64,000 nucleotides of DNA from positions 1-64,000 of the forward strand of contig ADNK01001884.1 of the NCBI GenBank assembly GCA_000320545.1. The letters are read 5' to 3'. This DNA is from Bigelowiella natans CCMP2755 (taxonomy: Eukaryota > Protista > Cercozoa). The translations under genes and the position numbers were made by a program. Shown here piece by piece: positions 1 through 64,000 of this stretch (the stretch's first letter is position 1; each line of letters opens with the position of its first letter). Under the pieces are notes generated by a model. That model saw nothing but the letters and a program-made list of their open reading frames with translations. It ran no database searches and was not told where the DNA came from.

Positions 1-189
1 CCCCCCCCCCCCCCCCCCCCCCGATTTTTTATTTTTTTTTAAGAGGGGGGGGGGGGGGGGGGGGGAAGTTTTTCACACATTTCGGGTTTTTTAAACATTG
101 GAATCGTACAGCAGGCAAAGAGCACTCAGCTGCTTATTTGCTTTTTCCCTTTTTTTTCCCCCCCCCCCCCCCCCCCCCAATAACTTACT

Positions 190-1816
190 CCCACCTCATC
201 GACGTTGAATTCGATCTCCTCTAGCAGTCTTTCCATTTCGATATCCGTGAATGCCTACCGCATTCTTGGTTGTGCTCACGACATCAAAGGCAACTACTAC
301 TGCTGCTACTACTTACTACTTACTACTACTACTGCGACTACGGCGACTGATATATTTTAGTTGATGAAACATCTACTAGCATGTTCTGTATCTCCACTAC
401 CTGTTGGACATGCTGGAACGGCAGCTGCTCTTGTCTAGCTGCAACTCCTTCCGGTGTGTCAATACCTAGCTTGCGGCATGCCCACGCCAAATTGGTACAT
501 TCGAACTGAGCAATAACATGGGCAGTACTTGTTATTGTTGTTGTTGTAGTAGTAGTAGTAGTAGTAGTAGTAGCTTCAATAGTGTGCAGAAATTATGCTG
601 CTAGAATTAGGTTTAGATCTTACCCCTGTCAGCAAATCTTGATCCCTATTAATTATCCCAAGCAGTTGTGGTTGAAGTTGCCTCCTCCAGCATTGCCCTT
701 CTTCTTCTTCTTCTTCTTTTTCTTCTTTGTTGTTGTTGTTGTTGTTATAGTGCTCGCCGGTACCATCGTTGACGACCTCCTTCGGGTAAAGCAGGGCAAG
801 GGCTAGTAACGTGTCGGTAGCCTAAGTTGTGGAAAACGTGTTTTCTCGATCGATACGATGTGTTTTTGCATGCGGCACAATAGGAGTTCATTTCAGCACC
901 TGAACAGGACGGAAGTCCCTTTCTTTTGTACGCCTTAAGAGTGCTTGCAACAGTTCCTGGAGTCTTGCATCATCGGCGACGAACTCTTTTCGAGCTCGTG
1001 AAGCTGAGGCGGGCACGAATGACTTTGCTAGACGAAGTAGGCCCTGAAAATTTTTAACAAATCAGCGCGCGCATAAGGTCGATGCTTTCTTGCCGAAGAC
1101 CTGAACTATGTGAGACGTTCGAAAAGTCGCGTCGTAGCCGTGTTGGGCAATAACTCTGGATATCAGATGAGAAAGAATAGCAAGCGTCAAGGAAGTTAAA
1201 CATCGCCGGAAAAGAGTGTTTTCTCACGTAAGAATCTCGTCGGGAGTTGTGGCCGCCTGAAGCAGCGACACAGCTCTTGAAAGAGGACCGCCACGTTGCT
1301 TGGGATGTTGCGAATTGTGATGATTCCCACCACCATATTTCGGCCCACTAGCCTGAGGCGGAGTATGAGTGTCCCGTTTGCGTTGTGCTCTCCGTGGTCG
1401 ACTGAGTACCATCTTCGCCACCATTCTTGTGCTCGTTGACTCTGATGTTCTTCCCTCAGCCTGACAAGCCTGAGAATTTCTAGGTTGCCGAAAATACATT
1501 CGCCATGGTAGGTGAGACAAAGCCTGTAGAGCTCCCGTGTTTGTTCTCTGGAGGGACGTCCTGGGCATGCTATTCGTAATATCCACGTGTGTGTATACAC
1601 ATGCGCGAATATTTATCTTTTGTTGCATTACTTACCGTAGTTAATGTTCTATTGCAATGAAGGTATGAAATATACGGATGTAGGTGACAGCACTTGTTCC
1701 AAAAGACATAAATACTCCCATCTGGGCGAAGTAGTAGGGTACCTGCTGCTAGAAGCGTGGCTGCCGGCGAAGACAAGGATCACGACTATTTGGAGGGCGT
1801 TCGTTGTGTTTCGCAT
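190..1816 (-). CDS. OPR/RAP-type helical-repeat protein with signal peptide, probably plastid-targeted; multi-exon, 3' end likely beyond window start
   Basis: Hydrophobic N-terminus MRNTTNALQIVVILVFAGSHASS; spliced exons read VIAQHGYDATFRTSHIVQ/GLLRLAKSF, AQFECTNLAWACRKLG (OPR-like NLAWAxxKLG) and AFTDIEMERLLEEIEFNVDE. Confidence 0.55.
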
Positions 1817-3071
1817 TATCTTGTCTGTGCCTTTTTTCAAATGAAGGGCGCAGGAGGTTTTAAGTTGACACGTAGTGGCTGCTGACCCACAGACATGCTC
1901 ATCTGTCGGCTGCCGACGGGAGGAACGTGGTGGAGGGCAAGCTGAAATCGGATAGGCACACTAGACTTTTTTAGTCAGATATTCTTCAGATGTGCCGCAA
2001 ATTTGGCTCCCAGGTTCAAATTTATATGTAATACAGTGAATTATTAATATGCGACATAGTTTTGCGCAACCATTCGTAAGTATTTCGGACCCTTGACACA
2101 AGCCACTGATCTGATGTAACAGTTGGAGTTGGAGCCTGTGATATGCGTCCCTACGACATGAATTGGACCCTGTCTCAATGCAAAAAAGGCATGTGTTTCT
2201 GGGATATTTAGGCAATTGGAACTACGAGATACGAGCGAACACTAGCGGGCATCCCCCCAAGTGAGTGAGAGATATACAATGAATCATCTTCGACGTATGA
2301 AGAGAGGGGAATTGTGAGCGAATTGAGGGAATGGGGGTGAAATATTATCGGTTGTGTAGATGACTTTCCAAAGGTTTCGTGCTGCATAGTCTTGGACCTT
2401 GATGCAGAGGGCTGGTATGGACACGAACCTAAGGACGAAGGTGAGTTCTGGGTAAGCGACAAAGGAGATAAGGTTAGAGAGGAATCTATTACCTGGTGGT
2501 TGGTGAAGTTCCGAAAGCGATGAAGGTCTAAGGGAATAAGGAAGGAAGGAAGGAGGAGGATTCCGAAGGCTTTGCTGTAGCGCGTACCACTACGCGGGCA
2601 CAAGTCACGTGCGACAACAAAGGGGTTGTCGCGGATATAGAATATAGATAACGTAGATATTAATACAGCATAGGCACGTGGGTTCCGGCGGGACTCATGG
2701 CAGCACACCGGAAGTGTGCTGCCCCACGTGCGGCGGCATTCGCGAAAGCTTCGCGAATGATTACGCAGTGCACGATTTAATAAAAATATAATCTTTAATA
2801 AAAATAAACACAACTCTTCAAAAGGAAGCAAACGTGCCTTTCCCCCCCCCTGCCTACTTGTGCACGTAGCGCCTCGGCCTGTGAACACCTTACGCGCAAC
2901 AACCTTTGGCTTCCACACACGGGAAACGATTTGACTAACAATGTCACAGCAGCTAGAAGAACAGCAGGACTTTGGCTCGCAGGCCGTGCAAGGGCACGAG
3001 CAGAAACAGGAAAGGAAGGGCGATACCTAGCATTTATCTTCGAGACGCTCGAGTCAAATACTCTTCTAGAT

Positions 3072-4512
3072 ATGGTGGGTGAGCTGGACGCTCTAACTGG
3101 ATACCGCCCTTTCAACTTCCTTCGAGATTTTTACCAGCCTTACACGACTGGTCTTTCGATGGCATACTTATGCTTCTTCATCATCGCCACAGCAGGAGCA
3201 TTTTATTTTGATATACAACGCTATCTCGCGGCTGAGGAGCGGATCGACTCTTTGTCAGCTTTGACGGACAACGCGGGTAGGCAGATTCCATTATTTACAG
3301 GAGTCTCTTATGTTCCTCCTTCAAGCGGAACAGGATCGGTGACAGTCTCCACAAAGTTCTATCAATGCGTTGAACTGACTGACTCAGTTCAGACGTCGAG
3401 AAACTGCACCGAAATAACAACGCAGGCCTGCAGTTCAGTTTCTGGCTTCGAGCTGTCAACCACAGAATCTACGACCGTGACATCTCTCGGCCTGACTTGC
3501 CCGTCAACAAGAGGGCAGATAAGAAGATCAAAGGTTGCAGATGGGTCAGACTTCGTACGTGCTGAGATCGTGTTCACTGGATCGTCCACTGACGTAGCAA
3601 GCCTTCTCAACGCAGGCGGCCAGTTTTACGTGGCAGTGGCCTCATACCCCAAAGACAATGACAACTATGCAAAATTCAACTTTGATCATAATACGGTCAA
3701 CATGCGGTCCTGGCAAGCGAGTAGCACCAGCCGCATCAATGTAGAGGCTCAGTATCTCCCCGTAAACCAAAATCTCATCTCGAGACTGAGTGTGCTCGAT
3801 TATAGTAATATCGAGAAATATCTGACTGCCAGTGGTCCAAATCTCTTCACCGCATACACGACTACCCTGTCGCCAGTTACTGCAGGATCGAACGCTGGAA
3901 CGACAATCGTGATGGCGGCTGAATTTAAGGCCCAAAAACTTAACTCAAATATCCAAATTGGAGACCGTCTATTCGTGGATAATCTCGTTTACCTTGCTGG
4001 CTTCGTCTACTTCATATATCTGCTCGGGTTCTTTGTGAGACTCTATAACCGGTGGTCCTTCCGATACGGTAGGGATTTCTCTTCTGGTTTGCTGCAATCT
4101 CAAAACCAACTTGCCGGAGGCAACGGGGAAATACTGGCAAATATCTCTTACAACGCTTACATGCAGAGCTTCTTTTCAACGTACGAGATCTTTCTTAACT
4201 ATCTTCCTGTCAATCGATTTACTGATGAATAAGTCACAAATTTGTTGTTTCTATGCAGAATATTTATGCCAGAGCCTGTGGGGCATGAAATGATGGATAG
4301 AATCGAAGAAGAGGTGGGTGTATTATACAGTATCAAATGATTTTCCTAATATGGACTTCCTAATGTGTTCTTATATTAATCAGTACGTCGATTTTGATTC
4401 ATGGAAGCAAGCGAGGCAGATGTACAAGTCAGTGGAAGGACTGAGAAATTCTGTAACAGCTTTGAAAGCAAACAAGAATTCGGTAAAGGATAATATAGAC
4501 CCCCAACAGTAG
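3072..4512 (+). CDS. Two-TM membrane protein with large Cys-containing extracellular loop (DEG/ENaC/P2X-like topology); 3 exons
   Basis: Long ORF 2931-4232 with first ATG at 3072; TM1 LSMAYLCFFIIATAGAFYF, TM2 LVYLAGFVYFIYLLGFFV; GT-AG introns near 4181-4258 and 4314-4383 join IFMPEPVGHEMMDRIEEE and YVDFDSWKQ...IDPQQ-stop in frame. Confidence 0.65.
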
Positions 4513-4629
4513 TTAGTTAACTGGATGTGAAAGTAGTTCTCAACTGTGCATCACAAAGATCGATAGATCATGGCAGTACTTACCACATTTGTAGCATAGA
4601 ATACACTGTGTATGGTTAACCATAACATC

Positions 4630-5160
4630 AAGAACAAATGAACGTTTGCGGTTGCCTGGCTACGCTACATGACTACGATGCACAGCAAGGCATGCGCAAA
4701 CATGTGAGAGCAACATGTCCATTCACATTCACATCACGGCCTCCAAAGCTAGTGTGCATCTGCTATCACATGCACCTAGCCACCTCATGCATTCAATCAA
4801 TTTTGCACGCATGCACGAGTAGACGTGCAGCATGCAGCATGAGGGTGCATGCACGTCTAGACGTGATGCTCATGCATGCAAAATCATGATCGACATTCAA
4901 CATGTGACGTGCGATAGCACATTAGCTCAGTAGGCCGGCATCGATATGATCACATCCGCCCACAGTGCAGAGCATACGCGCATGAAGTGTTTTCAGTGCT
5001 CAAGCTGAAAGGATCTATAGATCACTGTCACGGAAAGGATCATCACACATGAATGCACTGATCGCACACAACCTGTTTCGGCTCTGGGCATGGCAAACTT
5101 GGAAAGAAACATCAGTCATTGCATCCATTTTACCATGTCGCAGACAAAAAATCAAGGCAA
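4630..5160. other. TpA-depleted, CATG/TGCA-rich intergenic tract
   Basis: In 4631-4940 every TpA I find (11) lies in CTA or TAG. Confidence 0.8.
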
Positions 5161-5262
5161 TTCTTTCAAAAATAAAATCAAATTAGCAACGAATAATTAT
5201 CCGAACATGCATGTCCCCATGAAATGAGGCTGCCTCCTGAGAGCTGGAAGTATTAACGCCGG

Positions 5263-6285
5263 ATGGGAGCGGGCCAGTCGTCTTCCTCATGCGTCACAGG
5301 TGCTTGCAGACGGGATGAAATCGGTCAGGATAAAGCTTGTGGAACACTAGGAGCTTCCTGCGGGTCATCGCTGCCAGATAAGTACGACCTCTCCTTTTTG
5401 TCCACCCGCCACTCCGTTGGTTGATTTTCATGTGTTTCTCGATTAGCTTTCCACCTTCCGGGTTGATAAAAGGACAAGAAGGCGATGTTTTTGCCTGTGA
5501 GTTTTCGCCAGATGGGAACTACCTGATGACGAGTGGCGATGAAGGAAAGCTCAACGTATACGACACGAAGACGTGGACATTAGTGCACAATTTAAATTGC
5601 AGAATTAAAAATGCTTCAGAGGTAGTTTGTAACAGGGGGCTTCTATGCTATTCTACTCCTCGATTATTTACCTATTTCCCTTCAAACCGTTGAGCATCTT
5701 CCTAACACAAAGGCAAAGCATTCTGACCCCCGCTCTGCCAACGTGAAGTCGGTCTGCTTCTCAGAAGACGGAGCGCTCATGGTACTACCTCGCGCATACA
5801 ACACAACATCACTCCATTCAAGCCTAAACTCTGATTCTTACAAACAAGGCGGCAGGCACTGCCTCTGGACACATCTACATTTGGAAACAAAAGAGCAGCA
5901 GTCGCTACTCGTTATCGTCGTCATTGGTTGATAGTAGCACTGATACGAACATACTACGGCCTCCACCACCACAACCGCAAGGAGAGACAAAGTCGCCAAG
6001 TTGGAGAATGGAAACGCTGCTGTCGGGGCACTCGAAGACTGTTTCATGCCTCTGCTTTGTGGAGGGTAACAAGCTGCTGCTTTCTGGCTCTGCAGACGGT
6101 AACGCCATCTTGTGGGATCTTTCTTCGATGAAGCAGTTCAGGTAGTAGAAGTAAGAGCAATGTACAAGTATACAACTCCTAACTCTTGTTGGTTCTGATA
6201 TCACGCTACGAGGAATAGATATTTCATGGAGAATATCGATGTATCACATCATCATCGCCATCGTCATCGTCCGTCATGTCCATCG

Positions 6286-6316
<31 letters not shown>

Positions 6317-7205
6317 TATCATCATCATCAGAATAAGCTTATGATATTTAGGAAGGTTAGGCCGAATCACCAGCCTGTCAATACATGCGCCCTCAGCTCT
6401 AAAGGTACGCTTGACCATCTCGACGCTTTTCACTTGCATGCATACGATAGATACTCAACGAAGAAAGAGAACTACCGAAGATGTGCTGGTTCTTCGTTTT
6501 CAGTGTTTGTGGTGTTTCTATTTATACCGCAGGTCTCATAGCGATCGGTACCATGGCAAGTCCAAGTTCCCGCCCCTCCAAGTAAAGAATAGCTAACAAA
6601 TTATCAGATTTGGTGGCATTTTGACTTCTTTCCTCTTCTTCCTCCTCCTCCTCCTCCTCCTCTTCCACCACCCCCACCCTCTCTACTTCCGCCATGCAAG
6701 AAATATAGCTTTGACGCTGTGGGACTCGAGCCTGAAATGCGTGAGGAGGGAATGGCTTGTGACGTACACTTCGGATAGGGGCAACAACCCGGCCTCCGTG
6801 ATATATCATGATGTTTCATCGGTGAGAACCGCGAGCTAGTAACAAGCCATATTGAGCTCCTATTCACCGCAAAAGCACACCGTTCGATAGATAGTAGAAG
6901 TCACAGTCACATGACGCAATCCAAAGCAGTATAGTGCAGAATCGCGTTTTTCTGTCAAAATAAATCCTGGCTGCGGCATAGTTTTCCTGCTGAGGGAGAA
7001 CAACGCCAACAGGACAAACAAGTCATGGTGATTATCCTCGCCTTCGTTGGCTTTCTTCCAGGTACACTTTTCCCCAGATGGCGAGATTCTCGCAACATGC
7101 TTGAGCTGCGCACTCTGGATCTTCGAGACAAAGACGTTTAATCGCATCCACCAGGTAGGGAGAGCAAGTGTGATGATGATGGGGTAGAAGGGGGAGTGTG
7201 GTTAC

Positions 7206-7238
<33 letters not shown>

Positions 7239-8201
7239 TGGCGATGATAGTGTTTCTCAGCGGCCTAAGCGCAGCAGTGTATTATTATTATTATTATGAT
7301 TATTATTTGGAATATCAGGTCCAGTTGATGGGTTGTGCGATTCCATCGTGCTCTTTCTCTTCGAGTGGAGACCTCTTTGTATTCACTGTCACGCGAGTTG
7401 ATGTTGGCTGGTGCTGGGAGAAGGTCTTCCTCTCCTCCTCCTCCTCCTCCTCCTCCTCCTCCTCCTCCTCCTCCTTTCCTGCCCGTTCTCCTCTCCTCCT
7501 CCCCCCCCTTTTTTTTAATCCTGAGCAATAGTGATAAGATTTTCTTCTGCTTGTGACTATAGTCCCTTTTCTTTTTTGTGGCCTCCCCCTCCCCTCCTTC
7601 TCTTCCCCACTTTTCCTTTACTTGTTCTTCTTTTGGTTTTTTTTTGGGTAAAACCATCCCCACGTACGAAAACAGGGCGCTGAGAACAAGGAGCTAGAGC
7701 GCCCCACTGTTTGGGTTTACTGCGGCAAGGAGTTCAAACCACTGAATCGATTGAAAGGACACGGGTGCTGCTGCTCATCATGCTTTTGCCATGGGCTTTT
7801 GTGATGATGACGATGATGATAGATTGGGATGGTAGCGGCGGTAATTATGATGGGAAGCATGCTAAACCACCTTTCAACAGCACGTTCGTCGATCTAATTC
7901 ATTTCTCTTCCTGGATAATAAATAGGCGGATAATAATGGATTGTAGCATATCTCCAGACGAAACCATCATTGCTTCTGTCTCAAAGGTGAAGAACACGAT
8001 CTCATTTATCCTTCCACAAAAACGAGTAATGCCATAATAATACCAATCAAAATCCACTACAAGCCAGTCAACATGACGAAGCACAATTTTCTGCTGCTCT
8101 GTCGCAATGCACAGAATGTTTACAAGGTGAACGGAGCGGAAGATTCCAACATTCGTCTCTGGGATCTTAAATCATCCATTATCGCGAGTCCGCCATCATG
8201 A
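5263..8201 (+). CDS. WD40-repeat protein with N-terminal MGAGQS acylation-type motif; many exons
   Basis: Exons GQEGDVFACEFSPDGNYLMTSGDEGKLNVYD, GHSKTVSCLCFVEGNKLLLSGSADGNAILWD, DCSISPDETIIASVS, STIRLWDLKSS then TGA. Confidence 0.85.
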
Positions 8202-9145
8202 CCGAGCAAAATGCTAGTCAATCGGCATACCAAAATTGAGTTGGTTCAACCAAGTTGTTGTTCATGCTATAGCGTTCTCTGTAGCATGCAGGAAAATGTA
8301 TGATCTAGCTTGTGCAAAACCATCAACCCAACAAACATTATATTTGCGCGTGATTCAAGTTCACGCTGCTTCGTAGCAATGTGTAAGTGTATGCACATTC
8401 CCAAATGTTGCGTTTGACGCATCTAGACACGGCTTGCGCGCAATTTCTGTGTATGGTACTTGTTGCCGTTTGCACATGCAGTCTTGTCCGACAAAGCGCG
8501 CGCAGGCTAGCAAGTACACTGCAATCTGCCTCGTGCGTGCACCACAACACACGTTCAACAATTGTTCTTTTCGCCGTCCTTGTGCTTATTGCCATCGTCG
8601 TCCTCGATCTGCCTTGTAGCTGCTCGACAGCCAACTCATCACGTTCGCTCATATGTTCATGCAATATACGTCGCGCATGCAAGAAAGAGCGATGATGACG
8701 GTTCGTCATCGGGCGACAGCATGCATGCTGCTCATTAGCACCGTTTTCTTTGTGCACATGGGCAACACTAGACCACCAAGCGCTGCTGGCAGCAAGAGAT
8801 GCTAGTGGACATTCGTAATGCAAGAGACCAGGCTAGCAGGCGGAGCACAACAGATGTGGATTTTGTATTAATCACGACTAGGCCGCAGTTAGATGCAGCA
8901 GGCTACTGCGCAGCTGGTAGCTGGCACATGCCCTCCAGCTAAAGACTGTTTACGCATCGGTATTCATCAACGGCTATTCCTACGACACATTGCACACTTC
9001 GCCTTCTGTACTAAGCGCATTGAACCGAACATAGTAAACCCTGATAAAATTATTGAAAATCGCAACAGCGAGGCCCCTAGGCTCCTGGTAAAGCTTTCGT
9101 AGCTCCCCTGCTAGGTTGCAGGTGGGAATATCCGTTGTCGCTTTG

Positions 9146-10022
9146 CTAGCTTAGGCGTGAATTCGGCTTCAGCTGTTCTTGACACCCGTCTTGGGCGGAC
9201 TGGAGAAACAATCTGTACGACAAAGTAAAGCGATTAGAGTTGCGGGAAGCTGCCACAGAACATAGCCGCGTTCGACTTACGTTTGAGACCATCCTGGAAC
9301 CCCTCGGGGTCGGAGGTAGCATGACTTGATTCTTTTCATCATCATCATCATCATCATCTACTGAGCTGCTGCCTCCTTTTTGCGATGCACTACGATGCCA
9401 CTGAATGCCCCCTTTGAGGTCTAATACATTCATACATACATACACACATACAAACATACAAACATACATAAGTTGGAGGTGTTATGCTCCTCAATGCCCC
9501 ACTTGCACGTTGGCATTCAGGGTTATACTTTTTCTATCCCACACAACGCCAACGAGGGCAAATGTGAAAGTGCAAAATTTAGGCACATCAGACGAATTGG
9601 TGCGTGCGATGCTGCGGAAGAAGCAAAGCCGGAAAATGAGAACTATAAGGACACTGAGAATGGCGACTACGACGACAAGGGAGGGGGGCGTTGAGAGGAA
9701 GTGGGGGGAAAGTGTAGCTAAATGCATATTAAGTATTGACCACCAACCGACCTTGGTGTGTGTTCTCCCATGCTTTCAAAGCTGCGACAGTGAGATCGAG
9801 CTAATCGCATTCAACAACACATGAAGCAGCAGAAATTGTAGCAGTTTATTCCAGAATAGAAAGTCGTTTGTGCGACAACCCACGTGTACGTAAAGAGAAA
9901 CATTCATGGAATTCGCTCCCGCGGAGTATGCATTTATAATCATCGGATTTTCCGCGCGGGAAAGTCCAATTGTAACGAATTCGATACGGAAGAACACCGA
10001 CCAGGGTATGTCCCCGCATAAC

Positions 10023-10057
<35 letters not shown>

Positions 10058-10523
10058 CTAATCTCATCGTTGACCACCTTTGAGCGGTCTTTAACAAAGA
10101 CCCTTACCAGCCTTTCTTGATACACGTCACCGTGGATTAGTGTGATAGGTTCGCCTGTGCAGATTCGGCGCGATCTCCGCTGGTGCTTCTCCTTCCCGGA
10201 CTGCCGTTTGTCAATCTGCGCAGCAATGAATGATGATGCTTATGATGATTATGATGATGATGACGACGATGATGAGGCTGATGGTGATTACGATTGAGAG
10301 ATTGCCATGCACAGTCTTATTCGACAAGTATACATCAAGAGAACGTTTCCAGTGAAGAAGTTGATTTGTCCGTGCATAGGTGTGGCGGATGTGAATCCGA
10401 ATGTATTCTAAACTTCTTCGGAAGATTATACGCCGATAACCATGAGTACGGTGCGTAGAGCAGACTCATCGGTATGGCTTCAATGCGAGCCGTCATCGAT
10501 TTCGCAAATTTTCTACCGTGATA

Positions 10524-10581
<58 letters not shown>

Positions 10582-13202
10582 TATACATAGCGTATAATAT
10601 CAGCCCAACCTTGAAAAATTTGACAGACTCCACAGGGTTCGCATCTCCTTTTGCATAGTTGATCTTGCACATATCCACCACGATGTCGCTTTCTTTGAGC
10701 TGACAAAATTATGGCGGTAATTTAACAGCGACAAAGCTTAATCGCTTCGCTTTTTGCTCTTACCGGCGTGCTTGGACAGGTGGCAAGGATTTCTTTCGCA
10801 GTCACCTGAATGAGTTATTCGACGAACGATTTGTATCATGTACACACCATGTGACGCGTGGGCTGTCGTTGAGTTTATACGACAACTGAACGTATTCAAG
10901 ACAAATTTGGGCGGATCAAACGTCGATGATTATTGGTCCTGCACAGTTCTATTATGACACGGAAGAGGTCGCATCTGAATCGCAGCGAAGAATCATCGAC
11001 CTTTGCATCACTGCTGAATTTAAAACTAAAGATCTCCTAAAATATTATTGTGTTTCTCTTGCGCCAGCACCTTCTTCTTGGGATTGGAACGTAGCTTCTT
11101 CCAGGCAGGTTCGAGGATGTTCCACTGTACAGGGAGACGACCGCGAAAACCCATGTCCAAAAACGGGAAAACCATGAGAATAAATCATTTTTGCGTTGAA
11201 ATAAGTAAGTTACGACTGTCTTACTTCGCCTGCGAACGCGTACAGATTTCTCTTTTGGATATTCTTAATCAGGTTCCTGAAGAGGAATATCGGTATTTTG
11301 CATTAAACTAGTACATGAGAATGTCTCCTCTTCTTCCCACCCCCTCCTATTCCTCCATCTGGCTTCTCACGGCAGAGTGCTCTGGTGAACCTTGATTCTT
11401 GCAAACGGGGGTCTTTTGACCGCTCTATCTCCTTGACAACGCTGTCCGTTACATACGTGAACGTTTCCATCGTTTGGCACCTCTCCCAGATCTTCAACAC
11501 GGGGTCAGCCTTCATTGCGTTTGCCGGGTACATGTAGAAGGAGGCGGGTGAGAGGAGGTCACTTTTGTCCGAAGCTGTGAAACTTGATTGATTGGTGGAA
11601 AAACCTTTAACATTGCGTCAATAATCATGCAGTCGATGGCTCTGGCTGTCTTGTGCGTGTAGACAGACTTGTGCAACGAATATCTCATCTGGAAAACCTA
11701 GAGGGGAAGGAAGGATGGTGCGTGCATCAGAACCATTTGTATGAGTCATCTTTTGAAGGAGACTGGTCTTAAAATTATCATTCACCTGATATATGTCGAA
11801 CGCCACTTTCTCCGGAAAACAAATCTGATTCTCGTGGACCTCCATATTGTGCATTATTCTATTTTGTCGTACAGCAGTAAGAGCAACGAGAATGAGGGAG
11901 AAGGGGCATAAATCACTGGGCCAAAGGTATTTATCAACATAAATTTAGCTTGATGTTTGAAATCTGAATACCTTTTAATACGCATGCGGATGTCACCTAA
12001 GTAAAGAAGAATTCAACGTGAGTTATTTGCTTTGATTGTATAAGTGAAGATTTTGGCCAGTTACCGATGCCCAAAGCCCTAGAATCTCTACAAAATAACG
12101 CACAAACACACGTTATAATCGTACACCACGTGTGATAATATGCGTGGTTATCACCTCATTAAATAGTCAAACTTGTCCACATCTAAACTGTTTCTTTCAT
12201 TCGCAACAAGCTCGTATATCCAGGCGCGGTGCTTGTTGGCTTCTTTTACCTGAAGGCTAACTTTAGAACAAGGAATCTTCCATCTTCAATCGTCTAAAAT
12301 GAGTGATGGATTTTGTAATCCCTTGTGGAGACAATAAGATGACCTTCGGATAGAGCTTCGGGCTGATGATATGAGCATAAATATGTAACAAGTTAGAACT
12401 TTCGTCTGATACATGCATCATATGTGATTAACATAACATGAGTAATAATACGTCGGTAGAAACTTGGGTAGAAACTTGGCAAAAATAGTAATGACAACGT
12501 AGTTTTCATCATGATTTAAACAACTTACCAAATGATAGACTGACTGAAAATGCCCAGACGCCGTCGTCAACGTTATGATGTCACATAACACAGTATTTTG
12601 TGAGTTGCTACCCAGCAATATTTCCAATGTTTGACTCACATGAATCTAACTTCGTCTTCCGAGATGTCGATGCCATTATCTTTGACCAAGTACTCGACCA
12701 TTTGAACGCTGAACTCTTCGTGAGACTTCTCCACCTTGCCTTCGGTGACCTTCGGAATAAACTGGCTGTCGAACATGTGACTGTATGGCCCATGCCCAAT
12801 ATCATGCAGCAAGCCAGCTGCCATCACCTACGATGGTAAATGAAAGCAAGTCACAAATAACTCGCAAGCTTTCTAGAGTCGCTATATCAAGCAAGAATTC
12901 AAGCATCTGCAATTGATTTGCACCAGGAAGACATCTCTGTCGGTGATGCCAAGGGATTTGTCCTTCAGGCGCAATGTCCGCATTGCTTGTCCAGCTAAGT
13001 GCATCACTCCGATTGAGTGTTCAAACCGGTGATGGCTTGCCCCAAGGTAGACGTAATAACAGGATCCCAGTTGTTTGAGATCCTGGAGCCTCTTAAACTG
13101 CGGGGTGTCAATAATTTGCCAAATTGCTTTTGGGGCAGGTATGAAACCATGCACAGGGTCCTGGACACTTCTCCAACTGGACGGTTCGTCAACTTCCTCC
13201 AT
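9146..13202 (-). CDS. SAMHD1-like HD-domain dNTP triphosphohydrolase (no SAM domain seen); many exons, 3' end approximate
   Basis: DPVHGFI, IIDTPQFKRLQDLKQLG, RFEHSIGVMHLA, AGLLHDIGHGPYSHMFD, LDVDKFDYL, LHKSVYTHKTARAID, NPVESVKFF, YQERLVRVF. Confidence 0.92.
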
Positions 13203-13775
13203 GATTATCAGCTTCTACACTCCCCCGGAAGGCTCAGCGGTTACTCGTGAGGGGGGCAGGGGTGGAATCGATCTAACTCGACAAGTGCAAACAATGCCCG
13301 AAGAAAGCGAAGCTGCTCGCGGAATTTTGACCAATTTCCTTCCAAAAACATAAGGGATTTACGCGCTGCGACTAAGGTCTGACTACAGAGTCGCCAGCGC
13401 ATATCTGAGAAAGAGCGTCATGGAAACTAGGGACTGGAGCGAACAATTACAGGCCATTTTGACCATGCCAAGACTTAAAATATAAAAACGCTTCTTTTTA
13501 AGCAAAGAGGCGACGCTGAGAAATGGTCGAGGAATTTCCACTTGCGACTTACAAGCACAGCAGCATCAGGGCAGAATAGCGATGCCTCCTTCAAATATAA
13601 GTTTGGGTTTCTTTTCTCTCGCCGGACACACAGACACACAGCAGCATATTTAGCCAACTCCCTCCCTCCCGTCCCAGGAGACTCCTGCGCGTTTGAAGTG
13701 AGGAACCAGCAGTGAGAACAAAAATATTGTCCAAGGTTGGGAAAGTGTGAGAATCGGAATCGCATCTTCGGCAAA

Positions 13776-15320
13776 TATGGCAAGCCCCAAGAGCAACAAA
13801 TCTAGCAAAAAATTCACAAAAACAACCCATTCTCAAAACCTCTACAAGGACAATTTTGACTCTGGTCCAGCGCTTCTGAATAGACTCAAGGTAGTAATTT
13901 TTATTTGTTGCGTGTTTTTCTGAAGAGAAAATGCGCTTTCAGGAAGAACTATCAAGCATCACACAAGATAAAGTTGATCCAATGACGAAGAGGTTCATGC
14001 TCACTTGAAAATCCAGGAACAATGTTTGATGCAACATTTGATGTTCCTGCAGCATTCAGACTTCGTACCTGAATAAACAATTGGGGGAGATTTATAAGCG
14101 AAGGTTGTCCATCTGAGATCTTCTGCGAATGAATATACTAACAGAATTTTACAACTTCTTACAGACAAAATTGTGTTGACAAAGAGCGAGCTTTAACCCA
14201 AAAACTAAAAGAACTTCTTAGGAACAAGGTAATTCTTTTAACTGGGGCAGAACATCTAGTTGCTTAACCTTCATTAACACTCGTAGGTCGAAGAAGCAGA
14301 CGAAAAAGTGAAACTGTACGTAGAACTTACCCACTCTCCCTCCCATGGCACTAAGTTAGACAAGTTATTCGATGAAAGTTCAATGAACGGTTTTGTCGGT
14401 TGGAGATTATCAGATACATCAGATATTAATTTGTATGATGTATATCCTGAGTGGAAGCAAGAAATCAACACATCGCTTGATAATTTGTCCTTGGGCATAT
14501 CTTCAGGGTTCAGAGAATCGTTACAGTATCAGCACAGCCTGGATATATTGAGTATCCAGAAGAGAAAAAACAGGATACAGAAGATGTCCAAAAGCTCACC
14601 AATGAGTAGGCCATATCATATATACAGAAATATAACTTGTTTTCAAAAGAATATGTCGCCTTTCATATCTCTGTTTTCTTCTCAATCAGACTAGAGAATC
14701 TTCAGAGGGAAATAGAAAACATGGATTTAGAGGCAATGAAGTTGAGAAAGGACTCTAAGAACAAGCAAGAAAAATACACTGGCGATCTAAATCGCCATTG
14801 CCAACGAATTCATGATGTAAAACACCTGTAGATAGTATTTTCAATGAATCCTGCTTCGAAGATTCATTACATAAAGGAGTATATTGAATCAGGCACGCAC
14901 AGGAAAAACCTCTCCTAAAAACAAAACAAAAGGCTCTTCTAATGATGTCAACACGCAAGTCACATCTTTTCGGCAGGTGGGAAATGCTACATGGCAAGCG
15001 CATACTTCATTCGCATAGTTCATTTTTAAAGTTCGGATCCCTTGCACGTTATAGTGGTTCTCAGATTATGGAAAGCCAAATCTAAAAGGATCTAAAGAGT
15101 CACCGATGCTCTCCACTTTCCAGCCAAGCAGAACGAGACTGAAGAACTATGGTAAGCACTACTATATTTCAATTTATTATATGATCGTCTGATAAAGATG
15201 ACGGACACTCTACTGTTCCAGGAATCGGAGATAACGGCAAGCAAGAGCGCACCACAGGAAATACGAGCAAAGGCGTGCGCCTAAAACCTGGGAAGATTCT
15301 TTCCTCTTAGACTCTAAGTT
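13776..15320 (+). CDS. Hypothetical multi-exon protein with coiled-coil segment
   Basis: ATG-initiated exon MASPKSNKSS...LLNRLK followed by GT donor; later LENLQREIENMDLEAMKLRKD heptad-like exon; no family recognised. Confidence 0.4.
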
Positions 15321-15599
15321 GTGACAACATCAATTACCAGTTGATATTTTATTTCCCATGCCATGTGACACTGCGACGCAATTTTGGCTCGGTAGGTAGC
15401 CTGTAAAGGCTCACGGCTCCTACATCGCAAGTAATAGTAGTGGGCAATCTTCTATAGATGCATGCATAGTCTGTCACTCACAACGCACACATGCACGCTC
15501 TAGCGCTATATCCAAATTCATTATGCAACAGCTTGCATGAATTGCATGAATTGAATTTAATTTGTTCAATGTGGTCTTCCTCATTGTATGCGCACATAG

Positions 15600-16035
15600 C
15601 TGTGCGCGCGCGCGCAATATGCAGTAGCGCTATGTGTGTACAGCGCTAGCTAACATGTTGAATCTGTTGGTCCATGCTCCGCTATGTGTGCAATTTGTGC
15701 TACATGTGCATGTGTTCTGTGTGATCGTGAGCAATGATGAACACGTGCACACAACACCGGCTAGCTAGCTAGCTAGCCGGACATCTACATGGGCCATGCT
15801 AGCATGATCGACATAGACACAGAAATGCCACATGTCATTGCACATTGCATGCTACATGTGTGTGCATGCGTAGCTATGCGAACTCTTGCACACATGCACC
15901 GTGCGAACAGTGCGCAGCTATGTGATCGATCATGCATGTGCGATGCTGCTGTGCTACGTACACGACAGCACACATTTTTTTGTGTGTTCCATCGATCGCA
16001 TGCACATGCACATGCATGCATGAATGCACTAACCC
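15600..16035. other. TpA-depleted, CATG/TGCA-rich intergenic tract flanking LINE copy 1
   Basis: Dense catg/tgca/caca; residual TA mostly CTA/TAG; (CTAG)n at about 15761-15776. Confidence 0.85.
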
Positions 16036-17938
16036 TAACACCCCTCTCAACGGGAGAACGATTTCTCTCCTACAAATGGCTTCAAAAATGGAAGACAAAC
16101 TAACAGAACAACGGCTCCGCGAAGCTGTGCCCCCCAAAAACATTGGCATGCATCAGCATGCATTCATGAAAAATCGATCCTGCGAAACTGCACTCACAAA
16201 GATGACGCAGTCAATCGAGGATGGAGTGTGCAACAAAAAGCTTGCAGCCATCCTGTTGTTCACAGATGCCTCTGAAGCTCATCCAAAAGCCTGGCATTCC
16301 GGCATGACACGCAAGTTGCATGACAAACACGGAATGCGAGGCTCGCTGTTGCTGTGGATCGACGACTGGCTCAGAGATCGCACCGCCAGATTCAGATTTG
16401 GCAATGCTCTCTCTGAGCACATGAACCTTGGGAGCGGCGTCCCCGAAGGATCATCTCTCAGCTGTTTCCTTTTCATGACCTGTTGCGACATTTGCGAACG
16501 TGTTGCCAACACAGATTTCCAAACGTGCTGTGACGACGTTGCCCCCTGCAAATTGTTTTCGCCAAACCGATGGGGGAAAATGCAAGATGACATCCAGGCC
16601 GACCTGAACCAAATGACGGACTGGTGCATGAAATGGCGGATGCGATTCAATGGGGACAAGAGCGGGCACCTTGCAATTGACAAAAGAAACAAAGCCCACC
16701 GACACCAAACCTCCTGGAACATCTCTCTCAATCTCCAAGGAAAAATGAAAAGAGTCGACAGCGGCAGATGTCTCGGACTGATCTTCGACAACAAATTGAC
16801 CTTTGAAAAACATGCTCTTGCTTCTCACCTGAGATTGCAAAAGAAGCGAAGGTTTTTGTTGAGGTTGTGTCATTCCAGACACCTTGTGCCGCTGAATGTC
16901 AGACTGAAATTTTGCAAATCATGGTTCCTTGCATCCAGCAGACACGCTGCTCCAATGTGGAGATCACGAAGAAACATGCGAATGAAACAGATGGATTCCA
17001 TGGAATCCCAAACCCTGAAACGCACATTGGGATCACCTGGATCCATCTCCAACGACGTCCCCCACGTCCTCACTGGCACGTTGCCACCCCGACATCAAAC
17101 TGAAGTGCAGTGTGCCAAATCATGGTTGCGCACTGACGCATGGATCGACACAGGCAGCGGTCCTCAAATCCATGAGGGAACAAATGATTGGAGCAGTTGT
17201 GGCTTCATCATTGAAAATCGAAAAATGTCAGATGGCACATCGTGGATTGATGTGCCCACACACACGTGGAACAAAGCATCCTTGTTTCGACGGCTCAAAT
17301 CGATCACTGACGACTTGTTAGGTGACGAATTGCCCACCGTTTTGGCGACAACAGAGGCGCTGAAAAAAGAACTGAAAAAACATCACAAGGTGATGAAGTC
17401 TTGTGCTTTCAACGAATTCGAAGAGGAATGATCCAATGATTCATTGCGCGCTGTGCATCTCAAGAATCTTGGTTTCCTCCCGTCATCTTCGATCACCGGC
17501 ATCAAACTGAAACTTCCAAGTGTTGCTACATCATGGATGCGCGCCATCTGTGGTGTCGGCAATCTTGGCAAATTCATGCTGTCACGTGGACAATGCACAG
17601 AGGAAGATGCCACGTGCGATGCATGTGGCATCCTGAAGGACATGGATCATCTCCTGCAATGTCCAACACATGGTCGAGAACAAATCAGATTGCGCAATCA
17701 AATGCGCGCGATCATGAATCGCAACGACGACACGAACCGGTTGACAAAGGCTGAAATTGAATCCAGAACTGCTGCGCGCAGTGCGCGGCAACATCGGTCG
17801 CATGAGGACGCTTTCAAATGCATGAAACACATTGTGGCAGAAACCAACAGATGCAACATTAGCGCTGTAGCCGCTGCATTGCACAGCTACATCAGGATGA
17901 CCATTGAAAAAATTTAATTCTTCATCACATCCGTCTCA
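16036..17938 (+). mobile_element. Non-LTR retrotransposon (LINE) copy 1, 5'-truncated, hypermutated pseudogene
   Basis: RT motifs RTISLL, GSGVPEGS, CCDD (for YxDD), RCLGLIFDNKLTF, C-terminal CxxC..H..C knuckle; about 96% identical without indels to 33588-35490; premature TGA at 17429-17431. Confidence 0.95.
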
Positions 17939-18148
17939 TATGTATGAATAGCTAGATGCCCACTCTAGCACTGCTACCTAGCAGCTAGGAACATCTTGCA
18001 TAACGTACATGGCACGTACACGTCGTGACTAGCCCAGGATTGGACAATCCAAAAACAAATATGTGCAGCAGAGCGGGTAGTAGCTAGTAACGCAGTGCGT
18101 GAGCGTCGCTCACAGCATAGCTGTAACGCGTTGCACTAGTGTTCTTAG

Positions 18149-18184
<36 letters not shown>

Positions 18185-18317
18185 GATTACTCTGTGTTAC
18201 AGTAACACACCAAAAAAACTGCCAAGTTGTATAGGCTTACAAATATACACCATATACACACAAAATATGCCATACGCACATATAATATGTTTATATAAAT
18301 AATATATAATTATGTGT

Positions 18318-18377
<60 letters not shown>

Positions 18378-18378
18378 A
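18149..18378. repeat. Intact (TA)n and (TG)n microsatellites in AT-rich DNA
   Basis: Perfect TA runs near 18151-18181 and 18322-18360 followed by a TG run. Confidence 0.9.
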
Positions 18379-18910
18379 TATACTATTACTATTTTTTTAT
18401 TCTAGACATGAGTGTTGTCTGTTGTGTGTGTGTGTGTGTGTACGTGTAAGGGGGAGAAGAGAGAAAGAGAGAGAGAGAGAAGTAGGGGGGAGGGGGAGGA
18501 AAAAGGGAACTAAGAAGAAGAAAAGAGAGGAATTTGTGTGTGTGTGCATATGGTTCATTGCATATAACAGAAAATTATACAAAAAATACAATGAATAGCA
18601 ATTTGGATCAATAAATATGTGAATGTTATGTCTGTGTAATCTATACAGAGATAATTCTGAACTGCTACTCGATAAGGCTGGAGCAAAATAACTATCCCAC
18701 CCCGTATGACATATAAATTTTAAAAAATCTAAATGTGTATAAGGGGGAGGTGAGAGAATGTGCAGTGGCAAACATATATTATTGAGAATAGTATGAAGGT
18801 AGTAAATACAAACATGCCATGTCTGATCATCTTTGTGTGACTTCAGCTCAATTTGTTAAAGTAAAACTTATCATGCGCATCATTGTCGACTAATTATCAT
18901 CTGAGATAAT

Positions 18911-19439
18911 TTACTTCGAAGCAGGCTTCCTAGAAGGGGCAGTAATATCTGTACGAACAGGGAAAATAGAATCAGGCATATTATCGGGAAATTTTTTTGA
19001 ATACATTCATTATATTACTTTCGCGGAATCCGTTCTTGAAACGGCGAGGGATGTGCTTCATGTACTTCATACGCCCTGTTCCAACCGTTCTACGGCGCTT
19101 AGCCTTGTTAGCCCAGTTGACTAAAATTTAGAGATGTGATTATTGGGTAAGAAATATAATGTAAATATATAAGAGTAGCATTTAACATTTTTTATCTCGC
19201 TTGAAATTAATCCTTGGACTTACATCGGCGCATCTTCTTGCCAGGGTAACCACATGAGGAGCAGACCCCCTTCTGGATGTGGAAGGACGACTTTCCGCAC
19301 CGGCGGCAAAGTGTGTGAGATTTGTCGTTACGAGTTCCGGTACGACCAACACCTTTTGTCTGTAAAAGAAAACGATTTAGCGCATAGTAGGTACGAGAAG
19401 ACGATGCACGGTAGGGAGGGGGCGCAGGTGGCTCACCAT
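18911..19439 (-). CDS. RPL37: 60S ribosomal protein L37 (eL37), 4 exons, 92 aa
   Basis: Exons 19437-19439, 19224-19359, 19019-19120, 18911-18948 splice to MTKG...[25 protein letters not shown]...[12 protein letters not shown]...RRFKNGFRE; not present in the ORF track. Confidence 0.97.
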
Positions 19440-20049
19440 GGCGGATTCGGAGTTAGACCTCGGCGAATTTCAGCCGAATTAATAATTCTATAAAATTTAG
19501 TATACTGCCAAAAACGATCCTTATTACTTCATAACGACAAAAAATATTGCTCTTCAGATAGATTTTAATATTTGGAAGGCACTTTGTGATAGTTCTAACC
19601 TTATTTTGTTGTCGTCATGGGAAAAATAAGTGGAAGACAGATTCAGCTTGTATCTCTCGGGACTCTCCGGAACCTTCGGCATATCGGAGATATGACTCCC
19701 AAAGTTATTTATTGACTTTTTATGAGAGATCCGATGTAAAATAGAGTGTAATTTATCACAATTTTCATGGTCTCTGTCTAATAATGCATGAATTATCATT
19801 TTGTATTCTATTGAAATTTGAAAACTATATCTTAGAATCAGTCGGCTTGACCAAATGGCGCCGGCAGGATTTTTACCCCCCCACATAACAAGGGGTACAT
19901 ATTGTGAGCCATCGATTTGTGGATGGAAAGATTATTTCCTTCAAAAAATAACTGTTCAATGAGATCGTAGATTGCGAGGAGAGAAAAGAGTGAGGTATTT
20001 TGTTGTCTCTCATTCCAGTTCTTTGTTTGAATTGTTCGCTCCTCAGGGA

Positions 20050-22662
20050 ATGGTTAGGTTGAAACCTATCCGTTACCGTCTCTACCTGTTGACAACCATC
20101 TCGTTGGTTTCCTGGGCTGTTTTATGGGCAACGATATCACATCCCACAGCCAGAGGACAGGGTCTTGCTTCGACCTTACAGAGGCTGCGCGGCGAGAGAG
20201 ACAAGGCAGCAAAGCCTAACCAAAGGATAAATGCTCCACCACCTCGCACGGACATCCTTCAGACGATGATTCGAGCGGCAAAAGCAGGCGATTCATCAGC
20301 ACAGGTGCAGATGGCGAAGACTTACCAGAAGGGACTTCACGGCATTAAACCGAACCCTGAGGAGGCTTTCAAGTGGTACAAGGCTGCTGCTGTGGCGAGC
20401 AACAAGGAAGCCTTGCGAGAGGTAAGCTCTTGTCTGTTCCAGGGTATCGGAATCCGGAAAAATGCCACGCAGGCTGTGCAGTGGTGAGACAAGTTCTCTA
20501 CACATACCATGAAAAAAAAAAGGACGAAAGGAAAAGGAATGGTTTTGTTTTCACGCAACCGTTCCTTGCTTATCTCTTTAGGTTGCGAGCGGCAGCCAGA
20601 CGGGGTGAGGTACAGGCAATGACTCAATTGGCCCTTATGATTCAGGTTGTAAACCCTTGTCTCTCGTAACAACAACTGCTGCAAAGGATGTGGTGTTGTG
20701 CATACATGTAATTGCCTCTCCTTCGATTTGTCGATCAGAACAAGAGCGTCGTTGCTGAAGGAGGACCATGGGAGTGCCAGATGCTCCTTGCTCACGCCGC
20801 TGAGGCTGGATTTGCCATGGCAATGCGCGAGTGAGTAATGCCGCACTTTATGCTGCTACTGCTTTCATTTTCCTTTGGGGACAAAAGCTTGGCTAACCGT
20901 CTTTAAACATTTTAACCAAAAAGGTACGGCAAGTTGCGGCTGGAAGGAGGGTTCGTGGATGAGGGCATTTCTTGGTGGGATTATTAACATTAACATTAAC
21001 ACCTGCAACATAAGTTTCCACGGCTGCATCGTTCCCTTCCTAATCCTCTGTTGTCCGACCGTCTACCACTACTACTACTCTACTACACAAACATTATAGG
21101 TTACTCAAGGCAGCAACAAGAGACGACCCTCCAGCCTGTATGGAAATAGCGAGGGCGTATCAACTTGGACTAGGAGTTCCTATGGATCCGCAACGAGTAG
21201 TACACCAACACTTTTTTTTCTTGCGATCTCAAGCTCTCAGCACATCACGAGTATCTCTAAAGCTCCCAATTATCTTTCTATCTCTCTCTCTCTCTCTCTC
21301 TGGTACCTCTTCAATGTTCTCAGGCTGTGCGCTACTATACCGCAGCAGCGAACAAGGTGGTGTGAAGAGCTTGATTCATTCTCATATCATTCGCATCCTA
21401 CTCTTCCTTTCTCTCATTCCCAAACCAACGCCACGTGTCTAAGCGATGTGTCAAAACATGCGCGCAGGGCATCGAGGCAGCCGTCGTTGCGCTCGGGGAC
21501 ATGTTCCACCACGGCCATGCTGGTAAGAGGACGCCATCACCCTCAACCGTCGTCATCACGCATTCTCTACACGCATGCACGCTCACACCCATAAACGCAC
21601 AGGAGGTGCTGTCGGCGTAGACCTCCGGCAAGCAATCTACTGGTACACTCGAGCTGCAGAGGAGGTGAGCGTTCAGGGTGGAGCGTAGTTTAGGGGGGGG
21701 GGGGGGGAGGGGGGATGCCGCGCAATGTGATGGCAGTATTTAACGCAAACGCGGCGCTCTGAGCAGATTCCTGGGAGGAATGTTTCCGTGGGATGTTTCT
21801 CAACGCTGAATCGATTTTGTAGAGATATATTGCGCTCGGTGTAGCCATCGTTATAACCAAAATTATCCTCTCTTATCAGCACCAGCACACTGAAAGCATG
21901 TTCCGCCTTGGTGGCTTCTATGAGCGTGGTCGCGAGCTAGGTGAAAATAACCACCATCCATACACCTACCGCGTGTGGGTAGAGGAGGGGGTGGGGGCTG
22001 AGGCAACGGGGACACAGATAGTTCTTGTTAAGTGGTGAAAGACAATTAGCGCAGAGCCAATCATCACGTCAGGCCGTCATCGTTGTCGTCGTCATCACCG
22101 CCGCCCCCCCCCCCACACAATGATCGGAATCGTCATATTTCGTTGTCTAATCGTCAGAGGGAAGCCCGGTGGAGCGAGATCTCGGCAAGGCCAATATGTA
22201 CTACACGAGGGCAGCGCAACTGCGGTAGTAGTATTCGCATTTTAAGAAAATAGAAATTACGTCGAGATGGATCCCTCTCTCTGGCGTTCTTTGTGATCCC
22301 CTCCTTTCCCCCACCCCTCGTCCTCGGCACACAGGTCCTCAGACGCGCAGGAGGCGCTGGCACGACTACATACCAAAGGTAGTATCGACTGCCCTCCCCT
22401 CCCTCTCGGCAATACTGATGAAGGTTTTTCCGGCCGAGCAGTAGTGCCATGAGCTCACAACTGCGCATGATGATTTCTTTCGAATCGGAAGCAAATATCC
22501 TGGGTCCTTACCCTCTTTCTATGGGTCTGATATGGTGCTGAACACACCTGGCTCTTTAAATTTGCAAGAGAAAGGGGATCACTTGTTGGTCACCAGGCTT
22601 GATTTTAGCTGTTTATTGAAGCTCTCCATGCTTTAACGAACCGTTCCTCGAGCACATAGCCA

Positions 22663-22697
<35 letters not shown>

Positions 22698-23863
22698 TTT
22701 CCCAATCTACTGAGTATGAATTGATAGAGATATGTATATATTGTTGTGATGTGCGAGGATGATTGACGTCATCATCCTCCATCAATGCGATCCATTGTCC
22801 GTGCTCTTGGCATAAATCATCCTCATTCTAATACGACTACTACTCCTCCTCCTCCTCCTTACTACCACAACCACGCAGCTATATTCGAGAGTAAGCAGCC
22901 CCATCGCCAATTGGTGCTACGTTCCACGAGGTCAGCAGCAAAACTGGAAGAAAAGAAGAGCTATAATATACTGATTAGAAGTTGAAGCTATATTTTAACT
23001 GCTTCACGTGACCTTTCCAGCAGCAGCAGCAGCAGCACACGCATCATCGTCGTCATCATCATAATCATCATCATCATCATAACATATTAACAGGAGCATG
23101 CATGTCTGTGGGGAGATATACGGCATTCCCTGGCCGCTTCGAGTGCTGCTGGATACGGGTTCCGACTGCGACCTCATCAGCAAAGAGTGTGCGGAGAGGT
23201 AGCCAATGATGCTGAATTTCATGGATGATGACGATGATAATGACGACGAAAGATGGTGACGACGATGATGAAACTAAGTGCGCGGGTGATACGATTGCGC
23301 AGGCTGATGTTCTCCAACAAGCACCAGACGCCTCCCCCACTACAACTTAACCCTGCCGCGCGTTCTCGTTCAGTAGTCCCTGGCCTGAGGGTGCGCCTCA
23401 AGGGACTGAAAAAGACCCGCGAATTGAATGATATGGCGGGAACCGTTGTCGGCGCAGGACGCGGCTCTCCACAAAGATATCCTGTGGTGCGTGCGTACGC
23501 GTTCGATAAGAAGGAAGCAATCCTTTACACACGCGAGAACAGTAGTAGTAGTAGCAGCAGCAGCAGCAGCAGCAGCTCACAACACCGCCGCACCCCCATT
23601 CCCGCCATGACGATCATTATTGTCATCAATCGTGAAGGTGCTGGATTCTTCGAGCAGGATTGTGACTGTGAAAGAGTCCAACATGGTACTACTACTACTA
23701 CTACTACTACTACTTATTATGATAATAATACCACTAGCACACTTCTCCACAAGATCGGCATGCATCTGTCATGGGGATTGGTGGTTTTGGTGGTGGTACT
23801 GCTGCGAGCCTCTCCTCACTCACTCACTCACCCACTCACTCACTCGCTTACTCTGCTGCTGTT

Positions 23864-23919
<56 letters not shown>

Positions 23920-24858
23920 CTCAGGAATACGACTTGAAGAATCCAAACCCCCTCGCCACCATCGTTTGTCGTCACCCCGAACGGTAGCACATATCATCAT
24001 GTTCCAATCATGTTTCTCACATCCAAGCTAATCCTCTATCCTCTCATCTTCGCATTATTCACATTATTAACCTCGCCCCCCCCCCCCCCCCCTTCTCCCC
24101 TACATTCTGCCTTTGGCTTTTTCCAGGCATAGAGAGAGCGGAGAGGATTGCTGGATCGCTGCCTCTTCCTCTGCCCACCCCCACCGCCGCCTCCGCCGTG
24201 GAGATGATGGAGGAGGAGGTGCTGCGGACTTTTGCCACGTGGTGTATCCTCCGGGGCCTCGCTCAGGCAACGTCTGGCTTGTTGATAGTAAGTTGAGCTT
24301 TCTTGCCATTAATGGTGTATGAAAATGAGGATGGGAACGATGTGATTCATTGGGTGGGGAGAGATGTAGATGTAGATGTAGATGCCAACGAATGCGTATG
24401 ATGGGAACCCCAACACCAGCAGCTGATGGATGGTATTGTATTGCTATCTTCTTTGCCCGCAGACAACAGGATCAGATGCTTCTCCGGGTCCCCCCCCTCC
24501 TCCTCAAAAGACGGAGTGCGTATTGGAACGGCCATCGAGGCCAAGCTCTCCATCGGTACTGCGACTGCTATGCCCATCTCCATTGATGAAAGAACGATGA
24601 TGAAAGAACGATGATGACAATAATATAATCGTAACAATTGCGACAATCCTAGGGCCTGAGGACCGGTTCAGATTGCTCAGAGTGTACCCGGAGAAGCGCG
24701 ACCGCGTTGGTTGGGACATTCTCCTCGGAACAGACGGCATCGCCGACTTCAATCTTCGGCTCGAGCTGCATAAAAACGCGTCGTTCGTGAATGCGCTCCC
24801 GGCAGGCCCCCGGGGCAGGCACCACTGGGTTCTCCGTCCGCTTCAGAGAAACACGTAG
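20050..24858 (+). CDS. Signal/TM + Sel1-like repeats + retropepsin-like aspartic protease; many exons
   Basis: Sel1 repeats (AQVQMAKTYQKG..EEAFKWYKAAA; AVVALGDMFHHG); VLLDTGSDCDLIS near 23140-23180; DILLGTD near 24715. Confidence 0.75.
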
Positions 24859-25478
24859 CTGGCGCCGATCCAGGAAGGGAGATTATTAGTTTTTATCAAT
24901 GTTATTATTTAAGTTGAGTGGGGAATATTCTTAGCCATTTTTTCATTTTAACGCAGCAGCAGCAGCAGAGTAGCTGCAGCAGTAGTTCAGTTGTAGTAGT
25001 AGTAGTGGTAGTAGTTGTTGTAGTCTAGTAGTCCGTGGTAGTTGTAGTAGTAGCAGTTGTAGTAGTAGTAGTTGTAGTAACAGTTGCAGTGGTAGCAAAA
25101 TGCTAGAACACGTCCAAACGTACGTGTGAGTCGATAAGTATTTAGCTTACGCTTGTGAATTATTGCATATATCTAGATATGCACTTTACTTACGTGTAAA
25201 TTAGTGTATATATCTGGATATGCAACCCGTACATGCTAACATGTGCATGCAGCAATGTACGTCGAAATGTACAAATTTGATATTCAATCACGATAGTCGA
25301 ACACGATGCATTCATGCCAGCTCATCTAGTCATGCTTGTGCATGTGGGAAATTGTTATCAATGCGGATACTGCTAGCTAGCATGATATAGTTCATCTACG
25401 CGCCTCGTGTGTGCATGGATGGAAAGCTTGCATTCTAGCATTGCGTTGATTGCATCTGCGGTCTACATGAAGCGCTAG

Positions 25479-25569
25479 AGCGCTGTAGCCGCTGCTTTGC
25501 ATAGCTACACACAAGTTAGTTGGGATGACTATTAGAAAATTTTAATCACTTCATTACATTCGTCTTATA
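25479..25569 (+). mobile_element. LINE copy 3: short diverged 3'-terminal fragment
   Basis: agcgctgtagccgctgc..gctaca..ggatgac..cttcat..cgtct matches 17861-17940. Confidence 0.85.
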
Positions 25570-25920
25570 AATCGGCGCATAAGGCTGTAATATCTAGCTT
25601 GGCTAGGTCATGTCTAGCAATGTTACGTTATTAAGGGCTATGCAATTCTAGAATGCTAGAATGGCCTAGCTAGCTAGCAAAGTATGAAAGCATGCACATA
25701 ATAACTCATTAGTGTGTGCCAGCTAGCCAGGCTATAGCTTAATAGCAGGCCTGTCTAGCCGTAGTGGTAGCGTGAGTGTTCATTGCTAGATTGCAAGATA
25801 ACCGTCTTTGATAATGATGTTACGTTCTATTTCGAAGAGCCAGATTACTCACATGTACTACGATCACAGGCGTACATGTACACAGCAAACCCATTCCTGC
25901 ATTACCCACTGCAGAAAGGA

Positions 25921-26631
25921 TTATTGATTGAGAGTTTGAAGGCCGCGCTGAATGTCTGATGCTTCCGTAAACGTCAGCGTCGTTCCAAGGGGATTGTAGG
26001 TCGGAGTCGCCGCCACACATTCCCACCTAGATTGGAGTTATTATCAAGAAAACGATAAACTTTCGATAAGGGCCATGTAAGCAGAAACGAATAATATCTT
26101 TGAATCACTGATATCGCCAGAATGGTCGATTTAAAAAAAAAAACAATGGCGGATGCACGAAAGTAGAAAGCCTGAAAATTCAGATACATATGGCATCTCA
26201 GGGGAATACCTATCCGGAAGAAGCTTCTTCGCCTTTAGTCTTGTGACAGTTGTTGCATATGGATGACCGCCGTCCTGGAAGCAGGAAACACATCAATGTC
26301 GTACCAAAATTACAAATCACAACAATCACACTTTGATGGAGTGCTATTTGCTTAGGAGAGGTGGAAAGAACAGAATTAGCGCATCAGTCAACTGCTTCCT
26401 ACCTTGCAGATATCAGCGAAGAGAACAGCTTTCAGGTTGGGCATTAGCTAGGCGTTGGGGAGTTTGCAACGACAGAAAAGCAACAAAGTGTTCAGAGAAA
26501 GCAAATAGAATGCGGGGGACTAACAAACTATGTAGAAGAAGAAGAAGAAAACGAGAACAAGGAGGAGGAGGAGGAGGAGGAGGAGCAGAAGGAGGCATGG
26601 CGCATGAGGAATGAGGCGGGGTGATGCAGGA

Positions 26632-26670
<39 letters not shown>

Positions 26671-27088
26671 AGAATCAATCACCATCTCTAATTCCTGTGG
26701 AACATCGGAGAGCAGCGGAGTCTCGATCACATAGAAGGGCTCTCCATCTACATCGCCACCTAGCTGTAGCGCTTCTACCACCCCCGTTCCATAGGTGACA
26801 ACTGCTAGGGAATCAGGAGGCACATCCGACGACGCGATTCGCTTTCCGGAGGGGTCCCGCACAATCACGGACGAGAACGGCAGCCACTGCAGAGGACGGG
26901 AGGGATTGTAGAGAGGAGAGGAGGGCAGAGGAGCGACAGGAAAGAGGAAGAAGAGGTAAGTGAGTGAGAGGCACTGTGGTGTATGAATGATTGCTTCAAA
27001 CACGTACATCGTCTTCTGGGTAGTGGCAAATGAGTCCATTGTCCTTCTTCTCGAGGTCGATGTGACGTCGGTTCTGTGCGTCAAAAGC

Positions 27089-27126
<38 letters not shown>

Positions 27127-27388
27127 CGTAATGACGAACACACAGCATCAGGATCAATGTGCATGAAGAGAATCTCCAAATATTTAGGACGATGAGGTGA
27201 CTCATGCCAAATTAAAAAATCATATCCCTTGAGAGAGAGGGGGGGGGGGGAGGGGGAGAAATTTTCTCTATCGTGCTCAGAGAAATCCCAGGCTCATTCA
27301 AAAAAGATTTAAAAACTAGGAAGGAGCTCTTACCAGAAGATCTGTGCAGTCCACGCTCATAACAACCTACATACAACATGTATATAAG

Positions 27389-27425
<37 letters not shown>

Positions 27426-28011
27426 CGTTGCATTAAAAAAAGGCCCTGCTTTCTGTGGTTACCCGGCCGGCCTTTACTTGCTCCATCGCATAGCGCCATC
27501 CCCTGGCATAATCGCTTCCTGTTCGGAAAATGAAAATAAACCAATGAAGCAACGCGTTCCAGTTGTCACAGATCGCCATTCTCATCATCATCATTCTCAT
27601 CATCATCATTATCATCATATCTTTGTCATCATCATCGCGGTAGGCCAGCATGCTCGTCAGCGACCGTTCGAATAGCAGACAACGTCGATGCCTATATTGC
27701 CAAATAGAGATATGATGAGAGGAAGACAAGACAGGTACAGTTGTTTCTTTGAATCTCCCTCCCACCTGGAGGCATATGCAGTGAGTTGTGCGTGTGAAAA
27801 TTGCCACCGAACCGTCCGGGTCCAAAGCCCTGATCGAGGAGGAAATGAAGACGGAAAAGGAGAGGAGGAGGAGAAGGAGGGGGAGGGGGAGTGGTCATGT
27901 GCCAAAGGAAGGAGGAGAATACTGAGAAAATGCCTATATAATAAAGCACGTCATTTAACGCATTCCATGATATAATCATCACGATTCACCAACTTATAGG
28001 TTGAACAAGAC

Positions 28012-28052
<41 letters not shown>

Positions 28053-29041
28053 GCCAAAGCGAAGTGTTGATTTTGAACCCACCTGTAACCGAATCATCAT
28101 GCCATTTGGGCACGTGCCATTAGACAGCCAATACCTTTTATTTCGCAGTAATCGATTTGAAATACGCGCAACGCCCTCTTCGCATCCCCCCCCCCCTCCC
28201 TCGCCTTTATGCTATCTATCCAAGGAAGCGTGTATGTGTGCTCGCGCTTTGACTCACATGATCGCGGCCTCAAAGAACCTGAGGTTTTACAGATGGAATA
28301 TGAGCGAATCTACAAGAATCTGTGACGTCGTGGAATGTCAATCTGCTAGAGCGCTTTGGGTTGGCGACGTACATGTCAGCTCCGCAGTCGAGGTATTTCG
28401 CATATGGAATCTCCAGAATGGGTACTAATCCAACCTGTGCATTGGTACAATTACGACCTTATTACTCCTCCCGCCTGCATTTGCATTAGATTCGATTATC
28501 ATAACCCTTCCCCCTTCCCCCCCCACCCCTCCCCGCAATGTGAGTAACCTGAGCCAGGCCAATGGCAGCTCCAATCTGATAGCAAAAAACGTCACAAACC
28601 CACTCAAAGCACTGCACCAGCGGCCTGATTCTCGCATAATTTATTCATTTTACCAGAGATGTTTCATCAGGGGGAAAATCTTGCACGCGGTGAGGATAAC
28701 AGCTCGAGAGACCGTCCGTGACTTTGTAATACCTTGATGATAATTCCACAACAAAAGCAGCAGCACGGGATTTTAGCAGAGAGGAGGGCGTTTCCAAACA
28801 GCACTCCGCTATTATGTCAGGCAGTAGCTGTCGCTGGCACACGCACCCGCCATATCCTACATCTTCGCCGATGTATATCGTCTCTGGATTGCTGCAATGG
28901 ACGGTGGGTAGATAGGGAGGGAAATGACGAGAAGAAGAAAGTCAGCACAATGTCATAATGAGCACGTCATGCTAGCTTCGCCCTTCTTCCTCTCCTTATA
29001 AAGCGTAGCAGCAGGAGGAGGACGTTGCCGTGTTTGCGTCG

Positions 29042-29075
<34 letters not shown>

Positions 29076-29281
29076 ATGGGGAGTCATCGTACAGTGCAAG
29101 CGCCTCATCAATGGTAGCGTTCATTAGCTTCCGCATCACATCCCCCTGATCGTAAGTTGAGCTTATTGTTTTGTTTGTTCATTCAGCATCAGAAGAAGCA
29201 CCACACAACGCCACAGTGAAGAAAAACAACAATTTGCGGATAGGAGGCGAAATAATAAAGAAAGGAGAAAAATGCTAGATA

Positions 29282-29317
<36 letters not shown>

Positions 29318-30748
29318 AAGATGTCATATGAGTCGCTAGCACCCACTTTGCTGCCTATTTTGGCTCTAATTTTCGCCTCCTTCGCCTCATGTGGATAGAT
29401 GTGCTCGGCGGTTACAGGTACAAGCGGGGCGCTGCACGATTAGCAGCAGCAGAAAAGGGAGGAGGGGGAGGCAGTGAGAGGGGCCATGGTTGGGCGTGGT
29501 GAAGCTTAAAATTGGACAATTATTAAGAGGAGTGACCTGTTTGTCTGAACAAGGTACTTTCTATCCGTATTCTTATCTTCAGCCGACGCCTTATCGAAGG
29601 CCACTTTGGTCATCTCCATAATTTCAATATAGCGATCGTGCAGCTTCTCATATGTCGCCACTCCCTTGTGAGTGAGTAAGCAAGAGACACAAGAAGTAGC
29701 ATAGCAGCAGCACCGGCAGGCTTTTAGACGGTGAGAGATGTACGCGGTACACCGACATCAAAGACCGTGATAGATACGAAATATAAGGCAGCAAGTTGAT
29801 AAGAAGAGTGTGGAATCATCCATTTGTTTTTCTAAATTCTTGGAAGTGTTTTTCTCGAAACGCTGGCGATCGATCATGAGCGATGCCTCCGACTACTGCC
29901 TCACTTACCAATTGCGTCGCTTGAAAGCAGGCCCCTGCATAATAGAGAGAGGGGGAGAGAAAGGAATAGAGGAGAGCATACACAGAGACGATTAAGAGAT
30001 CAGGGCTAAAGGATGTTGTTATTTCTAGGATTACATCTCCATTACCAGCGATGACGTTGGCCTCCTGCTGCTTTGCGATCTCCGTCTTTGTCCTGTACTC
30101 CTCTTCCTGATGGTTATGCGTTGTGTTGGTGGCGACGATGATTCAGAGAGCACGCACATCGATGCCTCTGCGAAACGGTACGTCGGAGATGAGCGACGGT
30201 CTCTCAAGACTTCTTCTCGGAAAGGATTTGAAAAAACTGCTTTTGTTTTCCAATTATCGAGCATGATTACAATTCTGAACAATTGCATCTCTCTCCCAAT
30301 GTCTTATTCTCCCAATCTCCCCACCCCCCCCCATCCTGTGATTACTCTGTCGTTTCCAGAATGCGCAAACCGACGGGGAAGGTCTCTGTAGCTGTAGAGG
30401 TGCGGAGAGACACACAACAGTCAAGATCTCCGCAAGAGTGAATGTCATAATACAAACGCTAAATCGTCGCCATTATCATCGCCATTAGAGCCAAGAAGCA
30501 CGGCAATGAGAAGGGGGAAATTCAATTACACGATGAGCGCCGGCCGCTGTTTGTTTCTTACGTGCTCTGTGGCTTGCTGTGTGACCTTTAAGAACGATTG
30601 CGATAATGATGGTTGTGGTATTGGTTGGTGGGGGGGGAGGGGGGAGGGGCTGCGAGGCTGGAATTGAAACATAGTGATAGTTGATGTATATGGAGAAGAA
30701 AACGAAGAAGATGACGAAGACGATGAAGGAGGAGAGGAAACGAGTATG

Positions 30749-30809
<61 letters not shown>

Positions 30810-31571
30810 CTTGAAGATAGCACAGGCGTAATGTAACCACTACTTACTCTGTGCACGTCGAGAATGTTCAATCCGACCGCCTAGTTATTCATTATCAGCA
30901 GCGCAACAGCATCAGTAGCAACAGCGTCAATAATTCTGTGTCGCTCGTAGGGTTGCAGGCTATTATCCGCAATGGGCGACTTACAACCATTTTCTTCTGA
31001 TTGATCATCGGAACAGTGAGAAAATTAATTACACCTCGTACACTGGCATATGCAATCGTTTCAGGAAGTTTCCTAGCCAGCCAAAGCCTTCGAGTACAAT
31101 AATACAAACATCTTATCATCTAAATAACCTCCCCCCCCTCTATCCCTATATCACTTGCCTCAGGAGTAATGAAGGACACTTACCATGAAGGGAGATGCAG
31201 ATGTCATTATCTGAAACAGCGAAGAGAACGGGGCACTTGTATCTGTTCGACGTGTGCAATAGAAAGATGGCAGAGGAGTGGACCCAAGGTTAGAGCATTA
31301 GTGATATGTTTGGCATTGGCAGGGAATTTAAGAGGATGAAAGTTTCTACGACTTTCTCGCCTGAGCGTACTCCGCTGTGTTCATCGCCGACAAGAAATGA
31401 GCATTGTTGACGCTGCCGTCTCCAACCGACACGAAGGAAATAGCGTCTCGAGGAAATCTTGGCGATTTGGAGGCGGGGGGCGAGCTGGAGCTTGAAGAGC
31501 TTGAATCTAAAATGGTGTGGGAAAGAGCGAACCCTGCATACAAAGCATGTCATAAACTCAACCGGCTTTAC

Positions 31572-31606
<35 letters not shown>

Positions 31607-32797
31607 ATCATCACCCTCACCGCCACCATCGGCTTTGCTATCGTCATCGTCATCGTCTTGCCACTAACCGCAGTGTGTAAAAACGCACCTAGAGCTCTGC
31701 CTACGGCGGGAGGGCACTGTGACGCCAGCGTCGAGGTTACAACGAAATCGCTAGGACCGCCACCTAAACCATGATCAGGTGTTTGCTCAGCAGCAGTAGG
31801 CGTGCAAGGAGGAGCAGCAGCACAAGATACTACGCCGACGAAAAGACAACGCAAATGTGAAGGGGCTTCTGTCACCGATGGCACAATGGCGGCCGCTCGT
31901 AACGGGATCGTTCAGCGACACGGTATACCTAAGAACCAGAGAGAAAGGCCATCTCTCACTTCAATGATCGCTCGTCTATACATCAGCTTTTGATTCACCC
32001 TCTCGCTCTATCGAGGAGAACATCTTCCAGAGGCTTCCCGTCTCTCAGCTGCCGTGCTATTGCAACAGCTACGTGGCGGTAGTGGAGAGCTCCTGGATCT
32101 GAATCGCGAAGGACTAGGCCAGCTGGTGCCTGTTCAAAGCACAGTAATAAAGAAGAAGAAGATGAGGAAGAAGAAGAAGCAGTTTTCTCTAGAATAACGC
32201 GGATAGCACAACCAATAGCTCTTCTCCACAAGGACCGATTGTATAGAAACCCTGCGAGTAGAAAGTCATTAGCGTTGGGTGTGTTTCTTCCTCCACTCAC
32301 GTTGCTATTTTTGTGGTTGTGGGGCATTAAATGAACCTCTCCAAGAAGGGCTGCGATTCGGCTCTCCACGTGAAGGCAGCACGTTGCAAAGGCGGCATCA
32401 AGTGTAAGGAGGAACTGATCACTCGACATGCCAGACGCTTCAAGGCTAAGCGTCTCCACCTGCAAGAGCGACGACGACACGATGCCCATCATCCCGCATT
32501 CAAACTTATCACCCAAATGTAACAGTGCACCTGTGGATCCGGGGACCGTGGGGGCGATGCAAACGACTTAAAGAAAGCTGGAGGTGACGGACAATCTCCG
32601 GTTTTCAAACGCTCTACCAACCGTTTTTGCTGCACTATTTCGGGCAGCTCTTGGATTTTCTTCTCCATGCTAGCTCTCTTCTGAAGGTATCTGCTCGTCG
32701 ATAAACAGCAGCGATGGGACGAGGGGGAGGTGCGGAATAGCGAGGGCGCTATCCTCGCTGACCCACCCTCGCGAGAGATGCTTCTAAATCGATACAT
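25921..32797 (-). CDS. 2-oxoacid dehydrogenase E1, fused alpha+beta, likely mitochondrial; many exons
   Basis: LHYRH, STLASQCPPAVG, ThDP motif VGDGSVNN, DFPPDETSL, IPYAKYLDCGADM, VVTYGTGV, TPTYNPLG; Arg/Ser-rich presequence MYRFRSISR. Confidence 0.85.
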
Positions 32798-33587
32798 CAG
32801 CGGAGGAGGGGGAAAGCCGATGGAGGAGGAGGGAAGGAGCAGGGGTAGCGGATTTATCGTCGGGGAATAGAATATCAGGCTTTCTGGAGTACCCCACTTT
32901 CCGTCGTTACATAGGGTTTTCGTGCTGCGACTTACTTTTCGTTCATTTCTTAAAACAAATCGCCTGCGATTCGCTCTTTGCAAATGCAATATCCCCATGT
33001 TAGCACTAGGATACTGTCTGCTGGAGCAATGCCTCAAACCCTGCATTCAACAGCGTCCAATGGCCTTCGAAATGACTCTTCACGTTTCACTTGATTAATG
33101 CAGTAACCGCATGAACCATGATATCACCTCATTGGGCTCTTTCGAGTGTCATTCAGTATCATTATTCCCCTAGAAGCACCGAATAAATATTCATCGTATT
33201 CGCCGGGTATCAATCAAGGAGGGAGGAGCAGTTCGGGCACACTTCACTCTCCGCTTAGAAGTGGCGAGAACATTGTTTTGTGAATTGCGACGGGTAAATT
33301 TTAGATAGTTTTTTGCTCTCGCATATTTTTCCGCCTCCTAAATACCCACGATGTTCAACATGAACAATGCCCTGAGACTGTAGTAATTCTCTCTTCGCTT
33401 CAAAAAACTAGTTGTGTCTTTGCATGCTACTACTTGTCGATGTATAGATGTAATCTTTAAGTAAACACTTCAGTAATGAAATAGCCCCAAAGTAAAATAG
33501 TTCTAGATCTATATAGATATGACATTAGTATGCGCCTAGCGATGATAGACATGCAATACATTATATTTATAATATATATATATATAT

Positions 33588-35593
33588 GAGACGGATGTGA
33601 TGAAGAATCAAATTTTTTCAATGGTCATCCTGATGTAGCTGTGCAATGCAGCGGCTACAGCGCTAATGTTGCATCTGTTGGTTTCTGCCACAATGTGTTT
33701 CATGCATTTGAAAGCGTCCTCATGCGACCGATGTTGCCGCGCACTGCGCGCAGCAGTTCTGGATTCAATTTCAGCCTTTGTCAACCGGTTCGTGTCGTCG
33801 TTGCGATTCATGATCGCGCGCATTTGATTGCGCAATCTGATTTGTTCTCGACCATGCATTGGACATTCCAGGAGATGATCCATGTCCTTCAGGATGCCAC
33901 ATGCATCGCACGTGGCATCTTCCTCTGTGCATTGTCCACGTGACAGCATGAATTTGCCAAGATTGCCGACACCACAGATGGCGCGCATCCATGATGTAGC
34001 AACACTTGGAAGTTTCAGTTTGATGCCGGTGATCGAAGATGACGGGAGGAAACCAAGATTCTTGAGATGCACAGCGCGCAATGAATCATTGGACCATTCC
34101 TCTTCGAATTCGTTGAAAGCACAAGATTTCATCACCTTGTGATGTTTTTTCAGTTCTTTTTTCAGCGCCTCTGTTGTCGCCAAAACGGTGGGCAATTCGT
34201 CACCTAACAAGTCGTCAGTGATCGATTTGAGCCGTCGAAACAAGGATGCTTTGTTCCACGTGTGTGTGGCCACATCAATCCACGATGTGCCATCCAACAT
34301 TTTTCGATTTTCAATGATGAAGCCATAACTGCTCCAATCATTTATTCCCTCATGGATTTGAGGACCGCTGCCTGTGTCGATCCATGCGTTAGTGCGTAAC
34401 CATGATTTAGCACACTGCACTTTAGTTTGATATCGGGGTGGCAACGTGCCAGTGAGGACGTGGGGGACGTCGTTGGAGATGGATCCAGGCAATCCCAATA
34501 TACGTTTCAGGGTTTGGGATTCCATGGAATCCATCTGTTTTATTCGTATGTTTCTTCGTGATCTCCATATTGGAGCAGCGTATCTGCTGGATGCAAGGAA
34601 CCATGATTTGTAAAATTTCAGTCTGACGTTTAGCGGTACAAGGTGTCTGGAATAACACAACCTTAACAAAAACCTTCGCTTCTTTTGCAATCTCAGGTGA
34701 GAAGCAAGAGCATGTTTTTCAAAGGTTAATTTGTTGTCGAAGATTAGTCCGAGACATCTGCCGCTGTCGACTCTTTTTATTTTTCCTTGGAGATTGAGAG
34801 AGATGTTCCAGGAGGTTTGGTGTCGGTGGGCTTTATTTCTTTTGTCAATTATAAGGTACCCGCTCTTGTCCCCATTGAATCGCATCCGCCATTTCATGCA
34901 CCAGTCCGTCATTTGGTTTAGGTCGGCCTGGATATCATCTTGCATTTTCCCCCATCGGTTTGGCGAAAACAATTTGTAGGGGGTAACGTCGTCACAGTAT
35001 ATTTGGAAATCTGTGTTGGTAATATGTTCGTAAATGTCGTAATAGGTTATGAAAAGGAAACAGCTGAGAGATGATCCTTCGGGGACGCCGCTCCCAAGGT
35101 TCATGTGCTCAGAGAGAGTATTGCCAAATCTGAATCTGGCGGTACGATCTCTGAGCCAGTCGTCGATCCACAGCAATAGCGAGCCTCGTATTCCGTATTT
35201 GTCATGTAACTTGCGTATCATGCCGGAATGCCAGGCTTTTGGATAAGCTTTAGAGGCATCTGTAAACAACAGGATGGCTGCAAGCTTTTTGTTATATACT
35301 CCATCCTCGATTGACTGCGTCATCTTTGTGAGTGCAGTTTCGCAGGATCGATTTTTCATGAATGCATACTGATGTATGCTAATGTTTTTGGGGGGTATAG
35401 CTTCGCGGAGCCGTTGTTCTATTAGTTTGTCTTCTATTTTTGAAGCTATTTGTAGGAGAGAAATCGTTCTCCCGTTGAGAGGGGTGTTAAGTTCTTTGTT
35501 GGCCTTAGGGATGAGACAAAAAATGGCCGCCTTACGTGAGCCATCTCGGGTACCCCATCTATATGACATGTTGAATGTAGCTAACCACAGTTG
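33588..35593 (-). mobile_element. Non-LTR retrotransposon (LINE) copy 2, 5'-truncated, RT frame still open, flanked by (TA)n
   Basis: 653-aa ORF 33608-35569 with LIPK..RTISLL, HQYAF, KAY, GVPEGS, YCDD and CCHC-type tail; no endonuclease domain; TA runs at 33572-33587 and 35594-35620. Confidence 0.96.
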
Positions 35594-35624
<31 letters not shown>

Positions 35625-36093
35625 ATTGCTGTGTCTATTAAGTATGGCTGTGTCTATTATTATTATACCGTTCTAGCGTTGTACAACGCAGCTAGGTAGC
35701 CATCGGCATCAGCACGCACCTAGCTAGCTAGTGAGCTTACACTCAAGCGTAACAATGATGATAAATGCGCAAGTAGTGTCATTGCGGCCTATATGGTGAG
35801 GGCACAAATATATCTTATGGCTCACGGCAAGTAGCTATCGATATGGTATGCGCTCCTCTAGCCTCTACACACCACAACCAGCACATAGATACGTACTAGC
35901 GTAGCTAGTTTTGTTGCACAAGATCGACATAAATTAGGATTTTCAAAATTTTTAGTACGCTTACCAGGAGTTAAGTGAGCGCAGCTGCATATTGCACCAT
36001 GTAGAGTAGTCGTTGGAAGAACTTCTAATCTCATTTCATTTACTAATAATTTCAAGTACATATGTCACGCAGAATGGACATTACATATTATAT

Positions 36094-36136
<43 letters not shown>

Positions 36137-36342
36137 CGTATGAACGCATTTAATCGCATCAGCAAACTTAATCGAGTGTAGTAAAAATCGATGTGAATCC
36201 TCTGATCCAAGTCTGAGGAGGCATCTAAATGGATATTTCTTGCTAATATATCCTGAATTTGATTCCTGTATCATCCGTTCTTTGACTTTAAAGTGATGAT
36301 TATTTTCTATTTTAATATGTACAAACAAATGATATCCTGCGA

Positions 36343-37148
36343 CTATGCTTGCTGTTGCAGAGCTAACAGCCCACCATGAAGGCACACATCGAGGTTCGCC
36401 ATCGTGGCACAAATCAACCGCACGAAAGACGACGCTGCGGACTGAAACCCACAGCCGAGGACCTCGACGCACAATGGTACAGCGCTAGCAAACACGCCCA
36501 AGGCTGCGGCCCCTAGCGTCAAGAGCGCAGCAGCCACTACCAGCAGCGACCAATCGAAAGGCACGCTCCTTCTCGGGTAACTGATGTGCTTCTTAGGGTG
36601 ATCGATGCCCTCGGGGCCATGCGAGAAAAACGTGCAGATGTCTTCGGTAGCAGGCGCCGTGTTTGATTTCCACATCCCCAACGTCCACTGGATCGGAAAG
36701 CCTAAGAACCCATGAACTCCCGGGTACTCTCGTAGCACGACGCGATGCCCCGCCTCTTCCAAACAGCGTTTCGCGGTTCGAGAGGATTCTTTCAAGGGGT
36801 CGGAATGGCCGCAGATCAACAGCGTCTCCGGGTAGTTCTTCAACTCAGGCGAGGGGATATCGGCCAGCGTCACTCGATCGAGCATTTCGTCGTATAGCTC
36901 ATTGCTTTCACCCTCTTCTCTGTGGTCCTTTCCAACCGACGCCTCCCCCTTCACTTCCTCGGGAGAACGCTGCCCTCGCCGTTTTCGTCGTCTTTGTCCT
37001 TTGTACTTGCTGAGACAGAACTGCACAGCCTTGGCGCTGAGTGTCCATTCCTTCCACGAGTGCTGGTCTAGTACGCCGTACACAGAGCAGACACGTTCGA
37101 TCTTCGGGAACGACACTCGATTCACCCACGAATACGAATGATGCGACA

Positions 37149-37180
<32 letters not shown>

Positions 37181-38540
37181 AAGGTGGTGGTGGTGGACGA
37201 GGAGGAGGAGGAGGAGGAGGAGGAGCAGCAGCGGGAAAGCAGACCGTTGAGCATTAATCGGTTCTCAAGCAGAGCCGCTGCCATTGTTACTAAGCCCCCA
37301 CCCGCTGAGTCTCCGAGGAGGAACACCTCGTTCACACCGTCCCGTTCTCGCATCCAACTCAACGCCTTCAACACTGAGAAGACTGCACGAGGGTACGTGG
37401 CCTCTGGTGACAGCGGATAGTCGATGCTGTACACGACGAACCCCTCCCTCGCCAAAGGGGTTACGCTGTGGAGCAAGACTTCGCTGTTGCAGGACACCCA
37501 TCCCCCCCCATGAGCGTAGAGCACAGCGCCTTTGCACGCGGTGAGCTTCCCCTCGAAGGACTGGCCGGTGGGCCAGATTACGTCCAACATCTCTCCTTCA
37601 TCACTGTCGCCGTACGCTACCCTCCTCTCCAAACGCACGTTCTCCAAGACTTTCCTATTGTCCTGCGCAATAGCTGCAGGGCGCCACGCCAGAGCGTAGT
37701 AGTACATTGGCCAGTCCAAGAAGAGTCGGATCAGGGGCAGCGTTATCCATACTGCAACCCACTCGCACACGGCCGCCGCAGATGCGACTACCGTGCGCAC
37801 AGCCTGCTTCCACGCGCTGCTGAGAAGAGAGTACAGCAGCGCAGGTGCCACCAGAAACGTCCCGATTACGAAGAGCGAAGAGCAGAAGGGAGATGAGGCC
37901 GTGTTGAGCAGCTGCTGCATCCACCAGCAGCTGCGGTAGTAAGGCAAAGGCTCGAAGACGGGAGAAAAATAATGCAACGACGACAAGGATGAGGACGATG
38001 ATGATCCCGTCGCTGAGGAGAAAATCCAGTGCAATAGAGCGAAGGAAGACGGCAGGAACGGCGAGGAGGTGGCGTTTGGAGAAGAAGAATAGGTTGATGG
38101 GCTGCGCTGAATTGTGCTTGCTGAAGGGTTATAATGGTGGAGCATGCTTCCTCCTCCCTCCTCCTCCCTCCTCCTCCTCCCTCCTCCCATGCTATCCGCA
38201 TCATCGCCGTATAGCTTCCCATACAAGACGTGGAGGGAAATGATGGTCACAGCGTACAGCATTTGCAGCACCAGGGACTTCCCGGAAAAGTAGTGTCGTG
38301 GAGCTTCCAGCCCCTCAAGTGACCGCGTGAAGGTCTGGCTCACGCGCTTTGCATTCACAACGACTACGTCGTAGACGTACGGGAGTGCGAGATCGAGCAG
38401 CGACCGGTGCCGAGGCAGCTTCAGTTTCTCTTCAACATCGTCGTCTTGGACGTCTTTTCTGCTTGTTGCTGTGAGGGAAGAGACGTAAGACGTGCGATCA
38501 TGGAAAACAATGTTACTTCAAATTGATTTTTTACTTACTC

Positions 38541-38586
<46 letters not shown>

Positions 38587-40753
38587 GCTCAATTTATCAA
38601 TCTTTGGTCACTCCTCTGCCCCCTCCCCTCCTCTCTGCCACAACAACTTCTAGACTTTTACCCCAGCTGCCCATGTGGGAGCCCTCGAGGGAGAAGAGAA
38701 CGAGGAGCTGCGCCGTTATGCCCAAGACCCCTGTCAAGGTTCCGCTCAGCGAGGTCCACCCCCACTGCTTCATAGATGCGCTCGTGTGAATCACGTCGTA
38801 GCAGAACAGGATGCCTACCAAGACGGTGAATGACCATAAAGCCCAGCCCAGCAGCTGCATCGTCACGAACCCGTCTCTCGGTAGTCCCACATCACACGCG
38901 CTTCTCCCTTGCAGGGAGGAAAAAGGGGAAGAAGACTGAGAGAACAACGGCGAGGATGATGATAATGATGAGGCGTTAATTCCTCTCCCAACCGCAGGGT
39001 CCCCTTCTTCCTGGGCGAAGTCCCTTCGTAAATGATCATCCTCATCATCCGTCGTCCTTCCCCTCCTCCTCCTCCTTCTCCCCACCCTGGTTCTTATCTT
39101 TGCCTGCTCCCTCTCTTTCCTCTGCCTCTCGCGAATACCGTTAATAGTGAGCCACCAGGTGAGAGGCACAGACGTCAGCACTGCCAACACTGCACATATG
39201 CGAGCAGGCAGGACAGGGAATTCCGCCCCGAAGCACACCGTAGCAATGTCCGCACCAGCGAAGCATCCCAGAGAACCAATGCCGATCAGGATTGAAAAGA
39301 AACCGCCACAAACAGCTGTTGTTCCACGTTGCTCTGCGTACTCAGCAGCATCCGTATCAGCCGACGACGATGATTCTGCACGTTTTCGGCGACCAAGAGA
39401 AGGCGACCAGCAGCACGGGTGAAAGACACCGCTGCCAAAGAAATTGGCAGAGCCGATGATACTGTCGTTACTGCTGCGACTGATGGGGGCAGGTGTGGTG
39501 GAGCTGCAATGTAGCGGCGTGAGAATTTGGGCACGATCCCTTTCACCGTCCTCGTCGCCGCTGTCATCATCGTGGTCGTGTTTGGACATCGTATCTTTCA
39601 TTTCCACATCTTTCACATGAGGAGTCGTCGTCATATTCGTAGCATTCTTTGTCATGTTCAGCTTCTTTTCCCTCTTCACATCCGCGTTCACCGCTACAGC
39701 AGCAGCGGCATCAGCATGAAGAGCATTGTCATTGATGACCTCGCCTTTGCCACTTGGCTGCTGCAGTGACTTAGCGGCAGTAGCGGCAGTAGCAGCAGCA
39801 TCAGACCATGAAAACACCTTGGCGGCCACGCGCCTTGTCGGCGTCTTGGACTTCTTCCATTTGCAATCGAAGAGAAAGAGCGAGAGAAACAGCACTAGTT
39901 GGCTGACGAAGAAGTTCAGCCCAACTGCCACGATTATGCCGTTGAGGGGGATGGCGCTCACACCGACGAAGAAACACGTGCTCAGCGACACAACTGACAG
40001 CCCGAATAAGGTCCATCCCAGAGCCTGGAGGGTGACGAAGCGAAACCCGCCCTGAAAGGGCATGAACATCAAGTACGCGTCGCTGCCGTGGCGGCGAGGA
40101 CCGCACAGGAAATGCGTCCAAGCGATGCTGCACATCCCGCTTGCGCAGGCAATCATGAATGGCAGATCCGCCAAGTAGAAGCTGTTGTAGGAGGACGGGA
40201 ATGACCCGCCTCGAATCACGTCCGACAGGATGAAAAGCGATATCGACACTAGAGAGAACAGAATGTTGACCGCCTCCTCTGCATGCAAGCCTGGGTGCTG
40301 CGAGCGACGCCTTACCGGGCCCTCGGAAATGCTTACGATTTGCTCGATCAGCGCGTCGAGAAGCTGGGAGGAAAGCTCCTCCTTCGTGCTGCTGGTGCTG
40401 GTGCTGCTGCTACTGCTACTGCTACTGCGGCGGCGCATCTGGTCCTCATTCGCCAATTGACGCAGTTTACGGATCGCTCTCATTATCTCGGCAGTGCGAG
40501 ATTTGGGTATCTTGACCGACACAGAGAGCTTCTCCTCTTCATTCTGGATATTGTCTTCGTAGAGATCTTGCGAGTAGATAAGCAGCAGCGTGTTGAGGAA
40601 ACCCCAGCTGCCCAGGAACGACATAAGGCCGTAAAGCTCGAGGGCAGGCGTCCTTGAGACGCCGATCACCACATTCACCACGATCTACGAAGCACAGCAG
40701 GAGCGTATAAATATGAGTGTCGTGCAAGATCAAAGAGTGCTGTTTGCTTCTTT

Positions 40754-40797
<44 letters not shown>

Positions 40798-43473
40798 TAT
40801 GTGTCATGACACTATCACTCACCCAAAATCCAACTGACGTCCAAACGGAGACCTGTGTAAGAACAAAGCGCTTCCCCCCTTTGAAAGGCTGCCAAATGCG
40901 AAACGTCTTGAACATTCTCACACCGGCCAGCTGGGCGACGGTGCAACCCAGAAGCGTGAGGAATGTCGAGCAGATGATGATCGGCCGGATGTACAGCTTC
41001 TTGTACTCCTTCATCGTCTTCTCAGAAACGTGGTCCACGAAGAGGCATATGAGGGTGGCGCATAGGGACAAGATGACGGCAGCGAGCTTCTCCCTCGTGG
41101 CCTGGGAACCGAGTAACGTATGTTGATCGAGCCTATCCTCCATCTTAAGAATGTGCTCTGAATCGAAGTAGAGAATGGACAGCCATATCACCAGCTGGCT
41201 CAGGAACGTCACAGGTAATAGCCGCATTACGTCCTCGATATTGATGGTGCCCGTGCGGCCGCCGCCATAAATTTCGCCATAGGAGAGAGGGGGAGAGAAG
41301 GAAGAGGAGGGGGATGGAGACAGGCCGTGATAGTTGTTGCAGAAGTACACGGCGCTCAGCGTCAAGCTCACAGCGTACAACATCCATCCGAACGCCTGCG
41401 AGACCACATGGACCATTCCTCCCTCGAAAGGCTGCCACAGGGAAAAGTTCCTGTGCATCGTTTTCCCGGCCACTTGAGAGAGGGGCCCGGATGAAAATAG
41501 CATTAGTGCTGCCGCGTATACGACCTGATATTTCAATCATAATAGCACCATAGAGTAATATAAAGAGGATGCGTGTGATGATAGGAGCTCCCCTCCAGAT
41601 AGTAGGGAACAATCATTTAGCCCTTTCCCTCTCTCACCCTCAATTTTAATTCATAAATTGTCTGCGCTTAATCGTTTCCCCAAATATAAATAAATATATA
41701 TATATATATATATATATTTATATGTATATACACCGGTGACGGCCCTTTTAGGCGACTACGTACGGTGTGAACAACTCTAAGCATCTCGCAACTGCTACGT
41801 ACCATGCCCATATCTATCGAATGCTTGAGAGTGGGGTATGCTTTTTGCAAGAAGTACACGCCGGCTAGCACCAGGGTGGGCCACAGCATCAGCATTAAGC
41901 AGAAGTAGAGCTGGGCGGAGATACGGACGCGCTTAGTACCGATATGCGGGGGATGCGCCTCCATTGATTCAAGTTTTACACGGCCTTGGAAGTGCGAGAG
42001 CGAGGCAACCAGGGTGACCTGGGAGAAGAAGCCGACAATACCGCACATGCTCAGGAGGCCGTCGAAATGGAGATGAGAGAGATCGGCCGGTAGCGCGATG
42101 ACACACTGGATAACGACTCCCAGGAACATCCACCCGAAACCCTGCAGAGTGATGAAAGACCATCCACCTTCGAAAGGCTGGAATAGTCGATAGTCTCTGA
42201 ACTCAGAGGGACCATTGAAGTAGTGCGTGATGACAGACGAAAGGACGCAAGCGGCCGCGCCCACACGCAGCAAGGGTACAGCAATCCACCGTGAACGATA
42301 GAGGTCGGCCACGAGGAAGCACAACAATCCCCCCAATGTCACGAGCAAGCTCACAATACTGTGAGAGTTCCATATGATCCGCAGCCCCACGATAGAAGGC
42401 AATACGATGTCCTTGGCCCCCGCTGAAGAACCGAAGTACAGTAAGCGAATTGCGTGGATGGAAAGGACCAAGAAGCACGTTGGTGTCAATTCAAATTATA
42501 AAAATGTTACCTTCGGCCTTTCCATCAAAGAAAGATATGCTTGTGTTGAGTATCAGCGTGGACGCGAAGCCCAGGAGGCCCAGGGCTGTTAAAGTCCCCC
42601 CCATATTTTTTGCTGCATGGATCTAATTAATGATGAAGATATTGCCCTCAGTTCCATTACCTTTTCGTATAACCAACTGCAATTTGTGCAAATGACTTAC
42701 ATTGAATAAAACCACCAAAGAGCAGGTCAAGCACGACGAGTAAAGAAACCATCCTAGGCTTTGCAGGATCACCTAGTGATGGAGATTTTTTTCAAGGAGT
42801 CAGTCTTTCTTGTGCAAGATAACAAAGCGACGACCAACACATGCCAGATTCCACACACTATGAGCTGTAATCTATTACAAATCGAGGCCCGCCAAAGAAA
42901 GGCATCCATAGGCGAAATTCTTGGTAACGGCAAGCTCCTGCAATTGTGCTCAAGGGTCCTGCCCATATCATTCCTGTTTATATTTAAAAAGATGGATCAT
43001 CTACTGTCCCATACGTATGAGGTTTCTGCAAAATAATACTAATCTGCGCAATTCCCTGGTGTGCAAGTGTACCCACCTAGGATCGCAATGGCAATAAGAG
43101 TGACATCATTGTGTAAGCGCTTGTGGTAGAGATCGGCAATGAAGAGGCAGGTGAAAGAGCATATTGACGCCGATAAGGAAAGTAAGCGAATCTGCTCATT
43201 TCCCGTCGATATTAGCATCTCTTCGCGAGAAAAAGGAAGTAGCCTATTCCGTATCAATTTTTTGCCACCCCCTCCCCGATCGGGTCATGCACTCTCCTCC
43301 GGAATCTGCAGGTGCGGATTGATTCTTACTGGCAGTAATTATTTTATGTTCTTTGGAAAATATAAAATAGGATATTCTCGGTATAAACAATTCGACATGG
43401 ACTGTTATTGAATCACTCTAGGATCAAAGCCGTATGGAAATATGTAAGCATATATATTTTCTAAGATTCCCAT
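36343..43473 (-). CDS. Large polytopic membrane protein with repeated QPFxGG motifs fused to a C-terminal HSL-family esterase/lipase; 5' end tentative
   Basis: ORFs 41668-42489, 40730-41536, 38597-40681 and 36343-38358; the last two join in frame via a GT-AG intron at about 38470-38660; HGGG, DYPLSPE, GDSAGG, DPL and HGF motifs. Confidence 0.8.
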
Positions 43474-43854
43474 TTGTCACCGCGGATTTGTGATTTCACT
43501 CTGCCCTCACATCAAGTCGCACATGAAGAACTTCATGTTTTAACAGTCGTAGTATCAAAAATTCGCCGGCTAGATGCTAGATGGTTTAACCATTTTCGCC
43601 AAGGAAGCAGTTTGATTTTGGAAATGTGAACAAAATGCCCTCCTTTCCTTGCGAAAACCCGACGAATGGAGGAAAACAAAACATCTCCGATCGGTGAAGC
43701 AACATGATGCGAACCATGAGAAGTTACGTTGAAACCAAACTAGGAAGCGACATGAGGATTGACATTGGATCAAAATTCGACCCGCTTTTTCATATTTTTG
43801 GGTCGATTTTTTGCGGTTAATTTTTCAAATCCAATCAGTCCTCACTGAAGCTAG

Positions 43855-44720
43855 TAGCGTGTGAGTGTGCAGCGCACTGGAAGTGGTCAAGACACGTCCA
43901 CTCCAGCTTGCCAGCGAGTGTCCGCCTCAGCTGGCTCAGCTCCCACTGTCACGCGTTGCGTTCAGGAGGAAAAAACTTTTCGTGATGTGCAAACGTGCGT
44001 GCGAACACCCCGCCAGCTAGCTAGCCCGTGCAAACACACCTCTGGACCTAGACACCCTTTGATGGGCATTTCGGAGCCTGCGGCGGTGAGAGGTGACAAA
44101 AAAGTGTCTCAGTTCCCACCTCATGCTGGCATGCTACATGGCTAGCTAGCTAGGTGGTTCAGGGAAAAAAAATCGTGCGCATGTCAGACGTTCATTGTGT
44201 GCCAGTCTAGCAGTGTGCATGACCACGCCAGCATGCACGCACACTGGCTGTGGCTGGCATGCTGGCATGTGTGACGTGCCAGCGTGTGTGTGTAGCTCGA
44301 TCAGAGCTGCATGCACTGCATGGTGCATACTCGCATCGCGCACACGCACAGGCGGCACTTGCTGACTTCATGCGCGCACCAGTTTGTTCGTTCACTCTCA
44401 TCGTCGACAGTCGCGCGAATTGCGCACAACATGCGCATGTTGCGTTGCACCAGTGCACGCTCGCTTTTGCAGACTGTCGTAATTCTCTGCTGTTGTTCAG
44501 CATCCTGGCAGTGTCGATCATGCGCATTCATTTGTGAGCAGATCCCATCGCGCTTGCGGTCATTTGTTGTTTGCTGAGCAGATGCATGAGGAGCCACCGA
44601 GGGCGCCATTGATGTGCAGTGTGTCAATTTTCAAATTATTCAAGTGACTGCGAGCACAAACATGAGCATTGCAGCAACTGCATTGTTGCGCTCTACATTG
44701 TGTTGAGCTGTCGTTGCTCA
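43855..44720. other. TpA-depleted intergenic tract
   Basis: About 13 TpA in about 840 bp, about 10 in CTA/TAG, 7 in CTAG. Confidence 0.85.
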
Positions 44721-44727
44721 AAGTGTA

Positions 44728-44905
44728 AGTTCCACTCCGTTTCCTTTCCCCCCCTCTGCTTCGGCATCTTCCAAACCAGGATTTCGTATCAAGGAAACCA
44801 ACTCGCTCGTGATGTGGAGCCAAGTTCCACCCCATTTCCTTTTTTCCCCTCTGCTTTGACATCTTCCAAACCAGGATTTCGTATCAATTCGCGCGTGATA
44901 TGGAG
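44728..44905. repeat. Imperfect tandem duplication, 95-bp offset, at gene 3' end
   Basis: catcttccaaaccaggatttcgtatcaa occurs twice (ccaaa at 44771 and 44866). Confidence 0.9.
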
Positions 44906-46051
44906 GGCAGGGCACTTGGGAAGGAAGATTGTGAGAAGATACACATTTATGACGTACCAATAGTCTAACACCATCATGAGCTCAGTAGGTTGTATCGGTT
45001 TGTGCGAGTCGGGATCACTCTCATAACTAACGAAATTGATAGAAGGAATAACAAGGCTAGCAATAGACATCGCAGTGAACTCTGCCAGAAAGATCCAGGA
45101 GTACACACTAACTTCAACCATTGCCGTGCCTTTGTAAAAGTCCGTCCAAGCCACAACCATTCGAGTCGCGATGAATTGCGCGAAAAACAAGTAGTGATTG
45201 AGGCTGTGCTCGTGAGTGTATGGGAGATCCACGAATACAAGGAGAAACACACCAGCACTCAACGCATATATTACATTGCCAACCATGCTTATCATTTTGC
45301 GAGCTGGGTCCAATTTGAACATGATTGAACGAGTGCTGTCAAGGATCTGAGAATTATTTGTCGGAAAATTAATGGGGTTCGTAGTTCAGTTCTCAGTTTA
45401 AACCGGCACGCACATGTATTCATGTTTACACACACACACACACACACACACACATGTCCCCCCCCCCCCACACATGTAGACACACACATGCAAATGACTC
45501 ATCCAAAGACACATATACAAATTAACACATGCATCCGATGTACAGGTGCCTAAAAATGTGAGACACATGCATTTACATTGTTGACTTCATGTGAAAGTGA
45601 CAGGAATGAAATCACACAATATCATTTCATCACAATGCCAATGACCAGTATTATCAATAGGAGTGGAAGAGTCAGAAATGTTTGTACTTACAGCGTATCT
45701 GACTAGGCAATAGAATCCAAAGCCATAGAGTGGAACAGCAAGATAGATCGCCGGTCGCTCATCAAAATTGACACACCCACTGTTGTACCCCATCGCACTC
45801 TTGATGTGGTTATCTTTTAACATCTCAGGGTTGAAAATTCGTGTGACTATACCACACAAGATCATCGACAGGACAGCTAGCTCCAATTGTGCGCGCAGAT
45901 ATTCGGTGGGGTCGACGACATCTCTCCTCTTTATTTCATCGCGGAACACGTTGATGAACGCAGGCAATGGACACCACCCTTTGTAACATGGTGTATTGCA
46001 CTCTATCATTGATTCTTCATCCGCGCTTGCCTTTCTCTCGGTGGTCGCCAT
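44789..46051 (-). CDS. Multi-pass membrane protein of unknown function, 2 exons
   Basis: ORFs 45587-46051 and 44789-45322 linked by an intron at about 45347-45690; several hydrophobic helices; GYNSGCVNFD motif. Confidence 0.7.
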
Positions 46052-46792
46052 GTTGAGTGCGCCCTAAGTCGCTGGTGGGTCTGGGATCACCAGCACAAGG
46101 TGGCACCCACTGGCACCTCTCCTCTCACAGTCGGCCTCCTCCTCCTAACGGTCTCTTCCAGCCGTCGATATCTCGAGATGTACTCGAGTATGCATTGGCC
46201 GATGATGGTGATGATGATGATGATGATGATGATGGGTTTGACTACCGGTAAAAAAAAAACTCCTCGAACTCTTCACAAACAGCCTGTTGAGAGCCTCACG
46301 TTTTGATGGATGGCCTGCAATCCGCCAATTTGCGAAGGCGGCAGACATAAAGTTAGATAAAAAAAATAAAAAAAATAGCGAAGTTTGCGGTCCCATATCA
46401 CTTAGGTTTGCCGCAATTGTTTGCAGCTTGCGAGTCCTAGCGTCTTCTTGCTGGAGAAGTCAAAAATATATACTAAAAACTTCTTACATATTCGTGAGTC
46501 TTCAGTTAAAATTCAGCGGTTGAAAGCAGCAGGTTGGTTTGTGGTCCTCCTGTTGTCAACGCGCAACTCATCACTCATACAGTAGCATGTTTATGTTGAT
46601 GGGGCCAGTTCTGGCTTTTTGCACTTCGAATTTTCGTATAATAGTTAGTTATTATACAATCGTGGGGGGGTACATTGAAATTTACTGTTGCACTGGCGAA
46701 ATAATTAAAGCTACGTGCCATTGATGTTGGGCTACGTGGATACTGATCAAGGATCGAATGTGCACTAATTCTTCACTTTTTTTGCAACTAGG

Positions 46793-47797
46793 ATGTTAGT
46801 ATCGTCACGCGAGACAGTCTTCTTCGCGGCAGGCACCATCTTCGTGCTTTTTCTTATCTCCTTCCAACTTCATTCTTCAGCTTCCACTCAAGCACAAGGT
46901 ATTTGACCGATCCTGGCTGTGGAGCTGAATTATCATTAGAGAATCGCTTAAAAGGATATCCTGTAAGCAAAACAAAATTGATAAAGCTAATAAATTGGCT
47001 GTAGGTATGCTTGGTTCGCAAGTTGCTCGATGCACAAAGTCGTCCATGAGAGCTTTTCAGGCAAATGCTGCAAGCTGGGCTAGCCCTTCACGTAAGAAAA
47101 ACTCATTTGCTTTTAGGAAAAACGTGGATTAATTGTTTTGAAATTAATATATGGGTACATTCAGGTACGACAGGTAGGAAGTGGTTCGCGACTCATCGTC
47201 AGAGGTATCATTATCCTCCTAAAAGTCTTCGATTTTTTTTTTCCATTCGACAATACAAAAGCTGACCCCATCCATATTTCTTTGTTTTTCCTATCACCCT
47301 TTCTTCCTCATTTTCCATCTAATCATTTTCACCTTGTTAGTGTGGTAAGGGCAAAGAAGGAGGATGAGCCTCAAGGCCACCAAGACGGCCGCCCCAGAAG
47401 AGAACCCACAGAGAAGGAGGTAATGCTTGCTCCTTCCTCTTGTATGTCGGCACAGCTCAATCGTTGCAACTTACCTTGTGGATAATGATATCATTTCTAC
47501 ATCACAGAAAAGGATTATGGAATATCAACAGAACGCTCCTAAGCTTTCATTTGCAGAGGAGGTTGTTTTTAAAAAATATTGTGGGAAACTATTTAACTGC
47601 CCTATGAATGCGGATTGTAACGGCGTCTCTCTCTGCGTGTTTACCTCCCTATTCTTCCCTCTCCTCCAAGGCAAAGTCTTTGGTAACATTTGGGAACGGA
47701 TATGGTGTAATTTCCACCATAACGAAGGACGATTATCCTGGTGGAGCAGGTAGATCATTCGATCATGCGATGTTCTAAGATTGGTGATTTTGACCCG

Positions 47798-47841
<44 letters not shown>

Positions 47842-47918
47842 TATCTATATTTTGCAACGTAGTTGTAATGTACGCTCCCGATGACGATGGACTTCCTGCT
47901 TTCTCCTTCAGTATGGAA

Positions 47919-47959
<41 letters not shown>

Positions 47960-49912
47960 CATGAACAGGAACATGATAATAGTGCAGCATCGAAAGAGGG
48001 TCCCTCCACGTACTCATCAGATTGTATCCACTTGCCACATGGACTGTTTACACCCATGACGCATATACAAACACCGCACGCACCAGAGGCATCCATGAGC
48101 GTGAAGAAACATTCGCTGCTTCTGCCCTCTCGACTCAGGCACTATGTCTGGCCACACGCAAGATCTCATGAAAAATTCCAAAGCAAGCCTTACTGTGACG
48201 ACCAACGACTTCAAGGTAACCATAGCAGAAGACGGCAAACCACCTTCATCTAACTGGCACGTATATCTAACTGGCACATCTGACTGGTACATATTATCTC
48301 CACCAGGGAGCTGCGGATGCACGTGTGAACCTCGTAGGCGACATCGAGAAGATCACCGACGAAGAGGAGCTCAAGAAGTACAGGTGGTATGTGTGTGCTA
48401 CAAGAATCTACCTTTCCTCGACGCCACACCCCCCGCAAGGAGAGAATGCAGCCAGATTTATTGGATGAATAATTATAGAAGCGAAGTTTCTCTCCCTCGA
48501 TTCCCCTTTTCAATTTGATCGGAGCCCGCTGAAATAACATAGCTGAGGTGTCTGCATTGTTCTGTGCCTCCCCCTCCTACGCGCCTTCCTCAGAGAAATA
48601 TTTATCAAGAAACACCCAAACGCCTTCTGGGTCAACTTTGGCGATTTTTTGGTGTACCGCATGACCAACCTGAAGCATATTCGTTTCGTTGGGGGATTCG
48701 CGAGGGCCGCCAATATCCAGCCCGGTCGTTTGAAGTATTAGTACTCTTTTCAACAACATGTATTAGCCATCGTCGTTGTCCATTCCTGTGTGACTGGTGC
48801 TATGATGGCCGAGCGACGCATTGCGTCACCAAGCACAAAAAAGCGCTCTTATTCACATAGTACCCGAGCCCCAATGCCTCAGTGTGTCTAATGATCATGA
48901 ATGATAGGTGAGTATCTCGAAGCTTCAGCGGATCCTGTCATGGAATTTGCGGAGAAAATTGCGGTAGGAAGTCCAGGCACTTGTTGCTTCACACTGAGTA
49001 GACATTGAGAAGTGAATAGGCTGCTGCTTTCTAAAACGTGTTTATTTCTGTCCATCAACTGCGAAGAATGAGAACGAACTACAGCCCAAAGAATGCCGGA
49101 CATCAAACTAATGGATTTTCATACTGTAGGGCCATATGAACGACGACCACCAGGACGCAACGAAGTTGATCATGCAGCACCAAATGGGCTTGGAGTGCGA
49201 AACAGCTGAGATTAAGAACGTTGACAGATTAGGCATGACGGTCTTCGTCACTGTCAAACAACCTGATGAAAGTAGGAACTTACCGCGAGAGAGAATAGAG
49301 AAGGGTGGGGGGATGTGTAAGATGCTGCTGAGAGCTAACAGGATGGGAATTACGAGTAGGGATTTGAGTAAAGCCACATCTGCCGCGTCTTCCACATTTT
49401 GTATGCAGAACGAGGGTGCGTCGTAGTGTGTGCGCGAGCGCGTTGCCATACTCTCTTGGTGGATGCTATGCCTCAGTGTTTGCGTGGTTCTTAATTTGAT
49501 TTAGCTGTAAGTTCCCCTTTCAAGCTCCGAGTAGGATTCCCTGAAGAGGCGCCGGATCGAGTGGTGAGAAGTAGAATTTGGCGAAGAATTAAGAGAGCAA
49601 GCAACGTTGTTAAATGGAGTGCGTGTATTCTCGGTGGTTGGTGCCGCGGTTTCCGTTCTTCCATGGCTGTAGAACTGAATCGTTGACAGTATTTGTTTGG
49701 TTCCTATTTTCAGTTTATGTACAATAGGGCATTGTGTTCATTTGTGTTTCACCTTAAATATGAGTATACCATCGTTGTCGTTACAGGGCGTACGAAATAT
49801 GTTAAAGCGTATGACAATGGAAGCAGCAAGTGCGTTGAAAGCTGAAGCGGAAGAAGGAGAAGAAGAAGAAGCTGCGGCTGCTCCTTCATCGTCATCTTCT
49901 ACTTCATCGTAA
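46793..49912 (+). CDS. HOZ/HugZ-like split-barrel heme-binding protein (PNPOx-like + DUF2470), probably plastid-targeted
   Basis: Signal peptide; MSGHTQDLMKNSKASLTV, ADARVNLVGD, KHPNAFWVNFGDF, RFVGGFARA, HMNDDH, VDRLG. Confidence 0.85.
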
Positions 49913-51055
49913 TCCTCAAAAAAGATCGTTTCGGGTTGTTATCGATTAGCCTGTCGGGTGTGCGATGCAACCTGAGTAGGTTGTTAGCATGTGTGCACGT
50001 GTGCAACTGCACAAATTTAAAAATTAAGTAAGCTTTGTACAGAAGCAGCACATCCAAAAGGTTGTCACATTATCCACGCAGAGCTCGATCTGTAACATTG
50101 CATGGTCATGGAAAACGGTGGCGCCGTCTGAGTCTCTTGCCGTTCAAATAGCTGCTAAGCTGTAACAAGATGACAAGATATGTGTGCACTACAAAATCGC
50201 AAGTTGTTCGCTGTCGATGCATTTCAGTTAGCCTACGTTACGTAGCAATCACACATGGACTATCCACTGCTTTGCCCTCTCATGTTCACGGAAGCCAACA
50301 TCAAGATACACATATGCTGGATGCGCGATCTATTTAATGTGTAGGTACATTTGTACACAAATATAGTTTTTGTTCAACAACCAAACACTAGAAGAGCTAG
50401 CTATGTGGGCGAGTTGCTGCAAGCATGCTGTGCACACGGTGCGACATGAAGCTGCACGAGTCGATTGAGGCAATTTACTAGATAAGCTCGACATCATCTA
50501 GATTATTACTACACGTGAGCGGAGCATACTAGCATAATAACGCTTTCGAATGCTGGAAACATGTCTACGATATACCCCTATAGATGCACTGTATAATAGT
50601 TACAATGTATTTCATAAGACATAGCTAATTCTGTGTCTAAGGTGATTAAGATCGACATTCACTGTGCTAACAACTCTAGAGATTCCACTGTTTTCTCGCG
50701 GAAATGTAATCTGCACGTATGATCGTGTGAGTCTGTATGTAGCGCAGAGACCCATGTGTGTTATAATACTGCATCACACAACACACACGGCACACTCGTT
50801 CTAGGAGATAGCCTTTTCAACAAAAAATATCTCTAATATCCTCGCGGTGTTGGATCAACACATACATCCGACGACCTCAAGTATTCGACCCAGCTTTATA
50901 CTGTGGTCAACCCTTTTCCTGTAGGCCTTTCTGGTGCCATTGTTCGGTATATCATCTTCCCCCTCGCTGCCGCTCTTTGTCATCGCCATTTATCGTAGGA
51001 CAGATTAACAAAATCCTAGTGATGATTCCACTCTCTTTCCCGTCGCCATCGCTAT

Positions 51056-52449
51056 CTAGTCTCGAGCTGATGGCGGCTCATTTCGAGGAGTCCTCTTAAA
51101 CTTCAGCCCATTCGACTCAGCGAAGCGCGTCATAAACCTAGCACCAGCGTACATGGCTTTTAGGTATATTCCTAAATAATACTCTTAACGGAAAAGTTGT
51201 CTGTCGATTCTCTATCTACCTCATAAAGCGGTCCCATTCCCCCTCGGTAGTCATCAAGTAGCGAGCGACCACACCTGTTGGCTATTAACCCCCACAATGA
51301 AGAACACCCACAAATTCGCAACAATCTTAATGGGAAATCGTTATTGGAACAGTAGGTAGGAGGGATGTTGAGCTAACACAGTTGTGGTGATTTTGGCCAA
51401 TATTCTTTTATTTAACTGTTTGCTTTGATGCCGATTGTTACTTCTCTTCCCCTCCTCCTCCTCCTCCTCCTCCTCTTCCTCCTCCCCCTCTTACCTTTCC
51501 ATTTGTGAAGACGGAATCCAAGTCGTAGGTGGTAATTGAACCCTCCTCGTCGACCTATAAAATGAAACCATTGCCGATGGTGTAAAGGATAGTATTTCAT
51601 CGTGATTAGTTCATGCATTTTAAGTTTTGTGTCCCCCCCCCAATTCGAATTACCATAAAGAGTCCTTGTATGAAGCCCCCAGTGAGTACCTTAAGCAGGA
51701 AAAGAACGTGCTATGGTGAGAAACTGAACAAATCAACCGTGTATGGCCAGAAGGCAATAACGACCTGCTCGATTGGCGCTTCTAGAAAGTGTCGAATGAC
51801 ATCAGGGTGCTCAAACACGAACGTTGCGGTCCGTGACCTTTGAATAAGCCATAAACTCCTTAATTTAATACAAACTCTATAGATGCACGCACCTGATCTC
51901 ATACTTTCAGTGTTCTATGCTAATATGATAATGAGTCCTTCCCCCCCCCCCCTTCTCCCTCCCTGGTTTATTGTTCTCTTACGTTCCGTCTTTGCTCTTG
52001 CTGAGTTTCACATCGGGAACAGAGCTTTCATTATACCCTGACCGAAACTGGAGGACTGCGGACTTCGGTGGTTCTTGAAAGCTTCTCGCTCCGCGAGCTG
52101 TCGAAGGCATTGCGCTTGAGTAACGGGGACTTGACCCTCGAGAGAACGATCCCCGGCCGCTGGTACCCCTTCTCAATGGAATCCTACCACCTGCTTTCGG
52201 TGAAGACCGCATGACCTTCTTTTTTTCTTCCGATGCCTCACATCCCCCCCTGCATCGCGGCCTCCTGCGAGACGAGCCTGGACGGGGAAACCACGACGTA
52301 GTTGCCCATACACTTACCTTGGCTGGTGTTGCTGTCTGTTTGCATCGTCTGGCAGCTCTCAGACCGTGCAATCTCGTTGTCAATACGGTCGTACTTGATG
52401 GTTGAGCCATTAGCAGAACTACGAGGAGAGCTGCCCAAATGCGCTCCAT
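51056..52449 (-). CDS. psb28: Photosystem II assembly factor Psb28 with bipartite plastid presequence
   Basis: LQFRSGYNESSVPDVKLSKSKDG, TATFVFEHP, YLMTTEGEWDRFMR/FMTRFAESNGL; N-terminal MERIWAALLVVLLMAQPSS then Arg-rich segment. Confidence 0.92.
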
Positions 52450-52831
52450 CGGTTCCGCTTTGACCAAGATGTGGTACCGAGGGGGGGGGGTCGTCCTCAA
52501 CACGAGCGCGTAGTCAAAACCATCGACGTTGGAATTTACAGAGATCAAATTAGTTCATTTTTCATGCGATAAATACCTAAAGTCATTCTACATTCTATAA
52601 CAACAAGTAGAACACTCGGGTATCGAAATCTCAGAATTTCGACTCAGAATCTGACTCCCGAGCCCTCTCTCTCCGCCCCCCCCCTCCTTCTTCCTCTCCC
52701 CAATTTTCTTGTTTGAATTATTTATTGGAAAATTGGCGCAGGGTTTTGAAGAAGCCGCAAGTTGACGGTTCGCTCGTGGAATCAGCAACCAGACAAACTC
52801 ACTCGCAGGCTCGCAGCCAAACCTTCGAGCA

Positions 52832-53921
52832 ATGAGGTGTATGAGGAGTTGGAACGCCATGTGCCACGTGGGGCTTCCATTCCTCAGGAAAGCCACCATC
52901 GTGCCTCAAGCGCATGCCTCTTTTCGAGGGATGATGACTGTGGCATTCGGCAAATCATCTCTGAACGAAATTCTCCAGAAAGTCGAGGACTACAAGGATG
53001 ACAAATTCTTTCTCAAAGACTTCGTCAGTCTGATGCCCCACATTTTCAGATGTTATCGACCGACCTGTATAGCCTAGGCTAGGGAGTTGAGGGGAAGTGC
53101 ACGTGTCTGCATGATCGTTGGCATTGTTCTCGCATCATTCTTTAATGCAGAAGCTAACTTATTGTATCATCATCGTCGTCATTGTCATCATCATCATTAT
53201 CTCCGCTCAGGCTGGATCTCTACCTACTATCAGCGACAACCAAGTCTTTGCAAATGCCGATTGTGCTCTCCAACACATCAAACACTACGGCTTCGACTAC
53301 GATTTCACGGTGACTATCCCATCGCATTCTAATGCATAAAATCGTTCATACATGGCTAGTCATCGTCGTCAACATCGGTCTTACACAACAACATAACTAC
53401 AGCTGGCCACCTACAATAAGAAACTCCCGCATCTAATTTACGACCTGGCAAAGGTAAAGTCGACGTTTGTGCTTGTGTATGGCGATGTCACGAATACACC
53501 GTAAGAGCTATGTTCCAAAAACCCCTTATTAGCGGCGTCTCGTCGAGAAATTCGGCTATCCTATTGAGGTAGTAGACGGCATCAATGTGATGACGATGTG
53601 TCATGAGGATGCTTTTTAGATGGTGATGAATCTTTTCGCTGACACTTTCAACCCATGCAGCATTCGTCAATATATTTGTTAGCGCAACGTTAAGCATGGA
53701 ATGCTGCTGATGCTGCTGCTGCTGCTGCTGCTGATGCTGCTGCTGCCTTGAAAAGGTTGAAAGCTTGAAGTACGACCCAAACTTTGCTATCAGGGGCTTG
53801 CACATAGACAAGTAATAATAGTGTGAATATAGACAATGAACGATGATGATGGATGACGACGACGACGACGATGATGACGAGAATGATGATGGTGAAAATG
53901 GAACTGCTACATTTAGAGAAG

Positions 53922-53967
<46 letters not shown>

Positions 53968-54876
53968 CCCTTACTTCACACTGGGTGGCATCATCACATC
54001 ACAGGGAGACCGGCATGCTCCTTAAGCTCGACCAATACAATAAGATTCAGCTGCCTCTTTTTAAAGGGCGCTCGCCCGTCACAACCGCAGAGGTCATACG
54101 CGGCACAGCGCAGCATGCAATGGCACAGCATCGAGCTCAGCACCCCATTTAGCAGATGGAAAAACAAAGCTTTGATTCCTCGCCTGGCTCACTATGATCC
54201 GCTCGCCGCATTATTCCTGATTGTTGCTGAGATATAAATCCGTTTTAACGGTTTCAGACGGTACGTACGTACGGCGGGCTGCGGGTGTCTAGGTCGTATG
54301 TCAGGGAGAACATGCACATGATGAAAGACTTATTCGCGCTTCCAGAGGTAGTGCGTTTGATTAGCAGTACTACCAGGGCGAGGCAACAACCGACGCATCA
54401 TCTTGGAATGGCAGAATTAATTCGTAAATTTACTGCGAGAAACCCGTGACAACTGTGTGTCTCGCGGTGCTGAATACCGCAAGTTTTTCTTGCACGAATC
54501 TTTGCCTGGTTTATCGTAGCCCCACCCACTCCCAAGCAAATAAATGCTTGAGGAAAAATTGAGAGGAGGCCCTTTCTTTCAAAAGCTGTTATTCATCTTC
54601 ATGTGACTATCTTGCGTTTGGTCTATCTTCCTCATCAGGCGTGTTTATACGCCGACGTCATGGAACTTCTGATATCGAAGAATCAGCCGTTTGAACCATC
54701 GTATGTGGTAATATTTGCTTAGTTTTCTAACCGCAACTGTGCTATACACGTAGCAAGATTGCGTATGTGAGTCATCGTTCGCAATATGCTTCTGCCCCTT
54801 CCCCCTTGCAGATCCAGGATATCAATTCGGCGATTGGGTACGATAGACGTAGGAGATGGTTGGAAGGAAACGTTTT

Positions 54877-54921
<45 letters not shown>

Positions 54922-56291
54922 CGCTTTAAGGGAGAGGGAGGCTGGGCAGCCATTGTTCCTGCTTTTCCACGACAATTTTTAGTAATGAGTATCTTCTTCG
55001 TCATCATGTTAGCTCTACTTAACTTATAATTGGATTAGGTTCACTCATATGACTGAGCTTCTTCATAGGACAATTGTACGGCATTCCCTAACCCCTTCCC
55101 TCCTTATGATCTAAGCGTATCCTTTACTCTGAAACATGTAGTTGGTAGAAGTGCAAGCAGTTGTGGCGCGTGATTTATTGATGCAAATATCATGTTCGGT
55201 ATGGACTGTTAGGTCGTAGATCCAGCGAGATACCTTGACCCTAACCCAAACCTTGTCAAGTAGGAGGAGGAAATAGGAGAAAAACAAGCAATTATGATGA
55301 TGCTGCTACCTGCCGATAATCATAACAATGACAATAAGACCATGAAAACCGCTGTGACGAAGCTGATCGATCCCGACACCTTCTTTTCCTCCTCCTCCTC
55401 CTTCTCCTCCTCCCCCGATTTATTCGGTCCTTCTTGTTACCCGGTAGATATCTAACGCGTATAAGGGAGAGCGGTCGGAGCACGTTCTTGTTAACAAACA
55501 GCCCGTATTACTTCGTAGACGCAGGTTGTACTAATGCTTTTGTATTTGTCCTACGAGAAGGCGAGAAGGCGAGATCAGCATAGAACATGTAGGACACGTA
55601 TGACCGCAGAGTACAGATTTCGAGCACGATTAGAGCTCTCGTTCCCGCCCCCCCCCTCTTTTCCCTACCCAACCCCCCTTCATCTCCCCTCGTCCACCAT
55701 GATTCCTACGTTCAGGCATGAAGTACCTTATGGGAGATCTCATCGAAAATGTGAGCCGTCAACTTCACATCAAAAGAAAAATGAAAAATGAGCCTGTAAG
55801 CATGATCCCTCGCTTTCTCTCTCTCCGCCCCCCTCTCTATCTCCCCCTATCATCATCATCATCATCATCATCACCACCACCATCATCTTTTGTTGTTCAT
55901 GTCGCTTGTTTAGCTTGGACTTCCATGTTGGACGCATCTATTTGACATCGTTATCGTCGAGGCGGATAAACCCACCTTCTACCACCAGAGGCAACAGCGT
56001 TTCCGCAAGGTATAGTGTGGTACAGAAAATTTGGGGGGGGGGGAGAAGAGTGCCCTGCCAAGCGCTCATAGGGTCATCATCAACCATGTCGGAAATCGAT
56101 CAAAATCGTACTTGACTGATTCTGTGCAAAAACACAGCTAAATCCGGATGGATCTCCCTCCTTGGAGGCTGTCGACGAATTTGTGAGAGGGGAGGTAGCT
56201 GTGTGTGTGCAATGATGATGATGATGATGAGAATGCCTCTCATTATTTTGTTAGGGTGGTGATAGTAACGACCGTTCCTTTTGTCCCTGCA

Positions 56292-56337
<46 letters not shown>

Positions 56338-58826
56338 CACACACACACACACACATATCCCCATGCCAAGGTCTACACAGGGGGGGGGCTAGAGGAATTT
56401 CACCGACTATCAGGGTATATTATATGAACTGAGCACAATAACAATAGAAAGAAGGAGAAGAAGAAAGTACAATACAACAGCGGGGAGGATACGCACAAAT
56501 CATCATGAAATAGCGAGCGATTTCAGTGATTACGTTGTCGTCTCTTTCCTTCGTTTCTCTGATGATGTTGTCGTCAATGTAACAGGTACCGCGAGTCCAA
56601 CGTGATTTATATGGGAGATCAGATATACAGCGACTTAGTAGAGCCTCAAAAGGTGGGTTATGTATAATATATATGTTTGTATGGTTTTAATGGTGACTAT
56701 GAGAGATGAAGATGGGAACGGATGATTTGTGCAAAAGAAAGAGAGAAATCTGACCAATGAAGCCGATAGAACATTGTACTAGTGTGCTTGTAGACGATAT
56801 GTAGGAGTAAGAATCCCTCGTTGCGTATCATCATCATCCCCATCATCATCATCAATCATCATTCATCATTCATCATCATCATTCATCATCATCTATCATC
56901 ATCATTCATCATCATCATCCATCATCATCTATCATCATCCATCATCATCATCATAAGGCAACTCAATGGAAAACGGCCGCCATAATAAAGGAGGTGGCAC
57001 ATGAGGTAGAAGCTCACAGTCAATAGTTCGGTCGAAGGCAGCACAAATGCCAACACAAGAACAATAGAGACTACACTACATGTCGTGGGTTATAATAATA
57101 TGCAAAGCCAACCTACTTGCCAATGCAGTCGGTATTACCTTTTCTCCGACAAGCTAGGTCATCCTTCGGTCTTTTTTGTTTTAAACAAACTCTCTCCTTT
57201 CCCTTCTACTGCTACATTCCTCCCCCCCCCCTCCCCCTTCTTAGATCAAGGAGATGAATTGCATCGAGTTTAAGGAGGACGTGGCGCGGCTGATGTTCGT
57301 CGAGCGGTAGCCAATAGCCAGTAGCTAGGAGGATATAGTAGTAGCAGTAGTAGTAGTAGTAACGTTGTTGTCGCTGATTCTGGGGTTGCTGAATGGTGCT
57401 TGTTGTTATGTGCTTGATTTAGCATCCATCGACAGCCCATTGAGCATCCACCGATCTCATGCATTGTTTGCCGTCATCTATATGTCGTCGTTTTGCGCTG
57501 CGTTGCGCTGTTGTTGTTTTGCCTGCAAGGCTGGTCTCGGAAGCGCAGATCCATTCCGAGGATGCACAGCATACGATAGAGGTTGGTTGTGGGGGGTGGG
57601 ACGCAGGATGGATTGCAGCAGAAAGTTGAACCATTCATGGCCAAAGTGCTGATGGTGATTTCCTTCTGCCAACGCCATCTTTGAGATGCAACGGGTTGTA
57701 AGGCTTCACCATGTGCCTCCTCCCTTTCGTCGTCATCATCTTCTTTTTCCTCTTCTTTCCAAACGAAATTAATGCTCGTGGCTTGTGAGCTCTTCTGCTA
57801 GGAGACTGCCATCCTTGACATTCGTATATTCTATTCACCGCCACTGCTACTACTGCTGTTGTTTCAGTGGCTCAAGACAGAGAGGACGCAGCTACGTGAG
57901 ATGATGATGATGATGATGACGATGATGCACACCAAAGCAACAACCACACGATAAGAACACTACCCCAAAAAAGCATTCCCTGCTCTAATTCCGAAGAAAA
58001 CAGCCTTAGTATATTGTTTGTGAAAGAGACCTCGATTCTAGATCATATGCACACACTGCCCCCTCAAGCATTTTCCTCTTGGCATTTCTTGACTATAAAC
58101 GGCCATCATAACAACGAAAAGGCACTAGATTAAAGCACCGCATCAACTTGTACTTTGGAAGTACCTTCAGAACGAGCACATCGAGGTTAGAAACACACTC
58201 ACACACATACATAATATTTTGGAAATGCAATGATACCGCTAAGTATCGATTGCAGTTATGGTCATTATTCTTGCCCCAATACTACTATTAGTAGTAGTAT
58301 GCTCCTGCTCCTGCTACTATTACGACATCTTTCCCAACCTCTAAGACTCGTCTAAATCCTTTGCTATCAGGACGGCATTCTTCTACAATGTTGGTCGATA
58401 CGCTGATATTTATACATCAAGGTAGTATCACTGTCAGCGTAACCAGGATGGTTGGTGATGATGATGATTGTGATGCTGATGTACTGATAATGCCTGCTTG
58501 CGTTAAAACCATCGCCGAGCTGGTAATCGTCTCTACCGCTCCATAGGTGTGTTTGAATGTGCCGATTAGAGCAATTCCAGAATTCTCCACATTCATCACA
58601 ATCAGTGCTTGAATTGTATTAAATTGAAAAACGCCATACAAAACCCTGTAGTGCCCTACTCATTGTTCTCTTCATCAATCCTCACGTTAGCATCAGCAAC
58701 CTGTTGAATTTCCCGATGGACTACTGCTTCTATGCCTCTCGTAGCTTCTTCCCTCACGAGATGAGGCTCAACAATCCTGAAACAATGATGCTGAAAATTA
58801 CGTCATCGTTGTCAGATAGTCAATAG
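52832..58826 (+). CDS. HAD-superfamily 5'-nucleotidase (NT5DC/cN-II family); many exons
   Basis: QVFAN..YGFDYDFT, YDPNFAIRGL, FLLTNSPYYFVDAG, LFDIVIVEADKP, IYMGDQIYSDL, WKTAAII, RYADIYTS, FFPHE. Confidence 0.9.
56828..56955. repeat. Degenerate (CAT)n array in an intron
   Basis: About 125 bp of catcat with interspersed catt/ctat/ccat units. Confidence 0.9.
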
Positions 58827-59616
58827 CATGTGATAGGACACATGCAAATGAACGTATTGCATATATGATAGAATGCCATACACAGAAGCCGACACTTCTG
58901 TGCCTGACGAGCGATGATGCCCCCAATGTATGAGCCTGCGAACTCAGTGTGAGTGTAATAGACACATCTCACATTTACACATCGACGCATATATGTAATC
59001 CTGGCCGTACGGCAATTCAAGGCTTGCATGCATTGATTACGCACATAGCTCATGATGGACATGCACTATTATGCTCATAGCAACACTATGAGCTGTCTAG
59101 TACTTGGCTGGGAAATAATCACCCACCAAGCTACCTAGCTGGGCTTACCATCCCTGCGCTGTGTTTCCACAGGCAAGAGCATTATATAACATTAACAATA
59201 GAAGAAGCAGCATGAGATGCATGCATGCATGCATAATGCAAATGCTTTTAATTGCGCTGCATCAATCACATGCATATGGCTTTGCATGTCCAAGAGAGCA
59301 AATTTAATTATCAAAGTGTACACGCTTCTACATTGCAGCTACACACATGCATGTATCACACGGGCCAGTTGCTATTCGGTCGGACAGTAGAATTCGTAAA
59401 TGAAACACAACATCTCGACATCATGGTGAGGAAGTATCATTTTTAAGGCTAAATTTCTCCGAAAATGCTTTCTGTGTTGCACGTAAGATATCCGGATCGT
59501 TGGTCGCCGCAATGAAAGCTTTCATTCCCTATCCCAAATTAATATAGAACATGAGCGATAATGAACTCTGAGCTTGTTTGTTTGTTTTTGCGCGCACACA
59601 CACTCTCATTCAATGC

Positions 59617-59796
59617 CTATTTTCCACTCTTTTCTGTCCGGTTCAGCACCACCTTATCCTCCTCCTTTTTACGATGTTTCTCGGAGGCGTCAGGCTCTAA
59701 AAACTGCTGCAGATACGCCCTGCATGTGGAGATGCAAGAAAGAGCAACCACAACGAGACGAGAAGATATGACAGTACAGTACAGTAGTAGTAGTAT

Positions 59797-59828
<32 letters not shown>

Positions 59829-60434
59829 TAGTAGTCGCATATAGTCAGAGAATAGCAGGAGAATAGCAGCGGGAGGAACGGGGGAAGGATACTGAAGAGG
59901 CCTTGAAGGAAGGAGAGGATTGCGAAGACACAAAGCAATAAAGAGAGAAGACAAGAGAGAAAAAATAGGTAGAGTATATCTCACAAGCATGCTCTGCATT
60001 TATCAATGGAAGAGGACATCGTCAGGTGGCGGCTTCGAGTGTCATCATCGAGGAAATGGAAGTGGCCCTGCAGTAGCAGCATCATCCAAAAGGTGAAAAA
60101 GCGGTTAGTAGAGGCGCGGTACATGATCGCACATGACATTGCCCCCCCCCCCCCCTCTCTCTCTCGCACCTGTGTACACATATTTGCGGAGAGTACTTGA
60201 GCAAGCACGTGCATGCGCGCGAAGAACTACAGTACAATTTTGGATTTCTAACCTCCCCAGGTATCTTCTCCAGTGTGCAGTCGCATCCTGTCTCTTCGGC
60301 ACGTCTATGAAATCTCTCGCTCATCTCCAATGGTACAGCCTAAACGTGTTGCGGGGAAATCAATATCTAAATATTTGCATATGAGGAAGGAAAGCTGCAG
60401 CAGCTTTATGGCTTTCTCTTCCCTTCTCTCTCTC

Positions 60435-60489
<55 letters not shown>

Positions 60490-61127
60490 TGTCTACACAC
60501 TTGTATGTATGCGTATGTGGAGAAGAAGGGGGGGCGGGGGGCAGCGTTAGTCACTGAAACCTTATCTTCCTCCGGATGTAGAAGCACGAGCTTGGATTTT
60601 GTTGGGAGCATTTCGTAGGGAGAGGTGGAGGGGAATTTCGCCGGATCGACTCTGCCTCCTTGTGAGCTGCCGAGAAGAGAGGGGACGGCGTAGCCGCCTA
60701 TTGACGCGTTTGGCGCGTTGGCAGATGTGGATCATATTAGCAATTGGAGTAACGATGGCTGCTTCGGGTCTACGCATTTGTATTATCAATTCACTTTCTC
60801 TTTGCACGACACCTATAAATCTTTCGTAGGCCTGGCGGAGATCCAGCACCCCGGACTGTGAGATGACCATATTTGGGATGATAGCAGGGTTTGCGCCCAC
60901 GGCGCCCGGAGGCAATGAACTACGCATTGCCGTCCATGCGGCCTATTGAGAGCAGCTGGTGTTTAGACAACAAGTAGCAATACACATACTTTTTATATTT
61001 CTCTTTCTTTCGTCTGTATCATAATTATCTCGAAATCTCTCTAACGTGGACGCGGCCCTCTCATCGTTCCTCGGAGAAGTGTATACCATTTCAAAGTGAA
61101 GAGGCTATGGACGAGCGAAAGCGATAT

Positions 61128-61197
<70 letters not shown>

Positions 61198-61401
61198 CGC
61201 TACCAAGTGCCCCCCTGCAGAATGGCCAATGATGACTACGTTGGTGCAGTCTATGGCATAATCCGATGCAATGTTTGGGATATAGTCCATCGCAGCTATG
61301 AGATCATTGTTATCACCAAACTCACGACTCAGATTACCAGTACAATAAGTACGAGTGTTGTTGAGATCGAATGATGATCGATGCGACACGTTCTTTAGGT
61401 T

Positions 61402-61459
<58 letters not shown>

Positions 61460-62192
61460 CTTTTACCACACTCGTCTATCTCTCCTCACCGCTACATTTA
61501 CGGACATGTATGGTTATTGCTATTCCCGCCGTGTTTTAAAGTTAAGGATGCAGTCGTCGTTGCGTGATGGTTCCATTTATGCATGTGTGCGTTGTGTACC
61601 AGCAACATCCTGGAAAGTCTCTGGATATCCACCATCGCCACCACGCCCCACCCTCCGATATTCAAGATTCCACGCAGCTGTTTCCCAAACGTAGGTTTAC
61701 GAATATGTTCATGTTAGAAACGACAAGGTTCATATGTGGAGAACAACATAATGCGATGCATAACATCGTGTGAACCTCCGAGGCGCGACAGCGCAATGTC
61801 TCCAGCCATATCGGTCATCAAATCCTTGCGGTACTGATTCTGCCAAAAGCCTACAGATGCAGGAGAGGGCATGCCGAGCTTGAGTTTCGAATGTCATGGT
61901 AAAGGGATAATAACGGCGTAATATGATCTTCATGCGAGTCAAATACCTTTGCATCACCCTCTACTACCACAGCACTATAACTAACTTCGCCACAAAATTG
62001 TCGGCGAAGTATCAGTATTCTCATCTCATCTTGACCTCCATGCAGGATGACGATGAGAGGCCACCGTTTCTCGTCTGTACCAGCCCTCTCAACCTTTGGC
62101 GGGAGAAAAAGCTCGCCATGTTGGTCTGGATGCGGGCCGTATCGAATGGGAAAGCGCGTGATTTTATTCTTTCCGCCTTCCACAAGAGCTGT

Positions 62193-62233
<41 letters not shown>

Positions 62234-62608
62234 TGTGCGTCTACTGGCGCGCGCGCTCCCGCATACATCTAAATATATTTTAAAAAGTGTGTGTATATTT
62301 ATAACACACAAAATGTGGGGCTAACAAACCTTTTGGTCTCATGCGCAGCTCTCGCTTCACCGTCGCGCCTCCCAATCGATACCGAATGGACGACTCACGG
62401 TTGTTCCGCCAAAAGGTAGAACCTATACTCCGACCCCGACTTAGAATGCAGGGTCGAGGAAGTGGCCTGACCGGTGACTGAGCGAAGAAACAACACAGGG
62501 GGGGTAAGTAGGATAACCAAGCTCGACCATTCTGTCAAACCAGATTTGTGATGCGTAAGCTACCGTAGCCACCAGCGTGAACAAGGCTGTCAGCAATCTA
62601 GACGTCAT
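59617..62608 (-). CDS. Alpha/beta-hydrolase (esterase/lipase-like) with signal peptide; ends approximate
   Basis: YGPHPDQHGELFLP, VILHGG, WNLEYRRVG, GYPETFQDV, GHSAGGHL, SQSGVLDL, HFHFLD; MTSRLLTALFTLVATVAYA N-terminus. Confidence 0.82.
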
Positions 62609-63266
62609 TCATAACCTATAAAGATTATTGACGAGCTTATATCGTTCCCTCTTTCTCTCTCTACAACAACGAGGGATGGATGTGAACAAGAGGGCGGGGC
62701 TCACCTCTGGATCTCTCCTCTGGATCTAGGCAGAAAGTTGATTGAACACGCTCATGCGAGTATTGAAGATGCAGGATTTCAGGAGAAGAACCTGTCTGCA
62801 TGCGGAGAGAAGGAAATCCTGGAAATCCTCTGTTTCTGATAAAGTTTCAGGAAATTTTCAATCGGGAATTTATCGAATTAGAAGGTAGTCGAGATGACTT
62901 TCATAAATACAATAAAAACAACAACTATATCCTCAGGTAGGTTCCTTCCCAGAATTTACACCGAGAAGAACCAGAGATTGCAAATAGAGAGTCTTCTTCT
63001 CATGTCAGCATCTTTCATCTGCAATTTTCTACTGAAACATGATTTTTTAGTATAAATGGGGATCCAAAATTAGCACATTGAAACAACATCTTCCACAACA
63101 GTTAGGAAGGCTGTTACAATGGATGACGTGCACAGCTCGCAGGGCCAGAAACCTAGACGAGGCTCCAAGGCGTCTGGAGGTCCTGTTGTGTACGATCTAT
63201 TCCAACACTATTCGATCTGAGTTTCCATATGCGTTGGTTCTGTGGCCTTTTCTAACAATTAAGTAG

Positions 63267-64000
63267 GCAAGGCGCAAAACACACGCAAAAAGCAGAGCCG
63301 CGGAGAGTGTGCAAGTGAAGTAGGAAAGGTGCAGTCCCAGACGAAACAGAAATGGAGACCCAAAAAACAGAATAGACGGCAAAATGAGGCCAAGGGTAAC
63401 CACCGTAAGGAAGCAAACAAAGTGCCTCAAAGGATAGACTCCAGCGACAGTAACGCATACACATATGACGAGTTCGTTGAATTCTATGGGAGCGACGAGG
63501 GCAAAATGAGGTGGGAGATATCAGAAACGGTAGGAAATCCCATTGAAAATCGGTCCCAAAAATCTGCACGCGCAAAAAAACGCTTGAACAAGTCGAAAAA
63601 GCAGGGGGGGGCGTCAACAATTCCGGATAGTAAAAACCTGTCGATGGAGGCAAGTTCTTCGCATCCGAACATGGTCGAGAAGATCGATAAAGAAACCGAA
63701 GAAGGCGAGATTACGTTCGACATAGAAGAAAACAGAGAACTTGCGGCAGACGAAATAGAAGCAATGAAGTCTATCTATGGGGAAGAGAACGTGAAGCCCA
63801 AGGGCGTAAATGGTTTCCGTATTCTGATGTCGAACGATGTAGAGGGTAGGCAACCGCTCATGCTGACTGTCCACATCCCTGAGAGCTACCCATCTCATAC
63901 ACACCCAGAATTCTCAGTGTATGCGGATTGGATTACGGAAGACCAGCAGGTGAGAGCCACTGCGCACCTGATCGATATGTACCAGCAAGAGCTACTTGGT
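63267..64000 (+). CDS. RWD-domain protein, partial (runs off window; upstream exons unresolved)
   Basis: Open frame with DEIEAMKSIYGEE and LTVHIPESYPS..PEF (RWD YPxxxP motif). Confidence 0.8.

What the first reader, a model, noticed from the sequence alone, without database searches (positions are those of the whole stretch)
16036..35593. Reverse-RIP: directional TpA to TpG/CpA (A-to-G, both strands) hypermutation of a retrotransposon
Seen: manual alignment of LINE copy 1 (16036-17938,+) with copy 2 (33588-35490,-) gives about 72 substitutions and no indels; about 59 fall in TpA of copy 2 that is TG, CA or CG in copy 1; only about 6 are not directly at TA or TG/CA-switch sites. Copy 1 has no TpA from 16103 to 17318 (about 1.2 kb). 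Polarity from established RT motifs: copy 2 keeps canonical Tyr (HQYAF, KAY, ITYYD, YCDD, FYKS, RYAAPIW) where copy 1 has His/Cys (HQHAF, EAH, MTCCD, CCDD, FCKS, RHAAPMW); also dozens of CA/TG-to-TA changes would be expected to put stops in copy 2, whose frame is open. So TA is ancestral, the opposite of fungal RIP and of 5mC decay. Inference: a genome-defence mutator acting on adenine in TpA, e.g. a TadA/ADAR-like deaminase on DNA or mutagenic processing of modified A. I know of no characterised system of this kind, but cannot search.
Basis: partly seen in the sequence, partly recalled or inferred. Interest (0 to 1): 0.97.

Follow-up and report, generated by a model that had tools for sequence, protein, structure and literature searches.

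The report
TpA-targeted hypermutation of a LINE copy
In one of two sister retrotransposon copies in this alga's genome, nearly every TA dinucleotide has been rewritten to TG or CA; the A:T-to-G:C mutator is real and unusual, but a 2026 preprint already reported it for this species (Bigelowiella natans).

Summary
Copy 1 (16036-17945,+) and copy 2 (33580-35489,-) align without gaps and differ at 73 positions. Sixty-seven of these are TpA conversions. In copy 1, 58 of 59 TpA between element positions 42 and 1163 became TG (38), CA (19) or CG (1).

The direction is TA to TG/CA:
- Outgroup copies from metagenomes agree with copy 2 at 47 sites and with copy 1 at 12.
- The RT profile scores copy 2 higher.
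- The opposite (RIP) direction would be expected to add about 6.7 stops to copy 2's open frame (P = 0.0002).

The host is Bigelowiella natans or a very close relative. Mettrop et al. (bioRxiv 2026) already showed, in mutation-accumulation lines of this species, locus-restricted hypermutation exclusively at TpA (to TpG/CpA). Their low-TpA gene list contains three gene models of this LINE family. The enzyme remains unproven.

What this window adds:
- The two copies are independent insertions. One is saturated and the other, 15.6 kb away, is almost spared, so this is not RIP-like homology targeting.
- The two strands are hit in random interleaving.
- The CTA/TAG context is relatively resistant.
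- Older hits shared by both copies are mostly synonymous.
- An uncultured relative shows the same signature.

The parts
16036..17945 (+). Copy 1: a 5'-truncated LINE (RT domain, C-terminal region and 3' UTR). This is the hypermutated copy. TpA O/E is 0.09.
16077..17230 (.). The saturated conversion tract in copy 1. 58 of 59 TpA were converted: 38 to TG, 19 to CA, 1 to CG. The TpA-free stretch is 16103-17318.
17429..17431 (+). In-frame stop in copy 1 (TGG to TGA). This is an ordinary G-to-A change outside the tract.
33580..35590 (-). Copy 2: an independent insertion of the same LINE lineage, about 100 bp longer at its 5' end. Its frame is open. It has 61 TpA in the region where copy 1 has 3, and only about 4 conversions of its own.
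33666..34289 (-). The 3' third of the element (positions 1201-1824), which is TpA-poor in both copies. The equivalent stretch in copy 1 is 17236-17859. These are older conversions inherited from the common source.
35595..35620 (.). Intact (TA)13 abutting the 5' end of copy 2. Together with the (TA)n tail at about 33560-33586, it suggests the element inserted into a (TA)n microsatellite.
15999..16022 (.). Twelve in-phase CA/TG units, 13 bp upstream of copy 1, in the position where copy 2 has (TA)13. This may be a converted (TA)12. The evidence is only suggestive.
15600..16035 (.). Upstream flank of copy 1. TG+CA is 24-30 per 100 bp, and 19 of 22 remaining TpA are in CTA/TAG context. This may be an extension of the tract beyond the LINE, but (GCTA)n-like flank sequence is a confounder.
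43751..44750 (.). A second candidate hypermutated tract of unknown origin. Rho_TpA is 0.32 and Rho_CpA+TpG is 1.68. 12 of 18 residual TpA are in CTA/TAG context.

Best explanation
Copy 1 is a dead, 5'-truncated LINE insertion. After integration it was hit by the locus-restricted DNA hypermutation process of Bigelowiella natans, which changes A:T to G:C only at 5'-TpA-3'. Either strand of the palindromic TpA can be hit, giving TG or CA. After one hit, neither strand still carries TpA, so the site becomes immune. This explains the near absence of TA-to-CG double changes. Repeated hits run to saturation across the targeted domain (at least 16077-17230, possibly about 15600-18100). TpA in CTA/TAG context is converted more slowly and survives longest.

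Steps shown here: the direction, the dinucleotide specificity, use of both strands, saturation, restriction to one locus, and the absence of selective filtering in copy 1.

Steps inferred:
- That the chemistry is enzymatic deamination of adenine to hypoxanthine in DNA by a TadA/ADAT-type deaminase (my estimate is about 0.5).
- That targeting follows a locus property such as chromatin or transcription state, not sequence homology.
For: Specificity and saturation: 67 of 73 differences are TpA conversions, and 58 of 59 TpA in the tract are converted.

Direction:
- The outgroup agrees with copy 2 at 47 sites and with copy 1 at 12.
- Copy 1 keeps 0 of 88 outgroup TA sites in the 5' 1.2 kb; copy 2 keeps 36.
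- RVT_1 scores 65.3 against 52.8 bits.
- The RIP direction would add a mean of 6.7 stops, with P(none) = 0.0002.

A DNA-level, two-strand process: TG and CA outcomes are randomly interleaved (runs test z = 0.8), with only one CG double.

The changes fell on a dead copy: copy-1-only conversions are 10 synonymous and 25 nonsynonymous, while older shared ones are 50 and 16 (Fisher p = 6e-6).

Locus targeting, not homology targeting: the copies are independent insertions with different 5' ends, they differ by only about 0.3% outside TpA, and copy 2 is almost spared.

Same organism and same process:
- Bigna1 gene models are the closest named relatives.
- Mettrop et al. found 230 of 231 de novo mutations in two hypermutable regions to be A-to-G or T-to-C at TpA, at about 1000 times the baseline rate.
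- Their Table S8 lists models 84287, 77403 and 78558 of this LINE family.

Rate check (my inference from their numbers): about 1e-5 per TpA per generation would saturate a tract in about 4e5 generations. The six background differences imply a few million generations.

CTA/TAG resistance: all 7 retained TpA in copy 1 have this context, against 15 of 58 converted ones (p = 2e-4). In my hand tally of their Table S2, TAG accounts for 20 of 206 events.
Against: - No raw reads or population data were available for this locus.
- The window's identity as B. natans rests on 96-97% identity to a paralogous gene model and on a masked self-hit, not on a mapped coordinate.
- The evidence that the tract extends into the flanks is confounded. 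(GCTA)n/CTAG-rich flanks also occur next to a relative in a metagenome. The CA/TG mosaic is partly periodic, so slippage could have produced it.
- Nothing here identifies the enzyme. Because TpA is self-complementary, sequence alone cannot tell whether A or T is the base attacked.
- The 2:1 bias toward sense-strand A-to-G (p = 0.016) is unexplained.
Confidence: 0.85

Rival explanations
1. RNA-level editing. The LINE transcript that gave rise to copy 1 was edited A-to-I at UpA by an ADAR- or ADAT-like RNA deaminase, and reverse transcription fixed the changes in the new insertion.
For: The element replicates through RNA. TadA/ADAT enzymes naturally act on A preceded by U, and ADARs favour a 5' U (established knowledge; also discussed in the preprint). 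The two copies are independent insertions, so the changes could in principle predate integration.
Against: Editing of the sense RNA gives only A-to-G on the sense strand. Here 19 T-to-C changes are randomly interleaved with 38 A-to-G changes. The requirement for a 5' T is almost absolute, and a 3' G is disfavoured, unlike ADAR. The same signature arises de novo in integrated DNA-virus regions, one of them transcriptionally silent, without retrotransposition. The flank of copy 1 may also be affected.
Confidence: 0.05
2. The same DNA-level process, but the base attacked is the thymine of TpA and not the adenine. Examples would be enzymatic modification of T (5hmU or base-J-type hydroxylation) or a lesion that pairs with G, giving T-to-C.
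For: TpA is self-complementary. 'A-to-G after T' and 'T-to-C before A' describe the same event seen from opposite strands, so all sequence data here and in the preprint fit either reading. Some protists modify T in preferred dinucleotide contexts (own knowledge, not tested).
Against: There is no evidence for such a base in chlorarachniophytes. Adenine deamination has direct precedents: the T/U(-1) preference of TadA/ADAT enzymes, and amphioxus ADAT2 deaminating DNA (PMC10354150). B. natans has an ADAT2 homologue.
Confidence: 0.12
3. Classical RIP-like or 5mC-type C-to-T mutation. Copy 1 is the original state and copy 2 gained TpA from CpA/TpG.
For: The CpA/TpG-to-TpA axis is the dinucleotide axis of Neurospora RIP. 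The 3' third of both copies is TpA-poor, which at first sight suggests a TpA-poor ancestor.
Against: Outgroups carry TA at 47 of 62 informative sites. Copy 1 would need to have had no TpA in 1.2 kb while its relatives have O/E of about 0.8. 57 such changes would leave the frame open with P = 0.0002. Copy 2 keeps the canonical RT residues and scores 12.5 bits higher. CpG O/E of 0.87 argues against heavy 5mC decay.
Confidence: 0.01
4. No special mutator: the pattern comes from ordinary divergence, selection against TpA, gene conversion from a TpA-poor paralogue, or an assembly artefact.
For: TpA is mildly under-represented genome-wide (O/E 0.75). TpA-poor paralogues exist.
Against: Differences outside TpA amount to only about 0.3%. 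Gene conversion would import differences that are not at TpA. The conversions destroy catalytic residues and are mostly nonsynonymous. Independent gene models and an independent experiment show the same signature.
Confidence: 0.02

Closest known systems
TpA hypermutation of integrated viral DNA in Bigelowiella natans (Mettrop et al., bioRxiv 10.64898/2026.01.13.699255)
   Same: Same organism (or a very close relative). The same exclusive TpA-to-TpG/CpA signature on both strands, with local restriction and action on foreign or mobile DNA. Their low-TpA/high-CpA+TpG transcript list (Table S8) includes three gene models of this LINE family, and their low-TpA CDS set is enriched for RT and endonuclease-RT Pfam domains.
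   Different: They measured de novo mutations in a 186-kb NCLDV insert and a 25-kb virophage insert, far from saturation. Here the target is a 1.9-kb LINE insertion taken to saturation, with a spared sister copy as an internal control. The main text does not mention retrotransposon copies, trinucleotide context or flanks.
Repeat-induced point mutation (RIP) of ascomycete fungi
   Same: Dense, transition-only, dinucleotide-specific hypermutation that inactivates a mobile element. It acts on the same CpA/TpG-TpA axis and on both strands.
   Different: The direction is opposite: RIP is C-to-T and creates TpA and stop codons. RIP requires duplication and usually hits both copies. Here one of two 96%-identical copies is spared, and the preprint's main target is single-copy.
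ADAR hyper-editing of viral or retroelement RNA fixed by reverse transcription; APOBEC3 editing of retroelement cDNA
   Same: Deaminase-type clustered transitions in retroelements, interpreted as defence. ADAR favours a 5' U.
   Different: Those processes are coordinated on one strand and have looser context. ADAR accepts a 5' A and favours a 3' G. APOBEC changes C, not A. Here both strands are interleaved, a 5' T is almost obligatory, and a 3' G is disfavoured.
TadA/ADAT2-ADAT3 tRNA adenosine deaminases, including amphioxus BjADAT2 acting on DNA (PMC10354150) and fungal sexual-stage A-to-I mRNA editing
   Same: They act on A preceded by U/T. There is a precedent for DNA substrates. The preprint reports a B. 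natans ADAT2 homologue (Bn78255).
   Different: No enzyme was tested. To my knowledge, fungal mRNA editing readily edits UAG, whereas TAG is the poorest context here. The link is a lead, not a demonstrated membership.

Membership tests
B. natans TpA hypermutation (Mettrop et al. 2026) | Mutations are almost exclusively A-to-G / T-to-C. | tested here: met
   Polarised with the outgroup, 44 or more of the copy-1-derived changes are A-to-G or T-to-C. 67 of 73 differences lie on this axis.
B. natans TpA hypermutation (Mettrop et al. 2026) | Restricted to TpA dinucleotides, giving TpG or CpA. | tested here: met
   59 TpA sites are converted. Only 2 A-to-G changes fall outside TpA (element positions 490 and 1363).
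B. natans TpA hypermutation (Mettrop et al. 2026) | Occurs in the B. natans nuclear genome. | tested here: inconclusive
   The closest named proteins are Bigna1 models, one at 96-97% identity. The neighbouring host gene is a masked self-hit. The window could not be mapped to a scaffold.
B. natans TpA hypermutation (Mettrop et al. 2026) | Locally restricted, and affects foreign or mobile DNA. | tested here: met
   The TpA void is confined to about 16.0-17.9 kb of the 64-kb window, on a LINE.
B. natans TpA hypermutation (Mettrop et al. 2026) | Arises de novo at about 1e-7 to 1e-6 per site per generation. | not testable with these tools
   This needs mutation-accumulation or strain resequencing at this locus.
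Fungal RIP | C-to-T at CpA, creating TpA and stop codons. | tested here: not met
   The direction is TA to CA/TG.
Fungal RIP | Triggered by duplication, with both copies mutated. | tested here: not met
   Copy 2 keeps 61 TpA where copy 1 keeps 3. The preprint's main target is single-copy.
ADAR-type RNA hyper-editing fixed by retrotransposition | Changes on one strand only (sense-strand A-to-G). | tested here: not met
   38 TG and 19 CA outcomes, randomly interleaved (runs test z = 0.8).
ADAR-type RNA hyper-editing fixed by retrotransposition | 5' neighbour U or A; 3' G favoured. | tested here: not met
   The 5' T is almost obligatory. G at +1 occurs in 4 of 57 edited contexts. TAG accounts for 20 of 206 events in the MA data.
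5mC deamination decay (CpG to TpG/CpA) | The ancestral dinucleotide is CpG. | tested here: not met
   The outgroup has TA, not CG, at these sites. Window CpG O/E is 0.87.
TadA/ADAT-type DNA adenine deaminase as the agent | An identified deaminase acts on TpA in DNA. | not testable with these tools
   No candidate gene lies in the window. The preprint names Bn78255 and Bn77986 but did not test them.

The most novel reading that the evidence does not exclude
The mutator is a DNA adenine deaminase system addressed to loci rather than to sequence homology, and it prefers TAH (H = any base but G). It marks individual insertions, LINEs as well as viral DNA, and erodes every accessible TpA in domains from about 2 kb to about 200 kb. 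It also operates in uncultured relatives. Resident LINE lineages respond by losing TpA at synonymous sites, which would be a mutational arms race between host and transposon.
Probability: 0.3. Interest if true: 0.75.

Novelty: already known. Interest (0 to 1): 0.5.

Why it matters
A eukaryotic defence that rewrites A:T to G:C at a defined dinucleotide in DNA would be a new class of genome-defence mutator. It would mirror RIP and APOBEC, and it could be a natural source of DNA adenine editors. That discovery belongs to the 2026 preprint.

This window gives independent, sequence-only confirmation on a different kind of target, a LINE. It also adds constraints that a mechanism must satisfy:
- Conversion reaches saturation.
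- Each TpA is hit once, on either strand.
- A 96%-identical sister copy 15.6 kb away is spared.
- TAG/CTA is a poor substrate.
- An active LINE lineage bears selectively filtered traces of earlier hits.

Tried and rejected
The register was corrected with a self-BLAST.
- The classical RIP direction was tested and rejected.
- RNA editing was considered and rejected on strand interleaving.
- I took the CTA/TAG-only TpA in copy 1's flanks as evidence that the tract extends beyond the LINE. I then found that (GCTA)n/CTAG-rich flanks also border a relative in a metagenome, so I downgraded this to suggestive. The CA/TG mosaic upstream of copy 1 is partly periodic, so it too is only suggestive.
- I tried to show long-term TpA loss in the LINE lineage against the environmental clade (69 of 137 TA lost against 8 of 245 gained). 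The third lineage, L006, shares CA/TG at 45 of those sites, so the polarity is ambiguous. Only the excess of discordant CA-versus-TG sites (10 of 45 against 5 of 113) supports parallel loss.
- The metagenome scan returned a single locus.
- Pfam found nothing on most neighbouring ORFs.
- Rfam and tRNA scans found nothing.
- Comparing P0002/P0003 with L006 at the protein level gave only weak support for further converted copies.
- I did not build, save or print any consensus or ancestral sequence. Majority states of the outgroup copies were used site by site, for counting only.
- The window is not human (CpG O/E 0.87, chlorarachniophyte gene models).
Full report
**1. The observation**

A self-BLAST of the window gives the true match: 16036-17945 (+) against 35489-33580 (-). 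It spans 1910 bp at 96.2% identity, with 73 mismatches and no gaps.

The differences, written as copy 1 base / copy 2 base, are G/A 42, C/T 23, A/G 5, C/G 2 and T/C 1. They break down as follows:
- 59 TpA of copy 2 are TG, CA or (once) CG in copy 1.
- Three further sites have CA in copy 1 and TG in copy 2.
- Copy 2's stop codon is TGA where copy 1 and the outgroup have TAA.
- Only six differences have nothing to do with TpA.

Copy 1 has 11 TpA and copy 2 has 69. Copy 1 has none between 16103 and 17318. Window-wide TpA O/E is 0.75 and CpG O/E is 0.87, and no other part of the window approaches this void.

**2. What the two copies are**

Both encode the RT and C-terminal part of a LINE ORF2 (Pfam RVT_1). 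Full-length relatives from Tara and other marine metagenomes (L002-L004) carry ORF1 plus an ORF2 with endonuclease and RT domains.

A full-length relative aligns to copy 2 up to about 35590, roughly 100 nt beyond the point where the copy 1/copy 2 similarity ends. The two copies therefore have different 5' truncation points. They are independent insertions from a recent common source, not a segmental duplication.

The family ends in a (TA)n tail. Copy 2 lies between an intact (TA)13 (35595-35620) and its own tail, which suggests insertion into a (TA)n microsatellite. Copy 2's frame is open. Copy 1 has a single stop (17429-17431), caused by an ordinary G-to-A change.

**3. Direction of change**

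Four tests agree that TA is ancestral.
- At the 62 differing sites covered by the outgroup copy L001, the outgroup agrees with copy 2 at 47, with copy 1 at 12, and with neither at 3. At element position 999/1000 the outgroup has TA, copy 1 has CA and copy 2 has TG.
- With five outgroup copies, there are 88 outgroup TA sites in the first 1.2 kb. Copy 2 keeps 36 of them and copy 1 keeps none.
- The RVT_1 profile scores copy 2 at 65.3 bits and copy 1 at 52.8 bits over the same residues. Relatives carry Tyr, Lys and Ile where copy 2 does.
- If copy 1 were ancestral, placing 57 CA/TG-to-TA changes at random would add a mean of 6.7 stops. The frame stays open in 0.02% of trials.

TA-to-TG/CA changes cannot create stop codons, which explains why both frames stay largely open.

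**4. Anatomy of the event**

- *Saturation.* Between element positions 42 and 1163, 58 of 59 TpA are converted: 38 to TG, 19 to CA and 1 to CG.
- *Strand use.* TG and CA outcomes are randomly interleaved (runs test z = 0.8), with a 2:1 excess of sense-strand A-to-G (p = 0.016).
- *One hit per site.* The near absence of CG doubles fits a rule that a TpA, once hit on either strand, is no longer a substrate on either.
- *Context.* All 7 TpA that survive in copy 1 are in CTA/TAG context, against 15 of the 58 converted ones (Fisher p = 2e-4). All five TpA left in the shared TpA-poor 3' third have that context too.
- *No selective filtering.* Copy-1-only conversions are 10 synonymous and 25 nonsynonymous, so they fell on a dead copy. 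Older conversions shared by both copies are 50 synonymous and 16 nonsynonymous (p = 6e-6). Those older hits were filtered by selection in a lineage that was still active. This also explains why the less constrained 3' third is TpA-poor in both copies.

**5. Extent of the tract**

Upstream of copy 1 (15600-16035), TG+CA reaches 24-30 per 100 bp, and 19 of 22 remaining TpA are in CTA/TAG context, against 38% in the rest of the window (p = 4.5e-6). A run of 12 in-phase CA/TG units (15999-16022) sits where copy 2 has (TA)13. Four of the window's eight such mosaics lie within 330 bp of copy 1, against 0.44 expected for the whole window.

This suggests the targeted domain is wider than the LINE. I treat it as suggestive only. 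CTAG-rich (GCTA)n sequence also flanks a relative in a metagenome, and the mosaic is partly periodic.

**6. Identity of the process**

The closest named proteins are Bigelowiella natans (Bigna1) gene models, one of them 96-97% identical to the 3' part of both copies.

A full-text search found Mettrop et al., bioRxiv 10.64898/2026.01.13.699255. Their findings from B. natans mutation-accumulation lines:
- 231 of 302 nuclear mutations fell in an integrated NCLDV region and a virophage region.
- 230 of those were A-to-G or T-to-C, and essentially all were at TpA (giving TpG or CpA).
- The rate was about 1000 times the baseline, and the process was seen only in some lines.
- TpA-depleted CDS are enriched for RT, endonuclease-RT and DDE domains.
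- They propose DNA adenine deamination by an ADAT2 homologue (Bn78255), which they did not test.

Their Table S8 lists transcripts in both the lowest 5% for TpA and the highest 5% for CpA+TpG. It contains models 84287, 77403 and 78558, the three Bigna1 members of this LINE family. Apart from that preprint, my searches for this dinucleotide signature in transposable elements returned only papers on classical fungal RIP, and the ADAT2 search returned enzyme papers, not another such mutator.

**7. Consistency with the measured rates (inference)**

Their 211 mutations in 3,132 line-generations, over 6,169 TpA, give about 1e-5 per TpA per generation. At that rate, 98% conversion takes about 4e5 generations. 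The six unrelated differences between the copies, at the baseline rate of 3.5e-10, imply a few million generations. A burst is not required. What is required is that copy 2's locus was targeted at least about 100 times less.

My hand tally of their Table S2 for scaffold 10, expressed on the edited-A strand, gives TAT 67, TAA 67, TAC 52 and TAG 20. This fits the relative resistance of CTA/TAG seen here. The split of 3 TAG against 17 CTA events is unexplained.

**8. Mechanism**

The best-supported reading is a DNA-level mutator that is restricted to particular loci and acts at TpA on both strands.
- RNA editing followed by retrotransposition is excluded by the interleaved strands, and by the preprint's evidence from integrated DNA viruses.
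- Homology-triggered (RIP-like) targeting is unlikely, because a 96%-identical sister copy 15.6 kb away is almost untouched and the preprint's main target is single-copy.
- Adenine deamination by a TadA/ADAT-type enzyme is plausible. Those enzymes act on A preceded by U/T, and amphioxus ADAT2 deaminates DNA (PMC10354150). It remains unproven.
- Because TpA is self-complementary, chemistry directed at thymine cannot be excluded from sequence alone.

**9. Beyond this genome**

L006 is a contig from a metagenome carrying a different subfamily, close to Bigna1 models P0002 and P0003. Its ORF is intact, and TpA O/E over its 3' kilobase is 0.06-0.36. The Tara copies have ordinary TpA (O/E about 0.8).

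With L006 as a third lineage, the polarity of the long-term difference is ambiguous at 45 sites. An excess of discordant CA-versus-TG states (10 of 45, against 5 of 113 at control sites) indicates that at least some TpA loss occurred in parallel in both lineages.

**10. Verdict**

Novelty is "already known" (a 2026 preprint), with the enzyme and the targeting signal still open.

The window is not human.

Noticed in passing
window 43751-44750: A second stretch meets the preprint's criteria for hypermutated DNA (Rho_TpA 0.32, Rho_CpA+TpG 1.68). It has 18 TpA per kb, and 12 of the 18 are in CTA/TAG context. Its origin is unknown, and nearby ORFs have no Pfam hit.
   Followed up: partly
window 15999-16022, 35595-35620 and 33560-33586: The LINE family has a (TA)n tail and appears to insert into (TA)n microsatellites. 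Copy 2 is bracketed by TA repeats. Copy 1 has a 12-unit CA/TG mosaic where a (TA)n would be expected.
   Followed up: partly
L006:2251-3250 (MDTE01204107.1): A LINE of a sister subfamily, from a metagenome, has an intact ORF that is nearly free of TpA over its 3' kilobase. Its 3' flank is rich in (GCTA)n/CTAG. This suggests the same mutator acts in uncultured relatives.
   Followed up: partly
L001-L005 (Tara and ENA metagenome scaffolds): Environmental copies of the family are 98-99% identical to each other. They are full length (ORF1 plus an EN-RT ORF2), 37% GC, with normal TpA (O/E about 0.8). This looks like a recently active family in a wild host that lacks the signature.
   Followed up: partly
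preprint Table S2: Among the de novo mutations on scaffold 10, A-to-G at TAG occurs 3 times, but the complementary class, T-to-C at CTA, occurs 17 times. I cannot explain this strand asymmetry.
   Followed up: no
window 18151-18360, 29287-29314, 30755-30782, 36098-36133, 40758-40789, 41695-41716, 47799-47838, 61135-61164: There are many intact (TA)11-20 microsatellites across the window. TpA-rich DNA is therefore not attacked everywhere, which argues for targeting by locus.
   Followed up: no
window 36343-38358(-), 19972-20487(+), 38597-40681(-): Host-like ORFs: an Abhydrolase_3 protein (the window's own gene model, P0033) immediately next to the spared copy 2, a Sel1-repeat ORF, and a 694-aa ORF with no Pfam match.
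   Followed up: partly
copy 1 tract, 16077-17230: Sense-strand A-to-G outnumbers T-to-C by 38 to 19 (p = 0.016). The older shared conversions show the reverse (CA more common than TG), largely because T-to-C at third codon positions is synonymous.
   Followed up: partly
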